Shown: positions 1-64,000 of the stretch, one piece after another | Position numbering within the stretch: the stretch's first letter is position 1 | Layout: every line of letters begins with the position of its first letter | Source: an uncultured Pseudomonadota bacterium | GTDB lineage: Bacteria; Pseudomonadota; Alphaproteobacteria; Rs-D84 | Length of the DNA: 64,000 nt | Direction of reading: 5' to 3' | Assembly (NCBI GenBank): GCA_902799285.1 | Contig: CADCAA010000001.1 | Location: 7,533-71,532 of the forward strand | Translations under genes and position numbers: made by a program | The notes under the pieces: model-generated | What the model was told of the DNA's origin: nothing | The model's database searches: none | What the model saw: only the letters and a program-made list of their open reading frames with translations

Positions 1-959
1 CGCGACATAATTTGGGGTTGCGCGTATTGATGGATGTGGCGGGTGTAAAACAGGCGTCTGTATATGTTGCGGGATTTGTTTTGGGACCACGGTTGAATGC
101 GGCGGGTCGATTGGATTCGGCGCGTCCTGCGTTGGAATTGTTGTTGACCGATAATCCGTTGGTGGCGCGTGCATTGGCTGAAAAATTGGACCAAATGAAC
201 AGGGACAGAATCGATATTCAAAATGCCATTATGTTGGGCGCGACCGAGCAGGCGGAAATATGTTGCAAGGATGGCAAGTGCAGTTTGTTTGTCTGTGGTG
301 ATAATTGGCATGGTGGTGTGATGGGAATTATCGCGGGACGGTTAAAAGACAGGTATAATCGACCGTCGTGTGTTGCAACAAAAATTGATGGTGTTATAAA
401 TGGGTCAGGGCGGTCTGTTGCAAATGTGGATTTGGGACGCATTATACACGAGGCTTTATCATTAGGCATAGTTTCCGAAGGTGGCGGACATGCGGCGGCC
501 GCGGGATTTTCTTTGGCGGCGGATAAAGAAAACGAGTTTCGTGAATTTTTGGAAAAATCTGTGATGCAACAGTTAGGAAGCACCCAAATTGTGCCCGAGG
601 TTATAGTTGATGCTGAACTGGACGCCAGTGGTGCAACGATGGGATTGGTGTCAAAATTGGCGGTGATGGCCCCGTTTGGTCAGGGAAATCCAGAGCCAGA
701 ATTAGTGTTAAATGGCGCGGTGTTAAATTATGCCACTACAATGGGTAATGGGGCGCATTTGCGTGGCGTTGTGCGGACATCAATGGGGACAAATGTCACC
801 TTTGTCGGGTTTAATTTGGTGGGAACGCCGGTTGGTGATTTTTTACTGGACGACGCAAATACAAACACTACAATATCTATGTTGGGTCGATTAAAGGATA
901 ATGAATATAACGGACGGCATACGGCTCAATTTATGCTTGAAGATATCGCGGTTAGGTAA
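1..959 (+). CDS. recJ: Single-stranded-DNA exonuclease RecJ, C-terminal part (gene begins upstream of the window; codon phase starts at nt 3)
   Basis: The open frame runs off the 5-prime edge. It has RecJ-like PRLNAAGRL and the DHHA1 motif GGGHAAAAGF. Stop is at 957-959. Confidence 0.8.
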   Translation, partial: RHNLGLRVLMDVAGVKQASVYVAGFVLGPRLNAAGRLDSARPALELLLTDNPLVARALAEKLDQMNRDRIDIQNAIMLGATEQAEICCKDGKCSLFVCGDNWHGGVMGIIAGRLKDRYNRPSCVATKIDGVINGSGRSVANVDLGRIIHEALSLGIVSEGGGHAAAAGFSLAADKENEFREFLEKSVMQQLGSTQIVPEVIVDAELDASGATMGLVSKLAVMAPFGQGNPEPELVLNGAVLNYATTMGNGAHLRGVVRTSMGTNVTFVGFNLVGTPVGDFLLDDANTNTTISMLGRLKDNEYNGRHTAQFMLEDIAVR

Positions 960-960
960 A

Positions 961-1914
961 ATGAAAAACGAAACAAAACTTTTTATAGAAAAAATAGAAT
1001 CTGCAAATTCTATTCTGTTGACGGCGCATAAAAATCCCGATGGTGATGCGTTGTGCACAATGCTGGCTTTGTATCAATTAATTGTTTTGAATTATGAAAA
1101 AGAAGCCGTTTGCATTTATGATGGTAATGTGCCCGAGGCTTTGCGTTATGTCCCATTGCGTGGGCGTGCACATTTTTTTGCGCATGTTGATTTAACACAG
1201 CCTTTTGATTTGGCGGTGTTATTGGATTATGGAACAACTAATAATATTGGTGGGACGCGTAATGCGTTGGATGCTGCAAAATTTTTGGTTGAAATAGATC
1301 ATCATAAAAACGATAACAAATTGGGTGCGTTGTGCATTGATGATGATACTGCGTCGGCGACGGCATGTTTGGTATATGATTTGATGATTGATGCCGGTTG
1401 GAAATATGATGACAAAGTTTTGAATTTGTTAGCGTTGGGAATTTTGACCGATACTGGGAATTTCAAATATGCGCGTGATGGGCGGCCTTTGCGTATTATG
1501 GGGAATTTGGTTGATGGCGGCGTTGAAACGAATCGTTTGTTAGAATTGTTAAATAATAAACCGCGCAAGACTATTCAGACCGAGGCACGTGTTGTTGCGG
1601 ATGCCGAATTTTTATATAAAAATCGTTTGGCGATTGCGGTTGTTGATTCGACGGCGTATAAAAATCTGGACGGGCGCGGTGAAAACGCTTTGTCTTTGTT
1701 GGGCCAGGTTAAGGGTGTTGAATACATTGTTTTATTAAAGGAACAAAAAGAAAACCAAATTGGTGTATCATTGCGCAGTAAATTTTTACCTGTGAATAAA
1801 ATCGCAGAACAATTGGGCGGTGGTGGCCATATGTATGCGGCCGGTGCCGTTGTGCATGATGATAATTTGGAAAATGTAAAAAATCGGGTCATAGAATTAT
1901 TCAAAGGGGTATAA
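961..1914 (+). CDS. DHH/DHHA1 family phosphoesterase (NrnA-like oligoribonuclease/pAp phosphatase)
   Basis: ATG at 961, one nt after the recJ stop. Motifs HKNPDGDAL, EIDHHKN (DHH) and GGGGHMYAAG (DHHA1). Confidence 0.75.
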   Translation: MKNETKLFIEKIESANSILLTAHKNPDGDALCTMLALYQLIVLNYEKEAVCIYDGNVPEALRYVPLRGRAHFFAHVDLTQPFDLAVLLDYGTTNNIGGTRNALDAAKFLVEIDHHKNDNKLGALCIDDDTASATACLVYDLMIDAGWKYDDKVLNLLALGILTDTGNFKYARDGRPLRIMGNLVDGGVETNRLLELLNNKPRKTIQTEARVVADAEFLYKNRLAIAVVDSTAYKNLDGRGENALSLLGQVKGVEYIVLLKEQKENQIGVSLRSKFLPVNKIAEQLGGGGHMYAAGAVVHDDNLENVKNRVIELFKGV

Positions 1915-1919
1915 GAGAG

Positions 1920-2534
1920 ATGAAAAAATTTTTAATTGCGATTTTTGCTGTGTTCTTGGCGGTGCCCGGGTTCGCAGATGTGAATAAATCCCACGTTCAA
2001 AAGGCGGAAAAATATCTGAATTCTGTGACGGGCCTTGCGGGTGATTTTATTCAAACATCAAATGGCAAGGTTGCCAAGGGATTGTTTGCTATGCTGCGGC
2101 CGGGACGTGTGCGTTTGGATTATACGAATGCAAAAATTCAATTGATTTCTGATGGAACGGATTTGTATTTCTTTGATAAATCGTTGGATCAAATTACGAC
2201 TGTGCCGTTGACCAGTACGCCGGCCGGAATCTTGGTGCGAAAAAAAATAGATTTACAAAATGCAGATATTGTTGTGTCTGATACTTTCGAAGGTGATAAA
2301 ACTTTTGCGCTGACCATGCATTTGCGCGATAACAAGGGTTTGGGGCACATGACGGTTGTGTTTGATAAATCACCGGTGAAATTAAAATCTTGGACGGTTG
2401 TGGATGCCACAGGGGCCAGTACGGATGTTGTATTTCGTAATTTGAAAACTAAAACAGATTTTGATAAAAACTATTTCCAAATTGGTCGGCATAAAACGGT
2501 CAGTAATGCCGGTATGGATGATTTTTATAATTAA
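1920..2534 (+). CDS. lolA: LolA-like periplasmic lipoprotein carrier
   Basis: Signal peptide MKKFLIAIFAVFLAVPGFA, about 200 aa, LolA-like N-terminal pattern (LAGDFIQ...LRPGRVRLDY). Called on overall resemblance only. Confidence 0.5.
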   Translation: MKKFLIAIFAVFLAVPGFADVNKSHVQKAEKYLNSVTGLAGDFIQTSNGKVAKGLFAMLRPGRVRLDYTNAKIQLISDGTDLYFFDKSLDQITTVPLTSTPAGILVRKKIDLQNADIVVSDTFEGDKTFALTMHLRDNKGLGHMTVVFDKSPVKLKSWTVVDATGASTDVVFRNLKTKTDFDKNYFQIGRHKTVSNAGMDDFYN

Positions 2535-2537
2535 AAA

Positions 2538-2828
2538 ATGTTTGGTATTAGTTGGGCTGAATTTTTAGTAATTTTAATTGTCGCAATTTTGGTTGTGCCG
2601 GTGAAATATTGGCCGGATGTGGCGCGTTGGTTGGCGCGTGTGGTAAAATATATCCGCCGGATTATTTGGAAAATCACAGATGCGACCGATAAAATCAAAG
2701 ATCAAATTGATTTAGAAAAACCGATTAATGATGTAATTCATACAACAACAGATGATATTTTGAACGATTTTTCAGAACCATTAAAAAAATCACGTGGACG
2801 CAAGAAACAGATAAAAAATGATAAATAA
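2538..2828 (+). CDS. tatB: Twin-arginine translocase TatA/TatB-family component
   Basis: MFGISWAEFLVILIVAILVV TM helix followed by an amphipathic helix. It overlaps the start of tatC. Confidence 0.65.
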   Translation: MFGISWAEFLVILIVAILVVPVKYWPDVARWLARVVKYIRRIIWKITDATDKIKDQIDLEKPINDVIHTTTDDILNDFSEPLKKSRGRKKQIKNDK

Positions 2829-3531
2829 AAAAATGACTTTGATGGAACATTTTGCCGAATTGCGTCGGCGGTTTTTGTGGTGCATTTTTATATTTTTTAT
2901 TGCGTTTGTATTTGGGTGGTATGTCGCGCCGTGGGCCCAAGGTTTTTTAACCGAACCGTTGTTAAAGGTTTGGCGCGGACAATTGTTATATAATGGATTG
3001 ACCGATGGTTTGATGATACGATTGTCTTTGTCGACAACAGTTGCGATGCTTGTGACTTTGCCGGTGTTGTTATGGCATATATGGGCGTTTGTTGCGCCGG
3101 GATTAAAAAAGAACGAGCGGAATTTTATTTGGCCATTATTGATTGCGTCGCCATTGTTGTTTGTGTTTGGTGCGGCTTTTGCATTTTATGTTTTGTTTCC
3201 GTCGGTCTTTGGTTTTTTCATAGAATTAAATCAATCGTCAAATGTGCCGGTTGTAATTATGCCGGCGGTGCGCGATTATTTAACATTTGCCATACGTTTA
3301 TTAAAGGTTTTTGGAATCGCATTTCAATTGCCAATTGTTATGATTTTCTTGAACCGTATTGGTGTGTTGTCGCGTTCACGGGTTGTGGCGATGCGGCGTT
3401 ATGCGATAATCTTGGTCGTTGTTGTGGCCGCGGTTTTAACGCCGCCTGATGTTGTTTCGCAGATTTTATTGGCGATACCGATGCTTGGGTTGTTCGAGTT
3501 AAGTATTTTGTTTATGCGTCGTGATGATTGA
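2818..3531 (+). CDS. tatC: Twin-arginine translocase subunit TatC
   Basis: N-terminal EHFAELRRRF motif and multiple TM segments, about 237 aa. An alternative start is at 2833. Confidence 0.85.
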   Translation: MINKKMTLMEHFAELRRRFLWCIFIFFIAFVFGWYVAPWAQGFLTEPLLKVWRGQLLYNGLTDGLMIRLSLSTTVAMLVTLPVLLWHIWAFVAPGLKKNERNFIWPLLIASPLLFVFGAAFAFYVLFPSVFGFFIELNQSSNVPVVIMPAVRDYLTFAIRLLKVFGIAFQLPIVMIFLNRIGVLSRSRVVAMRRYAIILVVVVAAVLTPPDVVSQILLAIPMLGLFELSILFMRRDD

Positions 3532-3572
3532 AACAATTTATTTGTTGGGAAAAATGTGATATAATTTGTCGT

Positions 3573-5054
3573 ATGAATAAATTTTTTGGTTTTTTATCTG
3601 TGGGATTGATTGCCGTAATAGCGGGGTGTGATTTGCAACCAAAAATTGCATCTATTCCGGGCAGTGTGGGGGATTTTATTTCCGAACGTTATCCAACATT
3701 ATTGGCGGAACCAGACAGCGAGATTTATAAGACTGCGGTGGCGGACTATGGCGTGTATGCGTCGCCGACGGTGTATGGTGATGGCGATGTGTTGGCGGAC
3801 GATTATGTTTTATATTCGCCGGCTGATGATTATATGATGCCGGCCCAGGATACAGATGTTTCACCGGATGATGTGGGTATGCCCGATGATGATGGGGCGG
3901 ATGATGTTGAACAATCGTCAGATGCGTCGGATGAAATCCAAGAAAACGCGCCGGATGATGATATCGATGATTTGCATATTCCGGACTATGTGGATGAAAA
4001 ACCGGTATTGACGGTTGCACCGAAACCCGCGCCAAAAAAAGAACAGAAATCAGAGCCAGAAAAAAAATCGGATGCCGAAAAAACGCCGGAAATGGTGCGT
4101 GCACAACTGCGCGAGGTGACAATAGAGCAGGGTGATACCCTGTATTCTGTGTCGCGTAAATATTCTGTGCCGGTGAACGATTTGGCGGTTATGAATAAAA
4201 TTAGTGCGCCGTTTACATTATCGGTTGGACAAAAGATAAAGGTGCCAGATGTTTCGTCTGTTGCGAAAAGTTCGGGTGTGCGTGTGGCCACCACGCCTAA
4301 ATCTGTGGATGTGAAAAAGCCGGCCGGTGTGCAGAAAGTTGCGGAAAAGCCCGCTGCGAAAACCGAAGCAAAACCTGTTGAGGCAAAAAAGGTGGCAACA
4401 ACACCGGTTAAAAAGGCAGATGCGCCAAAGGCAAGTATGCCAAAGGTTGATGCAAAACCAAAAGCGACGAAGTCCGGGGATGCAACTAAAAAAACAACGG
4501 ATGCCAAGAAGACAGAGGTCAAAAATCAGGCGAGAAAAGCAGATGTGAAAAAGGCTGATGACAAAAAAGTTGCGAATAAAAAGCCGGATGCCAATGTGAA
4601 AAAATCTGATACGAAAAAGGTAGCGCAAAAAACCGAAACGAAAAAACGGGCAACAAAACAATTGGCAGCGCGGTCGTCGTCTAAATTCTCGTGGCCGGTG
4701 CGGGGCAAGATTTTGTCGGGCTATGGTTCCAAAACAAATGGGTTGTTTAATGATGGTATCAATATCAAGGCATCGCGTGGCGCGCCGGTTTTGGCGGCGG
4801 AAAACGGTTTTGTGGCCTATGCCGGGAACGAGGTCAAAGGTATGGGTAATTTGGTGATTATCCAGCATGCGGACGGTTGGATGACGGTCTATGCCCATAT
4901 GGATTCGATGAATGTGCGGCGCGGCAGTACTGTTTTGGTCGGCCAAAAAATCGGGACGGTTGGAACGTCGGGCAAGGTTGACCAGCCACAGTTGCACTTT
5001 GAAATTCGTAAAGGCACCCGTGCGTATAATCCAATTAGTTATTTGAAAAAGTAA
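3573..5054 (+). CDS. LysM + M23 peptidase lipoprotein (NlpD-like murein hydrolase activator/endopeptidase)
   Basis: Start moved to ATG 3573, which gives the lipobox signal MNKFFGFLSVGLIAVIAGC. LysM block GDTLYSVSRKYSVPVNDLAVMNKI. C-terminal M23 block GINIKASRGAPV...QLHFEIRKG. A long Asp-rich then Lys/Ala/Thr/Pro-rich low-complexity linker lies between them. Confidence 0.85.
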   Translation: MNKFFGFLSVGLIAVIAGCDLQPKIASIPGSVGDFISERYPTLLAEPDSEIYKTAVADYGVYASPTVYGDGDVLADDYVLYSPADDYMMPAQDTDVSPDDVGMPDDDGADDVEQSSDASDEIQENAPDDDIDDLHIPDYVDEKPVLTVAPKPAPKKEQKSEPEKKSDAEKTPEMVRAQLREVTIEQGDTLYSVSRKYSVPVNDLAVMNKISAPFTLSVGQKIKVPDVSSVAKSSGVRVATTPKSVDVKKPAGVQKVAEKPAAKTEAKPVEAKKVATTPVKKADAPKASMPKVDAKPKATKSGDATKKTTDAKKTEVKNQARKADVKKADDKKVANKKPDANVKKSDTKKVAQKTETKKRATKQLAARSSSKFSWPVRGKILSGYGSKTNGLFNDGINIKASRGAPVLAAENGFVAYAGNEVKGMGNLVIIQHADGWMTVYAHMDSMNVRRGSTVLVGQKIGTVGTSGKVDQPQLHFEIRKGTRAYNPISYLKK

Positions 5055-5106
5055 AAACTTGATTTTGTTATATTTTATAATATAATTTTGGTCGCACATT
5101 AGTTTT

Positions 5107-5183
5107 GGATGCATAGCTCAGCTGGCTAGAGCAACTGACTCTTAATCAGTGGGTCCAGGGTTCGAATCCCTGTGCGTCCACCA
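5107..5183 (+). tRNA. tRNA-Lys (anticodon CTT), CCA encoded
   Basis: Cloverleaf read by hand. Acceptor GGATGCA/TGCGTCC, anticodon stem ACTGA/TCAGT with loop CTCTTAA, T-arm CAGGG-TTCGAATC-CCCTG, 3-prime ACCA. Confidence 0.9.
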
Positions 5184-5195
5184 AAAATAAAAAAT

Positions 5196-5216
5196 CCACC
5201 GTATGGTGGTTTTTTA
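5196..5216 (+). terminator. Weak rho-independent terminator after tRNA-Lys
   Basis: CCACC-GTAT-GGTGG stem-loop followed by TTTTTTATTTT. Confidence 0.45.
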
Positions 5217-5296
5217 TTTTTGTTCGCACATGATTGGTTCGGAATAGTCGGCAGTATTTATATTGCTGTTGGCTTTGACAACACTTTTTATTACCT

Positions 5297-5364
5297 GGAT
5301 CCTTGCGTCGTTTCGCCCGGCATTGCACATTCGCGCAAGTTGGTCGAAACTCCTCAGGATGACA
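5297..5364 (-). repeat. 68-nt structured GC-rich repeat module (TGTCAT...GAGGAG...GACCAACT... family), inverted copy
   Basis: The reverse complement aligns block-wise with 33694-33760. Shared blocks are tgtcat, gaggag, gaccaact, ccgggcg and cgacg, with variable blocks between them. Confidence 0.5.
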
Positions 5365-5380
5365 ATGCTTTCGCATTGTC

Positions 5381-5409
5381 TTGTATCTGTTGTTTTTTTA
5401 TGATATAAT
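5381..5409 (+). promoter_or_regulatory. Sigma70-type promoter, extended -10
   Basis: TTGTAT (5381-5386), 17-nt spacer, TGaTATAAT (-10 at 5404-5409). The RBS GAGAGGGA precedes ATG 5438. Confidence 0.5.
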
Positions 5410-5437
5410 TATATGTAATTCAGAGAGGGAATATTAC

Positions 5438-5821
5438 ATGATAAAAAAGATTTTATCCGCTATTTTTGCTTTTGTGATGTTGGGTTCGGTTGCCAATGCG
5501 GCCGGGGTTGAGCCGTTAAAAAAATGTGTGAGGTACGAGTACGTTGGTGCTGATTTGCTTTGGGATGTGCATCCGGATTATGTGATATATTTTGAAAATG
5601 ATAGCGATCAAATTCCTGCACAATGTAAGGCCGAGGTTGATAGACTGGTTGAACATATAAAACAATCGGCCGATGGTAAGCCGCAGGCAAATATAGAGGG
5701 TGTCATAGTGTTGGGTATGGCCGATGGTGTTGGTAGCGCGGATTACAATGCAAAACTAGCAAAAGGTAGAGCGAATACTGTAGACGAATATTTGCAAAGA
5801 GAATCTTTCGTCTCAGCCTGA
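5438..5821 (+). CDS. Small secreted protein with partial OmpA_C-like domain
   Basis: ATG 5438 with an RBS. Signal peptide MIKKILSAIFAFVMLGSVANA. OmpA-like core FENDSDQI...GMADGVGSADYNAKLAKGRANTVDEYL, but the usual C-terminal part of the domain is missing. Confidence 0.5.
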   Translation: MIKKILSAIFAFVMLGSVANAAGVEPLKKCVRYEYVGADLLWDVHPDYVIYFENDSDQIPAQCKAEVDRLVEHIKQSADGKPQANIEGVIVLGMADGVGSADYNAKLAKGRANTVDEYLQRESFVSA

Positions 5822-5831
5822 TTATCGAGGT

Positions 5832-6347
5832 GTGTTGTTGTATGTTATTTATAAATCCGATGTTTGTGATGCGGATACGATAAAGATTTTGGATCAACTG
5901 ATTGCCAAGGTTTCTGATAATGCCGATTTGAAAAAGGCAAAAGAGTTGTGTGATAAAGAGGGAAAAACACTTGTGCGTTCACAACGTGAACGGATTCAGG
6001 CGGCAATTCGTGCTGCAATCGAAAAGTATCCCGAGGTGGTTGACCAGATTGATTTATCAGCCGAGATGAAAATTCAATTGTTGGTAAATGGTTTAGTTAA
6101 TACCAGAAATTCTTTGGCCGGTGGCGCGTCGGTTTGGAAAACAGCCGAGGGGAATTTTAATGGTGCGCGGTTGGCATCCGATTCTATTGCTGGTGTGGTG
6201 TTGGGGACCGCCGGTGGTTTAATCACCAGTAATATTGTTAAAAAGAATCAATTGTCGTCTGGGTTCGACAGTGTGATGTGCACAATTGGTGGTCAGACTG
6301 TGGCATCATATGGTGATGAATTCCGGGTCGGAATTACAACAAGATAA
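5832..6347 (+). CDS. Hypothetical protein (helical N-terminal half, Gly-rich hydrophobic C-terminal segment)
   Basis: ORF with a GTG start 10 nt after the previous stop and no recognisable motif. The start codon is uncertain. Confidence 0.35.
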   Translation: MLLYVIYKSDVCDADTIKILDQLIAKVSDNADLKKAKELCDKEGKTLVRSQRERIQAAIRAAIEKYPEVVDQIDLSAEMKIQLLVNGLVNTRNSLAGGASVWKTAEGNFNGARLASDSIAGVVLGTAGGLITSNIVKKNQLSSGFDSVMCTIGGQTVASYGDEFRVGITTR

Positions 6348-6363
6348 GCGCGGGGGGATATCC

Positions 6364-7167
6364 ATGAAAAAATTATTATATATTTTGTGTGCTGTATTGG
6401 TTGCCGGACCCGCTGTGGCGGCATCGCGTGCCGATATTCAGGATAATGCAAAGAATGGTGCGCGTTCGACAATTGGTGTCAGGTATGAACCGGCACGTAA
6501 ATCCAGTTTGAAATTTGACTATGTTGCGCCGGCCGTGACAAATCCTGTCGTCACAACGGAAAATGCGGATCCGGTTGATAATCGTGATGCGGAAAGGGCG
6601 GCCTGTTTATCGAATAATGTTGGTATGGATGCGACATTTGTTTGGGCGTCGCGTTATAGCAATACCGCCAGTTATGCAACCATGGTCGAAGATGTCGAAA
6701 ATCCTGAAAATAATGTTTGCTTTGCGCACGTGAAAATTGCGTCCAGTGACAGTGGTATAAATTTGTCCGATTTTGATAGTAAATATTTTCCCGTGGACGA
6801 GGTTGTCACCTGTGGCAATTGGATAAACAAAGAAAAGTTGGAAAATCGTATTTTGGATGCCAAGAAAACTGCGCGGACTTTGGCGACAATCGGTGGCGCG
6901 GTTGGTGGTGCCGGGATTGGTGTTGGTGCAATGGAATTGTTTGGAAATGAATTGATTGGGGGCGCGGTCCAGGGACAAAAGGCGTTGGATGGTGATGAAT
7001 TGTTTATATCGCAATTAAAAGTATTACGCGATGATGATAAGACGAAATATGAATCAATTAAAAAAACATTAAAACAATTGAAAGAATTGTGTGATGCCAA
7101 CCCATCTATTTCCGATTGCAAAACGGTTAAATATAATAATATATTGACCGCTTTGGGTGAGAAATAA
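6364..7167 (+). CDS. Secreted hypothetical protein, paralog of 35163-35981 (Cys-containing domain + glycine-zipper segment)
   Basis: ATG 6364. Signal peptide MKKLLYILCAVLVAGPAVAA. A long block is conserved with the 35.2-kb gene, including SYATMVEDVE.PENNVCF and TIGGAVGGAGIGVGAMELFGN.LIGGAVQGQK. Confidence 0.6.
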   Translation: MKKLLYILCAVLVAGPAVAASRADIQDNAKNGARSTIGVRYEPARKSSLKFDYVAPAVTNPVVTTENADPVDNRDAERAACLSNNVGMDATFVWASRYSNTASYATMVEDVENPENNVCFAHVKIASSDSGINLSDFDSKYFPVDEVVTCGNWINKEKLENRILDAKKTARTLATIGGAVGGAGIGVGAMELFGNELIGGAVQGQKALDGDELFISQLKVLRDDDKTKYESIKKTLKQLKELCDANPSISDCKTVKYNNILTALGEK

Positions 7168-7171
7168 AAAT

Positions 7172-7195
7172 GCCGCCAATTTGGCGGCGTTTTTT
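7172..7195. terminator. Bidirectional rho-independent terminator between convergent genes
   Basis: GCCGCCA-ATT-TGGCGGC hairpin flanked by an A-run upstream and a T-run downstream. Confidence 0.7.
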
Positions 7196-7925
7196 ACATC
7201 GTGAAATCTTCGCCCAGATAGACCTTTTTTACCTGGTTGTCGGCGGTAATTTCGCGCGCGGTGCCGTGCTTTAATATTTTTCCGTCGTGCAACACATAAC
7301 TGCGGTCCGTGATGCCCAATGTTTCGCGGACGTTGTGGTCGGTGATAATTACGCCCAGGCCGCGATCCTTTAATTGTGATACCAAAGAACGGATTTCATT
7401 CACCGCGATTGGGTCAATACCGGCAAATGGTTCGTCCAATAATATAAATTTAGGGTCGTTTGCCAATGCGCGTGCGATTTCAACGCGGCGCCGTTCGCCA
7501 CCAGACAGGGCCGTTGCGGGACTGTGTCGCAGGTGTTCGATTGAAAATTCCTGCAACAGGGCCTCTAACTTTTTTTGTCGTTTTTGTTTGTCGGGTTCGA
7601 CAACCTGTAATATTGCCATAATATTTTGTTCGACGTTCAGCCCGCGGAAAACACTGTTTTCCTGGGGTAAATAACCAATGTGCAGACGTGCGCGTTGATA
7701 AAAGGGCAGGTGGGTTATATCCTGGGAATTCAAAAATATTTGGCCGGATGTGGCGTTTAATTGGCCCGTGATGCAATAAAATGCAGTGGTTTTGCCCGCA
7801 CCGTTTGGACCCAATAGGCCGACCGATTCGCCCTGGCGTACGACCATGGATATGTCACGGATAACAGTACGTTTGCCATAATTTTTTGATAAATGTTCAA
7901 TACGTAATACAGATTGTTTCATCAT
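7194..7925 (-). CDS. lptB: LPS export ABC transporter ATP-binding protein LptB
   Basis: Walker A GPNGAGKTT and signature LSGGERRRVEIARALA. About 243 aa, as is typical of LptB. It follows an LptC-like gene. Confidence 0.85.
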   Translation of the reverse strand: MMKQSVLRIEHLSKNYGKRTVIRDISMVVRQGESVGLLGPNGAGKTTAFYCITGQLNATSGQIFLNSQDITHLPFYQRARLHIGYLPQENSVFRGLNVEQNIMAILQVVEPDKQKRQKKLEALLQEFSIEHLRHSPATALSGGERRRVEIARALANDPKFILLDEPFAGIDPIAVNEIRSLVSQLKDRGLGVIITDHNVRETLGITDRSYVLHDGKILKHGTAREITADNQVKKVYLGEDFTM

Positions 7926-8422
7926 AGCCTTATCACCATTTCAGGGGTTGTTATTTTGTCGCCATTGCTGGAATCAACATGGACGTTGCCAATCAATCGA
8001 ATGTTTCGGCCGTGTTGGTCATATTCGCCAAAGTTTGCACGGATATGGTCGGTTATTTTTTGATTGTTTTCCATACGCACCGTTGTGCCGTTGACATTTT
8101 CCATATATATAATGTCCGGTTTGTCATATTCCTGGCGCGCGGTTTTGGCGGAAATGGAAAACGGCTGATTATTTTTATCAAATCCAGAAAAATTTGCGTC
8201 CGTCATTTTGAATTGATTGCTGGTAATATCAATCATATTGATTGCAGAAATTGGCGTCCATAACAGTTGTTTCGTGAACACGGCGCCCGCAACCAATGCC
8301 GCCACCATCACCAGGCCCCAGCCTGTGAATAAAAATTGCCACAGACGCGTCAGACGACGGTGTTTTTTGAAAATAATAAAATTTCTGTTATCTGGTACCA
8401 TATCAATTGTATGTTTGCACAC
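7922..8422 (-). CDS. lptC: LptC-like membrane-anchored LPS export protein
   Basis: N-terminal TM helix plus a beta-rich periplasmic domain of about 130 aa. It is translationally coupled (4-nt overlap) to lptB. No lptA lies between them. Confidence 0.5.
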   Translation of the reverse strand: MCKHTIDMVPDNRNFIIFKKHRRLTRLWQFLFTGWGLVMVAALVAGAVFTKQLLWTPISAINMIDITSNQFKMTDANFSGFDKNNQPFSISAKTARQEYDKPDIIYMENVNGTTVRMENNQKITDHIRANFGEYDQHGRNIRLIGNVHVDSSNGDKITTPEMVIRL

Positions 8423-8490
8423 GATAAACTAAAAAGCAATTTTTATATTTATTAGTGGGTCTTTTTGTGATATAATATTACCACAGAGAG

Positions 8491-9300
8491 ATGAAAAAAT
8501 TATTCGCATTTTTTATAACTGCATGTGTTTGCATGGCCGGTTTTTCGGCTGTGGCTGCGGATTTTCAGGTTAAAAAAGCGTCCAATGTTAAAAAGCAAGA
8601 ACAATCAGGTTTGGATAGCGTTGCATCAAATTCTTTGTTGCCGGGGGTTGTAAATCTGGTGACGAATGTTGCCGCGTTGAAAAAACAGACCGAAGAATTA
8701 AAGGCAGAATGTGCACCGACATCGGCTGAAATCACTTGGGTCAATAATATGGTCAAAGAATATGCCAAGGTTGGTAGTACTTCGGCGGAAAAAATGGTTA
8801 ATGCGGTGGGGACTAATCGGTGCGGAAATGATACGTATGAATACAGTGTTTTGAACAGTGTTAATGCAAATTTAGAGCCGTGTGTGCCAACTTTTTCAGA
8901 GTCTGCTGACCAAAATATGATTTGGTATGATTATCCAAAGGCGGCGTCTGCGAAATATTGTCCGGGCGACGATACAACAATGTGTGCCGATGCCAAAAAG
9001 AAAACAAAGTCTAATATTTATAAAGTTTTTGGGGCAATTGATTTTTTACCAGAAGATTATACGGAATCCGAGGCCAGTACCTATGTGAAATTTATGGAAA
9101 AAATGGAAAAGTGTGCGCCGGAAAAAATATCTGCGCGTAATCGTCAGGCGTATGCGGAATTTTTGAAAACCACTATTACCGGTGTTGGTCAAAAGCAAAA
9201 TACTGCAACAATTTGGGAATCGGTTGGCAATTTAACCGGTAATAGCGGTTTGTCCGGTCTTTCCAATGTGGCGGGTGCTATGACACAATTTTTGCAATAG
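8491..9300 (+). CDS. Secreted hypothetical protein (helical, 8 Cys)
   Basis: An extended -10 (TGaTATAAT at 8468-8476) and an RBS precede the ATG. Signal peptide MKKLFAFFITACVCMAGFSAVAA. No family recognised. Confidence 0.55.
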   Translation: MKKLFAFFITACVCMAGFSAVAADFQVKKASNVKKQEQSGLDSVASNSLLPGVVNLVTNVAALKKQTEELKAECAPTSAEITWVNNMVKEYAKVGSTSAEKMVNAVGTNRCGNDTYEYSVLNSVNANLEPCVPTFSESADQNMIWYDYPKAASAKYCPGDDTTMCADAKKKTKSNIYKVFGAIDFLPEDYTESEASTYVKFMEKMEKCAPEKISARNRQAYAEFLKTTITGVGQKQNTATIWESVGNLTGNSGLSGLSNVAGAMTQFLQ

Positions 9301-9383
9301 TTGTTTTTTATGGTTGTTTTTCCACTTTACTGAAATTTAAAAAAATAGTATAATATTAAAAAGTTATACAAAGGAAGGTCATA

Positions 9384-10901
9384 ATGGCAAACAAATTTTT
9401 TTCACGTGTTTTGATTGCAACATCGGTAATTGCGCTGGTTGGCTGTGCGGGTGGTGGTCGTAATGGTGAATATGTTTCGACACCAACGGTCGATTATGTC
9501 GAAGGATTGGATGTGTATTCTGCACCGCATCAGGATTCTTTTTTGAATCAATTGGCGATGAATTATCGTTCTTATGCGATTTATAATGCGCGGACGTCCG
9601 GATATCCTGATGTGGGCGAATTGTTTGCGCAAAAGGCTGTGACGGCATTTTCTGGGGAAACACCGTTCCCTGAAAGCATCAGAAATTGGCCGGTTGATTC
9701 CGGTGATGCCGCATCTTTTGAAATGGCGTATAACGATATGATAGAAGAATTCCGTAATGATGCGACGGAAAATCAGCCTGATGTCGCGGCCGAGGTTCAG
9801 GCGAAATTTGATTGTTGGTTGTCTGCGGCGTCGACCGGACAAAATGAAACTGCGGCACAGTGCTATGACCGTTTTGTCGCGGCGATGGATGTGTTGCGTA
9901 ATTGCAAAAAAGGTGGCTGCAAGGTTGCACGTGCGGCTACTGTAAAACCACAAACAGTTGAAATTGAAAACAAGGCTTTTTACCCAGAAACGCGTTCGTT
10001 GAAAACCGTGGGTGGGACTTCGTATCCGCGTGATGGTATCGTGATTGTGAATAATGTAAATGTGCCTGGTAATTTGGTGCAAACTATGCCGGTTGGTGGC
10101 GCGCCGATGGTGTTTAACCAAAATATCTATGGCGGTGATAAAAGTGTTTCAAACAGTGGAAATACACTGGCTGTAAATAATAGCGAGGGTAAATCTGGGG
10201 CTTGTGAATGCGCGCGTGGTAATTCTGCGCCGGTTATAATTGAATTGCCAAATGGTGAACAACAGGTCCAGGAAGAGCCGTGTCCATGCGAAGAAGAATT
10301 GCCAATTTTGGGCGAAGAATTGGTGACGCGTGATGAATTTATCAATATGATGATGGCTATGCGTGCCGAATTAAAGGCGATTAATGACCGTTTGGATGCG
10401 TTGACACCAAATGATGAAAAGGCCGTTATCAAGGTGCAACAAATACCATTAGAGCCAAGACAGCATGTTATGGAAGAAATTTTCGAAGTGCATTTTGACT
10501 TTAACAAGGCGATAATTAAACCCGAATATGATGCTTTGATTCGTGAATTGGCGACCGCGACCCAGAATAATAAAAATATCAAGGTTTCTGTGGTTGGACA
10601 TACCGATACCGCGGGCAGCAACAGTTATAACTATGCCTTGGGTGGACGCAGGGCCGAAGCCGTTCAAAAAATGCTGATTGGTTATGGTATTCCGGCAAGC
10701 CAGATTGTCGCTGTTTCTGCGGGCGAGGAAGATTTAAAGGTTAAAACCGGTGATGGTGTGCCAAATGCTGAAAATCGTCGTGTTCGTGTCGTTAAAGAAA
10801 CGCATTATACAGAACCGGCCAAATTGATGCCGATTGCCATCGAAACGGATGGTAATGTCGAAGTGACAGAATATGACGAGTTGGACGAAGATTGGCAGTA
10901 A
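9384..10901 (+). CDS. OmpA-family lipoprotein with long N-terminal extension and coiled-coil segment
   Basis: Lipobox VIALVGC. C-terminal OmpA_C domain HFDFNKAIIKPEY...VVGHTDTAGSNSYNYALGGRRAEAV...NRRVRVV. Confidence 0.8.
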   Translation: MANKFFSRVLIATSVIALVGCAGGGRNGEYVSTPTVDYVEGLDVYSAPHQDSFLNQLAMNYRSYAIYNARTSGYPDVGELFAQKAVTAFSGETPFPESIRNWPVDSGDAASFEMAYNDMIEEFRNDATENQPDVAAEVQAKFDCWLSAASTGQNETAAQCYDRFVAAMDVLRNCKKGGCKVARAATVKPQTVEIENKAFYPETRSLKTVGGTSYPRDGIVIVNNVNVPGNLVQTMPVGGAPMVFNQNIYGGDKSVSNSGNTLAVNNSEGKSGACECARGNSAPVIIELPNGEQQVQEEPCPCEEELPILGEELVTRDEFINMMMAMRAELKAINDRLDALTPNDEKAVIKVQQIPLEPRQHVMEEIFEVHFDFNKAIIKPEYDALIRELATATQNNKNIKVSVVGHTDTAGSNSYNYALGGRRAEAVQKMLIGYGIPASQIVAVSAGEEDLKVKTGDGVPNAENRRVRVVKETHYTEPAKLMPIAIETDGNVEVTEYDELDEDWQ

Positions 10902-11000
10902 AGACAGTAAAATAGGAACAGATTAACAAATACTTGACAAAAAGAATTTATTAGTGTAAGTTGTCTGTTGCCAGAGAGATGTTTGAAAAAGGCATTGAAA

Positions 11001-11144
11001 ATGACAAGTACAAAAAAGAATTTGGGTTTTGCGCGTGGAACTGTGGGCGTTAATATAAAGCGCGAGGAAGCACAACAACGCGTGAATTTGGCGGAAATAT
11101 TTGGGTCGCGTGGGATTGATGTGACCGGTGTCGAAGATTTTTAA
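11001..11144 (+). CDS. Possible 47-aa small protein
   Basis: ATG ORF (MTSTKKNLGFARGTVGVNIKREEAQQRVNLAEIFGSRGIDVTGVEDF). It is preceded by TTGACA-N17-TAAGTT (about 10934-10962) and followed by a short hairpin plus T-run (about 11172-11200). The RBS is weak. Confidence 0.3.
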   Translation: MTSTKKNLGFARGTVGVNIKREEAQQRVNLAEIFGSRGIDVTGVEDF

Positions 11145-11258
11145 GTTTCCGTATAATTTTGCTATAAATGGGTCGTGATGTGGTTGTCACGGCCTTTTTT
11201 TTCTTGACTTTCTGGGATTTTTTTGATTGTTTGGATGTTGCTAGAAAGGAGTTTTTTT

Positions 11259-12212
11259 ATGAAACAATATTTGGATATTTTGGGCGATATTTATCATAAC
11301 TGTCATGATTTGCGTATGAACAGGACGGGAACCCCCGATGTTGGGGCAAATCATCCTTTTTTGTTTATGCATGATATGTCGCAGGGTTTTCCTTTGGTGA
11401 CGACAAAACAAATGGGGTTGAAAAATATTGCGACTGAATTGGAATTTTTTATCAATGGAATTACAGATAAAAAATGGTTGCAGGACCGTAAATGCTATAT
11501 CTGGAATCAATGGGGCGAGCAAAACAAGGTCCGGGAAAAATACAATATTGAATTGGCCAAATTAAACAATCCGACCGATGCGGAAAAAAAGCAATTACAC
11601 GATAAAGTTGCCGACGCAGAACGTGATTTGGGCCCGGTGTACGGATTTCAATGGCGGCATTTTGGTGGGGAATATGTTTGGAATGAAAATATAATTGATG
11701 CCAATCCGCGGTTGAATTATAACCCTGAAAAGCCGGGTGTCGATCAAATGAAAATCGTGGTTGATACTTTACATAAAAATCCAACCGATCGTCGTATGGT
11801 GATTGATGCGTGGAATCGTATTGATTTTGATGATATGGCTTTGCCACCATGTCATTATTCACATACATTGCTTGTTCGTAATGGGTGTTTGTCTTTGACA
11901 TGGGTTCAGCGTTCATGTGATATGTTTTTGGGTGTGCCGTATAATATCGCAAGTTATGCGTTGTTGTTATTGTTGTATGCCAAAGAGGCAAATTTAAAAC
12001 CAGGTATTTTAAGTGGTTTGTTGATTGATTCGCATATTTATCAAAATCATTTGCCCCAGGTTGCTGAACAATTAAAACGCGATCCAAAACCATTGCCAAC
12101 CGTTGAAATACCGGATGATAAATGGCGTGGTATATTTAATTGGAAGGCAACTGATTTTGTTTTGAAAAACTATGTGCATCATGAAAAGTTAAAGGGTGAT
12201 GTTGCACGTTAA
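11259..12212 (+). CDS. thyA: Thymidylate synthase ThyA
   Basis: ATG 11259 after the RBS AAAGGA. Motifs DRRMVIDAWN, LPPCHYSH and SCDMFLGVPYNIASYALLL. Confidence 0.9.
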   Translation: MKQYLDILGDIYHNCHDLRMNRTGTPDVGANHPFLFMHDMSQGFPLVTTKQMGLKNIATELEFFINGITDKKWLQDRKCYIWNQWGEQNKVREKYNIELAKLNNPTDAEKKQLHDKVADAERDLGPVYGFQWRHFGGEYVWNENIIDANPRLNYNPEKPGVDQMKIVVDTLHKNPTDRRMVIDAWNRIDFDDMALPPCHYSHTLLVRNGCLSLTWVQRSCDMFLGVPYNIASYALLLLLYAKEANLKPGILSGLLIDSHIYQNHLPQVAEQLKRDPKPLPTVEIPDDKWRGIFNWKATDFVLKNYVHHEKLKGDVAR

Positions 12213-12229
12213 TTGTTAAGAATAAAAAT

Positions 12230-12256
12230 AGGGGGCGAAATGCCCCCTTTGTTTTT
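12230..12256 (+). terminator. Rho-independent terminator after thyA
   Basis: AGGGGGC-GAAAT-GCCCCCT followed by TTGTTTTT. Confidence 0.75.
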
Positions 12257-12282
12257 ACCTGGTGGGCGTTTTGTGGTATAAT
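12254..12282 (+). promoter_or_regulatory. Promoter with extended -10 for the P-type ATPase gene
   Basis: TTTACC (12254-12259), 17-nt spacer, TGgTATAAT (-10 at 12277-12282). The same TTTTGTGGTATAAT string recurs at 35124-35136 and 50823-50835. Confidence 0.5.
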
Positions 12283-12309
12283 ATGTTTTGTTATAAAAAA
12301 GGTGAATAT

Positions 12310-14943
12310 ATGAAAATTATTGGTTTGACATCGGACCAGGTTTTGGCAAGTAGAAAAAAGTATGGAACAAATACTGTGCCGGGTGTGCAACCGCGGACTG
12401 CGTGGCAATTTTTCTTGGAAATGTTTAATGATAAAATCAATCTGATTTTGTTGGGAATGTTGGTTTTATTTTTGTTGTTGGCTGTGTTTGGGTTTGGTGG
12501 ATATATGGAACCAATTGGGGTTGGAATTGTTTTGGTGTGTGTTGGTTTGATTGGAACAACAACAAAATTAAAGGCACAAAAATATTCTTTGGATTTGAAA
12601 CACAGGACGGCTGTGCGATTTGCATTGGTGTTGCGTAATGGGCAAATAAAACGTATTAAAACAGATGATATTGTTGTTGGTGATGTTGTGTTTTTGCAAT
12701 CTGGGGAAACGATACCTGGGGATGGATATATTTTATCGGGGCGTGTAAATGTAAATAATGCTGTGTTAAATGGTGAAAGTGAAGAATGTCCAAAGGAACC
12801 TGTTCCTGGGTTTAAATATAATCCAAATAAAAATGTGACGGCCGATGATTATGTCAGTCGTAATTTATTGTTCGCGGGGACATTGGTGCAAAGTGGTGAA
12901 TGTTATATGTCTGTGCAAAAAATTGGTGTGCATACAGAAAATGCAAAAACGTTGTTGGCGATGCGAAATATATCAGAGGTCAAAACGGATTTAGATATTA
13001 AATTGGATAAATTGGCAATAAAAATAGGTTGGTTTGGTTATATTGGTGGTGCGATTGTTGCGACTGTGTTATTGGTGAATTCTGTGTTAGGTGCGGGTGG
13101 GTTGCATGCGTTTTTATCACATGGATTGTTGTTCGTTGTGCACGAAATTTTGATGGTGATGATTGTTGCGTTGACGATTGTTGTGGCGGCCGTACCCGAA
13201 GGTTTGCCTTTTATTATCACGATGATTATTTCGCAAAATGCACGCAATATGATACGGCATAATGTGTTGGCGAAAAATACTCATAAAATTCCAGAGGCTG
13301 GGAATATACAAATTTTGTGTACGGATAAAACAGGGACATTGACGTATGGAAATTTAATTCCTATTACAAATTATTTGGGCGACGGCAGTCAGGTTGGTTT
13401 TGATTCTGATTTACCGATTTCGCGTTTTATTGCGGCTGATATTTTGTTTAATACTGGGGCCGCGTGGGATGATAATGGTAAAATTGTTGGCGGAACCAGT
13501 ACGCAACGGGCGTTGCTTTCTGGGTTGCAACCAAAATCAAAACAGGTTCGTTCTGTATTAAAGGAAATCAAAGCGTTGGATAAAATTCCTTTTGACAGTG
13601 CGAATAAATTTTCGGCGGTGCGTGTGGTGCGAAAATCTGATGATAAACAATTGGTTTTATATACTGGGGCGCCAGAGATTATTTTGGAACATGCGACTAA
13701 ATACATTGATGTAAATGGTGTTAGTCATAAAATCGATAAGTCCAAGATGATGGAAATCGTTCGCGAAAATGCTAGACAGGCAAAACGTGTTGTGGCGTTG
13801 GCGTACGGGGTAAACAAAACATTAAATGCAAAATTACCAGATAATTTAACTTTGATTTCTTTGGTCAGTATTCGTGATGATGTGCGGCGCGAGGTTCCTG
13901 CGGCGGTTGCGCGTATGCATCGTGCGGGAATTCATGTTATTATGGTGACGGGTGATAATTTGGATACGGCGCGTGCGATTGGTGTGGATTCAGGAATTGT
14001 GTTGGAACCTGATGATTTGGTATTAAATGCGCGTGATTTAGATTCTATGACTGATGCCGAAATTAAAAAGAATTTATATCGGCTGCGTGTTGTTGCGCGT
14101 GCGGTGCCACGGACTAAATTGCGGTTGGTTAAAATTGCCCAGGAAATGAATTTATGTATTGGTATGTGTGGTGATGGAACAAATGATGCGCCGGCGTTGA
14201 AACGTGCCGATGTTGGGTTTGCCATGGGGTCTGGGACCGATGTATGTAAAGAGGCGGGTGATATTATTATCACCGATGATAATTTTGTGTCTATTACAGA
14301 TGCTGTGTTATTCGGACGGACGTTTTTGAATAATGTGACTAAATTTTTAATGTTTCAAATGCCAATAAATTTGATATTGGTTATTTTAAGCGTTATGTAT
14401 CCTGTGTGGTTTGCGGTGCCGGCATTTGTTGCTGTGCAAATTTTGGTGATAAATATTGTGATGGACAGTTTGAATTCTTTGTCGTTTGGTGCCGAACCGG
14501 CAAAGTTGGAATATATGAATGTGCCACCACAAAAAAAGGGCGCGTCATTGTTTGCTGGGAAAACTTTGGGACGGATTATTGCAGGTTGTGTTGAATTTGC
14601 AATAGTATTTTCGTTGTTGTTTGTGCCATCGGTCAAGGATGTGTTTGGGACAAATCCAGATGTAAATTTAACTGTGCGATTTGCCTTGATTATGATTATG
14701 GCGGCGTTTAATGGGTTTAATGTGCGTGTTGATGATATGCGTTTGTTGCGTGGACTGCATAAAAATCCGATGTTTGTGATGATTGCGTTTGGGATTATTG
14801 TTGGAACTGTGTGTATTGTAAATTATGGTGGTGATTTATTCGGGGTAGTGCCACTGATGCATCAACAATGGTTGTATGTGTTGGGGTTGGCATTCTTGGT
14901 TATACCGTTGGATTTAATCAGAAAGTTGTTTAGTAAAAAATAA
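12310..14943 (+). CDS. Cation-transporting P-type ATPase (Ca2+/Mg2+ type, P2-like)
   Basis: ATG 12310 with the RBS AAGGTGA. Motifs CTDKTGTLT, MVTGDN and GDGTNDAPALKRADVGFAMG. About 10 TM segments. Confidence 0.9.
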   Translation: MKIIGLTSDQVLASRKKYGTNTVPGVQPRTAWQFFLEMFNDKINLILLGMLVLFLLLAVFGFGGYMEPIGVGIVLVCVGLIGTTTKLKAQKYSLDLKHRTAVRFALVLRNGQIKRIKTDDIVVGDVVFLQSGETIPGDGYILSGRVNVNNAVLNGESEECPKEPVPGFKYNPNKNVTADDYVSRNLLFAGTLVQSGECYMSVQKIGVHTENAKTLLAMRNISEVKTDLDIKLDKLAIKIGWFGYIGGAIVATVLLVNSVLGAGGLHAFLSHGLLFVVHEILMVMIVALTIVVAAVPEGLPFIITMIISQNARNMIRHNVLAKNTHKIPEAGNIQILCTDKTGTLTYGNLIPITNYLGDGSQVGFDSDLPISRFIAADILFNTGAAWDDNGKIVGGTSTQRALLSGLQPKSKQVRSVLKEIKALDKIPFDSANKFSAVRVVRKSDDKQLVLYTGAPEIILEHATKYIDVNGVSHKIDKSKMMEIVRENARQAKRVVALAYGVNKTLNAKLPDNLTLISLVSIRDDVRREVPAAVARMHRAGIHVIMVTGDNLDTARAIGVDSGIVLEPDDLVLNARDLDSMTDAEIKKNLYRLRVVARAVPRTKLRLVKIAQEMNLCIGMCGDGTNDAPALKRADVGFAMGSGTDVCKEAGDIIITDDNFVSITDAVLFGRTFLNNVTKFLMFQMPINLILVILSVMYPVWFAVPAFVAVQILVINIVMDSLNSLSFGAEPAKLEYMNVPPQKKGASLFAGKTLGRIIAGCVEFAIVFSLLFVPSVKDVFGTNPDVNLTVRFALIMIMAAFNGFNVRVDDMRLLRGLHKNPMFVMIAFGIIVGTVCIVNYGGDLFGVVPLMHQQWLYVLGLAFLVIPLDLIRKLFSKK

Positions 14944-14946
14944 AAA

Positions 14947-14972
14947 CAGTCGCATTTGCGACTGTTTTTTTT
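14947..14972 (+). terminator. Rho-independent terminator after the ATPase gene
   Basis: CAGTCGC-ATTT-GCGACTG followed by a T8 run. Confidence 0.8.
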
Positions 14973-14984
14973 GTGTCATGTTAA

Positions 14985-15518
14985 TTAATCTAAAAAGCCC
15001 CATGCAGCACGATATCCGTTATCGCGTTCAAAGAATATGGTTGCATCTTTTAATTGGTCTGTGGTGACATTATAGATGACGTATGATTTTTGCAGTTTTG
15101 GATTTGTTTTATCGTTGCGCGTTAAAGGCATCTGTAATGACATTGTGCTTTCCATACAGCAAGTGTCTGGGTTTGTGCATTTTGCGTCGCTGCATTGATA
15201 AATTTTTGTTGTGTAATCCACGTTTGGACGTAAATGGTCAACGTTCACAACCATTTTTACACCTTTGTCGATATCATAGAATTTTACGTATCCGATTTCG
15301 GATGCTTCGTTGTGATTATTTCTGGTGTACATTTTTGCGTATGATTTTTTGTGATATTTTTCCAAGTGTTGTTTGTGCTTGCAATTTTTTGAACCGCATT
15401 GTTCGCATACCCCGGTGTCGTTATATTTTTTGTGGTGTTGGCATTCGTTGTTTTGTGTGCATCCGGCAACTGTGGCGATAACGACCAATGCTGATAAAAG
15501 TTTTAATATTTTTTTCAT
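14985..15518 (-). CDS. Lipoprotein with Cys/His-rich N-terminus and beta-sandwich-like body (possibly SOD-like fold lacking canonical ligands)
   Basis: Lipobox ATVAGC. N-terminal CQHHKKYNDTGVCEQCGSKNCKHKQH. The body pattern GYVKFYDIDKGVKMVVNVDHLRPN resembles Cu/Zn-SOD-family strands. The fold call is weak. Confidence 0.45.
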   Translation of the reverse strand: MKKILKLLSALVVIATVAGCTQNNECQHHKKYNDTGVCEQCGSKNCKHKQHLEKYHKKSYAKMYTRNNHNEASEIGYVKFYDIDKGVKMVVNVDHLRPNVDYTTKIYQCSDAKCTNPDTCCMESTMSLQMPLTRNDKTNPKLQKSYVIYNVTTDQLKDATIFFERDNGYRAAWGFLD

Positions 15519-15717
15519 ATTATTTCTCCTTTGGTTTTTTATATGAAATACAAATATATTTTATAATGTTTTTTTATTTTTGCGCTAGGTATGATTGCAT
15601 AGGAAAAATGCCGGATTTAATGCGTATACACGATTTTTTTCTCAAGAATATTGTCTTGTTGGTTATGGTATATAAAAGATTTATCTTTTTTATGCATAAA
15701 ACAAAAAGGAGAAAATT

Positions 15718-16071
15718 ATGTATGAATTATTACAGCATTTAATTGCATTAAAATATTCTTGTAAAATAAATCATTGGTCTACGGATGATTATGCGCGTCA
15801 TTTGTTGTTCGACAGATTGCATGAAGATATTGATGATTGGATTGATAAAATTGCAGAACGTTATTTTATGGCAACAAATGATAAAACTATTTTCAAGGCA
15901 AATATTTTGAATCCTAAATTTATTGAATTGGATATTGTTAAAAAATGTTTACAAATTATAGAAATTATTGAAATGCGTGTTGCAGACGAAGAAGTAAATC
16001 AAGGTATGGTATCATTATTGACCGATATTGAATCTGGACTTTTGAACAAGGTTGCTTTGGCGCGGTTATAA
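15718..16071 (+). CDS. Short Dps/ferritin-like four-helix-bundle protein
   Basis: Pattern HWSTDDYARHLLFDRLHEDIDDWIDKIAERY resembles the Dps HW..G..F..LH...D..AER motif. At 117 aa it is shorter than a typical Dps. Confidence 0.45.
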   Translation: MYELLQHLIALKYSCKINHWSTDDYARHLLFDRLHEDIDDWIDKIAERYFMATNDKTIFKANILNPKFIELDIVKKCLQIIEIIEMRVADEEVNQGMVSLLTDIESGLLNKVALARL

Positions 16072-16091
16072 GTTTTGTTTGTTTTGTTATA

Positions 16092-16125
16092 AATCCAACC
16101 AATTTTTGGTTGGATTATTTTTTTG
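16092..16125 (+). terminator. Rho-independent terminator (plus-strand gene)
   Basis: AATCCAACCA-ATTTT-TGGTTGGATT followed by a T-run. Confidence 0.7.
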
Positions 16126-16130
16126 TAATG

Positions 16131-16161
16131 AAAAACCCATACATTACGAATAATGTATGGG
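16131..16161 (-). terminator. Rho-independent terminator (minus-strand OMP gene)
   Basis: CCCATACATTA-CGAA-TAATGTATGGG with an A5 run on the plus strand, which reads as a T-run on the minus strand. Confidence 0.7.
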
Positions 16162-16182
16162 GAAACAGATGATTGTTTTTTT

Positions 16183-16788
16183 TTAGAACATAAATCTGAT
16201 ACCCAGGTCGGCACCAAAATTATGCAATCCGGATTGAACGTCTACGTATGTATAACGCGCAGCAACGTCAACTGCGAACATATCCATATCAAATGTCATA
16301 CCAATCAAACCGTTTGCTGAAAAACCGGCTTTGTTGCTAGATTTATCAATGATGCCTGTGCCAGAGTGTTTAACATCTGCAAATCCGGCGCCAGCACCCA
16401 AACCGATAAATGGACGGATTGTGTGATAATGACCGAATTCCATATATGTATTCATTAACAATGTTTGTAATTTTGTGTCAACTTCGACATCATAAATATC
16501 GAATCTGGCAGTATCTTTGGCTTTGCTGAAAATAGCCCATTCGATTTCTGTGCGATATGTTTTGTCTATTTGCAAACCGGCAGCCACACGACCGTTAATT
16601 ACAAAATCTGTCATGGATTCTTTGGTGGTCAGAAAACTGTAATTTGTATTGTTGTATCCAACGCCGCCACGCAAGCCGATGTATGGATCCAAACCCCACA
16701 TTTGCCAAGAACTGCCATCGTTTGGATGGCCTGCGAATGCCGGGCATGCAATTAATACAGCAAGTGTAGAAATAGCGAGTTTTTTCAT
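16183..16788 (-). CDS. Small outer-membrane beta-barrel protein (OmpA-like/OMP_b-brl family)
   Basis: ATG 16788 after the RBS AAGGAGAAA. Signal peptide MKKLAISTLAVLIACPAFA. Alternating beta-strand pattern and a C-terminal LGIRFMF ending in Phe. Confidence 0.7.
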   Translation of the reverse strand: MKKLAISTLAVLIACPAFAGHPNDGSSWQMWGLDPYIGLRGGVGYNNTNYSFLTTKESMTDFVINGRVAAGLQIDKTYRTEIEWAIFSKAKDTARFDIYDVEVDTKLQTLLMNTYMEFGHYHTIRPFIGLGAGAGFADVKHSGTGIIDKSSNKAGFSANGLIGMTFDMDMFAVDVAARYTYVDVQSGLHNFGADLGIRFMF

Positions 16789-16936
16789 ATTTTTCTCCTT
16801 TTGAGTTTTTTTTGTTATCTTTGTGTCGATACCCAAATAGTATCAAATAGTTGGTCGTTTTTACATAGGTATGGATGCCCACGATTTTATGAATTTTTTC
16901 CTTTCTTTTTATTATTGGTTGATTAAAATATTTTGT

Positions 16937-18277
16937 ATGAAGGGAAAGATATTTGTTTTTGGGATTGGATTTGTAATTTCTGGCTCGGCACTTGGTGATA
17001 TTGTGCCGGTTCAAGAAGGGTCGCCATTGAATCCAACATACGTATATAACATTAACGGTGTTGATGATATGTATGATATGCCATCTGTGCCACAAACGCC
17101 GTTTAAAATTTTGGTGAATAATGGTGATGATAATCCGTATCCTTTGTCTGTATTGGATTCTATTTCAGACGGCGCGAACGAGGTTAAGTTTGCCTTGGGC
17201 GAAGGTGGGCCTGCGACGAATAGCAATATTATTTGGTTGGTTGATGATGCGTTTGATGGGACGTTTGATGCGCCAATAGTTCAGAATTCAACAATTAAAA
17301 TCCAATTGAGTGATGCTGTTTTAAATAGTGTGTCGGCTGATGGCGAAATTGTGCATTTTACTGGTATTACAGGAAATACAAATGCGATATATTTTTATGG
17401 CGAATATGATAATGTTTATGAAATTGGTGCGTGTTCTAATGGAATTGGAACGTGTATAAAACGGCGTTATTCAAATAGTCATATTGCTGAACAACAGGCG
17501 GAACAACGTGCAATACAGATTGCCAGAATCGGTGCCCGTAATAATCCGAAAATTTTATTGCGGCCTATGATGTTGATAAATCAATATGAATTATCGGGTA
17601 TATATAATTTTTCAGATGAATTTTATATATCTGTATCACCCGAATATTATTCTGTAAAAGATTTTCAAAATGCCGGTATACGCATTAATTCTGGGACAAA
17701 ATTTGGTGGTCGGTTGTATGTTGGGGCATCTGTGTATTTGGATAAATCGAATTTTCAAAACGATGTAAGTGATTTCAAATCTGATATATATGGCGGAAAT
17801 TTGCGTTTCCGTTATGATATTGACGATGTATTATTCTTGCGCGGCGTTGGTGGTATCAGTTTTGCCAGTATTGAATGTGATAATGTTATAAATGGTGATT
17901 CTGTTATTAATAATCCGAATGCATTTGGTGTATATGGTGGTATGGATTTTGGCGCAATGTTTAACTTTGAATCGGGGATATATGTGTCGCCGTTTGTTGG
18001 ATACGATGTATTATCAGGGTCCGTGGTTGGAATTCGTGATAATAATTCTTTTGCACATTTTGGGACGGATGTTGGTTTTAAGTATTTTATGGATGGTGTG
18101 AGTTATGGATATATGTTGCGTGGTGGCATAAATTCAGACGGATTTTTTGATGCGTCGGTTGGTATTGATATTGGTTCTGTATCCGACAAAATTGGTGGTG
18201 GTGTATCCATTGGTGTTTTGGATACTGATTATGGTTTGTCGGGAAAACTTTCGGCAAATGTTAGGTTTGCTTTTTAA
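16937..18277 (+). CDS. Autotransporter-like outer-membrane protein (short passenger + beta-barrel translocator)
   Basis: ATG 16937 and a signal peptide. A helical linker (RNNPKILLRPMMLINQ) is followed by about 270 aa of amphipathic beta strands ending in ANVRFAF. Confidence 0.7.
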   Translation: MKGKIFVFGIGFVISGSALGDIVPVQEGSPLNPTYVYNINGVDDMYDMPSVPQTPFKILVNNGDDNPYPLSVLDSISDGANEVKFALGEGGPATNSNIIWLVDDAFDGTFDAPIVQNSTIKIQLSDAVLNSVSADGEIVHFTGITGNTNAIYFYGEYDNVYEIGACSNGIGTCIKRRYSNSHIAEQQAEQRAIQIARIGARNNPKILLRPMMLINQYELSGIYNFSDEFYISVSPEYYSVKDFQNAGIRINSGTKFGGRLYVGASVYLDKSNFQNDVSDFKSDIYGGNLRFRYDIDDVLFLRGVGGISFASIECDNVINGDSVINNPNAFGVYGGMDFGAMFNFESGIYVSPFVGYDVLSGSVVGIRDNNSFAHFGTDVGFKYFMDGVSYGYMLRGGINSDGFFDASVGIDIGSVSDKIGGGVSIGVLDTDYGLSGKLSANVRFAF

Positions 18278-19569
18278 TCAATAATTTTTCCGTGCAGGCA
18301 TGATTTGTTTGCAGATGTGATTTTTATATGTGCAAAAGGTGTCGCATTGTTTGTTTCAACAATGCATGGTTGCATATAGGGCGTTCTGTATATATGTTTT
18401 GTGCCGGTTTTATCAATGCCTTCGTACAGGCAATCAAAAGTTTTGTCGATGCACGATAAATTGAATTCGCGTTGTATGTCGTTAAGTATCGAATCCAGTT
18501 TTATCAATCGTTCGCTTTTAATGTTTTCCGGGATTTGTTGTTGCATAATTGCGGCCGCGGTGTGGGGGCGGGGCGAATATTTGAATGAATAAGAATTGAT
18601 ATATCCAACGCGTTTCGCAATTGCACATGTTTCCATAAAATCGTTTTCTGATTCGCCAGGAAAACCGACAATAAAGTCGCTGGAAATTTGAATGTCTGGG
18701 CGGATTGTTTTGAATTTATTTATAATTTGCATATATTCGTCGACATTATATTGACGATGCATTTTTTGCAATATGTTATCAGACCCACTTTGTATTGGCA
18801 TATTCAAAAACGGCAAAAGTTTGGATTCTGTGCCGAATAGTTGAATTAAATCGTCGGTCATTTCAGTCGGATAACTGGATGTGAATCTGATGCGTTTAAC
18901 CGAATCGATTTTTGCAGTTTCGCGTATTATATCGGATAAGCGATATGTTTTTCCGTCTTTATCGGTATATTTATATCCGTTTACATTTTGACCGATAAAG
19001 CAAATTTCAATTGCACCAACGTTCGCTGCATGCATTGTTTCCGCCAAAATATCATTAAATGGGCGTGAAATTTCGGGGCCACGGGTGTATGGAACAATGC
19101 AATATGTGCAGCAATGGTTGCAGCCTTCTTGGACTGGAATATATGCAACAAGTGGTGATTTTGTTATTGGTGGTAATTCATCAAATTTTTCAAGTCCGCC
19201 CAGGTTTATATCAAATAACTTTGTGTCTGGGTCGGATAGAATTTCTGGTAATTTATGATAACTTTGTGGGCCCAATACAAAATTCAAATCCGGTATTCTG
19301 CGAAATGCATCGGTCCCAGATTCGCGGGCAACGCAGCCGACAATTCCATATATGGCATTTGGCTTTTTGGCTTGGCGAATTCGACCAATTGCAGAATAAA
19401 CTTTGTCGGTCGCCTTGGCACGGACGGCGCATGTGTTTAACAGTATTATGTCAGCGTCGCCGACGTTTTCTGTTTGTGTGAATCCGTGCTTTTCCAACAT
19501 GGATGCAATACGCAATCCATCGTATACGTTCATTTGACAGCCAAATGTTTTTATATAGAATTTTTTCAT
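18274..19569 (-). CDS. miaB: tRNA-i6A37 methylthiotransferase MiaB
   Basis: N-terminal KTFGCQMNVYD, radical-SAM CNHCCTYCIVP and a C-terminal TRAM region. Confidence 0.9.
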   Translation of the reverse strand: MKKFYIKTFGCQMNVYDGLRIASMLEKHGFTQTENVGDADIILLNTCAVRAKATDKVYSAIGRIRQAKKPNAIYGIVGCVARESGTDAFRRIPDLNFVLGPQSYHKLPEILSDPDTKLFDINLGGLEKFDELPPITKSPLVAYIPVQEGCNHCCTYCIVPYTRGPEISRPFNDILAETMHAANVGAIEICFIGQNVNGYKYTDKDGKTYRLSDIIRETAKIDSVKRIRFTSSYPTEMTDDLIQLFGTESKLLPFLNMPIQSGSDNILQKMHRQYNVDEYMQIINKFKTIRPDIQISSDFIVGFPGESENDFMETCAIAKRVGYINSYSFKYSPRPHTAAAIMQQQIPENIKSERLIKLDSILNDIQREFNLSCIDKTFDCLYEGIDKTGTKHIYRTPYMQPCIVETNNATPFAHIKITSANKSCLHGKIID

Positions 19570-19576
19570 ATCTGTA

Positions 19577-19747
19577 TTATTTGTGTTTTGTGCGTGTTGT
19601 TGTGCGTGCTGCGCGTTTCAATTCGTTGCGGAATCTATTATATCTGTCGATTCTGCGTTGGATGTTATTGTTATATTCTGGAATTTCGACAGTGCCATAA
19701 CGAACACCGGTGATTGCGTTGTCTTCTATGATAGTGATAATTTTCAT
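19577..19747 (-). CDS. Possible 56-aa basic small protein
   Basis: ATG at 19747 (MKIITIIEDNAITGVRYGTVEIPEYNNNIQRRIDRYNRFRNELKRAARTTTRTKHK). It fills the gap between the 19763 ORF and miaB on the same strand. It is absent from the ORF track because it is under 60 aa. Confidence 0.3.
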   Translation of the reverse strand: MKIITIIEDNAITGVRYGTVEIPEYNNNIQRRIDRYNRFRNELKRAARTTTRTKHK

Positions 19748-19762
19748 TTTTTTTCCTTTTTG

Positions 19763-20179
19763 TTATTTATGTTTATTTCTGTCAAAGCATATTTGTGTGC
19801 GCATGACCCGGGTGTTATTAAATTGAATTTTGGTCATGTGATATTTATGTGCTTTGTTATGATGTGATTTTTTTTGCGGTATTGGCGCAGGAATACAAGG
19901 CATCATTAACGATTCTTTTAGTTTGAAAAGTTCCCCGTGTGTTTCATCAATTACTATTTGTGCAATATCCGCCAAAGTCAAATTTTTTGGGGCCGATTCC
20001 ATAACCATTGGTATGCTGTTCGGGTATGTTTTTTGTAAATTTGGTTCCAAAATAACCGTTGCCAAATTTTTGTCGTTTGTTGTTGTTATTTTGTGTATAC
20101 GCATTGATTCTGCGATTTTTTCTTTATCGGCATCGTTAAATTTTGGTGAAATAAAAACAACAATTACGCTTTCGGCCAT
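19763..20179 (-). CDS. Hypothetical protein (His/Lys-rich C-terminus)
   Basis: 138-aa ORF starting 4 nt after the gatB stop on the same strand. No motif recognised. Confidence 0.45.
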   Translation of the reverse strand: MAESVIVVFISPKFNDADKEKIAESMRIHKITTTNDKNLATVILEPNLQKTYPNSIPMVMESAPKNLTLADIAQIVIDETHGELFKLKESLMMPCIPAPIPQKKSHHNKAHKYHMTKIQFNNTRVMRTQICFDRNKHK

Positions 20180-20183
20180 TTTA

Positions 20184-21707
20184 TTACCCTAACTTTTTCT
20201 TTATCATTTCGTTCACGACGGCTGGGTTTGCTTTGCCGCCTGTGGCCTTCATAACGTTGCCTACAAAGAATCCCAAGAGTCCCACCTTGCCAGATTTGTA
20301 TTGTTCAACCTGGGACGGATTATTGGCAATTATTTCGTCGATAACCTTTTCAATTGCCGATGTGTCTGTGATTTGTTTCATACCAAATTTGTCGGCGATT
20401 GCTTTTGGTGAACCGGTTTCACCATCCAGCATTTTGATAAAGATTTCTTTGGCCTGTTTACCATTGATTTCGTTTGCCGATATCATATCCACCAATTCAG
20501 CAATGTTTTCAGGTGTGATGATGCGTGGTTCATCGGTCGCGCGTTCGCGTACTTCATTTGTAATATCAAAATTTTCAGGATGTGCGAATAATTCAGAAAT
20601 CATCCAATTCGCAACCGATTTTGCGCGTTCGTTTTTGCCACCAACTGCGGTATCAAACCAATGTGAAATATCAACTGTTTCAGTCAAACGCGCAGCATCA
20701 TATTCGTTTAACCCATATGTGTTGATATAACGTGCACGCGTTGCTTCTGGTAATTCCGGCATAGTGCGACGAATACGTTCAATGCGTTCATCTGTAATGA
20801 CCAAAGGCAATAAATCTGGGTCCGGAAAATAACGATAATCCAGTGCGTCTTCTTTGCTGCGCAGGACAGATGTTGTGCCGTCGCCTTGGTTATAGCGCAT
20901 TGTATCCTGGGTGACAGTGCCGCCGTTTTCATAGGTTTCGATTTGGCGACGGGCCTCGTACTCTATCGCCGTTTTAATAAATTTGAAAGACACCATATTT
21001 TTTGTTTCGGTGCGGGTTCTGAAATTTTTATCGCCGACAGGACGCACGGATACGTTCACGTCTGCGCGCATGGAGCCTTCCTCCATATTTGCGCGTGATA
21101 CGCCCAATGCGCGTGCGATTTCACGAATTTTGCGCAGGTATTTTTCCGCCTCGTCAGGGGACGAAATGTATGAATTGTTTTCTGGATTTTTTGTATCCAA
21201 GAAAGTGACGATTTCAAGCAGTGTGACACCCGTTCTGTTATAATCAGCGAAAGATTTTGTCGGGTGCGCATCGTGTTTTAATTTGCCGGCATCTTGTTCC
21301 AAATGTGCGCGTTCGATGAAAATTTTTTTAGGATTACCATCGTCGCCAATAATTTCAATCCAGCCACGACCAACGACCGGTGGGCGATCTGCCGGTTGCG
21401 AAATTTGATACCCCTGGGGCAGGTCAGGGTAAAAATATTGTTTGCGGGCAAAACGACTGATACGGGAAATTTCAGCGTTGATACCCAGACCAAATTTAAT
21501 CGCCTGGTCAACACAGTAATCGTTTAATACCGGCAACATGCCTGGCATTGCGGCGTCAACCATGGAAACCTGGGTGTTGGGCGCAATTGTTGGATTATAG
21601 TTTGCGGATGCACCACTGAAAATTTTACTGTTGGACAGCACCTCGATATGTGTTTCCAAACCGATAACCAATTCCCAATCGCCAGTTTTTCCTTTTATTG
21701 TGTACAT
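20184..21707 (-). CDS. gatB: Asp/Glu-tRNA(Asn/Gln) amidotransferase subunit B
   Basis: N-terminal WELVIGLETHIEV, about 507 aa, and a C-terminal GatB_Yqey-like tail. Confidence 0.9.
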   Translation of the reverse strand: MYTIKGKTGDWELVIGLETHIEVLSNSKIFSGASANYNPTIAPNTQVSMVDAAMPGMLPVLNDYCVDQAIKFGLGINAEISRISRFARKQYFYPDLPQGYQISQPADRPPVVGRGWIEIIGDDGNPKKIFIERAHLEQDAGKLKHDAHPTKSFADYNRTGVTLLEIVTFLDTKNPENNSYISSPDEAEKYLRKIREIARALGVSRANMEEGSMRADVNVSVRPVGDKNFRTRTETKNMVSFKFIKTAIEYEARRQIETYENGGTVTQDTMRYNQGDGTTSVLRSKEDALDYRYFPDPDLLPLVITDERIERIRRTMPELPEATRARYINTYGLNEYDAARLTETVDISHWFDTAVGGKNERAKSVANWMISELFAHPENFDITNEVRERATDEPRIITPENIAELVDMISANEINGKQAKEIFIKMLDGETGSPKAIADKFGMKQITDTSAIEKVIDEIIANNPSQVEQYKSGKVGLLGFFVGNVMKATGGKANPAVVNEMIKKKLG

Positions 21708-21770
21708 TTTTTTGCCCTTTATTTTTTCTTGCTTTTTAGTTTTTTATACTTTATTATGCATCTCACGGAT

Positions 21771-21846
21771 GGCCAGATAGCTCAGTTGGTAGAGCAAGGG
21801 ACTGAAAATCCCTGTGTCAGTGGTTCGATTCCACTTCTGGCCACCA
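21771..21846 (+). tRNA. tRNA-Phe (anticodon GAA), CCA encoded
   Basis: Acceptor GGCCAGA/TCTGGCC, D-arm GCTC-AGTTGGTA-GAGC, anticodon loop CTGAAAA, T-arm AGTGG-TTCGATT-CCACT. Confidence 0.9.
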
Positions 21847-21875
21847 TTTTTATTGCTGTGTTATACAGCATTTTT

Positions 21876-23345
21876 TTATTCCCCCATTATTTTTGTTGGA
21901 CGATTATCAACGCCGCTGAATTGTTGGATATGTTTTGCCAATTGCAGGGCACGTAAATCATCAAAGCGACGACCAACCACCTGCATACCCAATGGTAATC
22001 CATTTTCGGCCATACCCGCAGGGACACTCACCGCGGGAACGCCCGCCAAATTCATGGCGACGGTGAATAAATCCAATGCATAATATTCCAATGGTGTTAA
22101 ATCGGAATCCAATGGCATTGCAGTACCCGCGCCCGCCGGACAGATAATCAAATCACATTGTTCGAATGCGCGGTTAAAAGCATTTGCAATTAAACGACGG
22201 ACACGTGCGGCCTGCATAAAGTATACATCATATGATTCAGATGATAACACAGCTGTACCGATAATCATACGGCGTTGCACTTCTTCACCAAATCCAGCAG
22301 CGCGTGTTTTTTTGTATGTATCATAAATATCACTGCCTTCGACACGCAGACCATAACGAACGCCATCATAACGTGCCAGGTTTGATGAGGCCTCGGCCGG
22401 GGCGATGATGTAATATGCCGCCAAAGCGTCCAGGATATTTGGAATTGAAACCTCGACAATTTCGGTGCCGTTTGATTTCAAATCAGCAACACGTGCATCG
22501 AATATTCGTTTCATATCGGGCGATATTTCGACATTTTGGAATTCACGGATTACACCGACACGCAATTTTTTATCCAACCCCAAGATTGGTTCCAATGCGG
22601 ATTCGACATGAAAGTTTTGATTTGGGGCACTGGTTGAATCTTTGTCATCGTGGCCCGCCATAATCGACAATAACAATGCCGCATCATCCACCGTACGTGC
22701 GATTGGACCAGGGGTATCCAAACTGGATGCAAATGCAACACAACCCCAGCGAGAGCATAAACCATATGTTGGTTTTACACCAACCAATCCAGTAATGGAT
22801 GCAGGAAAACGAATTGAACCACCGGTGTCTGTGCCGGTTCCGCCCATGGCCAGTCCACCCGCGACGGCCGATGTTGTGCCACCCGATGAACCGCCGGCGG
22901 TTAATTTGCGTTCACGTTGCCAAGGACTGACCGGGGCACCAAAATAAGAAGTTTTAGAAAATGTGCCCATTGCAAATTCGTCCAAGTTTGCCTTGCCCAA
23001 CAGGACCGTTCCGGCATCAATGTATTTTTGTGAAATGGTTGATTCGTATTCTGGAACAAAATTTTCCAACATGTGCGATGCCGCCGTTGTGCGAATACCA
23101 CGTGTTGCAAATAAATCTTTCATCGCGATTGGAATGCCGTCCAATATGCGTGCATCGCCATGTGCATAACGTTCGTCCGCCGCCGCCGCATCGGCCATCG
23201 CGCGTTCGGGTGTGACCGTGATATAGCAATTTAATTCGGTTCCATATTTTTCAATGCGGTCAAGGTGTGCACGTGTCAATTCAGTCGCACTGATTTCGCG
23301 CGATTTTAATTTTTTTAATGCGTCCAGAATCGTTAAATCAATCAT
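21876..23345 (-). CDS. gatA: Glu-tRNA(Gln) amidotransferase subunit A
   Basis: Start set at MIDLTILDALKKL (23345). Amidase signature GGSSGG and GTDTGGSIR. Confidence 0.9.
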   Translation of the reverse strand: MIDLTILDALKKLKSREISATELTRAHLDRIEKYGTELNCYITVTPERAMADAAAADERYAHGDARILDGIPIAMKDLFATRGIRTTAASHMLENFVPEYESTISQKYIDAGTVLLGKANLDEFAMGTFSKTSYFGAPVSPWQRERKLTAGGSSGGTTSAVAGGLAMGGTGTDTGGSIRFPASITGLVGVKPTYGLCSRWGCVAFASSLDTPGPIARTVDDAALLLSIMAGHDDKDSTSAPNQNFHVESALEPILGLDKKLRVGVIREFQNVEISPDMKRIFDARVADLKSNGTEIVEVSIPNILDALAAYYIIAPAEASSNLARYDGVRYGLRVEGSDIYDTYKKTRAAGFGEEVQRRMIIGTAVLSSESYDVYFMQAARVRRLIANAFNRAFEQCDLIICPAGAGTAMPLDSDLTPLEYYALDLFTVAMNLAGVPAVSVPAGMAENGLPLGMQVVGRRFDDLRALQLAKHIQQFSGVDNRPTKIMGE

Positions 23346-23355
23346 TTCTTTCTTC

Positions 23356-23748
23356 CTATTTTGTGTTTGTGTATTTTTCAGCAAATAATTTTTTACCGAT
23401 AACCGCACAGGCAAATTCATCGGTGCATTTGCCAGAATATATATTTTTTAAGCAATCTTCGGTTGCACATTTGCGACAACCTTTGTTATTTATTTTTACA
23501 CTCATCCATCCGTTATTATCTTTGCGTAATTCCGGTTTATAATCTGGGGTGCTGCATAAATAATATTTCTGACTATCGTGCGAAAAAAACTGGACAGACA
23601 AATCGTATAAACAAGATTCCTGCGGAATTGTGCGCAAATTGACAAGTTCGCGGATGTATGTCTTGGCCTGTTTTGCAGTTATCTGTCCGCAATCCTGATT
23701 TATGTCAAAGGTTGGATTTGATAATTGTAAACCATATTTTTTTGTCAT
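23356..23748 (-). CDS. Cys-rich hypothetical protein inserted between gatC and gatA
   Basis: 130-aa ORF on the same strand as gatC/gatA with short gaps on both sides. It has 8 Cys and no signal peptide. No family recognised. Confidence 0.5.
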   Translation of the reverse strand: MTKKYGLQLSNPTFDINQDCGQITAKQAKTYIRELVNLRTIPQESCLYDLSVQFFSHDSQKYYLCSTPDYKPELRKDNNGWMSVKINNKGCRKCATEDCLKNIYSGKCTDEFACAVIGKKLFAEKYTNTK

Positions 23749-23762
23749 GATACACCCCGTTG

Positions 23763-24059
23763 TTAATCAGCATCCATAACCTTTGGTACCGCAAAATATC
23801 CACGCGAAACACCCGCCTTGTCAGGTGAATTGGCTAATATTTTATCACGCATATTCCCATCGGTGACAACATCCGCCCGCACTGGCAATTCGTGTTCAGA
23901 TGGATTTAACAGTGGTTCAACGCCGGTTGTATCGATTTTCTGTAATTTATCCAGCCATTCGACAACGCCGTCGATGTTCATTTGTTCCAATTTTTCGTCA
24001 GAGATTTCAATTTTAATCAAATCTGCGAATTTGTGTAATTGTTGCTTGCTAAATGCCAT
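23763..24059 (-). CDS. gatC: Glu-tRNA(Gln) amidotransferase subunit C
   Basis: 98 aa, with a GatC-like KIEISDEKLEQ...LDKLQKIDT...VEPL pattern. Confidence 0.85.
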   Translation of the reverse strand: MAFSKQQLHKFADLIKIEISDEKLEQMNIDGVVEWLDKLQKIDTTGVEPLLNPSEHELPVRADVVTDGNMRDKILANSPDKAGVSRGYFAVPKVMDAD

Positions 24060-24096
24060 TTTCGATCCTATATTTGTAAAGTAAAGGAATTATACT

Positions 24097-24546
24097 ATGA
24101 TTTTGCCTGATTTCAAGGATTTTCCTAAAAATGGACGTGTCATTGGTGTTGATTGGGGCGCACGGCGGACCGGTGTCGCAATCAGTGATGAAACACGTAA
24201 AATTGTCTTTGCGCGGCCGGTAATAAATCCGATGCCAAATAAATCCGTGGTGGATCAGGTTGCCGAATTGGTAAGGCAAGAGCGGGTTGGTGGAATTGTG
24301 ATTGGATTGCCGTTGCGGATGGATGGCACGGAATCAGATACTACGGCAATGGTGCGCAAATTTGCAAATGATTTGGCAGGGCAGGTGGGTGTGCCAATTT
24401 GCTTTGTGGATGAAACGTTAACGTCGACATCGGCACAGGAAAGTATGGGCCGGGTGCGTGTGCGTGATATTAAACAGCATTTGGATTCGGAATCTGCGCG
24501 TGTGATTTTGGAGAATGCAATTGCGATTTTGAACAGGTTAAAATAA
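24097..24546 (+). CDS. ruvX: Holliday-junction-resolvase-like nuclease RuvX (YqgF)
   Basis: GVDWGARRTGVAISD N-terminal motif and GLPLRMDGTES. Confidence 0.85.
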   Translation: MILPDFKDFPKNGRVIGVDWGARRTGVAISDETRKIVFARPVINPMPNKSVVDQVAELVRQERVGGIVIGLPLRMDGTESDTTAMVRKFANDLAGQVGVPICFVDETLTSTSAQESMGRVRVRDIKQHLDSESARVILENAIAILNRLK

Positions 24547-24572
24547 AAATCGCCACTTTGTAAAAGTGGCGG
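24541..24572. terminator. Hairpin terminator between convergent ruvX and the AI-2E transporter gene
   Basis: 9-bp stem CGCCACTTT / AAAGTGGCG. The T-run is good on the minus strand and poor on the plus strand. Confidence 0.6.
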
Positions 24573-24596
24573 ATTTAATGCGTATAGCGCGAAAAA

Positions 24597-25643
24597 TTAG
24601 TCCCCTGTTTTTTCTGGAATTTGACCGTCGGCGGAAAGCAGGACCGCAATCCAACGGGTTGAATCAAATTGTGCGGTGATGATAAATATTGCCGCCAAAA
24701 TTGGAACGCTGAAAAACATTCCTGCGATGCCCCATAATAATCCCCAGAATACCAAGTTTATTAATATTGCCAATGTCGACAGGTTTAATGTTTTTCCCAT
24801 CAGTTTTGGATCCAATATATTTCCAAATATGATTTCCAGTATTATCAATCCGCCGGCGGTTAAAATCGGTAAATTTAACGAATCGCCCGAAATCAATGCG
24901 TATAGAATTGGTAATGCGCACGCAACAATTGAACCGATTGTCGGGATATAATTCATTATAAATACCAAGAATGCCCATACGCCTGCGAATTCCAGGCCAA
25001 TTAAACGCAACCATATGTATGCGCCGATTCCGGTTGCGGCGGCGATGACTGTTTTTACAAATAAATATTTTTTCATATTTTTATCGAAACTGTCGATAAT
25101 GAATTTGAATTTTGTTGTTTTGGATTTTGTTTCAAATAAATTATCCAGTTTTTTATGAAATGTACTTTGTTCCACGAACAGGAACAAAATGTAAATCAAA
25201 ATCATACCCAATGATGTCGCCAGGTTTGCCGCCGACGAGCCGACTGTTTTTACTATATCGGTCAAATTCGGGAACATATTGATGTCAAATGTCAATCCCA
25301 ATTGGTGAAAGATTGTTGTACTGATGTCGACCAATTTTTCCTGGATTTCTGGGATGCGTGCGACCAGTTTTGAAAACATAGGATTTATTTGTGTTGCAAA
25401 TGCGTAAAACAAATATCCCAAACTGGTTGCGGCCAAAATGATAGAAACTATGTTGAAAAATTCAGGCCAAAATGTTGGACATTTTTTTACACAATAACTG
25501 AATGGCAAAACTTTACGAAAGTATGCCGCGATTGCGTTTATTAAATACCATAAAAATATTGCAACCAATAATGGTATTAAAATAGAACGACCGAACCATA
25601 ATAATATTACCATGCCGATAAAAACTATTATTCCGTTCATCAT
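24597..25643 (-). CDS. AI-2E family (PerM/YhhT-like) transporter
   Basis: 348 aa, about 8 TM helices, with the typical layout and C-terminal FFSVPILAAI region. Confidence 0.8.
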   Translation of the reverse strand: MMNGIIVFIGMVILLWFGRSILIPLLVAIFLWYLINAIAAYFRKVLPFSYCVKKCPTFWPEFFNIVSIILAATSLGYLFYAFATQINPMFSKLVARIPEIQEKLVDISTTIFHQLGLTFDINMFPNLTDIVKTVGSSAANLATSLGMILIYILFLFVEQSTFHKKLDNLFETKSKTTKFKFIIDSFDKNMKKYLFVKTVIAAATGIGAYIWLRLIGLEFAGVWAFLVFIMNYIPTIGSIVACALPILYALISGDSLNLPILTAGGLIILEIIFGNILDPKLMGKTLNLSTLAILINLVFWGLLWGIAGMFFSVPILAAIFIITAQFDSTRWIAVLLSADGQIPEKTGD

Positions 25644-25659
25644 TTTTCCCTCCTTTTGG

Positions 25660-26334
25660 TTATTTCTTTATTTCACCGTGTTCCAATAGTGTTGTGTTTG
25701 TTGGTTTAATTAAATCTGTGAATTTTTTTTGATGACTGATAAATATAAATGTTGTGTTGCACATTTTATTTATTGTATCCGCAATTTGTTGCTGGGTCGC
25801 GCTGTCTGCGCCGGAATCAGGTTCGTCCAAAATTGCAAGTTTTGGTTGTGTCATAATCAGTCGCAACAGCATCAATTTTTTACGTTCGCCACCGGAAAAT
25901 CCGACATTGATACTGCGGTCCAGCCAATCACGTGGAATGTTTAATTCGTTGCGTGCGGATTCCAAAGATTCCAAAAATTCGGCCATTGATAAATCGCGTC
26001 CTGTTTCAAAATGTGTGTGCGCGGCGATTGAATGTTTTAGGAAACTTAATACCGATAAACCCGGAATTTCTGGAACATTTTGTGCGCCCAGGAATATTCC
26101 CAATAATGCGCGACGGGTTGCAGATTCGTTTGTTATATCAATCCCATCAAAAATTATTTGTCCAGATGTGATTTTGGATTCAGGTGCACCGGCAATTGTT
26201 TGGACCAAAGTTGATTTGCCAGAACCGTTATGTCCGCCCAGTAAGTGTAGTTCGCCCGCGTTTATGTTCAGGTTTATATTGTTCAATAAAACCCGGTCGT
26301 CAATTGATACTGATAAATTTTTTATGTTTAACAT
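25660..26334 (-). CDS. sufC: Fe-S cluster assembly ATPase SufC
   Basis: Walker A GHNGSGKSTL, signature SGGERKK, about 224 aa, directly downstream of sufB. Confidence 0.9.
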   Translation of the reverse strand: MLNIKNLSVSIDDRVLLNNINLNINAGELHLLGGHNGSGKSTLVQTIAGAPESKITSGQIIFDGIDITNESATRRALLGIFLGAQNVPEIPGLSVLSFLKHSIAAHTHFETGRDLSMAEFLESLESARNELNIPRDWLDRSINVGFSGGERKKLMLLRLIMTQPKLAILDEPDSGADSATQQQIADTINKMCNTTFIFISHQKKFTDLIKPTNTTLLEHGEIKK

Positions 26335-26339
26335 TGTAT

Positions 26340-27665
26340 TTATTCCCCGTGTATTGCCATTTGTATCAGTTGTTTTGATTCAACCAAAAATTCCATAGGT
26401 AATCTGGATATAATAGGATTTGCGTTGGCACCAATAATCAGGGCGATTGCCTGGTCTGTATCAATTCCGGATTGTTCCAAAAAGAATAATGTTTCGGCAT
26501 CGATTGCGCCGGTCTTTGCCTCGTGCGATTGATTGTTGGTATTATTTGTATGTATGATTGTTGGTATTGTGTTTGCAATTGCATCATTGCCAACAATTGT
26601 TGTATCGCATTTAGATACGTTGGTACAATTTTCGCCTGTGAAATTGACCAGACTGCGGAAAGTTTGTTTTGAATGTCCCAGTGCAACACCATACGACAAA
26701 ATATTTGATACAGAATTATTGCCAATATGAATCATTTTTGTACCCGTATCCGATTGTTGTGCGCCACGTGTAATTGTTAATGAGTAAAAGTCGCTATGCG
26801 CATTGTTTCCGGCCAAAATCGTGGATGGATATTTCCATGTCATGGATGACCCAATTTCAATTTGTGTCCAATCCAATGTTGCGTTGTTCATACATTTTCC
26901 ACGCTTTGTCACAAAGTTCAAAATACCGCCAGTTGTGGATTTGCCATTATGTTTGCCGGCATACCAATTTTGTACTGTTGAATATTTAACATGCGCATTA
27001 TCCAGGACCACAATTTCAACAACACCACTGTGTAATTGATGATTTGGGCGACGTGGGGCGCTGCAACCTTCCATATACTTTAATTCTGCGCCGGTATCTG
27101 CGATAATCAATGTGCGTTCGAATTGTCCGATTTTTGCCGTTTCAATACGAAAATAACTGGCCAAATCAATGGGGCATTTTGTGTTTTTTGGAACATATAC
27201 AAATGTGCCATCTGAAAATACCGCGGCATTTAATGCGGCAAAGAAATTGTCAGTTGCCGGCACAACGGTCCCCAGATATTTTTTTACTAAATCAGGATGT
27301 TGTTTTACCGCATCGGAAAACGGTAAGAATATTATACCCAGCCTTGATAATTCGTCGGTGTATGAAGTGTGGACAGATTTGCTGTCGATTACCGTATCGG
27401 TTGCCATGCCCAACAGGGCACGCTGTTCTGATTCAGGCAATCCCATTTTTTTGTATGTGTCCGCCAATTCAGAATTATCGATTTGTTTTTGTGTGGCATA
27501 ATAATCGAATGAATCATAGTCAATCGGTGTATAATCTATTTCCGCCCAATGTGGTTCCTGCATTTTTTTCCATGCGTCAAATGCCGCCAATCGCCAATCG
27601 GTCAACCACGCGGGTTCGCCACGTGCATTTGATATTTCGCGAATAGTGTCGTGTGTTAATTTCAA
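26340..27665 (-). CDS. sufB: Fe-S cluster assembly scaffold SufB
   Basis: N-terminal EPAWLTDWRLAAFDAWKKMQEPHW matches the SufB EPxWMxxxRLxAxxxW...EPHW pattern, followed by a beta-helix core. At 441 aa it is shorter than many SufB proteins. Confidence 0.85.
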   Translation of the reverse strand: MKLTHDTIREISNARGEPAWLTDWRLAAFDAWKKMQEPHWAEIDYTPIDYDSFDYYATQKQIDNSELADTYKKMGLPESEQRALLGMATDTVIDSKSVHTSYTDELSRLGIIFLPFSDAVKQHPDLVKKYLGTVVPATDNFFAALNAAVFSDGTFVYVPKNTKCPIDLASYFRIETAKIGQFERTLIIADTGAELKYMEGCSAPRRPNHQLHSGVVEIVVLDNAHVKYSTVQNWYAGKHNGKSTTGGILNFVTKRGKCMNNATLDWTQIEIGSSMTWKYPSTILAGNNAHSDFYSLTITRGAQQSDTGTKMIHIGNNSVSNILSYGVALGHSKQTFRSLVNFTGENCTNVSKCDTTIVGNDAIANTIPTIIHTNNTNNQSHEAKTGAIDAETLFFLEQSGIDTDQAIALIIGANANPIISRLPMEFLVESKQLIQMAIHGE

Positions 27666-27667
27666 AT

Positions 27668-28210
27668 TTATTCGTCCGTTTCTGCGAGTTGTTGGGCCTG
27701 GCTGAAAAATGTGAGTGATTGTCCCAACAGGCCGTCAGTGAATGTTGATGCCAATATGCCATCCGGTTCCGTTGTGGTCAGGTATTGCAGCAATTTATTT
27801 GCGCGACCCAGGTAGTTTTGGACGTTGTGTGCAATGGCACTGTCCAATTTAATGCAACGACGCAATTTTTCCAATGCAAATGGATTTTTTGCATATTCAT
27901 CCATAATTCCGCCCAGTGCGCGCCACAACGGGTGTTCGTTCGTGTTGCGTGGCATTACATCAATTGCGGCCATAATTGGAATCAAATTCTGTAATAAATC
28001 CGAATAGATGATTTCCGCATTTTCAGCCACCGCATTTGTTGCGTTTTTATTTTTTAACATCGATTGAATTTTTACAATAAGGTTATATTGAAATGTTATT
28101 GTTTTTGTGATTTCTGTGATTTTATTGTTCATATTTTTTATATGGACGAACATCACGATAATAGCGATAAAAATCAAAACGGACAAAGACAAGATAACTG
28201 TATTTTGCAT
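27668..28210 (-). CDS. Membrane-anchored helical hypothetical protein, immediately upstream of sufB
   Basis: A single N-terminal TM helix (VILSLSVLIFIAIIVMFV). Its stop codon (27668-27670) lies 2 nt upstream of the sufB ATG (27665). No family recognised. Confidence 0.5.
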   Translation of the reverse strand: MQNTVILSLSVLIFIAIIVMFVHIKNMNNKITEITKTITFQYNLIVKIQSMLKNKNATNAVAENAEIIYSDLLQNLIPIMAAIDVMPRNTNEHPLWRALGGIMDEYAKNPFALEKLRRCIKLDSAIAHNVQNYLGRANKLLQYLTTTEPDGILASTFTDGLLGQSLTFFSQAQQLAETDE

Positions 28211-28293
28211 AATTAAACTCCATGGATTTGTATGTTAGTATAACACACATTTTTGCGATTCGTATGTTTTTGTGTGAAAAGACTTTTTTGGTC

Positions 28294-28322
28294 TTGCACA
28301 GATTCGGTCAAATTGTTATAAT
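28294..28322 (+). promoter_or_regulatory. Sigma70-type promoter of the TcpQ-like/secretin operon
   Basis: TTGCAC (28294-28299), 17-nt spacer, TGtTATAAT (-10 at 28317-28322). The RBS AAAGGA precedes ATG 28356. Confidence 0.6.
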
Positions 28323-28355
28323 AATAGCATCTAGATTGAAAGAAAGGACCTTTAA

Positions 28356-29216
28356 ATGTTTCGTAAGTTTTTGATTTTTGCAATGTTTGCAACGGCGGCT
28401 GGCTATTGCTTTGCTGATTCTTATTTGCCCCAGGTGACCACGTCCGAGGTTTTTGTTAACGGTGACATAATCGAACATCGTGCGACGCAAAATGATGCGC
28501 GTGATGCGGAACCGGCGCCGGTCGCGGAATATGGTAATGTTCCTGCGTGGCCAATTGCGGGTTCGGACGCGGACGTGACTGTAAAGTGCGATGATAAACC
28601 GGGTGTAAAAAATTCTGATAATATTCGTATTGTGTCCAAAATTGGCGATGATATGATTGTTGATAATACGTTTGATTTCAATGGAACTGGTTGGACGGGT
28701 GGTGCAAATATGCTGCACGGGAACCGGATTCCAATGGGATTTGACGACGAATGCGAAAATGGTGCCGAAATGCCTTTGTTGCGTCGCGATATGCTAGAAG
28801 ATGACGGTGGCAGTGTATTGGCTGTATCGCGCAGTGGTCGTAAAAATTGCACAAAGCGTAATGGTGCGGCGGACGCCGTGTTTATGGAAATGGATAACGA
28901 TGCCGATATTGCCGAAATTGGGGTAAAATCTGATGCCCAGGCGCCAAAATCACAACCGGACCAGGTTCGTTCTTGGGTTGTCGCCAATGGCCAGACCTTG
29001 CGTGAGGTTTTACAAAATTGGTGCGACAAAGAGGGCTGGGATTTGGTATGGGCGACATCGCGCGAATACCCGATTGAGGCCAGTGCTGTATTCAAGGGTC
29101 GTTTTACAGATGTTGCGTCTGCGTTGGTGCGTAATTTTGGACGTGCGACACCTGTGCCGTATGCCAAGTTTTACAAGGGAAATTTGGTTTTGGTGATTTC
29201 TACTAACGAAGACTAA
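28356..29216 (+). CDS. TcpQ/PilL-family type IVb pilus secretin-associated protein
   Basis: Signal peptide MFRKFLIFAMFATAAGYCFA. The C-terminal block VRSWVVANGQTLREVLQNWCDKEGWDLVWATSREYPIEASAVFKGRFTDVASALVRNF...YAKFYKGNLVLVIS matches the TcpQ-domain pattern of PilL/TcpQ proteins as recalled from memory. Confidence 0.6.
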   Translation: MFRKFLIFAMFATAAGYCFADSYLPQVTTSEVFVNGDIIEHRATQNDARDAEPAPVAEYGNVPAWPIAGSDADVTVKCDDKPGVKNSDNIRIVSKIGDDMIVDNTFDFNGTGWTGGANMLHGNRIPMGFDDECENGAEMPLLRRDMLEDDGGSVLAVSRSGRKNCTKRNGAADAVFMEMDNDADIAEIGVKSDAQAPKSQPDQVRSWVVANGQTLREVLQNWCDKEGWDLVWATSREYPIEASAVFKGRFTDVASALVRNFGRATPVPYAKFYKGNLVLVISTNED

Positions 29217-29240
29217 ATGCTTGGTGGGAGATATAGAGAT

Positions 29241-30869
29241 ATGAGAAGTTTGTTGAAAAAATTTGTTGTGTTTGCGTTTCTGGGGGCTGTGCTGGCGGGC
29301 TGTGCGCGTGAACAATCGGCCAAGGTTGCGGCGACCGTTGACCAGGATTTCGTTAACGCGTATGATGCGTTTGAAATGGCAAAAAATCCCCGTGCCAAGG
29401 TGGCCAGTGGCGATACGGTATCTGTATCCGAAGGTGTATGGTTGGGGAATAAATCGATATCGCTGGAACATCGCAATAATTTGCCGGCGCAATTTGAAAC
29501 GGATACGGGCATTACGATTTTGCTGGATGAACCTGTGACGTTGCAGGTTTTGGCGAATAATATCAATACTGTGACACATATTCCGGTTAAAATCGACAGG
29601 CAAATTAATTCTGAAAAATTGAAAAAGACAATCAATGTCGCATATACCGGTAAATTGTCCGGATTGCTGTCCCAGGTTGCAACCGATTTAGACCTGTTGT
29701 GGTATTATGATAAAAATTCGATTGTGTTTTATGAAACGGAAACGCGCACGTTTTCATTGTATGCGCTGGGGACCGATATTTCGTACCAGACCGCCGTGTC
29801 GACCGATAATTCCAGTAATGTTGTGCTGGAATCAACAATGAAGGAATGGGACGAGGTTGAAAAGGCCCTGACCGCGATTGTTGGTAATGCGGAAAATTCT
29901 GATTTCACCGTGTCGCGCAGTTTGGGAACAATTACCGCCACGGCACCACCGTCTGTGTTGGCGCGTATCAGTGACTATGTTGATCGGCAAAACAAACGGT
30001 TGTCGCAATTGGTGACAATTGATGTCAAGGTTTTACAGGTATCAATCGCGAACGATTCGGCATTCGGGTTGAATTTGGCGGCGGCGATAAATTCTACATC
30101 TGGGTTGAATATCGTTGCGAACCCCAAGAATAACTTGGCGGCCGTCGGGGCCAGTTCGATGAACATCGCCGTGTTGTCAAACGCGCTGTCTGCGACAACG
30201 GGTGCGACGCACGTCGAAAACGGCAGTGTGGTCAGTGGCGCATATACAAATGATCAAATTATGAACGGATCATTGGCGCGTGGCGCGGGCAGTGCCGGCT
30301 TGATTGAGGCTTTGGCAAAACAGGGCAAGGTGTCTTTGGTGACAAATGTTGGTGTGACGACGCGTAATAATCGTGTTGCCCCGGTCAGCAATATGACATC
30401 AACCGGATATATCAAACGTTTTGAATCTCGCAACTTTACAACGGTCGAATCCAGTACCGTTGACCAGGCGGATTTACAAACTGGTTTTTCAATGCAATTG
30501 TTGCCGAATGTTTTGGAAAATGGCAAAATTTTGTTGTTGTTCAGAATGTCTGTGCGTGAATTGGTGAAAATGTCGACCCAATCGATTGGCGAGGTCACAT
30601 TGCAATTGCCCGAGGTCGAAGAACGCAGTTTTATGCAAGAGGTTATTATGGAATCCGGCCAAATGTTGGTTGTATCTGGGTTTGAAAAGCAAAAGAATAA
30701 TGACACACGTTATGGTTTGGGCGATCCTGACTTTATGGCATTGTCTGGGTCACGTTCTACGACATCCGGCCGTGATGTGTTGGTTGTTATCCTGACGCCC
30801 CAGGTATTAATCAGTCCGTTGGATGCGGAACGCAGTATCCAACAAAATTGGGGAACACCATTGAATTAA
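29241..30869 (+). CDS. Lipoprotein secretin, type IVb pilus class (PilN/TcpC/BfpB-like)
   Basis: ATG 29241 and lipobox AVLAGC. C-terminal secretin domain (GKVSLVTNVGVTTRNNRVAPV...GFSMQLLPNVLENGKILLLFRMSVREL...GQMLVVSGFEKQKNN...RDVLVVILTPQVL). Confidence 0.8.
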   Translation: MRSLLKKFVVFAFLGAVLAGCAREQSAKVAATVDQDFVNAYDAFEMAKNPRAKVASGDTVSVSEGVWLGNKSISLEHRNNLPAQFETDTGITILLDEPVTLQVLANNINTVTHIPVKIDRQINSEKLKKTINVAYTGKLSGLLSQVATDLDLLWYYDKNSIVFYETETRTFSLYALGTDISYQTAVSTDNSSNVVLESTMKEWDEVEKALTAIVGNAENSDFTVSRSLGTITATAPPSVLARISDYVDRQNKRLSQLVTIDVKVLQVSIANDSAFGLNLAAAINSTSGLNIVANPKNNLAAVGASSMNIAVLSNALSATTGATHVENGSVVSGAYTNDQIMNGSLARGAGSAGLIEALAKQGKVSLVTNVGVTTRNNRVAPVSNMTSTGYIKRFESRNFTTVESSTVDQADLQTGFSMQLLPNVLENGKILLLFRMSVRELVKMSTQSIGEVTLQLPEVEERSFMQEVIMESGQMLVVSGFEKQKNNDTRYGLGDPDFMALSGSRSTTSGRDVLVVILTPQVLISPLDAERSIQQNWGTPLN

Positions 30870-30871
30870 AA

Positions 30872-30896
30872 AATCCGCTTCGGCGGATTTTTTTAT
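30872..30896 (+). terminator. Rho-independent terminator after the secretin gene
   Basis: AATCCGC-TTCG-GCGGATT followed by a T7 run. Confidence 0.8.
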
Positions 30897-31371
30897 TGCC
30901 AAGGGTTGTTTCCATTTTCTATACTAATAATCAGAATTCAATCGGAGTTGAATTCGGGGCCTTCAAAAGCCTTATCAAAACCCGGTGCAGGGTTTGCACT
31001 GTTATCCGAAAGCAGGACCGATTCGGTTTTGCGATAAATGACAGATTCAGACTTTGCGCCGACATATATAAAATTTTTCGTTGGCGCAAATTTTTTTGTA
31101 TAACGAAAATTTTGTATATGGATATATCCAATGATTAAACCCCGACGATGGTACCGGTTCGGGGTGCTGTATATCGCAAGGTATATGGGATCACATGGTT
31201 TTGATGATTTTTGAACACCCCGACCGCACTCTTGATTGAGGCGGTATTTTTTGTTTGTTTCGGGATTTTGCCCCGAAAACAATTCCCGCTGTTTAACCGC
31301 CGAAATCGGCGACAAGACAAGGCTTGGTCCTGAAACAAACAAAAAATACCACGAAAGCAAAGGGGAGACAG

Positions 31372-33606
31372 ATGAAAAAGATTTTGTTTGGATTGTTTGC
31401 ATTATTGTTTACCGTGCCGGTGTGGGCGACGAATCCGTGTCAGAATTTATGGAATAAAAATTTGGCTATCAGCGGCGCATACGATGCTAATGGCAGTTAC
31501 ACATATGATGATGCCAACACAACATATTCTGAAATTATGCCCGTGACCGCTGGACAAACAGTTGTTAGTATTACCCCGTTTAGCACTATGCATTTTATTG
31601 TGGTTTATAATGCTTCTGGTGCTGTGATATATCGGCCAGGACCGCAAACAGGCACCAGGGTTACATGGACTATTCCTGATAACGGTGTTGGCATGCGACC
31701 TATATTTGGAACAGCGAGTGCACCTGTGCATCCAGATGATAATATATTGATTTCATTGGATACCACGGCGACGGCGTATACGCCTTATGATCCGCGGTGT
31801 GAGACATGTGACGGGACGGTGATGAACTATACTTCGGCAACCGGAACCGTGACACAGAACGGCACGCCGACACCGACAAACCCGATTGACCCGGTTTTCT
31901 TTCGCCAAGGCGATATGGTCCTGCGCAAAGTCGGTGATGTCGCCGATTCATACGATGCAACAACCGGTAAAATCACACGCCGCGTCGGGGTCAAGGTGCT
32001 GAAGGGAACGGAAGAGTGGACACAAACCACGAGTACTTATAACGGTCTTGTTTATTATCGCGCTCTAAGCATATTGTATAATGCACCGGCAACCGGCGGC
32101 AACAATGCCGAGTTATATCCTGTTATATCTAATGTATTATCGCATAAATCTGGCATATGGTATAATACTAGCGATATGGAAAATGGAATTTCAACTTGTA
32201 ACAATGGTCAATGTATTGCAATGTCTCTTGTTTCTACATATCCAACAACCAGTGAGTTTAAGTCTTGGCTGGCGGGGCAGTATGCCGCGGGGAAACCGGT
32301 TGTGGTTTATTACCAGTTGGCTACACCGGTCGAGGAAGATTGGACGGAAAGTTCATATTGTTATTTGGCAATCAAAATTGCGACCACGCAACATGTGGCG
32401 GGGGCGTTCAGTGGGCTGAATAGTCAGCTGACTGCGGCGATTGCGACGGTGAACAGTGTCGTCACAAATACGATTGACCAGGCGAACCGCATCGCGGCGT
32501 TGGCGACGGGCAAGCAAACCCGCCCGACGGACACTTGCCCACAATATCGGCAATGCCTGCTGGTCGAAGGTACCGACGGCACCCCGCATTGGTACGAAAT
32601 CAACGACCCGTTTTATAACTTCTTTGCCCCGATTTTGGCAACGAACACGAACGGCACATCATCCACCAACGACCCAGGATATCAGCAGTTGGAGTATATC
32701 GAATCCACCGGGACACAGTATATTGATTTGGGTTATTCTATATCTGGAGATATGGGGTTTGATTTGAAGGCACGTTGTTTGGGTGCTGCGTTTGTGTTTG
32801 GAGGTAGATTGTCTTCTACCTCTGGTGTGTCCGGTTTTAACTTTGATGAAGCTGGTAGTAAAATTGGTATACGTATGGGTGGAAACATACTTTATGATGA
32901 GGCTATTTGGTATGATGGTACGGATTATGCAGTAAGTATCAAAAATGGTGATATCGAAGTGAATGGAACGAAAGTATCTAGTTCAACATATGGTAATAAC
33001 TTTTATACAGGACGTGCATATTTGTTTGCGGTTAATGATGGCGGAAATCTCAGTTCTGTAACATTTAATCGTAGTAGAATATATTATTTCAAGATGTACA
33101 ACAATAATATTTTGACGCAAAATTTCATCCCTGTCCGCAGGCTTTCCGACAGTGCGCTCGGTATGTATGACACGGTGAGCAAAACGTTCTTTGCCAATGC
33201 GGGTAGTGGCACATTTACGGCGGGGCCGAACGTGACCAACGATTCCGACGTGCCAAGTGGCCCGACCTGGCGCGTGACGTGGACCAACAACGGCAACAGC
33301 GCAAGCGGCACCGTGTATGGCGAGGGATTGTGTAATAATGTGAGTGGAACTTCTTTGGGCGTTGCAGCAACATCAAGTCAATTAAGTAATGCGGCATGGA
33401 ATCAGAGCAGCGCAAGTTGCTGGTGCCGTGCAACGGGTTTAACAAGTGGTGGCGATACGAATACCACGGATAATGGAGTGTGGGGGTTCCTCGCCACGTA
33501 CAGTTCGGCGGCTGATTGTGCGCGCTACTGTGCGTACGACTGCGCGGACCTCGTTCGTAGCAACCACGAGGGCTTCCGTTCGGTGATATTCAACGCCGTA
33601 AATTAA
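31372..33606 (+). CDS. Secreted modular tail-fibre-like / lectin-like protein (744 aa)
   Basis: ATG 31372 after the RBS AAAGGGGAGA. Signal peptide MKKILFGLFALLFTVPVWA. Modules are described in the findings. It shares several motifs with the 51432-53390 product. Confidence 0.75.
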   Translation: MKKILFGLFALLFTVPVWATNPCQNLWNKNLAISGAYDANGSYTYDDANTTYSEIMPVTAGQTVVSITPFSTMHFIVVYNASGAVIYRPGPQTGTRVTWTIPDNGVGMRPIFGTASAPVHPDDNILISLDTTATAYTPYDPRCETCDGTVMNYTSATGTVTQNGTPTPTNPIDPVFFRQGDMVLRKVGDVADSYDATTGKITRRVGVKVLKGTEEWTQTTSTYNGLVYYRALSILYNAPATGGNNAELYPVISNVLSHKSGIWYNTSDMENGISTCNNGQCIAMSLVSTYPTTSEFKSWLAGQYAAGKPVVVYYQLATPVEEDWTESSYCYLAIKIATTQHVAGAFSGLNSQLTAAIATVNSVVTNTIDQANRIAALATGKQTRPTDTCPQYRQCLLVEGTDGTPHWYEINDPFYNFFAPILATNTNGTSSTNDPGYQQLEYIESTGTQYIDLGYSISGDMGFDLKARCLGAAFVFGGRLSSTSGVSGFNFDEAGSKIGIRMGGNILYDEAIWYDGTDYAVSIKNGDIEVNGTKVSSSTYGNNFYTGRAYLFAVNDGGNLSSVTFNRSRIYYFKMYNNNILTQNFIPVRRLSDSALGMYDTVSKTFFANAGSGTFTAGPNVTNDSDVPSGPTWRVTWTNNGNSASGTVYGEGLCNNVSGTSLGVAATSSQLSNAAWNQSSASCWCRATGLTSGGDTNTTDNGVWGFLATYSSAADCARYCAYDCADLVRSNHEGFRSVIFNAVN

Positions 33607-33667
33607 TCAGTTTTGATTTTATGTGCATGAAATGGGGGCATCGTCCCCCGTTTGTCGCGCCGTCCAC

Positions 33668-33695
33668 AAAAAGGGGCTCCCGGGGCCCCTTTTTG
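33668..33695 (+). terminator. Probable terminator after the fibre-like gene
   Basis: AAAAAGGGGC-TCCCGGG-GCCCCTTTTT. Confidence 0.55.
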
Positions 33696-33834
33696 TCATT
33701 GCGAGGAGCCAAGACCAACTGGGGCATTGCCCCGGGCCGGGCGCGGCGACGTGGCAAACCAGTAAATAAAAAAAGTGTCGGCAAAGCCGACGGCTCTATA
33801 TTGACCTGGGTCCTTCGTTTCACTCAGGATGACA
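33694..33834 (+). repeat. MITE-like GC-rich element with imperfect terminal inverted repeats (TGTCATTGCGAGGAG ... CACTCAGGATGACA)
   Basis: The 5-prime 67 nt align with the reverse complement of 5297-5364. The 3-prime end GGGTCCTTCGTTTCACTCAGGATGACA resembles GGATCCTTGCGTCGTTTC...CCTCAGGATGACA at 5297-5364. G+C is far above the flanking DNA. Confidence 0.5.
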
Positions 33835-33841
33835 TAAAAAA

Positions 33842-33862
33842 ACATCGGACATTTGTCCGATG
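33842..33862. terminator. Bidirectional terminator (serves rpsT on the minus strand)
   Basis: ACATCGGACA-T-TGTCCGATGT perfect 10-bp stem flanked by A-runs and T-runs. Confidence 0.75.
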
Positions 33863-33867
33863 TTTTT

Positions 33868-34128
33868 TTAAGCAATTTTGGAAAGTTTTTTGGTTAAACG
33901 CGAAACCTTGCGTGCGGCGCGTTTTTTCGGCATTGTTTTGCCGGCGGATTTCATAATTTTACTTTCCGCGTTGCGCACGGCGATTGTCGCAGCCGCGCGA
34001 TCCCCAGTTGCAATTGCCGCCAAAGCCTTTTTCGTTTCGGTTTTTACAGCACTGCGCCGGGCGGTGTTAATCGCGTTCTTTTTAATTGTGACCAAAATTC
34101 TTTTTTTAGATGACTTGTGATTTGCCAT
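33868..34128 (-). CDS. rpsT: 30S ribosomal protein S20
   Basis: MANHKSSKKRI start, 86 aa, basic, S20-like throughout. Confidence 0.9.
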   Translation of the reverse strand: MANHKSSKKRILVTIKKNAINTARRSAVKTETKKALAAIATGDRAAATIAVRNAESKIMKSAGKTMPKKRAARKVSRLTKKLSKIA

Positions 34129-34210
34129 TTTTTATTTTCCCTTGTTATTTTGAACTTGTTCGTGGTAATTTTATATCAAACAAAATTAAAATCAAGGAGA
34201 ATTATCAAAA

Positions 34211-34798
34211 ATGTTGTATTTTTTTATCGTTTTGGTTGCATATGTGCTTGGAAGCATCCCGTGTGGACTGATTTTGACTAAATTGATGGGGCGGGGCGAT
34301 TTGCGCCGCGTCGGCAGTGGTAATATCGGCGCAACCAATGTGATGCGTGTGGGGGGGCTGCGTATGGCCGGATTGGTTTGGATTCTGGATATGGCCAAGG
34401 CGATGATTGCTGTATGGTTGGGGTGCCGTGTTGGATCCGTCGGTTTTGGCGCGTGGTGCGGATTTTTTGCCGTGGTTGGGCATTGTTTTCCAATCTTTTT
34501 GCGGTTTCACGGGGGCAAGGGCGTGTCGTCGATGTTTGGAACCGTGCTGGCGATAAATCCGATTATTTTTGTTGTGTGTGGCATCGAGTGGTTGATTGTC
34601 GCGCTGACATCTGGTAAATCATCGGCCGGGGCGGTGGTGGTTTTTTGCCTGGTGCCGATTTTGGGATTTGTGATGTCGGCCGCCGTGGGCGCAGCGTTTT
34701 TGGCAACTGCAATTTTGGTCGCAATTCGGCATCGCGAAAATATTGTGCGATTGGTTAGTGGTGTTGAATCATCCATCGAATGGAAGTGGCGGAAGTAG
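34211..34798 (+). CDS. plsY: Glycerol-3-phosphate acyltransferase PlsY
   Basis: GSIPCGLILTK...GSGNIGATNVMR motif and about 5 TM segments. Confidence 0.9.
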   Translation: MLYFFIVLVAYVLGSIPCGLILTKLMGRGDLRRVGSGNIGATNVMRVGGLRMAGLVWILDMAKAMIAVWLGCRVGSVGFGAWCGFFAVVGHCFPIFLRFHGGKGVSSMFGTVLAINPIIFVVCGIEWLIVALTSGKSSAGAVVVFCLVPILGFVMSAAVGAAFLATAILVAIRHRENIVRLVSGVESSIEWKWRK

Positions 34799-34805
34799 TA
34801 TGGAA

Positions 34806-35095
34806 ATATAACTGCACATCTACTTGTTATTTGTTCGCTCATGTAGCTGTATGTACACTACGCTCACAAATAACTGCGTATCTGTTGCATTCTATTTTGA
34901 TATTTGGTTTTTTTTGTTTGGACACTGCACTCGCAAATAACTTCGTATCTACCTCGTTCTATTTCCATATTTGGTTTTTTTGTGCTCACAAATAACTGCG
35001 TATCTGTTGCATTCTATTTTGATATTTAGTTTTTTTTGTGCTCGCCGGAATCAAAAGCATCTATGCGTTCTATTTCGATATTTGATTTTTCTTCC
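34806..35095 (+). repeat. Intergenic repeat cluster: one full hairpin element (9-bp arms 34826-34834/34866-34874, 31-nt conserved loop) followed by four tandem tail units of 55-67 bp
   Basis: Arms GTTATTTGT/ACAAATAAC around the loop TCGCTCATGTAGCTGTATGTACACTACGCTC. Tail units start at 34863, 34930, 34985 and 35041 (CTCRC...ATCT...TTCTATTT..ATATTTRG-T-run). Confidence 0.8.
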
Positions 35096-35107
35096 TTAGC
35101 AAATATC

Positions 35108-35136
35108 TTGAAAAAAAGTGCGTTTTGTGGTATAAT
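35108..35136 (+). promoter_or_regulatory. Near-consensus sigma70 promoter with extended -10
   Basis: TTGAAA (35108-35113), 17-nt spacer, TGgTATAAT (-10 at 35131-35136), upstream of ATG 35163. Confidence 0.65.
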
Positions 35137-35162
35137 GCGCCAAAGAGTTTGTAGGAAATTCC

Positions 35163-35981
35163 ATGAAAAAATTGGTCTTTTTATTGTGTGTTTTGGCGGT
35201 GTTGCCGGCGTTTGCGGTGGGGCGTTCCACGATTGGTGCGCAAAGGCCTGGGGCACGCGCGATTATTTTGCCAAGTGCGCAATTGCACTCTGCGATTAAA
35301 TCATCGGCCGGGGTGGAAAATGCGACCGGTGTTGTTGCCGTTGTTGATGATGCGCCACAGCCTGCGCCAATTAATCGTGATGCGGAAAGAATGGCCTGTG
35401 TGCGCAATAATATTGGGATGAATAATACCTTTGTTTGGGCGGCCCGAGACAGCAATACGTCCAGTTATGCGACCATGGTCGAAGATGTCGAGCATCCTGA
35501 AAATAATGTGTGTTTCGTATTGGTCGGTATGCGGTCACAAGATTCGCGGATTAACGTGTCCGATATTCAACCGCGATATTTCGAGTGGGGCGAAAATATC
35601 ACCTGTGGTTCTTGGGTTGACGAGGCCAAGATGGAGGCGCGAATACTGGATGCGAAAAAGTCTGCGCGAACATGGGGGACAATCGGTGGCGCGGTTGGTG
35701 GTGCCGGTATCGGTGTTGGCGCAATGGAATTATTTGGAAATAAATTGATCGGTGGTGCAGTTCAGGGACAAAAAAATGAGGATTTGTCGTCTGTGCAATT
35801 AATTGCGTCCCAGGCCGAGGTATTCAAAGATGAAAATAATGCGCGGTATGGGTATTTTGTTGAATTGGTAGAAGAGTTGAAAGAATTCTGTGGTAAATCT
35901 GAAAATGCGAATAATCAGGATTGCAAGAATGATAAATATGCCAATTTAATTAAATGGTATGATGGGTATTACAAAAAATAG
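35163..35981 (+). CDS. Secreted hypothetical protein, paralog of 6364-7167
   Basis: Signal peptide MKKLVFLLCVLAVLPAFA. Over about 125 aa roughly two-thirds of residues are identical by eye to the 6.4-kb gene product, and some DNA stretches are near-identical. Confidence 0.6.
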   Translation: MKKLVFLLCVLAVLPAFAVGRSTIGAQRPGARAIILPSAQLHSAIKSSAGVENATGVVAVVDDAPQPAPINRDAERMACVRNNIGMNNTFVWAARDSNTSSYATMVEDVEHPENNVCFVLVGMRSQDSRINVSDIQPRYFEWGENITCGSWVDEAKMEARILDAKKSARTWGTIGGAVGGAGIGVGAMELFGNKLIGGAVQGQKNEDLSSVQLIASQAEVFKDENNARYGYFVELVEELKEFCGKSENANNQDCKNDKYANLIKWYDGYYKK

Positions 35982-36007
35982 GTGCTGTGTGATTTTTGAT
36001 TCGATTT

Positions 36008-36036
36008 TGCCCCCCTGTGTTCGCGGGGCATTTTTT
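36008..36036 (+). terminator. Rho-independent terminator
   Basis: TGCCCC-(11-nt loop)-GGGGCA followed by a T6 run. Confidence 0.65.
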
Positions 36037-36090
36037 GTTGCAAATGCGGGGTGGGTGTTGTATTTTGCAGGTGAAAAAAAGTTGGGATAA

Positions 36091-37116
36091 ATGTCGGATA
36101 TATTTGATAAATTATTGATTTTACGTTCGCCGGGAATTGGGCCCGTTTCGTATGAAAAATTGGTGCGGCAATTTGGATCGGTCGCCGCGGCGGCGGACAG
36201 TTTGCGTTCGAATACAGAATTGGTGGATTCTGTGCGGCGCGAAATCGATGCGGCAAATGAAATTGGTGCCGTATTTGTATCTGAGGATGATGATTTTTAT
36301 CCGGTGAGTTTGAAAAATGTCAAAGGGCATCCGCCGGTTATTTGCACGCGCGGAAATTTGGAAACTTTGCGGCGGCCGTGTGTCGGTATTGTTGGAACCC
36401 GACATGCGACGGCCACAGGATTGCATTTTGTGGGTAATTTGGCATGTGCATTTGCGGAACATAACGTGGCGGTGGCGTCCGGGATGGCGATTGGCACGGA
36501 TACGGCGGCGCATCGGGGTGCACTGCGTGCGGCGGGTAATGCCCAGACTATTGCGGTTTTGGGCGGCGGTGTGGACTATATTTGGCCGTTGGAAAACGAA
36601 TCGTTGTATTATGAAATTATCGAACGTGGCGTCGTGGTCAGCGAAATGCCAATTGGTTTTGTACCAAAGGGGTCAAACTTTGTGCAACGTAATCGATGGA
36701 TTGCCGGTATCGCCAGTAAGTTGATTTTGAGTGAGGCTGATTTGAATTCGGGCAGTATGCGCACCGCGCGATTCGCAATTGATATGGGGCGCGAATTGTG
36801 GGCTGTGCCGGGGCATCCGGCGGATGCGCGGGCCATGGGACCGAATTCTTTGATTGCGTCGGGTGCGGCAAAACTTTGTTCCGGGGTGCAGGATTTTTTC
36901 GATTCAGATTCGGGTGTGGTGAAAAATGGTTCAAAAAATGTGAAAAATTCAGAATCTGAAAATTTAATTATGGATGCGTTGGGGGTGGTTCCTGTTTCTG
37001 AATCTGTATTGGCAGATGTTGTCAAAAAATCAGTTTCGGAAATCAAACGCGATTTGGTTGTATTGGAATTACGCGGATTGGTGCGAAAAGTCGATGGCGG
37101 TTATGTTCGTGTGTGA
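36091..37116 (+). CDS. dprA: DNA-processing protein DprA (Smf)
   Basis: Rossmann-like core GIVGTRHATATGLHFV...VASGMAIGTDTAAHRGAL and a C-terminal winged-helix-like tail. Confidence 0.85.
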   Translation: MSDIFDKLLILRSPGIGPVSYEKLVRQFGSVAAAADSLRSNTELVDSVRREIDAANEIGAVFVSEDDDFYPVSLKNVKGHPPVICTRGNLETLRRPCVGIVGTRHATATGLHFVGNLACAFAEHNVAVASGMAIGTDTAAHRGALRAAGNAQTIAVLGGGVDYIWPLENESLYYEIIERGVVVSEMPIGFVPKGSNFVQRNRWIAGIASKLILSEADLNSGSMRTARFAIDMGRELWAVPGHPADARAMGPNSLIASGAAKLCSGVQDFFDSDSGVVKNGSKNVKNSESENLIMDALGVVPVSESVLADVVKKSVSEIKRDLVVLELRGLVRKVDGGYVRV

Positions 37117-37529
37117 TTAAAATCTTGTATATACAATGTCTATACACAAGGCGTAAATCTGGGGAAAAAACGAATCGTTGTCAAAATGTAAAATTAAAAA
37201 ATGATTTTAAGAAATTGTTGAAAACGTATTTTTATGTAATACATTTTCCATTGTCAAAAGAAACAAAAAAGACGAGAGAAACAAAAGCAGGGGGCGGTCG
37301 TATAAGCGAATGTAATATAAACATATTATTCGAACTTGTGCGGCATTATCTTTATAAGCGAGAGAGTAAAAAAGTAGGGCAATATATAAATATTAATTTG
37401 ATGTATGAATTTTTGTAAAACTGATGCAAAAAATTCGGGTGAATCAAATTTAATGTTTATGTGCAGGTGGTTTTTATACTCTTGACGCGGGCAGGAAACT
37501 CTTTTAGAAGGAAGGAAAGGAGAAACGGC

Positions 37530-38792
37530 ATGCAGGCAGCAACAAAAAACATAGATGTGAAAACAATCAAAGATATGATTGCACAGCAGATGGATTTTGC
37601 GGCTTGGACTTCGTGGATTGCGCCTTTGTCCTTTGAAATTTCTGATAATGTTTTGGTGTTGGCCGCGCAAAATCAATTTTCGGCCGATTATATTTCCAGT
37701 GTTTATGGTGCAACATTACAAAATGTCGCGCGCGCATTTGATTTGGATGTTAAATTAGTTGTGCGTGGAACTGCGCCGGTTTCCAAAATTGCAAATGATA
37801 ACAATGTGCAATCCTATGCCCCGGTTATGGATGCGGTGGCCCCGGTTGCATTTGATGCGTTTATCGCGTCGGATGAAAATGCGTTTGTGTTGTCGACCGC
37901 AAAAAAGGTGGCAACGGGTGCGGTATCTTTTTCACCGTTGTTTATTTATGGGGCGGCGGGCACAGGCAAAACTTTGTTGGCGGATTGCATAAAATCTGAA
38001 TCACAAAATGCGATTTTGATGACCGGTGGTCAATTTGTTGCGGAATTTACACGTGCATTACACAACAGAACAATTTTCGCGTTCAAAGATTTTTGTCGCA
38101 ACTGTGATACGTTTATTTTAGACGATGTCCAGGCTTTGGCGGGTAAACGCGCAACAATGGATGAATTTTTGCAGTTGGTTATGGATTTGCGCGCATCTGG
38201 TAAAAATGTTGTTTTGACGGCCCCATGTTCACCAAATAATTTAACAGGTTTTGACCGTCGTGCACAATCGTTGTTGGCGTCGGGCTTGGTTGCAGATATT
38301 ACTGCGCCAAATGCAAATGTTAAACGCACAATGTTGGTTCGGGCAGGTGTTGCCACCGATGTCGCGGATGCAATTGCGAATCGTATTGCAAATGATGGCC
38401 ACATGATAAGTGGTGTTGCAAATAAAATTAAAACATATTCTGAATTGATGGGTGGTCGCGTCACATTGGAAATCGCGGAACATTTGTTGGGTGATACATT
38501 GGAAAAATTCAAGACACCAATTGCTATGGTAAAAAATATGTGCGAAAAATTGGGTGTTTCATATGATGCGATTTGTGGGGCGGGGCGTGCGCGTCAATTG
38601 GTTTTAGCACGTCAGATGATAATGGTTGTTTTGAAAAATTCTACACGTTTGTCTTTGTCTGAAATTGGTCAATATGTTGGCAATCGTGATCATGCAACCG
38701 TTATGTACGCAATAAAACAAATTGAAAAGATGCAGGCGTCCGATTTGATGTTGAGCGCACAGATTGCACAATTAATTGCGGAATGCAAGTAA
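37530..38792 (+). CDS. dnaA: Chromosomal replication initiator DnaA
   Basis: Start set at ATG 37530 after the RBS GGAAAGGAG. Walker A GAAGTGKTLL and the C-terminal DNA-binding region SLSEIGQYVGNRDHATVMYAIKQIEK. Confidence 0.9.
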   Translation: MQAATKNIDVKTIKDMIAQQMDFAAWTSWIAPLSFEISDNVLVLAAQNQFSADYISSVYGATLQNVARAFDLDVKLVVRGTAPVSKIANDNNVQSYAPVMDAVAPVAFDAFIASDENAFVLSTAKKVATGAVSFSPLFIYGAAGTGKTLLADCIKSESQNAILMTGGQFVAEFTRALHNRTIFAFKDFCRNCDTFILDDVQALAGKRATMDEFLQLVMDLRASGKNVVLTAPCSPNNLTGFDRRAQSLLASGLVADITAPNANVKRTMLVRAGVATDVADAIANRIANDGHMISGVANKIKTYSELMGGRVTLEIAEHLLGDTLEKFKTPIAMVKNMCEKLGVSYDAICGAGRARQLVLARQMIMVVLKNSTRLSLSEIGQYVGNRDHATVMYAIKQIEKMQASDLMLSAQIAQLIAECK

Positions 38793-38808
38793 TATAATGA
38801 AATATAAT

Positions 38809-38862
38809 GGCATATCTGCTGGATTCCGCCAACTGAATTCTATTTTGATATTTGGTTTCTGG
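38809..38862 (+). repeat. Solo tail unit of the 34.8-kb repeat family
   Basis: GCATATCTGCT...GAATTCTATTTTGATATTTGGTTTC matches the tail units at 34863-35095. It sits between convergent dnaA and the topoisomerase gene. Confidence 0.5.
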
Positions 38863-38869
38863 GGATTTT

Positions 38870-40846
38870 TTACACAAATAAATCTTTGACAAATTGGGCG
38901 TGTTCGGTGATGAATTTGAATCGGAATTCTGGCTTTTTACCCATTAATTCGGTCACGATTGTACGGGTTTTTTCAGTATCCTCGGCCCCGTCGTCTGTGC
39001 GTGGTGGTAATTCAATACGAATCAGTCGACGTGTTTTTGGTGACATGGTTGTTTCCTTTAATTGATTTGGCATCATTTCGCCCAAACCTTTGAATCGGGA
39101 AATTTCCACCTTTTTATTTTTGTATTTTTCGTTCTTTAATTTTTCCAATTCTTCGTCGGAATCCACATAGAACGATTCGGTGCCACAGGTGAATTTATAC
39201 AATGGTGGGCATGATAAATACAAATGACCCCCATAAATCAGTTGCGGCATATATTGATAGAAAAATGCCATCAATAATGATGCAATATGACTGCCATCCA
39301 CATCGGCATCGGTCATGACGATAATTTTTTCATAACGCAATTTGTCGTCGTTCCAATCCTTGGCCGTGCCGGCACCGATAATATCAATCAAATCGTTTAA
39401 TTCACGATTCGCACTGAACCGTTCGTCAGAATTAGACAGAACGTTCAGAACCTTGCCCCGCAGGGGCATAATGGCCTGGGTCGCGCGGTCGCGTGCCTGT
39501 TTCGCGGTTCCTCCGGCCGATTCGCCTTCGACAATAAACAGTTCTGTTCCTTCGACACCGTGTTTAGAACAATCGGCCAATTTCGCCGGCATACGAATCC
39601 GCTTTGTCGGGGTTTTGCGAGCGATATCTTTGACCTGTTTGGTTTTAATACGCGCGTTTGCCAAATTGATTATAAATGACAATAATGCGTTAGAGGTTTT
39701 TGGATCAGATGCCAAAAACATTTCCCATGGGTCGCGCAAAACATTTTCGACATAACGTGCAATTTCGGGGTTGGATAACTTTTCCTTGGTTTGGCCCAAA
39801 AACTGTGGTGTTTTATAAAACACAGATACGATTGCCGCAACCGAATCGAAAACATCGTCACTGACGATTGTGGCGGCCGCCTTGTTATTTATTTTTTCAC
39901 CATATGCCTTGATTCCGCGGGTAATTGCAGATTTAAATCCGCTTTCGTGTGTGCCACCGTCAATTGTGGCAATTGTATTACAATATGATGCAAAAAATCC
40001 GTCGTCAGATGCCGCGCCATTTTCATCTGTTAAAAATGTTAATGCCCATTCAACACGCCCCGAATCGTCTGGAAAATCAATCGAGCCAGAAAACATGCGT
40101 GGTAAAATATGCGGTTTGGAATCTGTTTTTTCGGCCAAAAAGTCACTGACCCCATTTGGGTAATAAAATGTGGTTGTGGCCGGAATATTCATATCTTCGG
40201 TCAGTAATTCTGGATTACAAATCCAATCAATTTTTATTCCGCGCGACAGGAAAGATTTCGCACGTGCCATACGATAAATTTTAATCGGTTTGAATACAGC
40301 GTTTTCGCCAAAGATTTCATCATCGATTGTGAATCTGATTTTTGTTCCATGGTTTTTTGTTGCCATGCCGCGTTCGATTGGGGATGTTGTTTTGCCGCGT
40401 GAAAATGTTTGGTGCCATTCGTATCCGTCGCGGGAAATTGTCACATCCATATTTGATGATAATGCGTTCACAACCGCAGAACCCACACCATGCAAGCCGC
40501 CCGATGTTTTATATACATTGTTATTAAATTTACCCCCAGAATGCAGGGTGGTTAAAATAACCTCGAGCGCTGATTTGCCCGGATATTTTGGGTGTTCATC
40601 GACCGGAATTCCGCGACCATCGTCGGTGATTTCAATCGTTTTAGAATCAATCAAATTGACAGTAATCTTTTTTGCGAATCCGGCCACAGCCTCGTCAATG
40701 CTGTTATCCATAATTTCAACGGGCAGGTGGTGCCACGCCTTTTCATCCGTGCCACCGATATACATACCGGGACGCAGGCGGACGGGTTCCAGACCCTCGA
40801 GCACCTGGATATCGGACGCGTCATAAGATGATTTGTTTTCTGTCAT
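38870..40846 (-). CDS. parE: Type IIA topoisomerase subunit B, ParE-like (short form without the proteobacterial GyrB insert)
   Basis: GHKL ATPase motifs DNSIDEA, DDGRGIP and GGLHGVG. Toprim EGESAGG and DADVDGSHI. The 658-aa length and IGGTDE..HHL N-terminus favour ParE over GyrB; that preference is inference. Confidence 0.75.
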   Translation of the reverse strand: MTENKSSYDASDIQVLEGLEPVRLRPGMYIGGTDEKAWHHLPVEIMDNSIDEAVAGFAKKITVNLIDSKTIEITDDGRGIPVDEHPKYPGKSALEVILTTLHSGGKFNNNVYKTSGGLHGVGSAVVNALSSNMDVTISRDGYEWHQTFSRGKTTSPIERGMATKNHGTKIRFTIDDEIFGENAVFKPIKIYRMARAKSFLSRGIKIDWICNPELLTEDMNIPATTTFYYPNGVSDFLAEKTDSKPHILPRMFSGSIDFPDDSGRVEWALTFLTDENGAASDDGFFASYCNTIATIDGGTHESGFKSAITRGIKAYGEKINNKAAATIVSDDVFDSVAAIVSVFYKTPQFLGQTKEKLSNPEIARYVENVLRDPWEMFLASDPKTSNALLSFIINLANARIKTKQVKDIARKTPTKRIRMPAKLADCSKHGVEGTELFIVEGESAGGTAKQARDRATQAIMPLRGKVLNVLSNSDERFSANRELNDLIDIIGAGTAKDWNDDKLRYEKIIVMTDADVDGSHIASLLMAFFYQYMPQLIYGGHLYLSCPPLYKFTCGTESFYVDSDEELEKLKNEKYKNKKVEISRFKGLGEMMPNQLKETTMSPKTRRLIRIELPPRTDDGAEDTEKTRTIVTELMGKKPEFRFKFITEHAQFVKDLFV

Positions 40847-40982
40847 AGCAACATTATTATTAGAACATTATTAATTTTTTCGCAAGTCTGATTTTTTTGG
40901 TGGCTTTTATGGGGATTTAAGGGGACTTGAATTTTTTTATAAATGGACTATATTTCCGACATAAATAAAAGAGATTGTTATT

Positions 40983-42110
40983 ATGAATAAAAATCCTTAT
41001 GAAGTTTTGGGCGTGGCGCGCGATGCGTCGGATGCCGATATTAAAAAGGCATATCATAAATTGGTTATGAAATATCATCCCGACAAAAATCCGGGTGATA
41101 AAACCGCCGAAGAAAAATTCAAAGAGGTTAATAACGCGTTTGATATTCTGAAAGATCCACAAAAACGTGCCGCATATGACCGGTTTGGCGATGCCGCATT
41201 TGCCGGCGGAAACGGTGCCAGTGCCGGTGCCGGGAATCCGTTTGGTGGCGGATTTTCAGGCTTTGCGGGTGGTGCCGGTATGGACGATATATTGCGCGAG
41301 GCTATGCGTGGGTTTGGTTTTGACGGATTTGGCGGATTTGGTGGGCGTGGTTCGGCCGCCGCGCAACAACGTGGTCGTGATTTGTTGGATACGGTGACGA
41401 TTTCTTTGCGGGATGCGTATTTTGGCACAACGCATACTATTAAATTTTCCAGTAATGTCGCATGTGATAAATGTAATGGTAATGGCACCGATGATGGTAA
41501 ACCTGCGCCCGTTTGTCCGCGTTGCGGGGGCAGTGGATATGTCCAGGCGCGCCAGGGATTTTTTGCCGTTGAAACGCCGTGTCCGGAATGTAATGGAACG
41601 GGACACAAGATTTCCAAAAAATGTTCAAAGTGTGATGGTGCGGGGGTTATTCACAAACAACGCACAATTGATGTAAAAATTCCGGCCGGGGTCCAAGATG
41701 GGGCGCGGTTACGTTTGGCAGGCCAGGGCGAGGCCGGTATGTTCGGTGCGCCTGCGGGTGATTTTTATATTGATATTCATGTTAAACCCGATGATAAATT
41801 TGAACGCATAGGTAATGATTTGGTTGTACGTGTGGATGTGCCGTTTACGACACTTGCGCTGGGTGGTGAAATTGATGTTCGGACGATTGATGATACGGAA
41901 TTATCGGTCAAGGTGCCGGCGGGAACGCAAATTGGTGCACGGTTGCGTGTACGTGGCAAAGGTATGCCAAATCCACAGCGTTCGGGCAGTTTTGGCGATT
42001 TGTATATTGAAATTGCTATGACGGTGCCAACAAAACTTTCCGAAAAGCAAAAGAAAGCATTGGAGGAATTTGCCGGAACAAAACCAAGTAAAAAGTCCGG
42101 GTGGTTTTAA
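40983..42110 (+). CDS. dnaJ: Molecular chaperone DnaJ
   Basis: J-domain with HPD (YHPDKNPGD), a G/F-rich region and four CxxCxGxG zinc-finger repeats. Confidence 0.9.
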
Positions 42111-42129
42111 TTTAATGAATAAATAAAAA

Positions 42130-42157
42130 ACTTTGGCATTCGCCAAAGTTTTTTTTA
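42130..42157. terminator. Bidirectional rho-independent terminator between dnaJ and pgsA
   Basis: ACTTTGGC-ATTC-GCCAAAGT flanked by an A-run and a T8 run. Confidence 0.75.
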
Positions 42158-42171
42158 TGTATGTTTTTTCT

Positions 42172-42771
42172 TTATTTAATCTTTTTTAATTTTTCCATAA
42201 ATGTGAATGTGTATTGGGTTGCAGACCAAATTGATGCAACCAATGCAAACCAGATAAAGATGATTCCGGCCTGGGACAACACATTCATTGTAATCAGTAA
42301 TTTTGTGGAAATTGTATCTGGGGTGACAATCGTACTGATTGCGAATAACATCAAGAATGCCAAAATCGCCACCATTTGTAATGTTGTCTTGATTTTACCC
42401 ATTGAAAAGCGTGCCTTTGGTACAGGCATTTCGATTTTTTGTGTGCCCAGGAATTCGCGCAGGCCACTGATATACAATTCGCGGGCAATCATTATGATGA
42501 TTGGAATTATGATGAACCAAAAACGCATCATTAATGCCAACATGATAAATGTATTTACGACCAATAATTTATCGCCAATGTGATCCAGTACGCCACCCAA
42601 TTTTGTGCATACTTTGAATTTACGCGCCAAATATCCGTCGCACCAATCACTGAATGCACCAAATGCGAACAGTATCAGTGATACCCAATACCATTGCATC
42701 ATCAACGTTGGTATAATCGCAAAGGCAACGCAAATGCGAAATATTGACAACAGGTTTACAAAAACTTTCAT
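42172..42771 (-). CDS. pgsA: CDP-diacylglycerol--glycerol-3-phosphate 3-phosphatidyltransferase
   Basis: CDP-alcohol phosphatidyltransferase motif DWCDGYLARK...GGVLDHIGDK in a polytopic membrane protein. Confidence 0.8.
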   Translation of the reverse strand: MKVFVNLLSIFRICVAFAIIPTLMMQWYWVSLILFAFGAFSDWCDGYLARKFKVCTKLGGVLDHIGDKLLVVNTFIMLALMMRFWFIIIPIIIMIARELYISGLREFLGTQKIEMPVPKARFSMGKIKTTLQMVAILAFLMLFAISTIVTPDTISTKLLITMNVLSQAGIIFIWFALVASIWSATQYTFTFMEKLKKIK

Positions 42772-42804
42772 TTATATCTCCTTTTTATTTTTTTGTATGT
42801 TTTA

Positions 42805-44229
42805 TTATACCAGTTCTGAATGAAAATGTGCATAGATTTTTTTTGCGGCGGCCGGACCCAATTTTGGTACCCGTTCCAGTTGCGCCAATGTTGCGTCCAT
42901 AATGCCACGGACCGTTCCAAAATGACGTATCAATTCGTGTTTGCGGGTTGGACCAATTCCGTCGATTTCATCCAATACAGATGCGGTCATTTGTTTTGCG
43001 CGCCTTTCGCGATGATATGTGATTACGAATCTGTGTGCTTCGTCTCGGACAGAGCGCAGCATTAAAAACAGTGGTGAATTTTTTGGTATGGTATCCAGAA
43101 TTGAACCGTCGGGCATAATAAAATGTTCATCGCCGTTGCGAACAACACCCTTGGTCACGCCAAAGATTGGAATATTCGGTGCGGTTTTATGTGCGATGTT
43201 CCATTGTGCCATGCCACCATCAACAATTATTAAATCCAATTTGGGACCATGTTGCACTGCACGTTCGATAAATTCGGCCATCATACCAATATCATTGCCG
43301 GCGTTTGATTTGTTTTGTAGTTTGAAATGCCGATAGTCTGTTTTTGTAAATCCGTTGTGACCAAAACAAATCATCGCACCAACCGAATTTTTTCCAAACA
43401 GGTGTGAATTATCAAATACGCCGGCGCGTTCAATTTTTATTCCTAATAATTTTTCCAATTCAGATACATTTTTATCCCAATCTATATTTTTTTCATATGT
43501 ATTTTTACTTTGACGGCCACGGTTTGATGTTTGGGTTAATGCAATAATTTTATCGCGTATATCAGCCGCGCGTTCAAAATCCATCGCATCAGAATATTTT
43601 TTCATATCATTCGATAATTCTGCGATGATTGGTTCACTGTCGCCTGTTAAAATGCGACGCGCCAATGCCACATTTTTTTGATATTCAGGTTGGGGTAGGC
43701 AACATGGTGCACTGCATCGGCCAATTTGATACAGCAGGCATGGGCGCGAACGGTTATGCATAAATGTGTCGCGACATGTGCGTAAGTTGCATACCTTTTG
43801 AATCATTTTGATTGTGTCGTTTAATGCCGAAACCGATGGATATGGTCCAAATACATCACGGCGTTGGGAAATTTTGCCACGGAATTTTAATAATCGTGGA
43901 TATTCGTGTGCCGTTAATGCCAACATTGGATACATTTTATCGTCTGTCAGCATAATATTGTATTTGGGTTTTAGTGTTTTAATTAATTCTTGTTCGCGCA
44001 GCAATGCGTCGGATTCAGTTGGACAGATTTCCCATTCAACGCCCGTCACCAATGTTCGCATAACCTGTTTATGTAATTCCAGTTTGGAAATATCAACATA
44101 TTGGCGTAAACGATTCGCCAAATTTTTAGCCTTGCCAACGTATAATAATGTTCGATCACTGGCATACATTTTGTATACGCCGGGCGCGTCAGGAGCATTC
44201 GAAATCAAATCTGAAAATTGAATATTCAT
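42805..44229 (-). CDS. uvrC: Excinuclease ABC subunit C (short form, 474 aa)
   Basis: GIY-YIG (GVYKMY...LLYVGKAKNLANRL), UVR motif (FERAADIRDKIIAL), an endonuclease V-like domain and a C-terminal HhH region. Confidence 0.8.
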   Translation of the reverse strand: MNIQFSDLISNAPDAPGVYKMYASDRTLLYVGKAKNLANRLRQYVDISKLELHKQVMRTLVTGVEWEICPTESDALLREQELIKTLKPKYNIMLTDDKMYPMLALTAHEYPRLLKFRGKISQRRDVFGPYPSVSALNDTIKMIQKVCNLRTCRDTFMHNRSRPCLLYQIGRCSAPCCLPQPEYQKNVALARRILTGDSEPIIAELSNDMKKYSDAMDFERAADIRDKIIALTQTSNRGRQSKNTYEKNIDWDKNVSELEKLLGIKIERAGVFDNSHLFGKNSVGAMICFGHNGFTKTDYRHFKLQNKSNAGNDIGMMAEFIERAVQHGPKLDLIIVDGGMAQWNIAHKTAPNIPIFGVTKGVVRNGDEHFIMPDGSILDTIPKNSPLFLMLRSVRDEAHRFVITYHRERRAKQMTASVLDEIDGIGPTRKHELIRHFGTVRGIMDATLAQLERVPKLGPAAAKKIYAHFHSELV

Positions 44230-44278
44230 GATTTATATGATAGAATATAATTTATGAAAAGCAAATAGAGGTGAAAAA

Positions 44279-44716
44279 ATGAGACAAGAATCTGGTCGTT
44301 CTATGATTGAAATGTTGGGCGTGCTGGCAATTATGGGTGTTATCACCGTCGGCGCAATCAGTATGATTTCGTATGCTATGCGTATGCAAAAGCAAAGCAC
44401 CGTCAATGACGAGGTTTATCAAATCGTGTTGGGTGTGCGTCAGTTGCTGGGTGAATATGATGATTTTACAAAAATTGATAATTCTACGATATTTACTGCG
44501 TTGGCGATGTCCAATAAAAATCCGTACGGTGGTAATTATACTGTGTCGGTCAATCCATCGAACACGCGTCAATTTATTGTGACGATTGATGGTTTGTCTG
44601 ATTCAGAATGCAAGGCATTGGTGACCAAAAAATGGACTGATTCTGTAAATGGTGCAACAGGTAATTGCGTCAGTTTGGGTCGTGATAATGTTGTGTCCAT
44701 TTTGTATGGAGAATAA
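44279..44716 (+). CDS. Type IV pilin / pseudopilin-like protein
   Basis: Prepilin-type leader MRQESG|RSMIEMLGVLAIMGVITVGAI, with Gly at -1, Glu at +5 and a hydrophobic alpha1-N helix. 145 aa with two late Cys. Confidence 0.65.
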   Translation: MRQESGRSMIEMLGVLAIMGVITVGAISMISYAMRMQKQSTVNDEVYQIVLGVRQLLGEYDDFTKIDNSTIFTALAMSNKNPYGGNYTVSVNPSNTRQFIVTIDGLSDSECKALVTKKWTDSVNGATGNCVSLGRDNVVSILYGE

Positions 44717-44725
44717 TGATTTTTT

Positions 44726-45703
44726 ATGGCTGAATTGATTACGGTTTCTTTGGTCGAAGACGGAACAAAATTGATGCGCTGGTTTTTGCGTAAATTTCCG
44801 GCGATGCCAAATCGTGAATTTTTCAAACTTTGTCGTGGTGGACAAATTCGTGTGAATTCCGCGCGTGTGGATTCTAATCGTGTGTTGCGTGCGGGCGATG
44901 TTGTGCGAATCCCGCCAACGATTGCTGTGTATGCAAAACGCGAAAATGCCAGAAAGACGACCAGTGGCGACGCTTTTTCAATGTCTGATTTGGAAATGTT
45001 GCGCAAAACAATTGTTTATAATGATGACGATATTGTTGTGTTTAACAAGCCCGCTGGATTGGCGGTCCAGGGCGGTACGGGTATCAGAAAATCCGTTGAT
45101 AAAATGGCAACAGCATTATTTCCGTATGATAAAATATCTTTGGTGCATCGTTTGGATAGGGATACGTCCGGATTATTGGTTGTGGCAAAAAATCAAAAGG
45201 CCGCGCAAAGTTTGGCAAAGGAATTTCAAACAAAAACTGCACGCAAAGAATATTTGGCTTTGTTAAATGGTAATGTTTCGCCAAAAAGTGGTGTGATTGA
45301 TAATTATATTGTCAAAGGTCGGGTTGTAGATAGCTCAGAACGTATAAATGGTGGCACAGGTCAAAAACCGCAACGTGCAATTACAGAATATAAAGTTTTA
45401 TCTGATGCGGGTTCAATTGTTTCGTGGGTTTCGTTTTTGCCACTGACAGGGCGAACACATCAATTAAGAATTCACAGTGCGTTCAGTTTGAATGCGCCAA
45501 TCGTTGGTGATGATTTGTATGGTGTGGATAAAAAAATTGATTCTGGGTTATCGGCGGTGTTGGCAACAAATAAGTTGTTTTTATTCGCATATAGGATAAC
45601 ATTTCGTCATCCACGGACAAATAAACTGATAACATTAAAGGCGGCTGTGCCGGATTTTATGAAGTCAGTTATGGAATTTTTGGAATTTCAATTGCCGGAA
45701 TAA
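44726..45703 (+). CDS. RluA-family 23S rRNA pseudouridine synthase (RluC/RluD-like) with S4 domain
   Basis: Catalytic HRLDRDTSGLLVVAKN, plus TGRTHQLRIH. Confidence 0.85.
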   Translation: MAELITVSLVEDGTKLMRWFLRKFPAMPNREFFKLCRGGQIRVNSARVDSNRVLRAGDVVRIPPTIAVYAKRENARKTTSGDAFSMSDLEMLRKTIVYNDDDIVVFNKPAGLAVQGGTGIRKSVDKMATALFPYDKISLVHRLDRDTSGLLVVAKNQKAAQSLAKEFQTKTARKEYLALLNGNVSPKSGVIDNYIVKGRVVDSSERINGGTGQKPQRAITEYKVLSDAGSIVSWVSFLPLTGRTHQLRIHSAFSLNAPIVGDDLYGVDKKIDSGLSAVLATNKLFLFAYRITFRHPRTNKLITLKAAVPDFMKSVMEFLEFQLPE

Positions 45704-45707
45704 AGAT

Positions 45708-47771
45708 ATGACAAGACGTAAAAGATGGATTCTTTGGTTGCGATTGATTAGCCTGTGTTTTTTTGGGCTGGTGGCGGCCATCATCATTGCGTTGTCCCAG
45801 GTGAATTTGGAAAGTTTGCGTGGCAGTGTTTTGTCTATGTTGCAAAATGCCACGGGGTATCCGGTGCAAATTGATGGTGTCGTGTCGTGGAAGTTTTCGT
45901 TGCGTCCGCGTATAGAATTAAATCAGGTGCGTATCGCAAATGCCGATTGGGCAAAAGAAAAATTTGGATTTTCGGCCGAACGTATGGATGTGACATTGGA
46001 TTTAATATCGCTGTTGCGAAATCGGCCAACTATTCGCAGTGTTAAATTGTATGATGTTGCGGTCAGAGTTGAAAAAAACGAAAAGGGCGAATCGTCTTTG
46101 CAACCAATTCAGGAAAATAAGGTCGAGTCAGACGAAAAAAAAGTTGATGATAAAATTGCTAAATTTCCTGTGCCGGATAGTCCGTTTGGAAAAATTGAAT
46201 TAGATGATTTTTTATATGATGATGGGGATACTAAATTTTTTATGTCTGGGGCGCAATTGCGGTATGTACATTTGGATGATTCACGTGAATATCATGGTTG
46301 GATACGGCCACGTGACGATGTTTATCCTTTTATAATAGTATTGGATGAATATAACGATGACAGAAAAGTTTACCCGGTCAAGGTTGCGTTATCAACCGGG
46401 GGAAATGCTTTGATTGCAAATGTTGCGTTGGAAGCAAAAAGCAAGATGCCAATCGATTTTGTTGTCAAAGGTGATATTGTCGATTTGGCCGCAATCAAAG
46501 ATTTGTTTGATGTTGATTTAACCGGGTTGCCACGAATTTCTGTGAATATTGCGGGTGGATTGCGCGATCATGATACTTTGGTTTTGCGGAAATCAACCGT
46601 ATCATTACGCGGGACAGATATAGATGTATCGGGTTCATATGATTGGGGTGGCAAGGTTCCGGCGTTGAATATTAATTTGGCATCTAAAAATGTAAATTTA
46701 TTGAAATTGGTGCCGGAAATGTATTCTGGGTGGGTGCGGCCAGACAGGGAATTAAATGTTTTTCATGATATAAATTTACATGGGTCTGATATTCGTAAAT
46801 TTGATTTGGATGTATCTGTGGATTTCAAGCATTTAATTGTTTATCGTGATATGGATTTGAAAAATACAAAAATTGATTTGAAATATAAAAATGGCAAAGG
46901 TCGTGTGGATGCAAATGTTGATATTGCCGGTGGTGTAATGCGTGTGGGGTCTGACTTTACCATTGATGATACTGGTCGTATATTTATCAAAACCGGTGTT
47001 TATGCAAATGATTTCACAATTGGAAAATTGATGGATGAAATTAGAATTCATGACTTTATTGTTGGTTTGCCGGTTGATATATACGGATATTTCGAGGCAA
47101 ATGGTCGCAATATGTCTGAATGGATGCAAACGATTACGGGTCCGGTCCAGGCATATTCTGTGGGTGATGGTTATGCGTATCCGCAATTGGTTGAAAATAT
47201 TTATGGTGCCGATGTTTTAACAACCCTGCGTCATAATATCCAAGATTTGTTTACCGAAGATAAAAAACACGACAAAGCACGCATATCTGGGTTGGCGGTG
47301 AATTTGAAAGTGCGTAATGGCGATATTGAAACGCGTAATGGTGTTGCGGTTGAAACGAATTCTATTAATGCACGATTGGCGGGTGATTTGAACCTGGGGG
47401 CCGAAGAAATTGATTTGGCTTTGACGACTGTGCCGGTTCGTGGGTTGAAATTATCGCTGACGGGGAATGTTGTAAATACTGTGGAAATTGTTGGTAATTT
47501 GGCCGAACCAGATATAAAATTAAATGGTGCGGCTTTGACGGGCAAAGTTGTGTCGGCCACTGGATTGGGGTTGTTGTTGATGCCGTTTACCGGTGGTGTC
47601 AGTTTTGTTGCCGGGCTATTTGCCGGTGGATTGTTGGAAAATTGGTTGGCAGATAGTGAACCAGTTGAAACGGCTTTGCGTGATGGCGCGCCGGCGATGG
47701 ATGATGATCCAGAATGGATGGATATTCCAATTGCGGATTTGGTTAATCCAATGTTAAAAAATAATATGTAA
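45708..47771 (+). CDS. AsmA-family outer-membrane biogenesis protein
   Basis: An N-terminal TM anchor followed by a long beta-rich periplasmic region, 687 aa. The N-terminus resembles AsmA (LESLRGSVLSMLQNATGYPVQIDG). Confidence 0.65.
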   Translation: MTRRKRWILWLRLISLCFFGLVAAIIIALSQVNLESLRGSVLSMLQNATGYPVQIDGVVSWKFSLRPRIELNQVRIANADWAKEKFGFSAERMDVTLDLISLLRNRPTIRSVKLYDVAVRVEKNEKGESSLQPIQENKVESDEKKVDDKIAKFPVPDSPFGKIELDDFLYDDGDTKFFMSGAQLRYVHLDDSREYHGWIRPRDDVYPFIIVLDEYNDDRKVYPVKVALSTGGNALIANVALEAKSKMPIDFVVKGDIVDLAAIKDLFDVDLTGLPRISVNIAGGLRDHDTLVLRKSTVSLRGTDIDVSGSYDWGGKVPALNINLASKNVNLLKLVPEMYSGWVRPDRELNVFHDINLHGSDIRKFDLDVSVDFKHLIVYRDMDLKNTKIDLKYKNGKGRVDANVDIAGGVMRVGSDFTIDDTGRIFIKTGVYANDFTIGKLMDEIRIHDFIVGLPVDIYGYFEANGRNMSEWMQTITGPVQAYSVGDGYAYPQLVENIYGADVLTTLRHNIQDLFTEDKKHDKARISGLAVNLKVRNGDIETRNGVAVETNSINARLAGDLNLGAEEIDLALTTVPVRGLKLSLTGNVVNTVEIVGNLAEPDIKLNGAALTGKVVSATGLGLLLMPFTGGVSFVAGLFAGGLLENWLADSEPVETALRDGAPAMDDDPEWMDIPIADLVNPMLKNNM

Positions 47772-47789
47772 AAATTTAAGGATGAAAAA

Positions 47790-48557
47790 ATGGTGCATAT
47801 ATCTGAATTGATTCAGTTGGCGGTAATTGTTGCCTTGGTTTGGTATTTTTATAAAAAGTTGATACGCAATACTTCGTCTGAAAAAATGGTGCGCGGGGTG
47901 TTGGGATTGGTACTGTTATGGGTATTCAGTTTCGTTTGCGTATTGTTAAAATTGGATTTGATTGGTGGATTTTTGCATTGGGTGGCGTTGTTTTTATCCA
48001 TCAGTTTGATTGTTGTGTTTCAACCAGAATTGCGAAAGTTTATGGCACTGATGGGCAGTGTCCAAGGTTGGCGTAAATTATTTGCTGGGAAAAATGGTGA
48101 TTCTGTGCAAGCACGTAATACAGCCCCATTGGATGCGATTGTCAGTGCGGTGGAATATATGTCGGCAAAACACACGGGGGCATTGATTGTTTTTCCAACC
48201 ACATTGGATGAATCTGTGATTGAACGCAAAGGTGTTGCAGTCGATGCGAAAATAACATCTGAATTATTGCTGACCATATTTTTTAATAAAACGCCGTTGC
48301 ATGATGGCGCGGTGATTGTTGAAAATAATCGGATTGCCTATGCAGGGGCAATATTGCCACTGTCGCAACATAATTTGAATTGGAAATATGGAACGCGTCA
48401 CAGGGCGGCATTGGGATTGAGTGAGGTGTCGTCGGCCACTGTATTAGTTGTGTCCGAAGAAAGTGGTGATATATCAATCGCAGAAAAAGGCAAAATTACC
48501 AAATACGACGATTTGAAAAAATTGCGTGCAAAACTGGAAAAAGTTATGAAAATGTAA
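47790..48557 (+). CDS. cdaA: Membrane-bound diadenylate cyclase CdaA (DisA_N domain)
   Basis: Three N-terminal TM helices. DAC motifs TPLHDGAVIV and GTRHRAALGLSEVSSATVLVVSEESG. Confidence 0.85.
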   Translation: MVHISELIQLAVIVALVWYFYKKLIRNTSSEKMVRGVLGLVLLWVFSFVCVLLKLDLIGGFLHWVALFLSISLIVVFQPELRKFMALMGSVQGWRKLFAGKNGDSVQARNTAPLDAIVSAVEYMSAKHTGALIVFPTTLDESVIERKGVAVDAKITSELLLTIFFNKTPLHDGAVIVENNRIAYAGAILPLSQHNLNWKYGTRHRAALGLSEVSSATVLVVSEESGDISIAEKGKITKYDDLKKLRAKLEKVMKM

Positions 48558-48565
48558 AAATTAAT

Positions 48566-48598
48566 GCCACTGAAAATTACTTTTAGTGGCGTTTTTTT
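48566..48598 (+). terminator. Rho-independent terminator after cdaA
   Basis: GCCACT...AGTGGC hairpin followed by a T7 run. Confidence 0.6.
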
Positions 48599-48704
48599 AA
48601 TCCGGGGCTTTTGCCCTTGCACCGAATCGGTGTTTTTTGATAAAATGCTAACCAGAATGTAGGAAAAAAACAAAGACAAGAAAGATAAGTAGAGGAGTTT
48701 TATT

Positions 48705-49823
48705 ATGGAATTTTCTGTTTTTCGTCAGGTTTTAATCCGTGCGCTGGGGCATATGCAATCCATTGTTGAAAAGCGTGCAACTTTGCCAATTTTGATGAAT
48801 GTAAAGTTGGATGTATCTGATGATTTGGTTTTGTCTGCGACCAATGTTGATTTGGAATTGGTTGAACATGTGGCGGCGGATATTACTTTGGCGGGCAAAA
48901 CAACTGTGCCGGTCCAGATGTTATATGATATTGTTCGCAAATTGCCTGATGATGCCGAAATTTCTTTCAAACAGGTTGGTGACCAATTGGTCGTGTCCAG
49001 TGGTCGTGCGGTATTTCATTTGCCAACTTTGCCGGCGGAAAATTTCCCGGCCATGGCGGGCAGTAATTTAACCACAAAGTTCCAAATGACAACTGGTGAT
49101 TTGGCACACTTGATTAACCAAACAAAATTCGCAATTCCAACGGATGATGTGCGTTATCATTTGGGCGGTATTTATTTCCATATTTCCGAGGAAGGCAAAT
49201 CAAAAATGTTAACCGCGGTTGCAACCGATGCCCAACGTTTGGCATTGTGTGCTATGCCGGCACCGGTGGACAGTGCCGCTATGCCATCTGTGATTTTGCC
49301 ACGTCGTGTTATTGGTGAGTTATCTAAATTGTTGGAAGATGCCAATGTTGATGATGTCACGGTTGAATTATCTGATACCAAGGCGCGCTTTACAATTGGT
49401 GCCGCTATTTTGACCAGTAAATTGGTTGATGCACAATATCCAAACTATCGCGTTGTGATTCCAAAAGGCAACGATAAAATTGCCGTTATGGACAGAAAGC
49501 AATTTGTGAACGCGGTTGATTTGGTGTCGGTCGCATCTGTTGATAAAACAAAGTCTGTGCAATTGACGTTTTCAACAAACAAATTGGTTATTAACGCGTC
49601 CAGTCCGGATGCTGGAACCGCGACCCAGGAATTGGATGTTGAATACAATGGCGATAGTTCGTTTACCGTTGTGTTTAATGTGAAATTCTTGCTGGATGTC
49701 GCGGGCCAGGTCGAGGGCGAAAAGTTCCAAATGGAAATGCAGGATCCATTATCGCCAACAACGATTAAATCTACGGACAAAAAGACGGATGCGTTATTCG
49801 TATTAATGCCCATGCGCATGTAA
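48705..49823 (+). CDS. dnaN: DNA polymerase III beta sliding clamp
   Basis: 372 aa with the typical N-terminus (...LGHMQSIVEKRATLPILMNVKL) and three-domain length. Confidence 0.9.
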   Translation: MEFSVFRQVLIRALGHMQSIVEKRATLPILMNVKLDVSDDLVLSATNVDLELVEHVAADITLAGKTTVPVQMLYDIVRKLPDDAEISFKQVGDQLVVSSGRAVFHLPTLPAENFPAMAGSNLTTKFQMTTGDLAHLINQTKFAIPTDDVRYHLGGIYFHISEEGKSKMLTAVATDAQRLALCAMPAPVDSAAMPSVILPRRVIGELSKLLEDANVDDVTVELSDTKARFTIGAAILTSKLVDAQYPNYRVVIPKGNDKIAVMDRKQFVNAVDLVSVASVDKTKSVQLTFSTNKLVINASSPDAGTATQELDVEYNGDSSFTVVFNVKFLLDVAGQVEGEKFQMEMQDPLSPTTIKSTDKKTDALFVLMPMRM

Positions 49824-49850
49824 TAAATTAAATTTTATGGATTCTTATCA

Positions 49851-50071
49851 CAAATACCAACCCTTATGTAGGTCTACTACACCGCGGGTTGGTATTTGTT
49901 TCCAATAATCTCATAAAATTTAATTTCTTGAAAAAAAAGTGAAGTGCTTGTTGGCGGTTCGTTTATGTAGCATTTGTACACTGCACTCACAAATAACTTC
50001 GCATCTGTGCCGTTATTATTGATTTTTGGAACACCGATTGTTTCCAATAATCTCATAAAATTTAATTTCTT
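49851..50071 (+). repeat. Composite intergenic repeat: perfect 13-bp-stem hairpin (49851-49898), degenerate hairpin-family copy (about 49945-50030) and a 34-bp perfect direct repeat (49896-49929 and 50038-50071)
   Basis: CAAATACCAACCC / GGGTTGGTATTTG around the loop TTATGTAGGTCTACTACACCGC. TTGTTTCCAATAATCTCATAAAATTTAATTTCTT occurs twice, 142 bp apart. Confidence 0.75.
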
Positions 50072-50161
50072 AGAAAAATTGCCGATTGGTGATTTTTTGT
50101 TGCATTTAACAATGTGTTATTTATAATTGGTGCGTAAATTTTTAATCAAAGAGGTATTATT

Positions 50162-50731
50162 ATGGCTTCATTTATTGCAAATGATATGCGTGTGGGTTGG
50201 GTTATTTCCCATAATGGTAAACGTTATTCGGTGACATCCATTACCAAGGTTAAACCGGGTAAGGGTGGTGCCTTTGTTCAGGCTGATTTGCGTGATATCG
50301 ATTCGGGCAACAAGGGTGGCGATCGTTGGCGCGCCGAAGACAAGGTTGAAAAATTGATGGTCGAGGATTTGGAATGCCAATATTTGTATTCTGATGGTAC
50401 GGATGCATATTTTATGAATCTGTCTGATTATGAACAATTTACTATGCCAACCGATTCGTTGGGTGAACAAATGAAGTTTTTGGCACCGGAAATGGTTGTG
50501 CGTGCGAATTTTGTTGAGGGTCACCCGGTATCCATCACTTTGCCGAAAACCGTGGTTGCTACGATTGTTGAAACCGAGCCGGCTTTAAAGGGTCAAACGG
50601 CGACTGGATCGGGGGGCAAACCTGCGATTTTGGATAATGGTGTGCGTGTCCAGGTTCCTGTATTCGTTGAACAGGGTGAAAAAATTGTTGTTAATACAGA
50701 AACTTTGGAATATGTGGAGCGCGCAAAATAA
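50162..50731 (+). CDS. efp: Translation elongation factor P
   Basis: KVKPGKGGAFVQ loop motif, 189 aa. Confidence 0.9.
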   Translation: MASFIANDMRVGWVISHNGKRYSVTSITKVKPGKGGAFVQADLRDIDSGNKGGDRWRAEDKVEKLMVEDLECQYLYSDGTDAYFMNLSDYEQFTMPTDSLGEQMKFLAPEMVVRANFVEGHPVSITLPKTVVATIVETEPALKGQTATGSGGKPAILDNGVRVQVPVFVEQGEKIVVNTETLEYVERAK

Positions 50732-50881
50732 TCGCGAAATTCTGCGGAATTTTTTATAATTTATAAAATTGGCGAAGTTTTTTTGCCAATTTTTTTTGTG
50801 TTTGGATTTTTTTTTACGGTTTTTTGTGGTATAATGTGTATGCAAACAAATTTATAAACCAACCGATGGGGGGAGACAAAG

Positions 50882-51370
50882 ATGAAAAAACATTTAGTCT
50901 TTGCCGGTGCCATGGGCGTATTGCTTATGGGTGCGGCAAATGCAGAAGTCGTACAGAATTTTCCGGCGGATACGACACATCCAGAATTTACTGCGGAGTC
51001 TAATCAAGCAAAGCCGTATGCTGTGCGTGAATCCAATATAAAAGCAGCAACAACGAATTATGTTAATAATCGCCTGGACGAAGCAAATGCCGATGTTCAA
51101 GCTTTGGCCGGTACCGCGGCAACAGATGCGGCAACTGTGGATACCAATGCGACTGCGATTGCAGCAATGCAAACGGGCAGACAGGTGCATCCAGGTACGG
51201 ATACGTGCAGTACTGCATCTGATAATGATTTGACCGCTGCTGGAACGGCTGCGGGTGCATCGTATGTTGCGTGTGGTTATATTGTACCAAATGGTACAAA
51301 TGCGGACAGCAATACTGCATCAAATTACAATTGGGTCAAGATTGTGACGGTTCCGTCGTTGGAATCTTAG
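50882..51370 (+). CDS. Small secreted protein with Ala/Thr-rich coiled-coil and Cys pair, upstream partner of the 51.4-kb fibre-like gene
   Basis: Signal peptide MKKHLVFAGAMGVLLMGAANA. AIAAMQTGRQVHPGTDTC resembles the KQTRP..C joint of the two large proteins. Confidence 0.55.
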   Translation: MKKHLVFAGAMGVLLMGAANAEVVQNFPADTTHPEFTAESNQAKPYAVRESNIKAATTNYVNNRLDEANADVQALAGTAATDAATVDTNATAIAAMQTGRQVHPGTDTCSTASDNDLTAAGTAAGASYVACGYIVPNGTNADSNTASNYNWVKIVTVPSLES

Positions 51371-51431
51371 TGCCTGAAAAAAATAAATAGTTGTTCATAT
51401 ATGATTTCTTTGTTCAGTGGGAGAGAACGTT

Positions 51432-53390
51432 ATGTCTAGATTAAAATTCTTGTCATGTGTGATATTATCGTCATTTGTGGCGATATCCGCGGCGTATGCA
51501 GAAGGCGAAGAAGCAATTCCTGCACAGACCGAGCCCGAATCGTTGCAAGATGTTGTTACGGGTAATACACCAACAGAGGCCACAATAACATCGATGGGCG
51601 TTTGTGGCGAGAATTTATTTAATCCCCAATTGTTATCCGAATCGGATTTTAATGTGACTATATCAAATGGGACTATGAGTGCCGTTGGTAAATGGAATCA
51701 ATATGTGAATGCATATGTGTCTGCATATAATTTTGGTTTCAAGCCGGGTAAAAAGTATAAAGTCACATATACCATCAAATGTGGTGATACTGAGACAGGG
51801 ACGCGTTTTTTAGGGTTAAAGTTGGCTGATAATACGGTTGTTGGTCCGACGAATGTGTGTGCTGGTCAAACCGGGGACAAGTTGGTTTCGTATTGGTATG
51901 ACAGCAGTGTGTCGAATCCCGTTGTTGGTATGGTTGCGGGTGGTGAAGCATCAGAGGAAGAGATAACATTGCAAAATGTTATGGTGACCGAGGCTGAAAT
52001 GTCGACGTCGTCGTATATTCCATATCTTGCATGTATCAAAGTTGCGTCAAAGTTGAGTACAGACAATCGTGCCGCGGTTGTGGAAAATCGTTTGAACGAT
52101 GTTCGTTCTGTGATTACCAATTTGATAGGTCAAATGGAGACAAATACCACGAATATTCTGTCACTGAATAATGCAAAACAAACACGTCCGGCGACGGCCT
52201 GTGATGATGGCAAAAAATGTTTGTTGGTCAAAGATACCAATGGCGGGAATCATTGGTATGAAATCCAGGATTGTAACGAGGATGATTTCTTGGATGATGT
52301 TGGGACGATGACGACGTGTACTGATTGTGGTGCTTATGTTGCCGGGATGCGTTATGCCAATGGCGGTAATGGTAAAATGTGTGAGGCTTTATCAAGTACG
52401 GCTGCGGCAGGATGTGATACTAATGAATGGGCAACTTCTTTTGCCAATAATACAAACAATACCAGTGGAATAATTTATGGAACGGCCAGAACGGTTCCAA
52501 TTGCGGAACGTAATGTTGGCACGGTTGTAGAGTTAAGCAGTGCGACTTTGGCAATGTCTGGAAATGTTTGTGTGTGTCAGGCGACCAGATATGTGTCAAA
52601 TGGTGTTGAAACAGTTTTGCCCGAAAGTGATAAGTGGATGGTGGCCAAAGTTATGACAGGTACGTTTACTAATGATAACTGTTTAGAAGTTTGTGCGCAT
52701 GAAGACCAGGGCGTATCTGGTTCTGCAAGTGATTCTGCAAAATATGCGGCATATTTCAAAAATATTAGTAGTTCATGCAGCCCAAATGCACAGAGCACAA
52801 CAACATGTAATTACAATTCGTTCTTGCGGACATTGTATGATGGGTTGGATTCGGGTTTAGTGTCGATTTCCATTTCGTCCCAAGGAACAAATGGATTACG
52901 TGTTTACGGCAGTTGCGGGACAGGTGGTAGTTTTGCATCTGATACAGATATTTGCGGAACATCGGTGACAAATCCGGGCGCGTGGGTTGTTGGTGCGATA
53001 CAAACAGATGCGCTTAATGGAACGCTGTATTCCAGTGTGTACAATGGCGCGTTGGTATATGGTAAATCCAGATGTGTTTCAGATTCATCTGTGTTTGACA
53101 ATGTTGCGGACTTTGATGTCGTAAAGTTGGATAGTGCGCCGGCGGCATCCAATTCTGGGACGGTATGTTTGCACAATATAACGGGATACAAACCGGCCAA
53201 TGGTAGCAAGACTGCAACCAGTGCTGAAAGCCAAAAATACTGGATTGTTAAAAAGTATGCAACGGCCGAAGAATGCAATGCAGAAAATAGTACAAGCGGT
53301 TGCTATGGCGAAGGTTGGACCGAAAGTTATCTGAGGAATGGTAATTTCGATTTCTATGGCAAGGTCGGCGATGCATGTTTGGCTAATTAA
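51432..53390 (+). CDS. Secreted modular tail-fibre-like protein (652 aa), paralog-by-module of 31372-33606
   Basis: ATG 51432 after the RBS GGGAGAG. Signal peptide MSRLKFLSCVILSSFVAISAAYA. Shared motifs CGENLFN, IKVAS, a coiled coil followed by AKQTRPATAC..KKCLLV...HWYEIQD, and two C-terminal CxC...W...Cx3C modules. Confidence 0.7.
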   Translation: MSRLKFLSCVILSSFVAISAAYAEGEEAIPAQTEPESLQDVVTGNTPTEATITSMGVCGENLFNPQLLSESDFNVTISNGTMSAVGKWNQYVNAYVSAYNFGFKPGKKYKVTYTIKCGDTETGTRFLGLKLADNTVVGPTNVCAGQTGDKLVSYWYDSSVSNPVVGMVAGGEASEEEITLQNVMVTEAEMSTSSYIPYLACIKVASKLSTDNRAAVVENRLNDVRSVITNLIGQMETNTTNILSLNNAKQTRPATACDDGKKCLLVKDTNGGNHWYEIQDCNEDDFLDDVGTMTTCTDCGAYVAGMRYANGGNGKMCEALSSTAAAGCDTNEWATSFANNTNNTSGIIYGTARTVPIAERNVGTVVELSSATLAMSGNVCVCQATRYVSNGVETVLPESDKWMVAKVMTGTFTNDNCLEVCAHEDQGVSGSASDSAKYAAYFKNISSSCSPNAQSTTTCNYNSFLRTLYDGLDSGLVSISISSQGTNGLRVYGSCGTGGSFASDTDICGTSVTNPGAWVVGAIQTDALNGTLYSSVYNGALVYGKSRCVSDSSVFDNVADFDVVKLDSAPAASNSGTVCLHNITGYKPANGSKTATSAESQKYWIVKKYATAEECNAENSTSGCYGEGWTESYLRNGNFDFYGKVGDACLAN

Positions 53391-53412
53391 TACAGGGTTT
53401 TTGTGTGTGGGT

Positions 53413-53438
53413 AAAGGGTCGCGGTAACGTGACCCTTT
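53413..53438. terminator. Hairpin terminator between convergent genes
   Basis: AAAGGGTC-(10-nt loop)-GACCCTTT. Confidence 0.6.
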
Positions 53439-53442
53439 GTTA

Positions 53443-54390
53443 TTAAATTTTATTTGCGGAATTAAAAACCTCGCGGATTAAAAATATACACGCATCGCGG
53501 ATTGCGTCGCGACCGGCGTCCATATATTTTCGTGGGTTAAAGTTTTGCGGATTTTTATATAAATCTTGGCGGACGGCGGCCGTCATCGCCAAACGTAAAT
53601 CACTGTCTATATTTATTTTGCAAATGTTTGTGTGTGTTGCGGTAAAGTTTAATTGTTCGATATCGATACCCATTGCGTTTTTTATGTCGCCACCAAATTT
53701 ATTTATTTTGTCGACTAAATAGTTTGGTATGGATGATGCACCGTGCAAAACCAATGGTGTGTTCGGAATTTTTTCCTGGATTTCTGATAATATATCGAAA
53801 CGCAGTGTTTCATCCGCGCTGTGCCTTTTATATGCACCGTGTGATGTGCCGATTGCGATGGCCAGCGAATCGGTGCCTGTTTGTGATACGAATTTTGCTG
53901 CGGTGTCTGGGTCGGTGTATACCGATTCGGTATTTGATGTATTTTCATCTTCGAATCCGGTGAGTTGACCCAGTTCAGATTCCACCGATGCGCCGCGTGC
54001 GTGTGCGTATCGCACAATATTGTGTGTCGCATCGATGTTTTCGTCGATGTCGCGATTGCTGAAATCCAACATAACACTGGAAAAACCGATATCGATTGCG
54101 TGCATACATGATTCAATCGAATGTCCGTGATCCAGGTGCAGGGCGATTTGTTCGTGTGGATTGATTTTTGCGCCAGAAATAATACCCATTAGTATATCGT
54201 CGCCCATATATTTTAATGCCGATTCGGAAATTGCGATAATAAGTGGACTGTGCGTCAATCGGGCCGCGGACAGAATAGCCTGGATCGTTTCCATATTATA
54301 TGCATTAAATGCCGGAACAGCGAATCCGTGATTCATCGCGGATTTTAGCATATTTTCGGTGTTGCATAGTCCAAATTTGTCAAATCGCAT
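53443..54390 (-). CDS. fba: Class II fructose/ketose-bisphosphate aldolase
   Basis: Start set at ATG 54390 (MRFDKFGL...). Motifs FAVPAFNAYNME, LHLDHG and GTSHGAYK. Confidence 0.85.
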   Translation of the reverse strand: MRFDKFGLCNTENMLKSAMNHGFAVPAFNAYNMETIQAILSAARLTHSPLIIAISESALKYMGDDILMGIISGAKINPHEQIALHLDHGHSIESCMHAIDIGFSSVMLDFSNRDIDENIDATHNIVRYAHARGASVESELGQLTGFEDENTSNTESVYTDPDTAAKFVSQTGTDSLAIAIGTSHGAYKRHSADETLRFDILSEIQEKIPNTPLVLHGASSIPNYLVDKINKFGGDIKNAMGIDIEQLNFTATHTNICKINIDSDLRLAMTAAVRQDLYKNPQNFNPRKYMDAGRDAIRDACIFLIREVFNSANKI

Positions 54391-54549
54391 TGAAAATTCT
54401 CTCTTTTGGTTTGATAATAGCAAGAAAGTTATTGGTTTGGCTAGGTTTTTTTTGATGGCTCGGCTTGACTATGGGTTATTTTGTGTCATAATTATATTGA
54501 AGTGGGTAAGAAAATTTACCTGTAAAAACAATTTAAAAAGGATTAAAAC

Positions 54550-54960
54550 ATGAAAAAAATCTTGGCTTTGGTCGCATTGGTTGCTTTGGCTGCTTGTGGT
54601 GGTTCGTATGATTATTACAAGGGTGGCGTTCGCTATGTTCAGGATGGTGCGGATTGCATTTATTCCAGTGGCGAAAGTGCGCACAAATATTCTGAAAATG
54701 TGAAATCTGCGGATTTGGGTAAGACTATTGTTTATCGCAATACACAATGTGCTGATTTGTATGCGCGCGATATGGCGGGCCAAGAACCGCGTCGTGAACG
54801 TCGTGTTTTGACACCTGCGGCACCAAGTTTTGATATGGAACCGGTTGCGGAACCACGTCCAATCGTCGTGAATCCTGCACCAGTTGCCAAGAAACCTTGT
54901 GGTTGCAGCAAATGTGTCAAAAAACAAACAAAAAAATACGTTGTTGTTTCGAATATGTAA
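54550..54960 (+). CDS. Small lipoprotein, hypothetical
   Basis: Lipobox VALAAC, 136 aa, a Pro-rich middle and a C-terminal CGCSKC. Confidence 0.55.
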   Translation: MKKILALVALVALAACGGSYDYYKGGVRYVQDGADCIYSSGESAHKYSENVKSADLGKTIVYRNTQCADLYARDMAGQEPRRERRVLTPAAPSFDMEPVAEPRPIVVNPAPVAKKPCGCSKCVKKQTKKYVVVSNM

Positions 54961-55086
54961 GGTGTAATACCGGATTTAAAAAAAGCGTCGCATATCGCGG
55001 CGCTTTTTATTTGCCTAAGGTGAAATTTTGTTTGAAAATATTGTGTGTTTGTGATAAAATTACTGTATAAATTAAGGAGTTTTCAA

Positions 55087-55443
55087 ATGAAAAATTATGC
55101 GAAAGTTTTGGTTTTTGCCGCAATTGTGGCTTTGATTGTTGTTCCTGCACATGCGGCTGGAAATGACGGTTTGTGCAAGTTGATTATTGAAATGGAACGC
55201 GTTTTCAAGATATTGCGTGTTTTGGCATTCTTGGGCGCTGGGTTTTATATGGCCGATTGGGCGTGGGGATATATTTCGTCTGGTAAAGTTGAAATGAAAG
55301 ATATTAAAGGCAAAGGTGTTGGTTTGCTGACCGGTTTTGCATTGTTATTTATTATCGGTATTGTGTTGTCTGCATTGCTTAGTGCAGCGGGCAAAGGCGG
55401 TTCATTACAGTGCGAAACGCAAATTATCAATTTTGGTAAGTAA
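55087..55443 (+). CDS. Possible TrbC/VirB2-family type IV secretion pilin
   Basis: ATG 55087 after the RBS AAGGAG. Signal peptide ending PAHA|AG. The mature part has two hydrophobic helices (ILRVLAFLGAGFYMADWAWGYI and VGLLTGFALLFIIGIVLSALLSAAG) split by a short charged loop. This is a topology-level resemblance only. Confidence 0.4.
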   Translation: MKNYAKVLVFAAIVALIVVPAHAAGNDGLCKLIIEMERVFKILRVLAFLGAGFYMADWAWGYISSGKVEMKDIKGKGVGLLTGFALLFIIGIVLSALLSAAGKGGSLQCETQIINFGK

Positions 55444-55459
55444 TGGTTGGATTATGAAA

Positions 55460-55487
55460 ACAGGTGGCGAAAGCCACCTGTTTTTTT
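55460..55487 (+). terminator. Rho-independent terminator
   Basis: ACAGGTGGC-GAAA-GCCACCTGT followed by a T7 run. Confidence 0.8.
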
Positions 55488-55510
55488 AATCCCAATTTTT
55501 TTGTTTATGT

Positions 55511-55735
55511 TTATTTTTTATCTTCGATGTTGGCCAATGAATAAAGCACAGATGAAATTAATGATTGATATGGAACGTGTTGTTGGTTGGCCAGTTCCTT
55601 AATCCTGTCTAATATTTCGTGTGGAATACGCATATTTATAACGCAATCAGATTTGTTAAATGTGCGATATGCGGCATATTCTTTTAATAACGCTTCGATG
55701 TTCATAACGAACAATTGCTGCATAACATTTGGCAT
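55511..55735 (-). CDS. Ribbon-helix-helix (CopG/BrnA-like antitoxin-type) protein, orphan
   Basis: The C-terminal INMRIPHEILDRIKELANQQHVPYQSLISSVLYSLA fits the BrnA/CopG pattern (beta strand plus two helices, YQ.LI). No toxin ORF is adjacent. Confidence 0.5.
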   Translation of the reverse strand: MPNVMQQLFVMNIEALLKEYAAYRTFNKSDCVINMRIPHEILDRIKELANQQHVPYQSLISSVLYSLANIEDKK

Positions 55736-55792
55736 TTTTTACCCTCTATACTTTGGACAATACCGGCGTCTTTACATCCAGCTATACGATTG

Positions 55793-55833
55793 ACTATAAC
55801 ATTGTATTTACACTTGTCAATACATTTGTAAAT
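55793..55833 (-). promoter_or_regulatory. Promoter with overlapping palindromic operator for the RHH gene
   Basis: On the minus strand, TTGACA (55815-55820), 16-nt spacer, TATAGT (55793-55798). The inverted repeat ATTTACA (55806-55812) / TGTAAAT (55827-55833) brackets the -35. Confidence 0.4.
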
Positions 55834-55975
55834 GCGGCTGTAATCACGGGTGTCAGCACGTTTGTGTGTATGGTTGTATGGGTGTTTGTGTTGGTTAAAT
55901 AAATTTGATTTTTGTGTTTTTTGTGTCTAATATTTTTGTGCGTGGATTGCACGATTTTTAAGGAAAGGATTTTTT

Positions 55976-57292
55976 ATGCTGAAAAAAATTTTTGTCGGTT
56001 TGTTGGCTTTGTTTTTTATGCTGCCGGCGCATGCCGAGTTAAAGGTTGATATCGTTGCGGGAAATGTGTCGCCTGTATCAATCGCGGTGCAAAAGGTAGA
56101 GGCGGGTAAAGGTGTTGCGAAATCGGATGCCGATATGGTGCGGGCCGTGGTTGAAAATGACCTGAAATCGACCGGACTCTTTCGGATGATTAACCAGGAT
56201 GCCTATCCGCAATTTGTAAAATTTAATGATATGCCGGACTTTAAGTTATGGGCGGCGATAAAGGCCCAGGTGTTGGTGCAATCAAAAATGACCAAACAAA
56301 AGAACGGGATGTATAAATTAGAGTTCTATGTTTGGGATTTAAATGGTAAAGAGCAGATTGAGGCACAAAGTCTGGCCGCATCAAAAAAATCTGTGCGGCG
56401 TATGGCGCATTTGATGGCTGATGCGATTTACGAACGATTAACGGGTGAGGTTGGTTATTTCGATACCCAGATTGTCTTTATTGCCGAAACGGGTGATGTG
56501 ACGAATCGGACCAAACGTATGGCGATTATGGACCAGGATGGTTTTGGTATGCGATATTTGTCTGATAAAAATACTTTTGTTATGTCGCCGCGGTTTTCGC
56601 CAAATATGCGTACGATTGTATTTTTGTCTTATCGTGATGATAGGCCGATGATTTGGACTTTGGATTTAGATACCGGTGCCCAACGTCGTTTGGGTGAATT
56701 TGGTGGTATGAATTTTGCGCCACGCTTTTCGCCGGACGGAACAAAAATAGCAATGTCTTTGGTTCGTGGGGGCGATACACATATATTTGAATATAATATT
56801 GAAACGCGGGAATTGCGTCAGTTGACGTTTGGGCATTCGTTGAATACGTCTCCGTCTTATTCGCCGGACGGGACCCAGTTGGCGTTTAATTCTGATAAAT
56901 CGGGCAGCCAGCAAATTCACGTTATGGATTTAAGTACCGGGGCCGAGGAACGGATTACTTTTGGGGCGGGGCGGTATGCAACGCCGGCATGGTCCCCGGA
57001 TGGGCAATTTATTGCTTTTACAAAAATTGCCGATGATACATTTTATATCGGAATTATGGGGCCGGATGGGAAACGCGAAAAGATTTTGGCCGGTGGCTGG
57101 TATATGGAGGCCCCATCATGGGCGCCGGGATCGCGTCGGTTGGTTTATTACGAAACAGAAAAATCTGAAGATAATCAGGACAGAATCAGCCATTTGCGCA
57201 GTGTCGATATTACCGGGCAAAACCTGTATGATATTGAATTGCCTGATGGTGTAAACGGGGTTGAACCGACTTGGTCACCAAAGTTGCAATAG
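55976..57292 (+). CDS. tolB: Tol-Pal system periplasmic beta-propeller protein TolB
   Basis: Signal peptide, TolB N-domain and repeated SP.(F/W)SPDG propeller motifs. Confidence 0.9.
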   Translation: MLKKIFVGLLALFFMLPAHAELKVDIVAGNVSPVSIAVQKVEAGKGVAKSDADMVRAVVENDLKSTGLFRMINQDAYPQFVKFNDMPDFKLWAAIKAQVLVQSKMTKQKNGMYKLEFYVWDLNGKEQIEAQSLAASKKSVRRMAHLMADAIYERLTGEVGYFDTQIVFIAETGDVTNRTKRMAIMDQDGFGMRYLSDKNTFVMSPRFSPNMRTIVFLSYRDDRPMIWTLDLDTGAQRRLGEFGGMNFAPRFSPDGTKIAMSLVRGGDTHIFEYNIETRELRQLTFGHSLNTSPSYSPDGTQLAFNSDKSGSQQIHVMDLSTGAEERITFGAGRYATPAWSPDGQFIAFTKIADDTFYIGIMGPDGKREKILAGGWYMEAPSWAPGSRRLVYYETEKSEDNQDRISHLRSVDITGQNLYDIELPDGVNGVEPTWSPKLQ

Positions 57293-57295
57293 GTT

Positions 57296-57727
57296 ATGAA
57301 TTTGTGGCGGAATATTTTTGCAGGATTGTTTGTCGCGATGTTTGTCGGGGCGGCAAATGCGGTGCCGGCGGTGGTGCGGTATATCGTTGATGGCGATACT
57401 TTTTCGGCCGGTGTAAAATTACAGGATGATACGGTTGTGTCTGTGCGGGTCAGAATCCGCAATGTTGATACGCCGGAAATTCATGGCGAATGTGTTGATG
57501 AAATTGTTGCGGCAAATGTTGCGCGTGACCGTTTGGCTGAACTATTGCCGATTGATTCAGTTGTTGAATTGGAAAATGTCAAGGATGATAAATATCTGGG
57601 CCGGATTGATGCCAATGTCAAAGATACGCGCGGTCGTGATGTTGGGCGGATTTTGATTCGCGAAAAGTTGGGACGGGCGTATAGTGGGGGCAAACGAACC
57701 AGTTGGTGTAAACAGGACAAAATATAA
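57296..57727 (+). CDS. Secreted thermonuclease (SNase/staphylococcal nuclease-like)
   Basis: Signal peptide. VDGDTFS...VRIRNVDTPE...DKYLGRIDANV...GRILIREKLGRAY matches SNase catalytic-core patterns. Confidence 0.8.
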   Translation: MNLWRNIFAGLFVAMFVGAANAVPAVVRYIVDGDTFSAGVKLQDDTVVSVRVRIRNVDTPEIHGECVDEIVAANVARDRLAELLPIDSVVELENVKDDKYLGRIDANVKDTRGRDVGRILIREKLGRAYSGGKRTSWCKQDKI

Positions 57728-57925
57728 CGGGCATCTGCTTGTTAATGGCTTGCTCATGTAGCTATATGTACACTACGCTCGCCATTAACGGCGCATCTGC
57801 CGCGTTATATTTTGTCCTAAAAATGATGGCCATCTGCTTGTTAATGGCTCGCTCATGTAGCTATATGTACACTACGCTCGCCATTAACGGCGCATCTGCC
57901 GCGTTATATTTTGTCCTAAATTTTG
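57727..57925 (+). repeat. Two tandem 99-bp copies of the hairpin repeat element
   Basis: Arms GTTAATGGC (57741-57749, 57840-57848) and GCCATTAAC (57781-57789, 57880-57888) flank the 31-nt loop T[TC]GCTCATGTAGCTATATGTACACTACGCTC. The flanks carry GCATCTGC direct motifs. Confidence 0.85.
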
Positions 57926-57948
57926 CACTTTGAACTTTGCACTCTGAA

Positions 57949-58677
57949 TCAGGCGCTGTGGCGGTTGATTGCAATGTGTATTTCGTCCAGGGTTGCGGTT
58001 GATGGCAACAGGTTTTCAAAGTAAACATTTGCGGTGCCACTGTGCATTGTTCCGCGTTTTGGCCAATAAAGACCCGCATCTGTGCCGACAGGCAAAATTG
58101 GTAATTTTAATTCATGGGCCAAAAACATCAATCCCCGACGTAATTGTGGACGGGTGCCGGGTTTAACTCGTGTTCCTTCGGGGAATATTATCAGGTTATA
58201 TCCGTTCATAATTTTGTTTGCAACGTTATCGGTTAACTTTCGCATATTTGTGCGGCCGCGTTTACGATTGACTGGCTGAAAGCCGACCCGTGCAAAAGAC
58301 CAGCCGTAAAATGGAATCCACATTAATTCCCTTTTCAGGATGAAAAACGCGTTTGGAATATGCAAAAATAAAATCGCAATTTCCAATATAGACATATGTT
58401 TTGCAGCGACAATAGCCTTGCCATCCAATCGTGTGTTTGTGTTTGGTTTGGTTGGAATGCCGTTTTCTTCGGTTATGGGGTAATGCACCATATATTTTAT
58501 GTTTGTGATTTGGCGTGCCAGATACAAAACACCCCGCGTTTCAAGTTGCAATAAAACGCGCGTTAAACGTTTAGATATCAAGCCAATAAATAATATCGGG
58601 GTCCATAAAACAAAATAAATTCCTAAAACGATTTTGAAAATAATAGTTTTGAACATTTTAACCTTCTTTGATACCAA
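57949..58677 (-). CDS. plsC: 1-acyl-sn-glycerol-3-phosphate acyltransferase
   Basis: N-terminal TM, an acyltransferase block (KHMSILEI variant of HxxxxD) and FPEGTR. Confidence 0.8.
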   Translation of the reverse strand: MVSKKVKMFKTIIFKIVLGIYFVLWTPILFIGLISKRLTRVLLQLETRGVLYLARQITNIKYMVHYPITEENGIPTKPNTNTRLDGKAIVAAKHMSILEIAILFLHIPNAFFILKRELMWIPFYGWSFARVGFQPVNRKRGRTNMRKLTDNVANKIMNGYNLIIFPEGTRVKPGTRPQLRRGLMFLAHELKLPILPVGTDAGLYWPKRGTMHSGTANVYFENLLPSTATLDEIHIAINRHSA

Positions 58678-59167
58678 ACAATGTGACGATGTATTTTACA
58701 TATTCCACGGTCCATCGTTGCAATCGGGCCGCGGGTGGCATACCAATCAATGGTGCCGAGCACGAAATTAATTCCGTGTTTGGAATTTCGTGATGAATCA
58801 GGTGGGTTGCGCGTTTCATGTGTTCTTCGGTAGTAATAATAACGATTCGTGATAAATGTTTTTGTTCAACGATTTTCCGAATCGCCAATGCGTTCTGATA
58901 TGTTGATTTTGATTTGGTTTCCATAGCAACCCGTTTACCGTGTGTGTCAAAAGTATGACCGCCAACACCAATTATATGAATGCGGGCCGATGGATATTGT
59001 TTTGTTTGCTGCATAGCAAATGGAACGCGGCGCGCGTCGCCCGTTAAAACAAAAATATTATCGTTGGGCAATATTGGACCGCAATTTAATGGGGATGTCA
59101 GTTTGAATATCATTCCGCCCAGTACAAAAAATCCCAATATTAAAAATGATGGTGTGAATATTTTCAT
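58658..59167 (-). CDS. YdcF/ElyC (DUF218) family protein
   Basis: N-terminal TM plus a DUF218-like core (IFVLTGD...SKSTYQNA...IVIITTEEHMKRA). It overlaps the plsC start. Confidence 0.6.
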   Translation of the reverse strand: MKIFTPSFLILGFFVLGGMIFKLTSPLNCGPILPNDNIFVLTGDARRVPFAMQQTKQYPSARIHIIGVGGHTFDTHGKRVAMETKSKSTYQNALAIRKIVEQKHLSRIVIITTEEHMKRATHLIHHEIPNTELISCSAPLIGMPPAARLQRWTVEYVKYIVTLFGIKEG

Positions 59168-59972
59168 CTAGCTATTTTTCAAAATATTTTTTGTTGTTTT
59201 TTTCGTAATATATGTTGCAAAAATTGTAATCGCCACCGGCAACAGCAATAATAATATCCAATCAAATGTATTTAATCCAATCATTGCCATGAGTCCCGTC
59301 TGGGTAGTGTGGGCCGCCCATAAAATTAAAAACAAAAATGGCAAAGCAATTAAAAATCCACAGATTGTTGCACGGGTGCAAATGCGTGCGACGATAATCT
59401 GCATTTGTTTGGCAACGAAAGAATCACTGGCCCCGATTTGATTTAATATTTCCAATTCGCGTTTATGTAATACGGCCGTGTTATGCGCAATATACGATAC
59501 GCATACAATTATCGATCCCAATGCCACCAACAAAACCAGTCCGGCAATTGCGATTAAATACCATCCTGCGCGTATAGGATTTTTTAATGCGTTATTATGT
59601 AAGCAGTATGCTGGGCATCTTTTGGGGGTGCCTGGGGTCTACGGATTGCAGGTATTTTTGCAGTGCGGAACCCGTTGACACCCATGGCGACATCAAATTC
59701 ATCATTTGTTCATTTGATATTTCGGTTGATGATTTGATGATGTTTTTGTTTTTCGATAATATCTCGCGAATTTTTGGGGCGTCGTTTGCGTCGGTTGTTT
59801 GGATTGTTGCGTATAAGTCCCATTGGCTGTTCATGCGGATAACGCCGGTGCCAATCATCAGTGCAATACCCAATGTCAAAACAGACAAAAAGGCCAATAC
59901 GGACATAATTGCCGTCATAAACGTGCTTTGTTCGCGGATAATAGAAAAAACAACAGGTTTTTGCTTCATCAT
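59168..59972 (-). pseudogene. ftsX: Cell-division permease-like FtsX, interrupted by a frame change (two ORFs 59595-59972 and 59168-59533)
   Basis: The N-terminal ORF (TM1 plus periplasmic domain) ends at TAA 59595-59597. The C-terminal ORF (TM2-TM4, LEILNQIGASDSFV) lies in another frame that stays open upstream across the stop. The ftsX ATG overlaps the ftsE stop. Confidence 0.7.
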
Positions 59973-60760
59973 ATATTTCCAATATCGTCAAATTGCTTTG
60001 ACAGTTCGTTAAAATAATTTTTTGGGGCGGGGCCCTTCCACAATTTTTTTGTGTTTGTATCCGTGGTTGTGCCATTTTGTTTTGTCACGAAATTCACATG
60101 ATGGTTTTCAATGTGGATAATCGGGAATTTATACGTTTCAATTAAACGGCGACTGTGTGTGGCCAAAATAATTGTTGTGCCGAACATTTTATTCATTTGG
60201 ATGAATAAATCCATTAAACGCGATGCGTTATCATCATCCAAATTGCCGGTTGGTTCGTCGGCCAGCAAAATGGATGGCTGAATAATAATAGCACGTGCGA
60301 CCGATATGCGCTGTTGTTGGCCGCCACTGAGTGCCAATGGTTTTTCGTCGGCATATTTGCCCAGCCCCACCCAGTCTAAAACCTTGGGTACCAAAAGTTT
60401 GATTTTTGATTCAGGCATATTGCGAACGCGCAGTGGTAATGCCACGTTGTCAAATACAGATAAATGTGATAATAACGAATATTCCTGAAATACAATGGCC
60501 ATTTTTTTGCGCAAATTCGTGATTTCATCACGTGACATATTATTTGTGATTTTGCCGAATAATTTTATTTGGCCGGATTTTGGTTTGTGCAACTGATAAA
60601 TTAATCGCAACAGTGTTGTTTTTCCCGCGCCAGATGCGCCGGTTAAAAAATAAATTGCACCACCGGTGATATTGAATGATACATCGGTTAAAACATCGGC
60701 GCCATTGTCATATGATGCCGCCACATTTGTCAAAGATATAGATGATGTTTTTTCTTCCAT
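59969..60760 (-). CDS. ftsE: Cell-division ATP-binding protein FtsE (with about 40-aa C-terminal extension)
   Basis: Start set at ATG 60760 (MEEKTSS...). Walker A GASGAGKTTLL and signature LSGGQQQR. Confidence 0.9.
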   Translation of the reverse strand: MEEKTSSISLTNVAASYDNGADVLTDVSFNITGGAIYFLTGASGAGKTTLLRLIYQLHKPKSGQIKLFGKITNNMSRDEITNLRKKMAIVFQEYSLLSHLSVFDNVALPLRVRNMPESKIKLLVPKVLDWVGLGKYADEKPLALSGGQQQRISVARAIIIQPSILLADEPTGNLDDDNASRLMDLFIQMNKMFGTTIILATHSRRLIETYKFPIIHIENHHVNFVTKQNGTTTDTNTKKLWKGPAPKNYFNELSKQFDDIGNI

Positions 60761-60887
60761 TTCAAGGGTTATCTTAGAAAAAAATAACAGATTGGTCAAA
60801 TGATAAAAATAATTCATTTTTTATGGTTTTATGATTTGGAAAAAGGACCAAATTATGATAAAATATATACCATAAAGTGATGTAAAA

Positions 60888-61634
60888 ATGTCGTTCAGAA
60901 AAATTGCTTTTATGGCTTTTTTTGCTGGGTTTGCGCCGATTGTGGCGGACGCCATGATTGCATATACACCATCGCGCCCGTGTGGTTGTTATCAATGTTC
61001 CCAGCCGCAGGTGGTTGAACCGAAAACGGTTGGTGGTGCATATATTGCATTGAACCTGGGGATGAATTTGTTGTCATGGGAAAACGAGTATAAATCGGAT
61101 TATTACGGATCCAGGCTGGAATTTAGCAAGGATAGTTATTCTTTTGAATCTTTGTTGGGTGGTTCGGTTGCGATTGGAACACGGTTTGGGTCGGAATTTC
61201 GTGGTGATATTGAATTTGGTATGTCTGCAAAGTTTTCTGATGAAGATGATATTGCCACGTATACTATGTCTGTGCCGTATTTGATGGTCAATGCGTATTA
61301 TGATTTTGAATCTGGGTTTTATTTGGGTGGTGGTATTGGTATCGCAAAGTCAAAAAGTACGTTGGAAATGCGATTACCGTATGGAATTTCTAATATAGAA
61401 GGTAGTTCTGTGTCACCCAAGGTTGGTATCGCGTTGGGATATGCGGCCCAGGTTTCTGATAATACGTGGATTGATTTTCGGTATCGGTTGTCCGGAATGA
61501 AAGGTGTTGATATATCTGGGGTGTTTTTATGGGATGAATATGATGATGGGGATAACAAAGAGTATACTTTACAGGTAGAGGGTGATTTGATGGTGGAAAA
61601 CGCTCTTTCTGTGGGGATACGATATCATTTTTGA
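60888..61634 (+). CDS. Outer-membrane beta-barrel protein (OMP_b-brl/porin-family)
   Basis: Signal peptide MSFRKIAFMAFFAGFAPIVADA, an alternating beta pattern and a C-terminal VGIRYHF. Confidence 0.65.
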   Translation: MSFRKIAFMAFFAGFAPIVADAMIAYTPSRPCGCYQCSQPQVVEPKTVGGAYIALNLGMNLLSWENEYKSDYYGSRLEFSKDSYSFESLLGGSVAIGTRFGSEFRGDIEFGMSAKFSDEDDIATYTMSVPYLMVNAYYDFESGFYLGGGIGIAKSKSTLEMRLPYGISNIEGSSVSPKVGIALGYAAQVSDNTWIDFRYRLSGMKGVDISGVFLWDEYDDGDNKEYTLQVEGDLMVENALSVGIRYHF

Positions 61635-61656
61635 TATTAAATAGGGTCAAAGAGAG

Positions 61657-63945
61657 ATGAGAAGTAGAACAGGATTTTATTCGGTTGTTTTAACAAGCAT
61701 TATTTGTATGCTGTCGGGTGGTGTGATGGCTGCGACCCCGGTGCGCGTTTTGGGAACAAATAGTCAATCGGGTGGCGATGCGGCGGCTGGCAGTTCGTTG
61801 AATAATACGGGGGCTGTTTCTGTTAAACCTGCGACATCTGTGAATGCGCGTGCATCTTCGTTGCGTTTTTCGCCAACTGTGACAACCAAGGCGGAAAATT
61901 CATCGGGTTCTGCATCGGTGAATACCACTGTTCGCAATCCATCGTCGGGTGTTGTTGTGAATCCGTCGAATGCGGCTTCTGCGCGTTTGTCTATTGGAAA
62001 ATATTTGAATTTATCACACTCAACGAAAAATGTTGCGACAAATGGTGGTGGTTCGTCATCTGGGGGTGGATCTTCGTCCGGTGGCGGTTCGTCGGGCGGT
62101 GGTGCGTCCAATGCGGATATTGATCGTTTGACTGCTGAATTGGATGATTTGCAAAGACAGATTAATGCCCTGAAAGATGGTAAACAGAATGCTTTACAGG
62201 TTGGTGATGGTGATTACATTGATATCGGTGGTGATGATGATAATGTGATTTCTATTGATATTGAAGCGTTGAAAGATGATTTGCGTCTGGCATTGGGAAC
62301 AGAAAGACCAATTTTAACCGAAATCGATGAAAATTATAAATTGTGGTGGTGCTATGCCAATGATGCTAAAACGTCATGTGCAAGTGATAGACAGTTGGTC
62401 GTTGATTTGGGCAGCGCGATGGATGAATATGATTTGCCCGCAAATAATGTTTCGTTAAAGGATGCTTTGGCTGGGAAACAGGGGATATTGACCCCCGCGG
62501 ATAATGGTTTTATTGCGATTGAGCAAGCAACGGGCAAAATTGGAATACAGTTTAATGATTTAAGGGATGCGTTGGGTATATCCGATGTGAAACAGTCTGA
62601 AATCCGCTTTACCGAAGATGGCAAATTGCAATGGCGTTATATGGATGAATTCGAAGAAGAGCCAGATCCAGAGACGGGTTTGCAAGTTAAAAAATGGAAT
62701 ACGGCTGATATTGACGGATTGATAACGCAACGTTTGTCTAATTTTGAAGTGGAATTGGCGGGCAAGCAGGGAACTTTGGTGGCCAATCCAGATGGATATA
62801 TCCAGATTTCAAATAACAATGTCATTGATGTTAAACTTCAGGATTTGCGTGATGCTTTGAACATTCCAAATCCCCAGGCGAAAATAGAAATGGAAATAAC
62901 AAATGCGGGTAAATTGCGCTGGCGTTATTTAGACGAATTTGAAACAGATGAAGAAACGGGCGAACAGGTCAAAAAATGGACCGAGGTTTCCGAAGATTTG
63001 GGGACGTTTGTTGATGGCAAATTGGCGAATTATGCAACCAAGACTTATGTTGATGATTCTGTGAATGCCCGTCAAATGAAGTTGATTGAAAATGAAAACG
63101 GATTCATCGAAATATCAGAAGAAAATGTTATCGATGTCAAATTTGCTGATTTAGAGGCAGCGTTGGGTATTGATAACAAGCGCAATGCGGAAATGCGTGT
63201 TGAAAATGGCGTTTTCCAATGGCGCTATATGAGTGATTTTGAAACAAATGACCAAGGCGAAATTCAAAAAGATGACCAAGGCAACGATATCAAAAAGTGG
63301 ACAAATGTCTATGATTTGAATGCTGTATTAAATGATTATGTGACGAAAACCGCGTTGAATGAAATTGTGGAACGTATTGATACTGATTTGGCTGGCAAAC
63401 AGATAAGGTTAACGCCGGCTGATGATGGTTATATTGTTTTGAACGAGCAAACTGGTGAAATCGCTGTTGATATGCAGGGGTTGATGCAATATTTGACGAT
63501 TGAAGCTAATGGGGCCAGAACGACTGAATTGATTGTGTTTGATGGTAAGTTGCAATGGCGTTATACGGATGAATATGAAACGGATAACGATCCGGAATCC
63601 CCAGGATATGGAAATCAGAAAAAGATTTGGCATGTTTTGGATTTAACAGCTGTGGAATTGCCGCTGTATGTCAAAGATTATTATCTGAAAAAGAATTATT
63701 ACAACAAAACCTATATCGATAATTTGGCGCGGACAATAGAAAATAACATCAATGTGACGTTGGAAAATCTGCATCCATCGAATAATGGTTTGTTCTTGCT
63801 GAGTGTCAGTGACGGTGCGAACAACACCAAAGTGTCGTCATGGCATGCGGTCCAGATTGTTGATGGCGATGGAACTTTGTTGTCTAATTTAGGTTCAAAT
63901 TCGAATTCGAATTCTGAGCCAGAGCAAAATTCAGGTAATGATTAA
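61657..63945 (+). CDS. Large secreted repeat protein (762 aa): Ser/Thr-rich N-region, Gly-Ser linker, coiled coil, five modules of about 100 aa
   Basis: Signal peptide ...CMLSGGVMAA, (GGGSSS)n at about 62043-62110, and five LxGKQ...dGyI.I......I.V....L..AL...G.LqWRY.DEFE....KKW modules between about 62170 and 63720. Confidence 0.7.
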   Translation: MRSRTGFYSVVLTSIICMLSGGVMAATPVRVLGTNSQSGGDAAAGSSLNNTGAVSVKPATSVNARASSLRFSPTVTTKAENSSGSASVNTTVRNPSSGVVVNPSNAASARLSIGKYLNLSHSTKNVATNGGGSSSGGGSSSGGGSSGGGASNADIDRLTAELDDLQRQINALKDGKQNALQVGDGDYIDIGGDDDNVISIDIEALKDDLRLALGTERPILTEIDENYKLWWCYANDAKTSCASDRQLVVDLGSAMDEYDLPANNVSLKDALAGKQGILTPADNGFIAIEQATGKIGIQFNDLRDALGISDVKQSEIRFTEDGKLQWRYMDEFEEEPDPETGLQVKKWNTADIDGLITQRLSNFEVELAGKQGTLVANPDGYIQISNNNVIDVKLQDLRDALNIPNPQAKIEMEITNAGKLRWRYLDEFETDEETGEQVKKWTEVSEDLGTFVDGKLANYATKTYVDDSVNARQMKLIENENGFIEISEENVIDVKFADLEAALGIDNKRNAEMRVENGVFQWRYMSDFETNDQGEIQKDDQGNDIKKWTNVYDLNAVLNDYVTKTALNEIVERIDTDLAGKQIRLTPADDGYIVLNEQTGEIAVDMQGLMQYLTIEANGARTTELIVFDGKLQWRYTDEYETDNDPESPGYGNQKKIWHVLDLTAVELPLYVKDYYLKKNYYNKTYIDNLARTIENNINVTLENLHPSNNGLFLLSVSDGANNTKVSSWHAVQIVDGDGTLLSNLGSNSNSNSEPEQNSGND

Positions 63946-64000
63946 AATTTGGGGGCAAATGTCCCCATTTTTATTTTTTGAATATTGAAAATATTTCCCA

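Follow-up and report, generated by a model that had tools for sequence, protein, structure and literature searches.

The adjacent genes C and A in the 64,000-nt stretch of DNA analysed here (the window) raise the question of whether they and the distant gene B encode one family of modular secreted proteins, as the original prediction proposed from a shared coiled-coil joint, and what such proteins might do. The ORF coordinates given for all three genes were confirmed (Table 1), and the public gene call for A has the same length of 652 aa and the start MSRLKF. All three N-termini read as SPase-I signal peptides, with the sequences AISAAYA/EGE in A, VPVWA/TNP in B and GAANA/EVV in C around the cleavage site. 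The joint itself, an element of about 82 residues, is common to A, B and C, and both alignment and profile statistics are significant. BLASTP of A against B over the joint gave 58 bits (E=6e-13, 34% identity, 136 aa), while C reached E=2e-5 against B and E=0.004 against A. A joint HMM built from 13 homologues, all from outside the window, and run against the 1202 window ORFs of at least 30 aa scored 1.2e-31 for A, 5.9e-26 for B and 8.3e-5 for C, compared with 0.86 for the next-best ORF.

Table 1. Features of genes A, B and C and of their surroundings (positions refer to the window).
Feature	Position	Strand	Description
Terminator-like hairpin of efp	50765-50793		upstream of the candidate C-A promoter
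Candidate promoter of the C-A operon	50827..50835	+	putative extended -10, TGgTATAAT, read from sequence
Gene C	50882..51370	+	162-aa minimal family member; signal peptide aa 1-21; short FPADT segment
C divergent joint	51038-51346	+	aa 53-155; IKAATT, helix, GRQVHP, C109...C131-GYIVPNGT...NYNWVKIV
Gene A	51432..53390	+	652 aa; signal peptide aa 1-23
A module Na	51603..52016	+	aa 58-195; predicted beta-sandwich resembling carbohydrate-binding modules; AF2 pLDDT 80-88
A joint	52029..52274	+	aa 200-281; CIKVAS strand, helix 207-243, KQTRP, C257...C263-LLVKD hairpin strand, HWYEIQ strand
A module D1	52278..52781	+	aa 283-450; Cys-rich, CVC380-382...W402...C417-x3-C421; homologous to B module W
A module D2	52782..53387	+	aa 451-652; second divergent copy of the D1-type Cys-rich module, C579-L-H...W603...C615-x8-C624
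Strong terminator-like hairpin 3' of A	53410-53441		
Structured RNA leader 5' of B	31118..31252	+	long-range helix, two hairpins, then terminator-like hairpin with U-run
Gene B	31372..33606	+	744 aa; signal peptide aa 1-19
B module Nb	31438-31806	+	aa 23-145
B module T	31807-32361	+	aa 146-330
B joint	32365-32610	+	aa 332-413
B module Y	32656-33237	+	aa 429-622; predicted ConA/pentraxin/galectin-like sandwich
B module W	33247-33603	+	aa 626-744; CWC...W...C-x3-C-x3-C

Along the chain, the joint consists of a beta-strand (IKIATT/IKxATT), an amphipathic helix of about five heptads, the KQTRP turn, a CxxxxxC loop and a two-stranded hairpin (CLLV.D / HWYEI). K-Q-T-R-P, C, C-L-L-V and W-Y-E-I are invariant in the joint alignment, the a/d positions 15, 18, 22, 29, 32, 43 and 46 are hydrophobic, and T36 and Q39 are conserved in the core. 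In the AF2 monomer models of both A and B, the joint is modelled as a helix, with low pLDDT, and a beta-hairpin after it. Searching PDB sequences with the joint profile, A and B returned nothing significant; the weak matches (E 0.04-4), namely HA2, reovirus sigma-1 and a GCN4-fused adhesin stalk, are all trimeric coiled coils. The view that C carries a reduced version of the joint was not borne out: C is a divergent but complete joint-only member, its hairpin analogue C...CGYIxPxGT...NYxWVKI is kept in all six C orthologues, and a profile of these orthologues matched the joint profile (96.7% probability, E=3e-10).

Beyond the window, where a search for further members had been suggested along with the original prediction, the joint defines 352 protein clusters (50% identity). 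A, B and C had no match in Pfam, NCBIfam or PHROGs (PHROG none at E<0.09), 10 diverse members had none in Pfam, and the literature on the motifs KQTRP, IKIATT and WYEI and on Rs-D84/Enterousia surface proteins yielded no description of the joint family. Together, A, B and C represent a large multigene family of modular, Sec-exported proteins that had not been described before. All 63 located loci belong to MAGs of gut or rumen Alphaproteobacteria with small genomes, four of them to Candidatus Enterousia onthequi, a taxonomic range that rests on a strict peptide pattern and on a minority of the 352 clusters. The order Rs-D84, which includes Candidatus Enterousia, a predicted obligate symbiont, has genomes below 1 Mb without biosynthetic pathways and a predicted dependence on partner cells (PMC12306168). 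At least 20 and 17 copies were counted in RUG14746 and RUG13870, respectively, and the joint family occupies a few percent of such a genome.

Each member has one joint, never more, and about 60 domain arrangements occur around it, the commonest being a Y-J-Y dumbbell. This bears out the proposal of a modular family in which a conserved joint is combined with exchangeable domains, but not the picture of a stalk carrying a head: variable modules, beta-sandwiches of carbohydrate-binding or lectin-like appearance besides Cys-rich terminal modules, flank the joint on either side, and in 26 of 68 genomic copies the protein stops 1-7 residues past WYEI. The joint is a central or terminal organiser and not merely a stalk for a C-terminal head. 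We also considered whether the joint-terminal genes are split or frameshifted, with the head encoded in a downstream ORF, and rejected this, since the C-terminal endings are conserved and no more than seven fragments with modules but without a joint turned up in 747 kb of related genomes. The position of the joint as the sole universal element, together with the scarcity of modules without it, could alternatively indicate that it serves mainly to sort the proteins to, or dock them onto, a shared machine for export or surface attachment, and not to oligomerise them. The TcpQ-secretin pair is an example of such a machine, as B and its counterpart in RUG14746 lie directly 3' of TcpQ and secretin genes. 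However, this linkage is found in two close genomes only (secretin 94% identical) and carries little weight; a sorting signal would not usually lie inside most members and at the C-terminus of others, as the joint does, and a hairpin behind a heptad helix is typical of oligomerisation modules. We therefore consider a sorting function unlikely.

Concerning the modules, Na of A matched CBM16, CBM4 and CBM22 in Foldseek at a marginal level (TM about 0.45-0.48, E about 1e-3), and a match to the Bacteroides surface glycan-binding protein B (7kwb, E=2e-4) was found as well. Structure matches of the Y module of B (pentraxin, galectin, LamG and CBM40-like) were not significant, with TM 0.4-0.55 and a best E of 6e-3, and the weak fold matches include PTX3 with its coiled coil. 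A segment of B (aa 441-536) also aligned with the C-terminal domain of the phi29 preneck appendage, at a non-significant E=0.012. The N-terminal domains with CGENLFN in A and CQNLWN in B, noticed earlier as similar, are probably related (65.8%, E=6e-5).

At the C-terminal side, the expected two related Cys modules in A and one in B were found: D1 and D2 of A are copies of each other (hhalign 99.1%, E=6e-19), W as the last module of B matches D1 as the first such module of A (95.9%, E=6e-9), and an HMM of the B-type Cys module matches A twice. The proposed form CxC...W...C-x3-C, in contrast, fits only the first copy in A, the second reading CxH...W...C-x8-C. As these disulfide-stabilised terminal modules (D1/D2, W, R) have no structural match and the family is polymorphic, multicopy and built from exchangeable parts, one might think of secreted toxins or effectors, in which the Cys-rich modules would be active and the lectin-like modules would target them, as in lectin-like bacteriocins. 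Yet a third of the members stop at the joint and thus have no C-terminal module, many others consist of lectin-like modules only, no toxin family was matched in Pfam or NCBIfam and we found no conserved adjacent immunity-like gene, so that a toxin function appears very unlikely.

The original prediction also recognised the logic of phage receptor-binding proteins in what it took for Sec-exported cellular products. Both aspects are supported by our data. Structure searches returned carbohydrate-binding modules and phage tail-fibre proteins; in BFVD, 89 phage tail-fibre or tail proteins were found at E<=1e-3, albeit with TM-scores of at most 0.3 and driven by the CBM-like domain. Signal-peptide-like N-termini, on the other hand, are present in 142 of 157 representatives (about 90%), and the neighbours of the family genes in the window are the housekeeping genes dnaN, efp, fba, rpsT and plsY, with a secretin near B. 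The neighbourhoods of the family genes contained no recurring partner, chaperone, anchor or immunity-like gene, and neither a lipobox nor a beta-barrel or other anchor was detected in A, B, C and the representatives examined.

Could the family nevertheless be made up of phage tail-fibre or receptor-binding genes, left over from prophages or belonging to tailocins, instead of cellular adhesins? In the viral structure library the best matches are to tail fibres and tail proteins, the Y module occurs elsewhere in phage-like-looking proteins without a signal peptide, and on the IMG/VR contig L065, as in the matching region of RUG14746, a family gene lies beside endolysin, capsid, tail-tube and terminase genes. 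But L065 is the only one of 2.9 million viral contigs with a joint, and it looks like what is left of a prophage, probably with host DNA at its far end, as this end is 88-99% identical to ORFs of the RUG13870 and UBA3635 MAGs, where the homologous ORF is longer. Phage structural genes adjoin a family gene in one of the 63 loci, and A and B found no counterpart by tblastn among 50,697 phage genomes, in line with the missing PHROG match. Considering also the signal peptides and the housekeeping context of A, B and C, we give a phage origin of these genes hardly any credence.

The reading that we prefer, with a probability of roughly 0.55, is that A, B, C and their relatives are secreted, probably trimeric, lectin-like adhesin fibres, with the joint as a fibritin/foldon-like oligomerisation module and a recombination hinge. 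After Sec export and disulfide formation, the joint helix would assemble into a parallel, probably trimeric coiled coil, a state to which the heptad pattern and analogy point, and the hairpin would lock its register like the foldon that ends T4 fibritin. The expected products are short fibres or dumbbells that present every binding module in triplicate, either at one end or at both, and that would tether the metabolically dependent bacterium to glycans of a partner cell or of the host surface. Surface location and ligand are what we infer here, and the proteins could remain periplasmic or be released.

Such soluble proteins, secreted or periplasmic, might instead bind glycans for nutrient capture or particle agglutination and not form cell-anchored adhesin fibres. 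The presence of Sec signals only, with no anchor of any kind detected, is compatible with this possibility, and so are the lectin/CBM-like folds, including the match to the Bacteroides glycan-binding protein, and the predominance of Y-J-Y dumbbells. However, Rs-D84 genomes are reported to be without sugar transporters and secreted glycoside hydrolases (PMC12306168), which would leave nutritional glycan capture without a downstream pathway. Moreover, the extreme divergence of syntenic copies fits the recognition of a variable cell surface better, and we regard glycan capture or agglutination as a rather improbable alternative to adhesin fibres.

This divergence is a striking property of the family. 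Between syntenic copies, C is 37-45% and A 30-34% identical, compared to 97% for DnaN and 92-97% for EF-P, and in one region present in two copies at 98% identity, the mature part of the family genes has been replaced. The DNA of the joint has diverged as well and is AT-rich in A versus GC-rich in B, as noted before: the A joint has a GC content of 0.42 (GC3 0.41) and the B joint of 0.58 (GC3 0.70), with 44% ungapped nucleotide identity between them. From this contrast an old or horizontally sourced family had been deduced. The genes are indeed old paralogues, but a horizontal source is not needed; foreign origin of the GC-rich B joint was rejected because high GC3 is general among joints of the multicopy subfamily (mean 0.53, as opposed to 0.34 in single-copy A-type joints). 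Conservation among paralogues is highest in the DNA of the joint, in the signal-peptide region and in the flanks. Joint DNA is 77% identical within a genome versus 59% between genomes, and exact shared 25-mers among paralogues amount to 3.2% in the joint, 0.8% on the N-side and 0.2% on the C-side. In the adhesin-fibre reading, joint DNA, signal-peptide region and flanks would serve as hinges of homologous recombination for module swaps, which would explain both the many architectures and the hypervariable syntenic copies. Since the density of exact matches in the joint is partly expected from protein conservation and the C-side modules R and W are also GC3-high, hinges or gene conversion are not the sole reading of this pattern.

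Sequence features around the three genes bear on their possible expression. C orthologues lie immediately 5' of A-type genes in four genomes (L002, L004, L005, L008), and in a fifth (L048) a C orthologue occupies the equivalent slot without an A-type gene. The spacer between C and A measures 61 nt and is without a terminator-like site, and judged from the sequence both genes are probably co-transcribed. Speculatively, C as a joint-only mini-member may co-assemble with A or anchor it. The RNA leader of B is part of a conserved 5' region of about 440 nt (30950-31371). Its helices covary, the leader type precedes B-type genes, and its covariance model matches 33 times in the 747 kb from related genomes and a single time in the window. 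A second class of leader is present at the loci L056 and L058. An Rfam scan of the B leader region gave no match at the gathering score, and the leader may represent a new class of regulatory RNA.

Rs-D84 bacteria, Candidatus Enterousia among them, occur widely in the guts of animals, and other cells are predicted to provide their living. Judging from its genes, with a few percent of the genome, fast evolution relative to the neighbours and lectin-like modules, the joint family is the obvious candidate for the attachment machinery. A further-reaching and more doubtful scenario, which we put forward tentatively, is that it might form the partner-recognition apparatus of an uncultured, obligately cell-dependent lineage of gut alphaproteobacteria: trimeric double-ended lectin fibres, whose foldon-like joint would have evolved separately from phage fibres, which would be continually reshuffled by recombination at the joint, and whose multicopy branch would be switched by a hitherto undescribed riboswitch-like or attenuator RNA leader. 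In practical terms, recombinant modules could be used for glycan arrays, for pull-down or labelling of partner cells and for strain tracking, and the joint may provide a compact, disulfide-locked oligomerisation tag.

Several known systems resemble the joint family in part. With phage receptor-binding and tail-fibre proteins it has the fold grammar of jelly-roll/CBM domains, helical segments and beta-rich tips in common, as well as module exchange, but it differs in its signal peptides and in having no virion-attachment domain, phage context or match in PHROGs and phage genomes. In T4 fibritin (gp wac), a heptad coiled coil is likewise followed by a short hairpin (G-x-x-hydrophobic-V-x-x-D-G-x-W-x-x-hydrophobic), and coiled coil and hairpin can end the protein, as they do in about a third of the joint family. 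The joint adds the invariant KQTRP, the Cys-x5-Cys loop, Sec export and usually more domains behind it. Aligned by hhalign, the joint and the fibritin C-terminus fall into the expected register at a probability of 17%, at which homology to the foldon is not demonstrable, and we retain it as an analogy only.

Among cellular proteins, trimeric autotransporter adhesins (YadA/Hia) are also modular coiled-coil surface adhesins of Gram-negative bacteria with exchangeable heads. They are defined by a C-terminal 12-stranded beta-barrel anchor, whereas Pfam detected no YadA-type anchor in A, B, C or 10 diverse members, and the C-termini in the joint family are the joint itself or soluble-looking modules. 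Collectins and PTX3, where a coiled coil oligomerises lectin-like beta-sandwich domains, are eukaryotic and without sequence relation to the joint family, and serve as an analogy only. The msp2/p44-type surface-protein families of Anaplasma also belong to an alphaproteobacterium with a reduced genome, and there as in the joint family many paralogues enclose their variable parts between 5' and 3' segments that are conserved, a pattern that segmental recombination could produce. For the joint family, however, we found no silent donor cassettes serving a single expression site; the majority of copies look like complete genes with a leader of their own, and the proteins are not beta-barrel outer membrane proteins.

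A further parallel is offered by the MAT (mosaic adhesive trimer) proteins of Bdellovibrio bacteriovorus, all members of which have a beta-rich domain of about 130 aa right after the signal peptide (Caulton et al. 2024, PMC10769870); their trimeric stalks are a beta-helix or beta-prism, and many carry an S74 chaperone-protease (PMC10769870). In contrast, the N-terminal modules of the joint family vary (Y, Nb, T, Na or none), its universal element, a coiled coil with hairpin, lies within the protein or at its C-terminus, its stalk is alpha-helical in the AF2 models, Pfam found no S74 domain in A, B, C or 10 diverse members and a sequence relation was not detectable. Nevertheless, both families are multicopy, Sec-exported, phage-fibre-like cellular proteins that combine a conserved module with exchangeable binding tips swapped between paralogues, and both belong to bacteria that depend on contact with other cells.

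Genes A, B and C of the window belong to a new, large and modular family of exported proteins from a reduced-genome gut lineage, defined by a conserved element of about 82 residues, the joint (J). The reading frames agree with those of the original prediction, the start of A being the one also given by a public gene call for this contig, and all three proteins begin with typical SPase-I-type signal peptides. The prediction had proposed a joint shared by the three proteins, which was significant in every test run. By BLASTP, the joint regions of A and B align with E=6e-13, C matches B with E=2e-5 and A with E=0.004, and a second segment aligns between A (303-391) and B (602-694; E=3e-4). An independent joint HMM, built from 13 homologues all from outside the window and searched against every window ORF of 30 aa or more (1202 in all), scored A at 1.2e-31, B at 5.9e-26 and C at 8.3e-5, with the next ORF at 0.86. 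The Cys-rich C-terminal modules, two in A (D1, D2) and one in B (W), are likewise homologous according to hhalign (W with D1 95.9%, E=6e-9; D1 with D2 99.1%, E=6e-19; unrelated module pairs all below 6%), and the HMM of W has two matches in A. However, the common pattern proposed for them, CxC...W...C-x3-C, does not hold for the second copy of A, which reads CxH...W...C-x8-C. For the N-terminal domains, matched earlier through CGENLFN in A and CQNLWN in B, a relation is probable (65.8%, hhalign).

Family genes of the window and their predicted expression signals
Feature	Position	Strand	Description
Structured RNA, 3' part of leader	31118-31252	+	long-range helix, two hairpins, terminator-like hairpin
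Gene B	31372-33606	+	744 aa ORF; Nb-T-J-Y-W
Terminator-like hairpin after efp	50765-50793		
Candidate extended -10 element	50827-50835	+	TGgTATAAT
Gene C	50882-51370	+	162 aa ORF; joint-only
Gene A	51432-53390	+	652 aa ORF; Na-J-D1-D2
Terminator-like hairpin after A	53410-53441		14-bp stem

An alignment of 206 distinct joints divides the element into a strand (I-K-I-A-T-T), about five heptads with F15, L22, I/V29, T36 and I43 at position a and V/L18, A/T25, V32, Q39 and L46 at position d, an invariant K-Q-T-R-P followed by an equally invariant C-P-x-G-K-K-C, and an end composed of L-L-V-x-D, a short turn and H-W-Y-E-I. AF2 monomer models of both A and B place a long helix (A 207-243; B 339-379) and then a two-stranded hairpin (A 262-267 and 273-278; B 394-399 and 405-410) at these positions. 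In C, strand, helix and first Cys are in register with the joint (hhalign, 96.7%, E=3e-10) and a hairpin analogue, C...CGYIxPxGT...NYxWVKI, is conserved. Therefore, C is a divergent joint-only protein, neither truncated nor the reduced version of the joint that it had seemed to be.

Searching 1.84 billion representatives with a joint profile returned 352 clusters at 50% identity, 321 of them with E<=1e-10. A joint pattern run against 185,579 species genomes returned 63 loci, all in gut or rumen Alphaproteobacteria MAGs, including RUG14746, RUG13870, RUG13827, UBA3635, RUG13375 and Candidatus Enterousia onthequi, with at least 20 copies in RUG14746 and at least 17 in RUG13870, both minimum counts given the strictness of the pattern. 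The Ca. Enterousia MAG alone is assigned to the order Rs-D84 by name; the others, with records that have no order labels, were placed there by similarity. Candidatus Enterousia is a member of Rs-D84, a group of predicted obligate symbionts or parasites that have genomes below 1 Mb and neither respire nor synthesise amino acids, nucleotides or lipids; the joint family is absent from the descriptions in that survey (PMC12306168). Domain mapping resolved about 225 proteins into about 60 architectures with exactly one joint each, which bears out the idea of a conserved joint with exchangeable modules. Y, Nb, T or Na precede the joint, and nothing, Y, Y-W, R or D1-D2 follow it; 26 of 68 genomic copies end 1-7 residues past WYEI, and the endings are conserved. 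In 747 kb of related genomes, modules without a joint are limited to seven fragments. Signal-peptide-like N-termini are present in 142 of 157 representatives. Pfam, NCBIfam and PHROG gave no match for A, B and C, nor did Pfam for ten diverse relatives, and the PDB gave no significant match by sequence.

The window carries dnaA, dnaN, gyrB and other housekeeping genes and no phage genes. Its GC skew is positive over nearly all of 1-64000 (cumulative 0.3 to 11.7, no sign change), and an origin-type skew switch is absent there despite the presence of dnaA (37461-38792), dnaN and gyrB. The order dnaN-efp-C-A-fba is kept in five genomes, and a sixth has efp-C-fba and no A. With identities to the window copies of 97% for DnaN and 92-97% for EF-P versus 37-45% for C and 30-34% for A, the family genes are hypervariable. 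The gene at 53443-54423 (minus strand) is of the class II fructose-bisphosphate aldolase family (PF01116; about 73% identity in related MAGs), an enzyme that Rs-D84 genomes are reported to be without (PMC12306168).

The sole viral contig with a joint (L065, 1-9255) shares 5.9 kb of 98% identical sequence with a region of RUG14746 (L013 5038-12231, contig 2). It resembles a prophage remnant, and its far end is probably host flank; the remnant is small and podovirus-like (endolysin, capsid, tail-tube A/B, partial terminase), and a family gene adjoins it in both copies. These two family genes are 94% identical over the first 444 nt and 81% in the joint, with an unmatched middle, and the body (mature part) of the gene looks to have been replaced between strains. 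Joint DNA is 77% identical within genomes compared to 59% between genomes, and exact 25-mers common to paralogues amount to 3.2% in the joint, 0.8% N-side and 0.2% C-side, although protein conservation by itself raises exact matches. Joints of the multicopy subfamily have a GC3 of 0.53, those of single-copy A-type genes 0.34 and adjoining variable modules 0.27-0.37; as a caveat, R and W in the multicopy subfamily are GC3-rich too (joint/R/W range 0.51-0.61 in family genes L002-L064). B itself is a compositional mosaic, with a high-GC3 joint (32365-32610) and W (33247-33603). These sequence patterns suggest to us that the joint often undergoes recombination or gene conversion, with GC-biased gene conversion as a possible cause of the raised GC3. 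On this reading, the AT-rich joint of A and the GC-rich joint of B, correctly noted at the outset, do not need the foreign origin suggested for them.

B and more than 25 paralogues have a conserved 5' region in common (30950-31371 in the window), with a predicted structured RNA in its 3' part. The long-range helix pairs CAAUGAU with AUCAUUG, the end of the first hairpin is GGGGUG, the second hairpin shows many compensatory changes and is paired at 85-100% over its three helices (lower two 99-100%), and the terminator-like hairpin comes with a U-run. In a putative alternative pairing, the GGUCGGGGUG segment binds CACCCCGACC, which extends into the 5' half of the terminator, an arrangement as in an attenuator or riboswitch. 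Covariation scored 0.381, against 0.205 for shuffles, of which none in 500 attained the observed value, and at most 0.14 for slid controls. In 747 kb, the covariance model found the RNA 33 times, in nearly every case immediately ahead of a family gene (L007, L009-L017, L019, L021, L023, L024 and other loci), including one in the window and none upstream of C-A; Rfam holds no family at gathering score. A second leader class of similar layout lies ahead of other paralogues (L056, L058, L029 minus strand). For C and A, the hairpin after efp, the -10 element, a 61-nt spacer with no terminator-like site and the hairpin after A suggest that both are probably a single operon.

TcpQ-like and secretin genes lie directly upstream of B (28356-30869) and are the only pilus or type II secretion genes that the window contains; in RUG14746 (L029), TcpQ (85%) and secretin (94%) precede a family gene whose modules differ. 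The pair could be the export route of the family or be competence-related, the latter because dprA is located at 36091-37116. Further predicted exported proteins are one with an autotransporter beta-domain (16871-18277, 468 aa) and the products of 35163-35981 (272 aa) and 61657-63945 (762 aa), whose N-termini resemble signal peptides and for which Pfam gave nothing. Besides, large (about 750-890 aa), Cys-rich proteins with signal peptides form a second recurrent family, encoded within 3 kb of joint genes in variable orientation in ten loci (L041 1758-4430, L014 2598-5063 and eight others) and without a counterpart in the window.

Regarding the flanking modules, the Na domain of A (pLDDT 80-88) resembles CBM16, CBM4 and CBM22 (TM 0.45-0.48, E about 1e-3), and a viral structure library gave 89 matches with E<=1e-3, mostly tail fibres or tail proteins with CenC-type CBMs. 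The Y module of B (pLDDT up to 95) resembles a pentraxin, galectin, LamG or CBM40-like sandwich with weak statistics (best E 6e-3), and the Cys-rich W, D and R modules had no match in structure searches. Homologues of Y (B aa 429-622; GYTxLEYIESTGTQYIDTG...MYDTVS..FYTNAGTG.F.AGP) are widespread outside the joint family (proteins P0163-P0280), being part of short secreted proteins and also, from other sources, of phage-like proteins that lack a signal peptide. PF09479 (Listeria-Bacteroides repeats) is present in some, and several carry an N-terminal TSKEYVD...Q..IP that recalls the joint start.

The joint would form a parallel coiled coil, probably a trimer, which a foldon-like hairpin stabilised by a disulfide would lock, and joint DNA may also act as a recombination hinge. 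The flanking modules might bind glycans, and the proteins could link to partner cells as attachment fibres or cross-linkers. A trimeric autotransporter identity is ruled out because the barrel anchor is missing, and a phage tail fibre identity by context and sequence. The closest working analogue is the Bdellovibrio MAT fibre family (PMC10769870). However, since the defining N-terminal domain, the beta-helical stalk and the S74 domain of MAT proteins are all missing, the joint family is not a member of MAT; it is an independent family that, by analogy, follows the same logic.

Follow-up and report, generated by a model that had tools for sequence, protein, structure and literature searches.

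We describe here a family of palindromic repeats of about 110 bases from gut Alphaproteobacteria with tiny genomes, which looks like a REP/BIME-type relative not described before and whose general class is that of the REP/BIME, ERIC, Correia and Rickettsia palindromic elements. The copies from which we set out lie in a 64,000-nucleotide stretch of DNA (the window) from an uncultured Rs-D84 bacterium. The explanation we prefer, and to which we give about an even chance, is that these are lineage-specific, interspersed and tandem-prone palindromic repeats of the reduced Rs-D84 genomes (an order that comprises Candidatus Enterousia and relatives), each transcribed at the 3' end of a gene and acting there in cis as a hairpin. 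The copies in the window, with their covariance model (CM) scores, are the following.

34796-34915, plus strand: complete unit behind plsY; CM 101.7 bits; folded.
34917-35095, plus strand: three tandem right-half units downstream of the plsY unit; repeat families D3, D4 and D9.
38787-38857, plus strand: internally deleted copy behind dnaA; CM 21.1 bits, E = 0.05.
49821-49930, plus strand: complete but diverged unit behind dnaN; fold -41.5 kcal/mol, z = -9.7; weak partial CM matches, E = 0.4-0.7.
49937-50078, plus strand: chimeric unit followed by a repeated right-hand module (50038-50078); CM 54 bits; repeat family D18.
57714-57818, plus strand: complete hairpin, U1; CM 108.6 bits, E = 2e-24; RNA fold -52.9 kcal/mol, z = -9.4.
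57819-57917, plus strand: tandem copy U2, 95% identical to U1; partial CM match at 57831-57898, 65.9 bits.

The preliminary description of this DNA had noted two tandem 99-bp units, and these are indeed present at 57720-57818 and 57819-57917. It had placed in each of them a 9-bp stem around a 31-nt loop, flanked by direct repeats. All of its coordinates and sequences proved correct, but this structure is really the inner portion of a continuous bulged helix, the whole element being a bulged hairpin of 105-120 nt with a total stem of about 35-40 bp under a 22-nt conserved cap. The CATCTGC direct repeats and the TTCTATTTTGATATTTGG tail are there as well, only the former are the two strands of one helix with a TC/TC mismatch, and the latter forms the outer helix's 3' arm. 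From its base upwards, the element begins with this outer helix, whose sequence varies between copies (most of all in its outermost 9 bp; in helix 1 both sides have changed in 9/9 pairs) and which has an A-rich 5' arm and a U-rich 3' arm, with 5-8 T per 9 nt in most copies and 3-4 T in 4 of 36. Inside it lies a second helix with an invariant 2x2 TC/TC mismatch, retained on both strands in 28-29 of the 29 aligned copies, and then a hypervariable inner helix of 9-18 bp. The invariant apical element of 22 nt, TCATGTAGC-N3-4-TGTACACTAC, contains the palindrome TGTACA and an invariant GTAG (within ATGTAGC), which is sited about 43 nt inside the hairpin. The ends of the element read ...TATAAYGG and CCRTTMTMT..., and its stems run GTT...AAC. 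The lower stem is AU-rich and mismatched, and a T-run of 6-8 beyond the helix is seen in one subfamily only. The family is also clearly polar, as CM scores are 95-125 bits for the sense strand and 28-54 bits for the antisense strand.

In U1, the TAA stop codon (57725-57727) of the preceding ORF is enclosed by the outer and second helices, which have 57714-57733 as their 5' strand and 57798-57818 as their 3' strand. The TC/TC mismatch occupies 57734-35 and 57796-97, the inner helix GTTAATGGC/GCCATTAAC pairs 57741-57749 with 57781-57789, and the apical element occupies 57754-57776. U2 has an inner helix (57840-48 with 57880-88), an apical element (57853-75) and a 3' outer arm (57902-17), and is without a matching 5' outer arm of its own. 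The plsY unit begins on the TAG stop codon (34796-98), folds over 34797-34904 and ends in TGG followed by eight T (34908-34915). Its inner helix is GTTATTTGT/ACAAATAAC; as reported before, the arms at 34826-34834 and 34866-34874 carry three compensated differences and the loop differs at 1 of 31 nt. Each of the three right-half units behind it (period 55-67 nt) is made up of the inner helix's 3' arm, CGYATCT, the 3' arm TTCTATTTYGATATTTRG of the outer helix and a run of T, with neither apical loop nor left half. The dnaA copy lies between two convergent genes, dnaA and gyrB, directly past the stop codon of the former. It retains the left outer arm, CATATCTGC and the left inner arm GATTCCGCC, fused directly to the outer 3' arm TTCTATTTTGATATTTGG; the orthologous dnaA end in another locus (L029) has an intact unit, which supports our reading of this copy as internally deleted. 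The third member proposed earlier, behind dnaN (49851-49898), is genuine and proved to be a complete, diverged unit. It begins on the dnaN stop codon and possesses an outer helix of its own (49829-43 paired with 49913-27), a 13-bp inner helix (49851-63 with 49886-98) and a shortened apical loop, TTATGTAGGTCTACTACACCGC. In the chimeric unit (49937-50037), the left inner arm GTTGGCGGT is unpaired with the right arm ACAAATAAC. With about 5 loci in 64 kb, the copy number is low. Three occurrences of the 29-nt core were counted in the window, where shuffles give an expectation of 0.00.

All units are intergenic at 3' ends, many of them in tandem arrays, and every one lies downstream of a co-oriented gene. 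The earlier statement that the copies follow the plus-strand genes plsY, dnaA, dnaN and a nuclease is correct as to position, while the name of the last rests on a sub-threshold SNase match (E = 0.027); we call it an SNase-like ORF. At tandem-gene junctions, the element had the orientation of both genes in all 11 or more independent cases. The stop codon is usually where the hairpin begins. A sense ORF of 80 codons or more ends close to 29 of the copies; in 12 of these, its stop codon directly adjoins the first outer pair, and in another 6 it coincides with the TAA of the conserved TATAAY motif. Stop codons at elements are mostly TAA, and SECIS-like recoding was dropped on this ground. On one contig, copies behind the unrelated ftsK and yebC genes are near-identical over 118 nt, and their identity starts at the stop codon. 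In one locus (L016), the 3' arm shows complementarity to the codons for a trxB-like C terminus, which have a native appearance.

Gene ends of the window that bear an element (plsY, dnaA, dnaN and the SNase-like ORF) and those with a canonical terminator are mutually exclusive. The latter lie at these positions.

36013, 42125, 48563, 50765, 53410, 63950: canonical terminators.

The elements are located upstream of the next promoter-like site (e.g. 35108-35136). A terminator pattern scan did not flag them whole, but only a small internal hairpin in U1 (57789-57802) and U2 (57888-57901). It is this combination of gene-end anchoring and a terminator-slot position that makes us favour a terminator or stabiliser. 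The list of candidates offered before (REP/BIME-like elements, RAYT targets, terminators or stabilisers, small RNAs) was a reasonable one, and it is narrowed in this direction rather than settled.

A U-rich tract after the hairpin could also be thought of as the end of an independent sRNA gene. In this scenario, the 5' strand of the second helix, which is TATAAT, TATAAC or TCTAAT in most copies, would act as a -10 box for an RNA of about 85 nt ending in the U-rich 3' arm. We consider it very improbable, as a conserved -35 box and a TG extension are both missing, and the putative -10 box is base-paired and often falls within the last codons or the stop codon of the preceding ORF. Moreover, no sequence complementary to the apical motif, as a target in trans would be, was found within the window, and searches of Rfam 15 with gathering and E-value thresholds gave no relevant match, the window yielding two tRNAs only and the element only microRNA-model noise (18 bits, against thresholds of 84-98). 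A self-cleaving ribozyme was dropped as well, there being no Rfam match.

Outside the window, the family was found at 30 loci of Rs-D84 / Candidatus Enterousia MAGs and of rumen or gut metagenomes, which together with the window gives 54 units in total. The search of public genomes proposed earlier showed that, among 185,579 species genomes, only Rs-D84-type MAGs gave the core, with 1-3 exact cores per reference genome. BLAST of the unit against 72,556 plasmids and 50,697 phages gave no match. A single match to a viral contig covered the 22-nt core only (model E = 0.57) and was dismissed as chance. Elements recur at orthologous gene ends across lineages (dnaN 5, ftsK 4, yebC 4, SNase-like 3), where the orthologous proteins are 59% to 98% identical; one ftsK end (L027) is without an element, while the other ftsK ends carry one. 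Rs-D84 bacteria are thought to depend on partner organisms. Their genomes are smaller than 1 Mb (PMC12306168). That arrays of 100-350 nt are kept behind core genes (dnaA, dnaN, ftsK, plsY, yebC) in genomes of this size points either to some function or to a selfish mechanism that works unusually well.

The arrays themselves change by unequal recombination. The 142-nt block at 49937-50078 is doubled in a 99.97%-identical strain (L032), as seen in the alignment. Individual copies are dispensable, judging from the chimeric copy (49937-50037), the deleted copy (38787-38857) and the element-free ftsK end, and this counts against the explanation that we prefer. Six contigs (L010, L014, L019, L023, L033 and L034) stop inside a unit or within about 65 nt of one. 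The repeats thus interrupt metagenome assemblies, and they are also the cause of copy-number differences among near-identical strains.

The argument made in the preliminary description, that a conserved loop with co-varying stems implies a folded single strand, is borne out by a MAFFT alignment of 29 copies, for which 500 shuffles and a sliding of the partner by 1-3 columns served as the null. Standard pairs made up 95.9% of cells, as against 73.3% in the shuffles and only 31-54% with the partner slid, and there were 198 doubly changed cells where 54.5 were expected; none of the 500 shuffles reached either value. Arm changes are thus compensated far beyond chance (in 25 of 32 pairs), and this had been named as the point on which the proposal might fail. 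Cognate arms paired with an energy of -31.8 kcal/mol and non-cognate arms with -15.8 kcal/mol, and in an unselected set of 36 distinct copies 92.4% of pairs were Watson-Crick. G-U pairs amounted to 2.4%, and the ratio of G-U to A-C in the 36-copy set (28:17) was the same as expected from strand composition, so that there is no RNA-specific wobble signature and the ratio does not tell RNA from DNA, or one strand from the other. Given this scarcity of G-U pairs, covariation alone is not proof of selection on RNA, since a templated process at the DNA level could maintain the complementarity.

Such a process is the basis of an alternative that we find unlikely, namely that the units are functionless palindromic satellite DNA, whose arms are kept complementary by template switching or mismatch repair in fork hairpins and which persists only by being sited at a few insertion-tolerant positions. 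On one hand, almost perfect Watson-Crick arms with few wobble intermediates speak for it, chimeric, half and deleted units are tolerated, and copy number varies between 99.97%-identical strains. In L016, moreover, the outer arm reaches into native-looking coding sequence, as if it had been copied from there. On the other hand, templated correction should remove the TC/TC mismatches, and these are kept, while the apical element is also invariant; the strict polarity, the exact start at the stop codon and the retention at orthologous sites despite strong deletion pressure do not fit this idea either. A long hairpin with two freely varying helices and invariant unpaired motifs is the pattern expected from a specific structure-reading protein or enzyme.

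The same two helices bear on the possibility that the unit is read as duplex, i.e. that it is a binding site for a nucleoid or topology protein, or a DNA-uptake signal, at the ends of transcription units. BIME-2 elements bind gyrase and RIP elements bind IHF, and the TGTACA palindrome, the regular tandem spacing, the location between transcription units and the presence of dprA and pilus/secretin genes in the window would all suit such a role. However, duplex binding leaves unexplained why two long helices vary and still remain complementary, uptake sequences are short, show no fixed orientation and are found within genes as well, and no IHF-like, DnaA-box or CtrA-box consensus was apparent by eye. 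We thus attach hardly any probability to this explanation.

A more serious alternative arises from the strand on which the elements lie. This was the G-rich strand in 30 of 31 sources (the skew of the window is positive throughout), and none of the 23 minus-strand ORFs of the window precedes an element; transcription and replication orientation are therefore confounded. Strand-locked orientation is a hallmark of ssDNA transposition coupled to replication. Given the G-rich-strand bias and the lack of G-U enrichment, we keep as a tentative candidate, with a minority chance, a replication-strand-locked non-autonomous ssDNA mobile element or recombination site (REP/RAYT, IS200/IS605-derived or attC-like). 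Its G-rich strand would fold when single-stranded as the lagging-strand template, and an HUH enzyme or tyrosine recombinase encoded elsewhere would read the apical element and the mismatches and copy or insert the unit beside stop codons. Several observations are consistent with this: the nearly exclusive Watson-Crick pairing, the near-identical 118-nt copies behind unrelated genes of one contig, the presence of the element at some ftsK ends and its absence from one, and the conserved unpaired bases amid a variable stem, which resemble the recognition logic of attC and REP. Target-site duplications were not detected, as with IS200/IS605-type insertion (the longest flanking direct repeat averaged 4.32 nt in cognate and 4.08 +/- 1.15 nt in non-cognate comparisons), and complementarity past the outer helix showed no excess over the non-cognate control. 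Yet the 65 ORFs of the window that were compared with Pfam or NCBIfam include no recognisable transposase, integrase, HUH domain or RAYT, in agreement with the earlier remark that no transposase is present. Nor do the Rfam, plasmid and phage searches and the target-duplication test identify the core as a known IS or MITE end. The attC core sites are missing and the GTAG is not placed as in REPs, orthologous gene ends retain their elements, and homologous recombination accounts for the observed array changes. Genomes as small as these, of less than 1 Mb, have moreover usually been purged of mobile elements. We know of no basis for stop-codon anchoring in the recombinase families concerned, which also counts against this alternative. 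A loxP or dif/Xer site was dropped, the resemblance being partial and by eye only (ATAACTTCGTAT; GCGCAT-N8-TTAT), and so was a bridge RNA or omega-RNA, as no IS110, TnpB or IscB gene is nearby.

Returning to the transcribed cis hairpin, the explanation we prefer, the unit would be transcribed as the mRNA 3' end of the preceding gene, fold into a bulged hairpin of about 105-120 nt and fill the slot held elsewhere in the genome by an A-tract/hairpin/U-tract terminator. In its RNA form, it would comprise an A-rich/U-rich outer helix, a helix with a UC/UC internal loop, the hypervariable inner helix and the 22-nt apical element. Acting in cis, the hairpin might be a terminator and/or a 3'-exonuclease barrier or processing site, and the apical element and the UC/UC loop would be the likely contacts of a host factor, for which an RNase III-type protein or another RNA-binding protein are candidates. 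As for efficient intrinsic termination, the AU-rich, mismatched lower stem is a poor match. At the DNA level, units would turn over by unequal recombination between tandem units, by conversion between dispersed copies and by gain or loss at gene ends. The terminating ribosome would cover the base of the hairpin, which may for this reason modulate the termination of translation as well, in the manner of stop-proximal REPs; REPs whose distance from the stop codon is below 16 nt reduce translation (PMC12306157).

A bolder proposal, which we regard as rather doubtful, is that we are dealing with a new stop-codon-anchored cis device, in which the terminating ribosome melts the outer helix and a lineage-specific factor reads the apical element and the UC/UC loop, so that translation termination is coupled to transcript termination or decay, or else with an equally new ssDNA hairpin element that has no transposase and whose insertion is directed at the bases immediately behind the stop codon on the lagging-strand template. 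The element offers a system for studying ribosome-proximal 3' structures and an example on which to practise structure inference.

Comparison with known systems shows partial likenesses to several of them. Integron attC sites also follow directly after an ORF, often overlapping its stop codon, and conserve structure while the stem sequence varies, with unpaired bases giving polarity and one strand being active. The element, however, lacks the RYYYAAC ... GTTRRRY core sites (its GTT...AAC stem order is reversed), its terminal loop is invariant while that of attC is variable, the window has neither an integrase (no Phage_integrase match) nor a cassette array, and the neighbours are housekeeping genes such as dnaA, dnaN, plsY, ftsK and yebC. 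MITEs are defined by conserved terminal inverted repeats and target-site duplications, whereas the termini of the element are its most variable part and lack such duplications. With intrinsic terminators, including conserved lineage-specific ones like the TRIT of Mycobacterium, it shares the location at transcription-unit ends and A-rich 5' and U-rich 3' flanks around a hairpin. A canonical intrinsic terminator has a GC-rich stem of 5-14 bp, a loop of 3-8 nt and an immediate U-tract; the element is far longer, AU-rich and mismatched at its base, and has a clear T-run past the helix in one subfamily only. An internal loop separates its upper stem from its lower one, as in the R1.1-type RNase III sites of phage T7.

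Correia (CREE) and ERIC/IRU elements, about 100-150 nt long, are imperfect palindromes that are transcribed as part of untranslated regions, as the element would be if transcribed; their long hairpins are RNase III substrates and change mRNA stability. Their terminal inverted repeats are conserved, both orientations are found and, in the case of Correia, a TA target is duplicated, while the element has variable termini, one orientation and no duplication. Rickettsia palindromic elements, of about 100-150 nt, are likewise dispersed in reduced alphaproteobacterial genomes and partly translatable (here 6 of 29 preceding ORFs end inside the element), but they lie in frame inside genes, the present elements lie at or after the stop codon, and there is no sequence relationship.

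The comparison with the REPs and BIMEs of Enterobacteria and Pseudomonas cuts both ways. A REP is a 20-40-nt palindrome conserved among copies with GTAG/GTGG at its 5' foot, whereas the element has 105-120 nt, two hypervariable helices and an apical GTAG; it also has a single orientation, a low copy number and a start locked to the stop codon, an anchoring much tighter than that of E. coli REPs (about 11% within 15 nt of the stop). We know of no RAYT gene in Rs-D84 genomes. Like REPs and BIMEs, however, the elements are extragenic at the 3' ends of genes, often between convergent ones, and clustered; they are imperfect palindromes in tandem mosaic arrays with a lineage-specific sequence, and REPs are known to stabilise the upstream mRNA. 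Taken as a whole, a BIME forms one long palindrome around a central linker that is conserved, and the architecture of our element is similar.

The element proved to be one long bulged hairpin. It had been drawn in the preliminary description as a 9-bp stem around a 31-nt loop, but alignment of 29 complete units with MAFFT, together with the RNAalifold consensus, indicated instead three helices, as follows.

H1, outermost helix: 9 bp, variable in sequence; its 5' arm is rich in A and its 3' arm in U
H2, second helix: 5' strand TAAYGG-C-AYA-[TC]-TGC, 3' strand GCA-[TC]-TRY-R-CCRTTA
H3, inner helix, the stem drawn previously: one subfamily has 9 bp, another as many as 18 bp of wholly different sequence

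The flanking CATCTGC motifs, previously described as repeated on both sides, are the two strands of H2, because these read as paired strands around a 2x2 TC/TC mismatch, which is retained in 28-29 of the 29 copies on each side. H3 (examples are AAAAACAAAAACGATGGC, GCGGTCCCGGCAGC and AAATAAACCCGTTTGC) is capped in the first subfamily by a second TC/TC mismatch and a GC/GC clamp, while the apical element TCATGTAGC-N3-4-TGTACACTAC is invariant and able to form a 4-bp mini-helix (TGTA/TACA or GTAG/CTAC). The TTCTATTTTGATATTTGG tail described earlier is indeed present; it is actually the 3' arm of H1, and it occurs in one subfamily. The predicted fold of U1, the complete unit at 57714-57818, has -52.9 kcal/mol (z = -9.4).

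The tandem 99-bp units at 57720-57818 and 57819-57917 are 95% identical and have the sequence described before, and another copy, 74% identical, lies after plsY. In the window there are three occurrences of the 29-nt core, and in 100 shuffles none. The arms GTTAATGGC/GCCATTAAC and GTTATTTGT/ACAAATAAC do differ at three positions, all of them compensated. Among the gene names used earlier, plsY, dnaA and dnaN are supported by Pfam, as are gyrB, efp, tolB and an acyltransferase, but the "nuclease" is a sub-threshold SNase match (E = 0.027). The hairpin after dnaN is real, though only a part of it had been seen:

49851-49898: inner hairpin
49829-49843 with 49913-49927: outer helix

As it has its own outer helix and starts on the dnaN stop codon, we regard it as a complete but diverged member (z = -9.7).

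Two further features of the apex were observed. It holds an ATG directly followed by TAG (57756-57761, 57855-57860, 34841-34846, 49965-49970), which reads ATG-TAA in two relatives, with no obvious Shine-Dalgarno sequence upstream of this start-stop pair. At alignment columns 56/77 (window 57755/57775), five copies have T56+G77 in place of C56+A77, and this goes together with a compensated change from C-G to U-A at the adjacent columns 54/79. C-A and U-G are isosteric wobble pairs, and the change may be structural or merely reflect subfamily ancestry.

Covariation of the stems was far beyond that of shuffled alignments, as had been proposed. In the 29-unit alignment, standard pairs filled 95.9% of 920 cells (73.3% when shuffled), 198 cells were doubly changed against 54.5 expected, and the covariation score was 0.595 against 0.163; none of 500 shuffles attained any of these values, and sliding the 3' partners by 1-3 columns left pairing at only 31-54%. 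Because these 29 sequences had been selected for good arm complementarity, the count was repeated on the 36 distinct sense matches of full length that a covariance-model search gave; their 1,144 scored pairs were 92.4% Watson-Crick, 2.4% G-U, 1.5% A-C and 3.7% other. Independently of any alignment, duplexes of cognate 50-nt flanks averaged -31.8 kcal/mol, versus -15.8 +/- 6.8 for non-cognate ones. Complementarity ends with H1, beyond which it is 3.8 nt in cognate and 3.7 nt in non-cognate flanks. The G-U:A-C ratio (28:17) is what strand composition predicts (about 1.7:1), so that no wobble signal specific to RNA is present. Either selection or a templated process acting on the DNA could keep the arms so cleanly Watson-Crick.

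Every unit lies downstream of a co-oriented gene when the nearest ORFs on both strands are considered; where a unit seems to break this rule, as a few do, the cause is an antisense shadow ORF (over dnaN or the SNase-like gene) or the unit is the second one in an array. At tandem-gene junctions (at least 11 independent ones), the element is oriented as both genes, and never reversed. A sense ORF of 80 codons or more ends close to 29 of the copies. In 12 of these, 19-21 nt separate the end of the stop codon from the left ATCT, which puts the stop codon against the first H1 pair; in 6, U1 included, the stop codon is the TAA of a conserved TATAAY box within H2. On one contig, two copies of 118 nt, one after ftsK and one after yebC, show no difference from the stop codon onward. 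In L016 (loci outside the window, from MAGs and metagenomes, are numbered with L), at 1270-1320 and 1400-1440, the 3' arm of the element is complementary to the last ~8 codons of a trxB-like gene (..DAIAYLNKL*); this C-terminus is presumably native, judging from E. coli TrxB, and the outer helix can thus extend into coding sequence that is conserved.

Ordinary A-tract/hairpin/U-tract terminators were found in the window at the following positions.

36013: terminator
42125-42154: bidirectional terminator, transcription-unit end without the element
48563-48593: terminator, transcription-unit end without the element
50765-50793: terminator, transcription-unit end without the element
53410-53441: terminator, transcription-unit end without the element
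63950-63967: terminator, transcription-unit end without the element

None occurs at the element-bearing ends of plsY, dnaA, dnaN and the SNase-like gene. The next promoter-like site (e.g. TTGAAA-17-TATAAT at 35108-35136) follows downstream of the element. In most copies, 5-8 of 9 nt in the H1 3' arm are T, and the subfamily whose arm is ..TTTCGATATTT has a further run of 6-8 T.

The best-supported reading, to which we give an even chance, is that the element would be transcribed as the mRNA 3' end, its hairpin serving in place of a terminator and also as an exonuclease barrier or processing site. The apical element and the UC/UC loop might then be recognition points for a putative factor. As the hairpin base lies under the terminating ribosome, an influence on translation termination is possible; stop-codon-proximal REPs have this effect in E. 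coli (PMC12306157). The main rival, an element acting as single-stranded DNA, of the REP/RAYT, IS200/IS605 or attC kind, seems to us rather unlikely. It is favoured by the lack of G-U enrichment and by strand bias: in 30 of 31 sources the sense strand is the G-rich one, the window has strongly positive GC skew throughout (+0.1 to +0.3), and the covariance-model search placed no copy at its minus-strand genes. Transcription and replication orientation are not separable in these copies. Among the 65 window ORFs scanned, no transposase was detected, as had been stated before, and no integrase or HUH domain either. Only across the block of minus-strand genes at 18-28 kb does the skew drop to about zero, and it keeps its sign near dnaA; 10 kb separate dnaA (37461) from dnaN (48705), and gyrB is convergent with dnaA.

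The proposed genome search for the core recovered further copies. In 185,579 species genomes, the core pattern gave 8 matches at 6 loci in 5 genomes, all of them gut or rumen Alphaproteobacteria MAGs (Candidatus Enterousia, RUG13827, RUG13870, UBA3760, RGIG9538), and metagenomes added 24 loci; with a relaxed pattern, the window and these 30 loci taken together gave 54 units. Rfam, plasmid and phage searches gave no match to the element, a lone viral match being a chance match to the core. The hosts are members of the order Rs-D84, which has genomes below 1 Mb and is thought to depend on partner cells (PMC12306168).

Elements with lineage-specific stems occupy orthologous ends of dnaN (5 lineages), ftsK (4), yebC (4) and the SNase-like gene (3), the proteins being 59% to 98% identical. 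The ftsK end in L027 is an empty site, and comparison with L001 places the array 0-2 nt from the stop codon; no target-site duplications were seen at element flanks. Besides full units, arrays contain half, chimeric and internally deleted ones (34917-35095, 49937-50037, 38787-38857). ENA scaffold STEW19-1_SAMEA5383994 scaffold_95 encodes an identical DnaN and matches the window at 99.97% identity over 21 kb. L032, from a strain with 99.97% identity to the window, differs from it solely in one 142-nt unit, an extra copy in the dnaN-efp array (window 49896-50078, L032 11190-11475). At one locus of the close relatives L003 and L022, arrays read B-C-B' and A-B-C. Both differences point to unequal recombination. 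Two short contigs (L033, L034) stop within the element, and the repeat thus breaks assemblies. In the long-stem subfamily, a G-run motif (YTAGGGG..GGG..GGG), possibly a G-quadruplex, lies just 3' of the right outer arm; within arrays, second and third units also carry it on their left, and it follows the ftsK stop codon at the empty site (L027 2683-2660 (-)). The loci concerned are L011 ~7115-7145, L013 (-) ~6490-6510, L025, L012, L015, L024 and L027.

Other genes of the window deserve mention. Paralogous ORFs at 6286-7167 (293 aa) and 35163-35981 (272 aa) are 74-81% identical at the DNA level over ~400 bp and have no Pfam or NCBIfam match; one of the two comes straight after the plsY repeat array. 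A 762-aa ORF (61657-63945) has internal repeats ~300 nt apart (repeat family D6) and no family match. A CdaA-type diadenylate cyclase (47790-48557), to our knowledge uncommon in Alphaproteobacteria, DprA (36091-37116) and a secretin/TcpQ pair (28356-30869) are also encoded, and the last two may hint at competence or a functional pilus.

In its working, the element is nearest to REP/BIME, Correia and ERIC-type transcribed palindromes, and it has in common with attC sites that structure and unpaired bases are kept while stem sequence is free. However, it differs from REPs in length, in its variable stems and in having GTAG away from the foot, from MITEs in its variable termini and lack of duplication, and from attC in having neither core sites nor, in the window, an integrase. 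As it also matches no Rfam family, we file it as a new variant among bacterial interspersed palindromic repeats. Its anchoring to the stop codon and its strict polarity set it apart, as do the two hypervariable helices and the invariance of the UC/UC and apical motifs.

Follow-up and report, generated by a model that had tools for sequence, protein, structure and literature searches.

Several described fibre systems come close to the locus reported here, two of them cellular. The MAT (mosaic adhesive trimer) fibres of Bdellovibrio bacteriovorus are long, chromosomally encoded, signal-peptide-bearing fibres related to phage fibres, in which the N-terminal part, taken to bind a cell-surface element, is conserved and the remainder is a mosaic (Caulton et al. 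2024, PMC10769870). The type Vc trimeric autotransporter adhesins (YadA-like) are modular, repetitive, length-variable surface fibres of Proteobacteria that contain coiled coils and are anchored by a C-terminal YadA-type beta-barrel on the same polypeptide. The present locus belongs to Ca. Enterousia (order Rs-D84), whose genomes are smaller than 1 Mb, without flagella or respiration and with few transporters (PMC12306168). Ca. Enterousia is widespread in livestock and human guts.

The fibre gene occupies 61657..63945 (+ strand, as do all features below) of the window, meaning the entire 64-kb stretch of DNA analysed, and is single-copy in the 0.86-Mb genome. Its translation yielded the 762-aa ORF (P0001) that had originally been predicted, and each of the N-terminal parts named in that prediction (signal peptide, Ser/Thr/Asn-rich region, linker, and coiled coil) was located in it. 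The Sec-type signal peptide (aa 1-25, 61657..61731) starts with MRSRTG, continues with a hydrophobic core, and ends in a cleavage-like site, VMA/A (the slash marking the cut); in the alignment it was kept across all relatives, with the form A-x-A/ASSVR. The following basic leader (aa 26-128, 61732..62040) is rich in Ser, Thr, Asn, and Ala, has a pI of 11.5, and contains three invariant motifs, (S/P)VRxLG, RxxSLRFxP, and RLSIGKYLNLSH, the invariant columns being V29, R30, L32, G33, R65, S68, R70, F71, R110, L111, S112, G114, and Y116. This leader aligns between multi-module and single-module relatives, has no second copy in the genome, and is predicted to be disordered (monomer AF2 pLDDT < 30). 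Translation and TRF analysis then revealed a flexible Gly/Ser linker, (GGGSSS)n (aa 129-151, 62041..62109), with a period-15 array at 62073-62109. The N-terminal heptad coiled coil (aa 152-175, 62110..62181) was assigned from an AF2 helix at 152-175 and from its hydrophobic residues at 155/158/162/165/169/172, which follow a 3-4-3-4-3 spacing. The shaft, in contrast to the basic leader, is acidic (pI 4.3).

The shaft consists of five repeats of approximately 100 aa: module 1 (aa 173-268, 62173..62460), module 2 (aa 269-364, 62461..62748), module 3 (aa 365-469, 62749..63063), module 4 (aa 470-575, 63064..63381), and module 5 (aa 576-680, 63382..63696), with modules 2, 4, and 5 delimited by self-comparison, HMM, and the module order of relatives. 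The HMM envelopes (173-259, 270-362, 366-458, 468-564, and 577-674) agreed with the module starts proposed beforehand (aa 172, 271, 366, 472, and 578), and the repeats were statistically supported, with pairwise E values of 1e-10 to 1e-21 among modules 2-5. The strongest pairs were m2-m3 (E 1.3e-21), m2-m5 (E 5e-20), and m3-m4 (E 6e-20), followed by m2-m4 (E 8e-15), m3-m5 (E 3e-12), and m4-m5 (E 2e-10). Module 1, which carries WWCY, was the most diverged, as the original prediction had held, and reached only E 1.8e-5 in the m1-m3 comparison; it has a position-specific orthologue in all multi-module relatives, and its Cys pair C232/C241 is conserved in the family. Module 3 is the sole type whose copy number rises in relatives (1-8 copies). 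In the AF2 models, each module is laid out as a GKQ-led hairpin, a short helix, an IQWRY-type hairpin, and a helical spacer; the model of module 3 was mainly beta (pLDDT 82), and the full-length monomer model was poor (pLDDT 49). We tried the first half of the module as the same element as the C-terminal hairpin and rejected this (hhalign probability 0.5%). The composite module of ~100 aa is newly defined here.

Two more fibre-like genes are located within the window, at 31.4 and 51.4 kb. Their products read ...ATGKQTRP... and ...NNAKQTRP... after helical stretches, so that the "GKQ joint" they had been proposed to share with P0001 was weakly confirmed as a tripeptide-level resemblance, but the module profile did not match either ORF (E > 10). 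When the P0001 hairpin profile was compared with the joints of these ORFs, the E values of 0.44 and 2.6 were not significant, with the position being suggestive.

Profile comparison indicates that the second half of each module is homologous to a hairpin repeat of phage tail fibres, the ~40-aa IQWRY repeat (phrog_19976), which module columns 46-85 matched with an hhalign probability of 97.1% and E 6e-11. The two share the pattern E-(I/L)-x(5-7)-(I/L)-(Q/R)-W-R-Y ... W-x-x-(V/L) and are both used in tandem in fibre shafts. Among the proteins retrieved by the module profile are some bearing a Collagen, Gp34_trimer, Peptidase_S74, or Phage_tail_C domain, and these match phrog_19976 at E 1e-46 to 1e-80; metagenomic examples that have such domains and the IQWRY repeat are P0051, P0053, P0055, and P0056, and the repeat is also contained in gp066 of Erwinia phage vB_EamP-S6, annotated as "tail fiber protein". 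A direct phrog_19976 match was obtained for 7 of 107 modules, with E values down to 7e-9. The link is nevertheless remote, covering ~40 of each ~100 residues, because P0001 itself had no PHROG match at E <= 0.01 (likewise module m3 alone) and a tblastn search of 50,697 phage genomes returned nothing for it, and the link is transitive via the family profile because P0001 itself fails the family model. The P0001 version also differs from the phage repeat in that the hairpin makes up just the latter half of a composite module (~100 aa), in that most copies in the family have an acidic insertion (DEFE...KKW) replacing GDxxW, and in that P0001 bears a Sec signal and is encoded at a cellular locus. 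Pfam and PDB searches found no Pfam model and no solved structure for the phage IQWRY repeat. The original prediction, which did not recognise the repeat family and named a match to a well-characterised family as what would count against it, therefore holds as regards a curated family or structure and needs amending as regards the C-terminal half of the module; the phage repeat answers its description only halfway, because that repeat is not itself well characterised.

Other searches returned little. Pfam and NCBIfam scans of the entire P0001 gave nothing meaningful, with no Pfam match at E <= 1, and scanning the 107 modules singly against Pfam produced scattered matches that we put down to chance. 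Foldseek comparison of the AF2 module model (pLDDT 82) with PDB and BFVD gave no match at E < 0.1 (TM <= 0.29), and PDB sequence searches with the module, the IQWRY and hairpin profiles, P0055, and P0001 recovered only artificial Gly/Ser linkers. Two further proteins in the profile search, P0046 with HYR repeats and P0049 with a perfect repeat of 53 aa, were treated as repeat-driven chance matches.

The C-terminal end begins with a second coiled coil, YIDNLARTIENNINVTLENL (aa 684-705, 63706..63771; AF2 helix 684-704), in which I698 and N699 are invariant. It is followed by a beta-hairpin (aa 706-735, 63772..63861) of the pattern P..NGLFLLSV..G....W..VQIVD, with AF2 strands at 713-719 and 725-731 and with P707, G711, W729, and I734 invariant, and by an acidic, Asn/Ser-rich tail (aa 736-762, 63862..63945 including the TAA stop) that varies between homologues. 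No distinct receptor-binding tip domain is present, the protein finishing with this small hairpin and the low-complexity tail. The hairpin HMM also matched downstream ORFs in other genomes. We presume a likeness between this hairpin and the T4 fibritin foldon through a P..G.Y.L....DG..W..V-like pattern, and T4 fibritin likewise has a segmented coiled-coil/fibre shaft capped by a ~30-residue beta-hairpin; this is an analogy only. Homology to the foldon was considered and set aside for want of sequence support, as the Pfam scan had no Fibritin_C and the hairpin profile found no fibritin chain in PDB at E <= 10.

Immediately upstream, separated from the fibre gene by 22 nt as predicted, lies a gene for a 248-aa outer-membrane beta-barrel protein (OMP; 60888..61634) that scored above the cut-off of OMP_b-brl (PF13505; 31.6 bits, E 2.3e-7; cut-off 28.7). 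Besides a signal peptide, the OMP carries PCGCYQC in a Cys-rich N-terminus and ends in an aromatic beta-signal, ...SVGIRYHF; it is single-copy, with no paralogue in the genome. A promoter-like site, TTGGAA-17-TAAAAT with TG, precedes the OMP gene (60836..60864; consensus match only), the spacer between the two genes contains an RBS-like purine-rich stretch, AAAGAGAG (61649..61656; read from the sequence), and the terminator scan identified no terminator between them and, 4 nt past the stop of the fibre gene, a hairpin like that of an intrinsic terminator, TGGGGGCAAATGTCCCCA, with a T-run behind it (63950..63979). In 30 of the 31 loci looked at, the fibre gene was immediately preceded by an 8-strand-type OMP homologue; a test of such co-occurrence had been suggested with the original prediction. 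The tolB-plsC-DUF218-ftsX-ftsE block is also conserved in these small genomes, and the adjacency could merely mirror their very strong synteny. The slot of the fibre locus is fixed across the genus, between ftsE/OMP and lpxI/trmA in a housekeeping context; in distant relatives, a small OmpA-domain gene lies beside the OMP gene. Judged by sequence identity among relatives, both the fibre (26-59%; best tblastn segment 26-53%, full-length alignment 39-59%) and the OMP (32-55%) evolve fast relative to FtsE (72-90%).

To these features we give a reading that has, in our judgement, somewhat better than an even chance of being right: P0001 is exported and displayed, most likely as a homotrimer, as a fibre on the outside of the Ca. 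Enterousia cell, attaching to the surface of a partner. The original prediction of a fibrous surface protein, perhaps anchored or exported with the OMP, fits all of the findings: the Sec signal, the Cys pair, the coiled coils, the phage-fibre homology, and the strictly conserved OMP-fibre gene pair. The sequences show the export signal, the repeats and their copy-number variation, the homology to the phage repeat, the conserved leader, hairpin, and OMP adjacency, and the fast divergence, and we infer the trimeric state, the outer-membrane passage, the surface location, the coupling and docking to the OMP, and adhesion. Against this reading count the poor full-length model with its disordered leader, the missing tip domain, the synteny that could account for the OMP adjacency, and the remoteness of the phage link. 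The OMP and fibre genes would be co-transcribed, and the fibre would pass the inner membrane via the Sec pathway; for the outer membrane, the secretin encoded in the genome, together with a T2SS-E ATPase and BamA, would be an available route. The basic, motif-bearing leader would form the cell-proximal end, folding on and docking to a partner in the envelope; the leading candidate for this partner is the single-copy OMP encoded alongside, and the Gly/Ser linker would serve as a flexible hinge. The acidic shaft would then extend as the heptad coiled coil and the five modules, their IQWRY-type hairpin putatively inherited from phage tail fibres, and the second coiled coil and terminal hairpin would close, and probably register, the oligomer distally. 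A bolder version, which we regard as unlikely, is that the OMP and leader constitute an undescribed two-gene surface-display system, in which leader strands fold onto or thread into the barrel and phage-derived shafts are interchangeable; such an anchor may be likened to a split inverse-autotransporter-like anchor.

Equally improbable in our estimation is that the fibre is released, not anchored, acting as an extracellular matrix/biofilm component or as a decoy for phages or host lectins, with the leader serving export or secretin-pathway recognition. The Sec signal, the presence of the secretin and T2SS-E ATPase, the highly acidic low-complexity tail, and the fast evolution would suit a released protein, as would the lack of any recognisable membrane anchor, lipobox, or sorting signal in the translation and Pfam scan. 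However, with an invariant leader ahead of a flexible linker, the N-terminal part is laid out like a tether, the gene is paired with a single-copy OMP gene in nearly all loci, and the MAT fibres, which are functional analogues, are associated with the cell (PMC10769870).

The variation of the family bears on both the surface fibre and a further alternative. The multi-module family is tiny: of 1.84 billion representatives, 11 clusters fall in it, and every one comes from Ca. Enterousia, with the module order 1-2-[3]n-4-5 (n = 1 to 8). Neighbouring type-3 copies in P0002 were 76-93% identical, and P0002 and P0003, near-identical strain variants, differed by one module. With single-module relatives included, the module count ranged from 1 to 12 and, inside a single genus, the ORF length at the locus from ~200 to 1,468 aa. 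The leader and C-terminal hairpin alone stayed constant genus-wide, with the shaft being replaced; the leader HMM gave E values of 1e-14 to 7e-38 in 10 of 11 genomes missed by the full-length profile. The original prediction, which put the modules at the centre, was thus right about the repeats and overlooked the leader and hairpin as the conserved parts of the family. We define a leader-bearing superfamily of Ca. Enterousia/Rs-D84 by the leader motifs A-x-A/(A)SSVRxLG, RxGSLR(F/V)xP, and RLSIGKYL after a signal peptide, a hairpin of the pattern P..G.Y.L.V..G..W..V.I, and a gene position immediately 3' of an OMP gene; P0001 has all of these, and the alignment showed the C-terminal hairpin to be common to the entire superfamily. 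Single-module relatives carry 3-5 collagen G-X-Y triplets immediately past the module, a hint of trimerisation, and P0001 has none. In distant relatives, additional repeats of a tail-fibre-like kind (KADKATTLAGYGITDA) occur, and these relatives match PHROGs.

This variation speaks against P0001 being a periplasmic or envelope-structural protein of the Tol/FtsEX/OmpA neighbourhood, for example a spacer between outer membrane and peptidoglycan that replaces missing Pal/Lpp, which we rate as more doubtful than release. Such a role would accord with the locus between ftsEX and tolB-side genes, with the OmpA-domain gene of distant relatives, and with a basic leader that could bind peptidoglycan or lipid, and passage of the fibre across the outer membrane is itself putative. 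A fixed periplasmic width is, however, incompatible with P0001 relatives because ORF length and module number are so variable within one genus; divergence is also far faster than in the housekeeping neighbours, and the phage tail-fibre repeat homology and the collagen-like triplets of relatives likewise fit a spacer poorly. That P0001 serves as a tail fibre in the structure of a prophage, tailocin, or gene-transfer-agent-like particle is very improbable: the module's phage-repeat half and the tail-fibre-like repeats and PHROG matches of distant relatives favour it, but the Sec signal and Cys pair are atypical of virion fibres, the chromosomal slot is fixed genus-wide and lacks phage genes in its vicinity, the gene is single-copy in its small genome, and the tblastn search of phage genomes was negative; on that search and the housekeeping context the prophage reading was rejected.

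For a surface fibre attaching Ca. Enterousia to a partner, the swapping and resizing of the shaft between close relatives is as expected of a fast-evolving attachment organelle. Shaft length would be tuned by the gain or loss of type-3 modules, and genus-wide the entire shaft would be exchanged with the leader and terminal hairpin retained. Single-copy and fast-evolving, the locus offers a concrete candidate for the organelle with which Ca. Enterousia makes contact with its partner. If the two-gene display system is true, a tiny-genome symbiont gains a hypervariable, length-tunable attachment organelle at one locus. An uncurated phage hairpin repeat is also defined here, and the conserved leader/OMP pair could represent a new mode of outer-membrane tethering.

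Compared with the type Vc adhesins, which the family resembles in being modular, repetitive, length-variable, and coiled-coil-containing, the barrel here is encoded by a separate upstream gene; P0001 has no YadA_anchor domain (Pfam, E <= 1), and its C-terminal 27 aa are acidic and Asn/Ser-rich. The family resembles the MAT fibres in logic and is not a member of them. Both are chromosomal, signal-peptide-bearing, phage-fibre-related long fibres of a Gram-negative bacterium living off other cells, and a conserved N-terminal part ahead of a variable remainder may be another trait in common. The MAT N-terminus is a ~130-aa beta-rich domain, whereas that of P0001 is a ~100-aa low-complexity leader predicted to be disordered (compared by description only). 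The MAT shaft is a beta-helix/prism with V-G-(G/N)-pi-x-x-P-x-x-x-L capping loops, a motif with 0 occurrences in P0001-P0047 by regex search, whereas the P0001 shaft is built from hairpin and helix modules. MAT tips are variable lectin/TNF-like domains or an S74 chaperone, whereas P0001, in which Pfam identified no Peptidase_S74 or lectin domain, has a conserved hairpin at its C-terminus, and 21 MAT paralogues per genome contrast with a single-copy gene. Unlike that of the MAT fibres, the variation of the P0001 family lies in the shaft, between two constant ends, and the family would be, besides them, a second case in which a bacterium has taken over parts of phage fibres to contact other cells.

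The ORF at 61657..63945 (+) encodes a 762-aa protein, P0001, that begins with a Sec-type signal peptide (aa 1–25), a leader rich in Ser, Thr, Asn and Ala (aa 26–128), a (GGGSSS)n-like linker (aa 129–151; TRF array at 62073–62109) and a heptad coiled coil (aa 152–175) with a hydrophobic spacing of 3-4-3-4-3, modelled as a helix by AF2. Five tandem modules lie between this coil and a second helix (aa 684–704), which is followed by a beta-hairpin (AF2 strands 713–719 and 725–731) and a short acidic Asn/Ser tail. The leader has a pI of 11.5, compared with 4.3 for the shaft. The five module starts of the original prediction differed from the HMM envelopes by no more than a few residues, and statistical support for the repeats was solid: modules 2–5 matched one another pairwise with E-values of 2e-10 to 1e-21, and module 1, which carries WWCY, matched module 3 at E = 1.8e-5.

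Pfam and NCBIfam scans of the 762 residues returned no match, and a Pfam scan of 107 non-redundant modules gave no meaningful family match. The AF2 model of module 3, built from the 107-module alignment, was locally confident (pLDDT 82) and not globular (pTM 0.44), being predominantly beta with two short helices. Foldseek searches of this model against PDB and BFVD found nothing (best E 0.16–0.24, TM ≤0.29), and sequence and profile searches of PDB matched only artificial Gly/Ser linkers. The full-length monomer model of P0001 was poor (pLDDT 49), which is to be expected of a protein whose folding probably requires oligomerisation.

Searching the module profile against 1.84 billion representative proteins revealed three classes of match: only 11 multi-module clusters (E < 1e-30); about 50 single-module proteins, with the module at residues ~150–240 behind a P0001-type leader; and proteins with many ~40-aa stretches fitting profile positions ~45–68 only. 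The third class, with the repeat consensus DGREIELQ...(I/L)QWRYxGDxxWxNLxxLxxL, contains Collagen, Gp34_trimer, Peptidase_S74 or Phage_tail_C domains and matched PHROG family phrog_19976 ("tail" category) with E-values of 1e-46 to 1e-80. When aligned by hhalign, the module profile and this IQWRY repeat matched over module columns 46–85 (probability 97.1%, E = 6e-11). Direct phrog_19976 matches were obtained for 7 of the 107 modules, and the lone module of P0039, a single-module relative, matched at E = 2.6e-9. The IQWRY repeat is also present in annotated phage tail-fibre proteins, e.g., Erwinia phage vB_EamP-S6 gp066. Together, the hhalign result, the direct matches and this occurrence in phages indicate that a phage tail-fibre hairpin makes up the second half of each module, in diverged form and in most cases carrying an acidic insertion. 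The repeat family had been described as unrecognised, which still applies to curated families and known folds and no longer to the second half of the module. The IQWRY repeat itself had no Pfam model in the Pfam scan and no solved structure in PDB profile and sequence searches. No relatives of the GKQ-led hairpin and helix of the first half, or of the helical spacer, were detectable beyond the fibre family, and P0001 itself gave no direct PHROG match and no tblastn match in 50,697 phage genomes. The 828-aa metagenomic protein P0050, whose N-terminus is lipoprotein-like, joins nine IQWRY hairpin repeats to a PDZ-containing serine protease of the HtrA/DegP type, so the phage-type repeat serves cellular, non-fibre proteins too.

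The window's genome comprises 857,750 bp in 47 contigs and is ~94% complete. Homologous loci came from MAGs of rumen and gut origin, several of which bear the name Candidatus Enterousia, a genus within the uncultured order Rs-D84 of the Alphaproteobacteria. This lineage has genomes under 1 Mb, lacks flagella, the TCA cycle and respiration, and has few standard transporters (PMC12306168). The full-length profile matched 76 of 151 Rs-D84 genomes at E ≤ 1e-5, confined to 2 of 22 genera; only ~8 of the 76 encode a multi-module shaft, the rest matching the leader and first module only. Module order was positional in every multi-module protein, 1-2-[3]n-4-5 with n = 1 to 8. In the multi-module relative P0002, neighbouring type-3 copies share 76–93% identity, pointing to recent duplication, whereas the modules of P0001 share 32–44% and their duplications are thus old. 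P0002 and P0003, another such relative, are ~97–100% identical at their ends, yet one has a central module that the other lacks; copy number thus varies between close strains.

Comparing conservation over multi-module, single-module and profile-missed proteins revealed two constant elements: the signal peptide plus basic leader with (A)SSVRxLG, RxGSLR(F/V)xP and RLSIGKYL, which has no second copy in the genome, and, at the C-terminus, a coiled coil leading into the hairpin P..G.Y.L.V..G..W..V.I. Beyond their module, single-module relatives carry 3–5 collagen G-X-Y triplets and Ala/Thr-rich repeats resembling tail-fibre repeats. Among 11 additional same-genus genomes in which the full-length profile found nothing, 10 contained the leader in the ORF directly 3' of the OMP homologue (E 1e-14 to 7e-38); these ORFs encode 295 to 852 aa, with a different shaft and usually the hairpin. 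At the exception, locus L033 (G086:C12), the ORF 617 nt beyond the OMP homologue encodes a membrane protein instead of a leader-bearing fibre, which may reflect natural loss of the fibre gene and, if so, offers a useful comparison.

The upstream gene (60888..61634) was verified as an outer-membrane barrel (PF13505), 22 nt from the fibre gene. An OMP homologue lay immediately upstream of the fibre in all 20 fetched loci and 10 of the 11 additional genomes (30/31); no OMP paralogue was found in the genome. Sequence scans placed a promoter-like site at 60836–60864 and a clean terminator at 63950–63979, with no terminator in the spacer, where a AAAGAGAG run precedes the fibre ATG. These features fit a two-gene operon. 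OMP identity was 32–55% and fibre identity 26–59% (best tblastn segment 26–53%, full-length alignment 39–59%), versus 72–90% for the adjacent FtsE. Because these small genomes share synteny across the entire neighbourhood, adjacency alone is no proof of a functional OMP–fibre link. The mature OMP N-terminus (aa ~28–40) has a Cys-rich stretch, SRPCGCYQCSQP, ahead of the first barrel strand, unusual among PF13505 barrels, which could serve as a docking site or plug dependent on metal or disulfide bonds.

The ftsX-like gene adjoining ftsE (59168–59972 (-)) is split into ORFs of 121 aa and 125 aa, either a frameshift/pseudogene or an assembly error, where relatives have one ~279-aa gene. In single-module relatives, ftsE and the OMP gene are separated by a small, oppositely oriented OmpA-domain (PF00691) gene of 132–134 aa (L005 4640–5044; L008 4680–5078), which is not present at the window's locus. 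Several relatives have, 3' of the fibre gene, a conserved ORF of 75 aa lacking any Pfam match (L002 8645–8872; L003 6292–6519; L007 8090–8317); the window's counterpart region falls just past its end.

The 0.86-Mb genome encodes BamA, two TolC-like proteins, a single T2SS-E-type ATPase on another contig (C3:9602–10819) and a sole secretin (PF00263; 29217–30869 (+)), adjoining the 31-kb fibre-like gene. A Sec-then-secretin route is possible for P0001, and the secretin and ATPase could possibly export all Sec-dependent fibres of this organism. The GKQ joint that P0001 was thought to share with the fibre-like proteins encoded at 31.4 and 51.4 kb proved to be only a tripeptide-level resemblance, and the module profile missed both proteins. 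The P0001 terminal hairpin and the post-coil joint of these two proteins (CLLVEGTDGTPHWYEI versus NSVLGTDGEGNPVWYEI in relatives) form a better candidate link, yet not a significant one (E 0.44 and 2.6). The terminal-hairpin profile also matched weakly in mid-protein in further 440–735-aa ORFs of the genome (C24:416–2365, C26:26109–28223, C10:23040–25244, C37 and C39), as in P0043 and P0044; these are probably additional joint-bearing fibre family members.

The best-supported reading of the sequence is that P0001 is a cell-surface fibre for attachment, probably trimeric given that the homologous repeat resides in trimeric fibres of the collagen, Gp34 and S74 types and that relatives carry collagen triplets. 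The rival readings, a fibre released from the cell, a periplasmic spacer and a virion fibre, are each harder to reconcile with the leader's invariance, the extreme variation in length, or the combination of a Sec signal with a housekeeping locus. The leader would tether the surface fibre, the prime candidate for its partner being the co-encoded OMP, and the fibre would present a flexible hinge, an acidic shaft of tunable length and a conserved hairpin at the distal end, serving attachment in a partner-dependent lifestyle. Pfam scanning and motif search found no MAT shaft motif, tip domains or S74 in P0001, so it is not a member of the Bdellovibrio MAT fibre family, which is nevertheless its closest functional analogue (PMC10769870).
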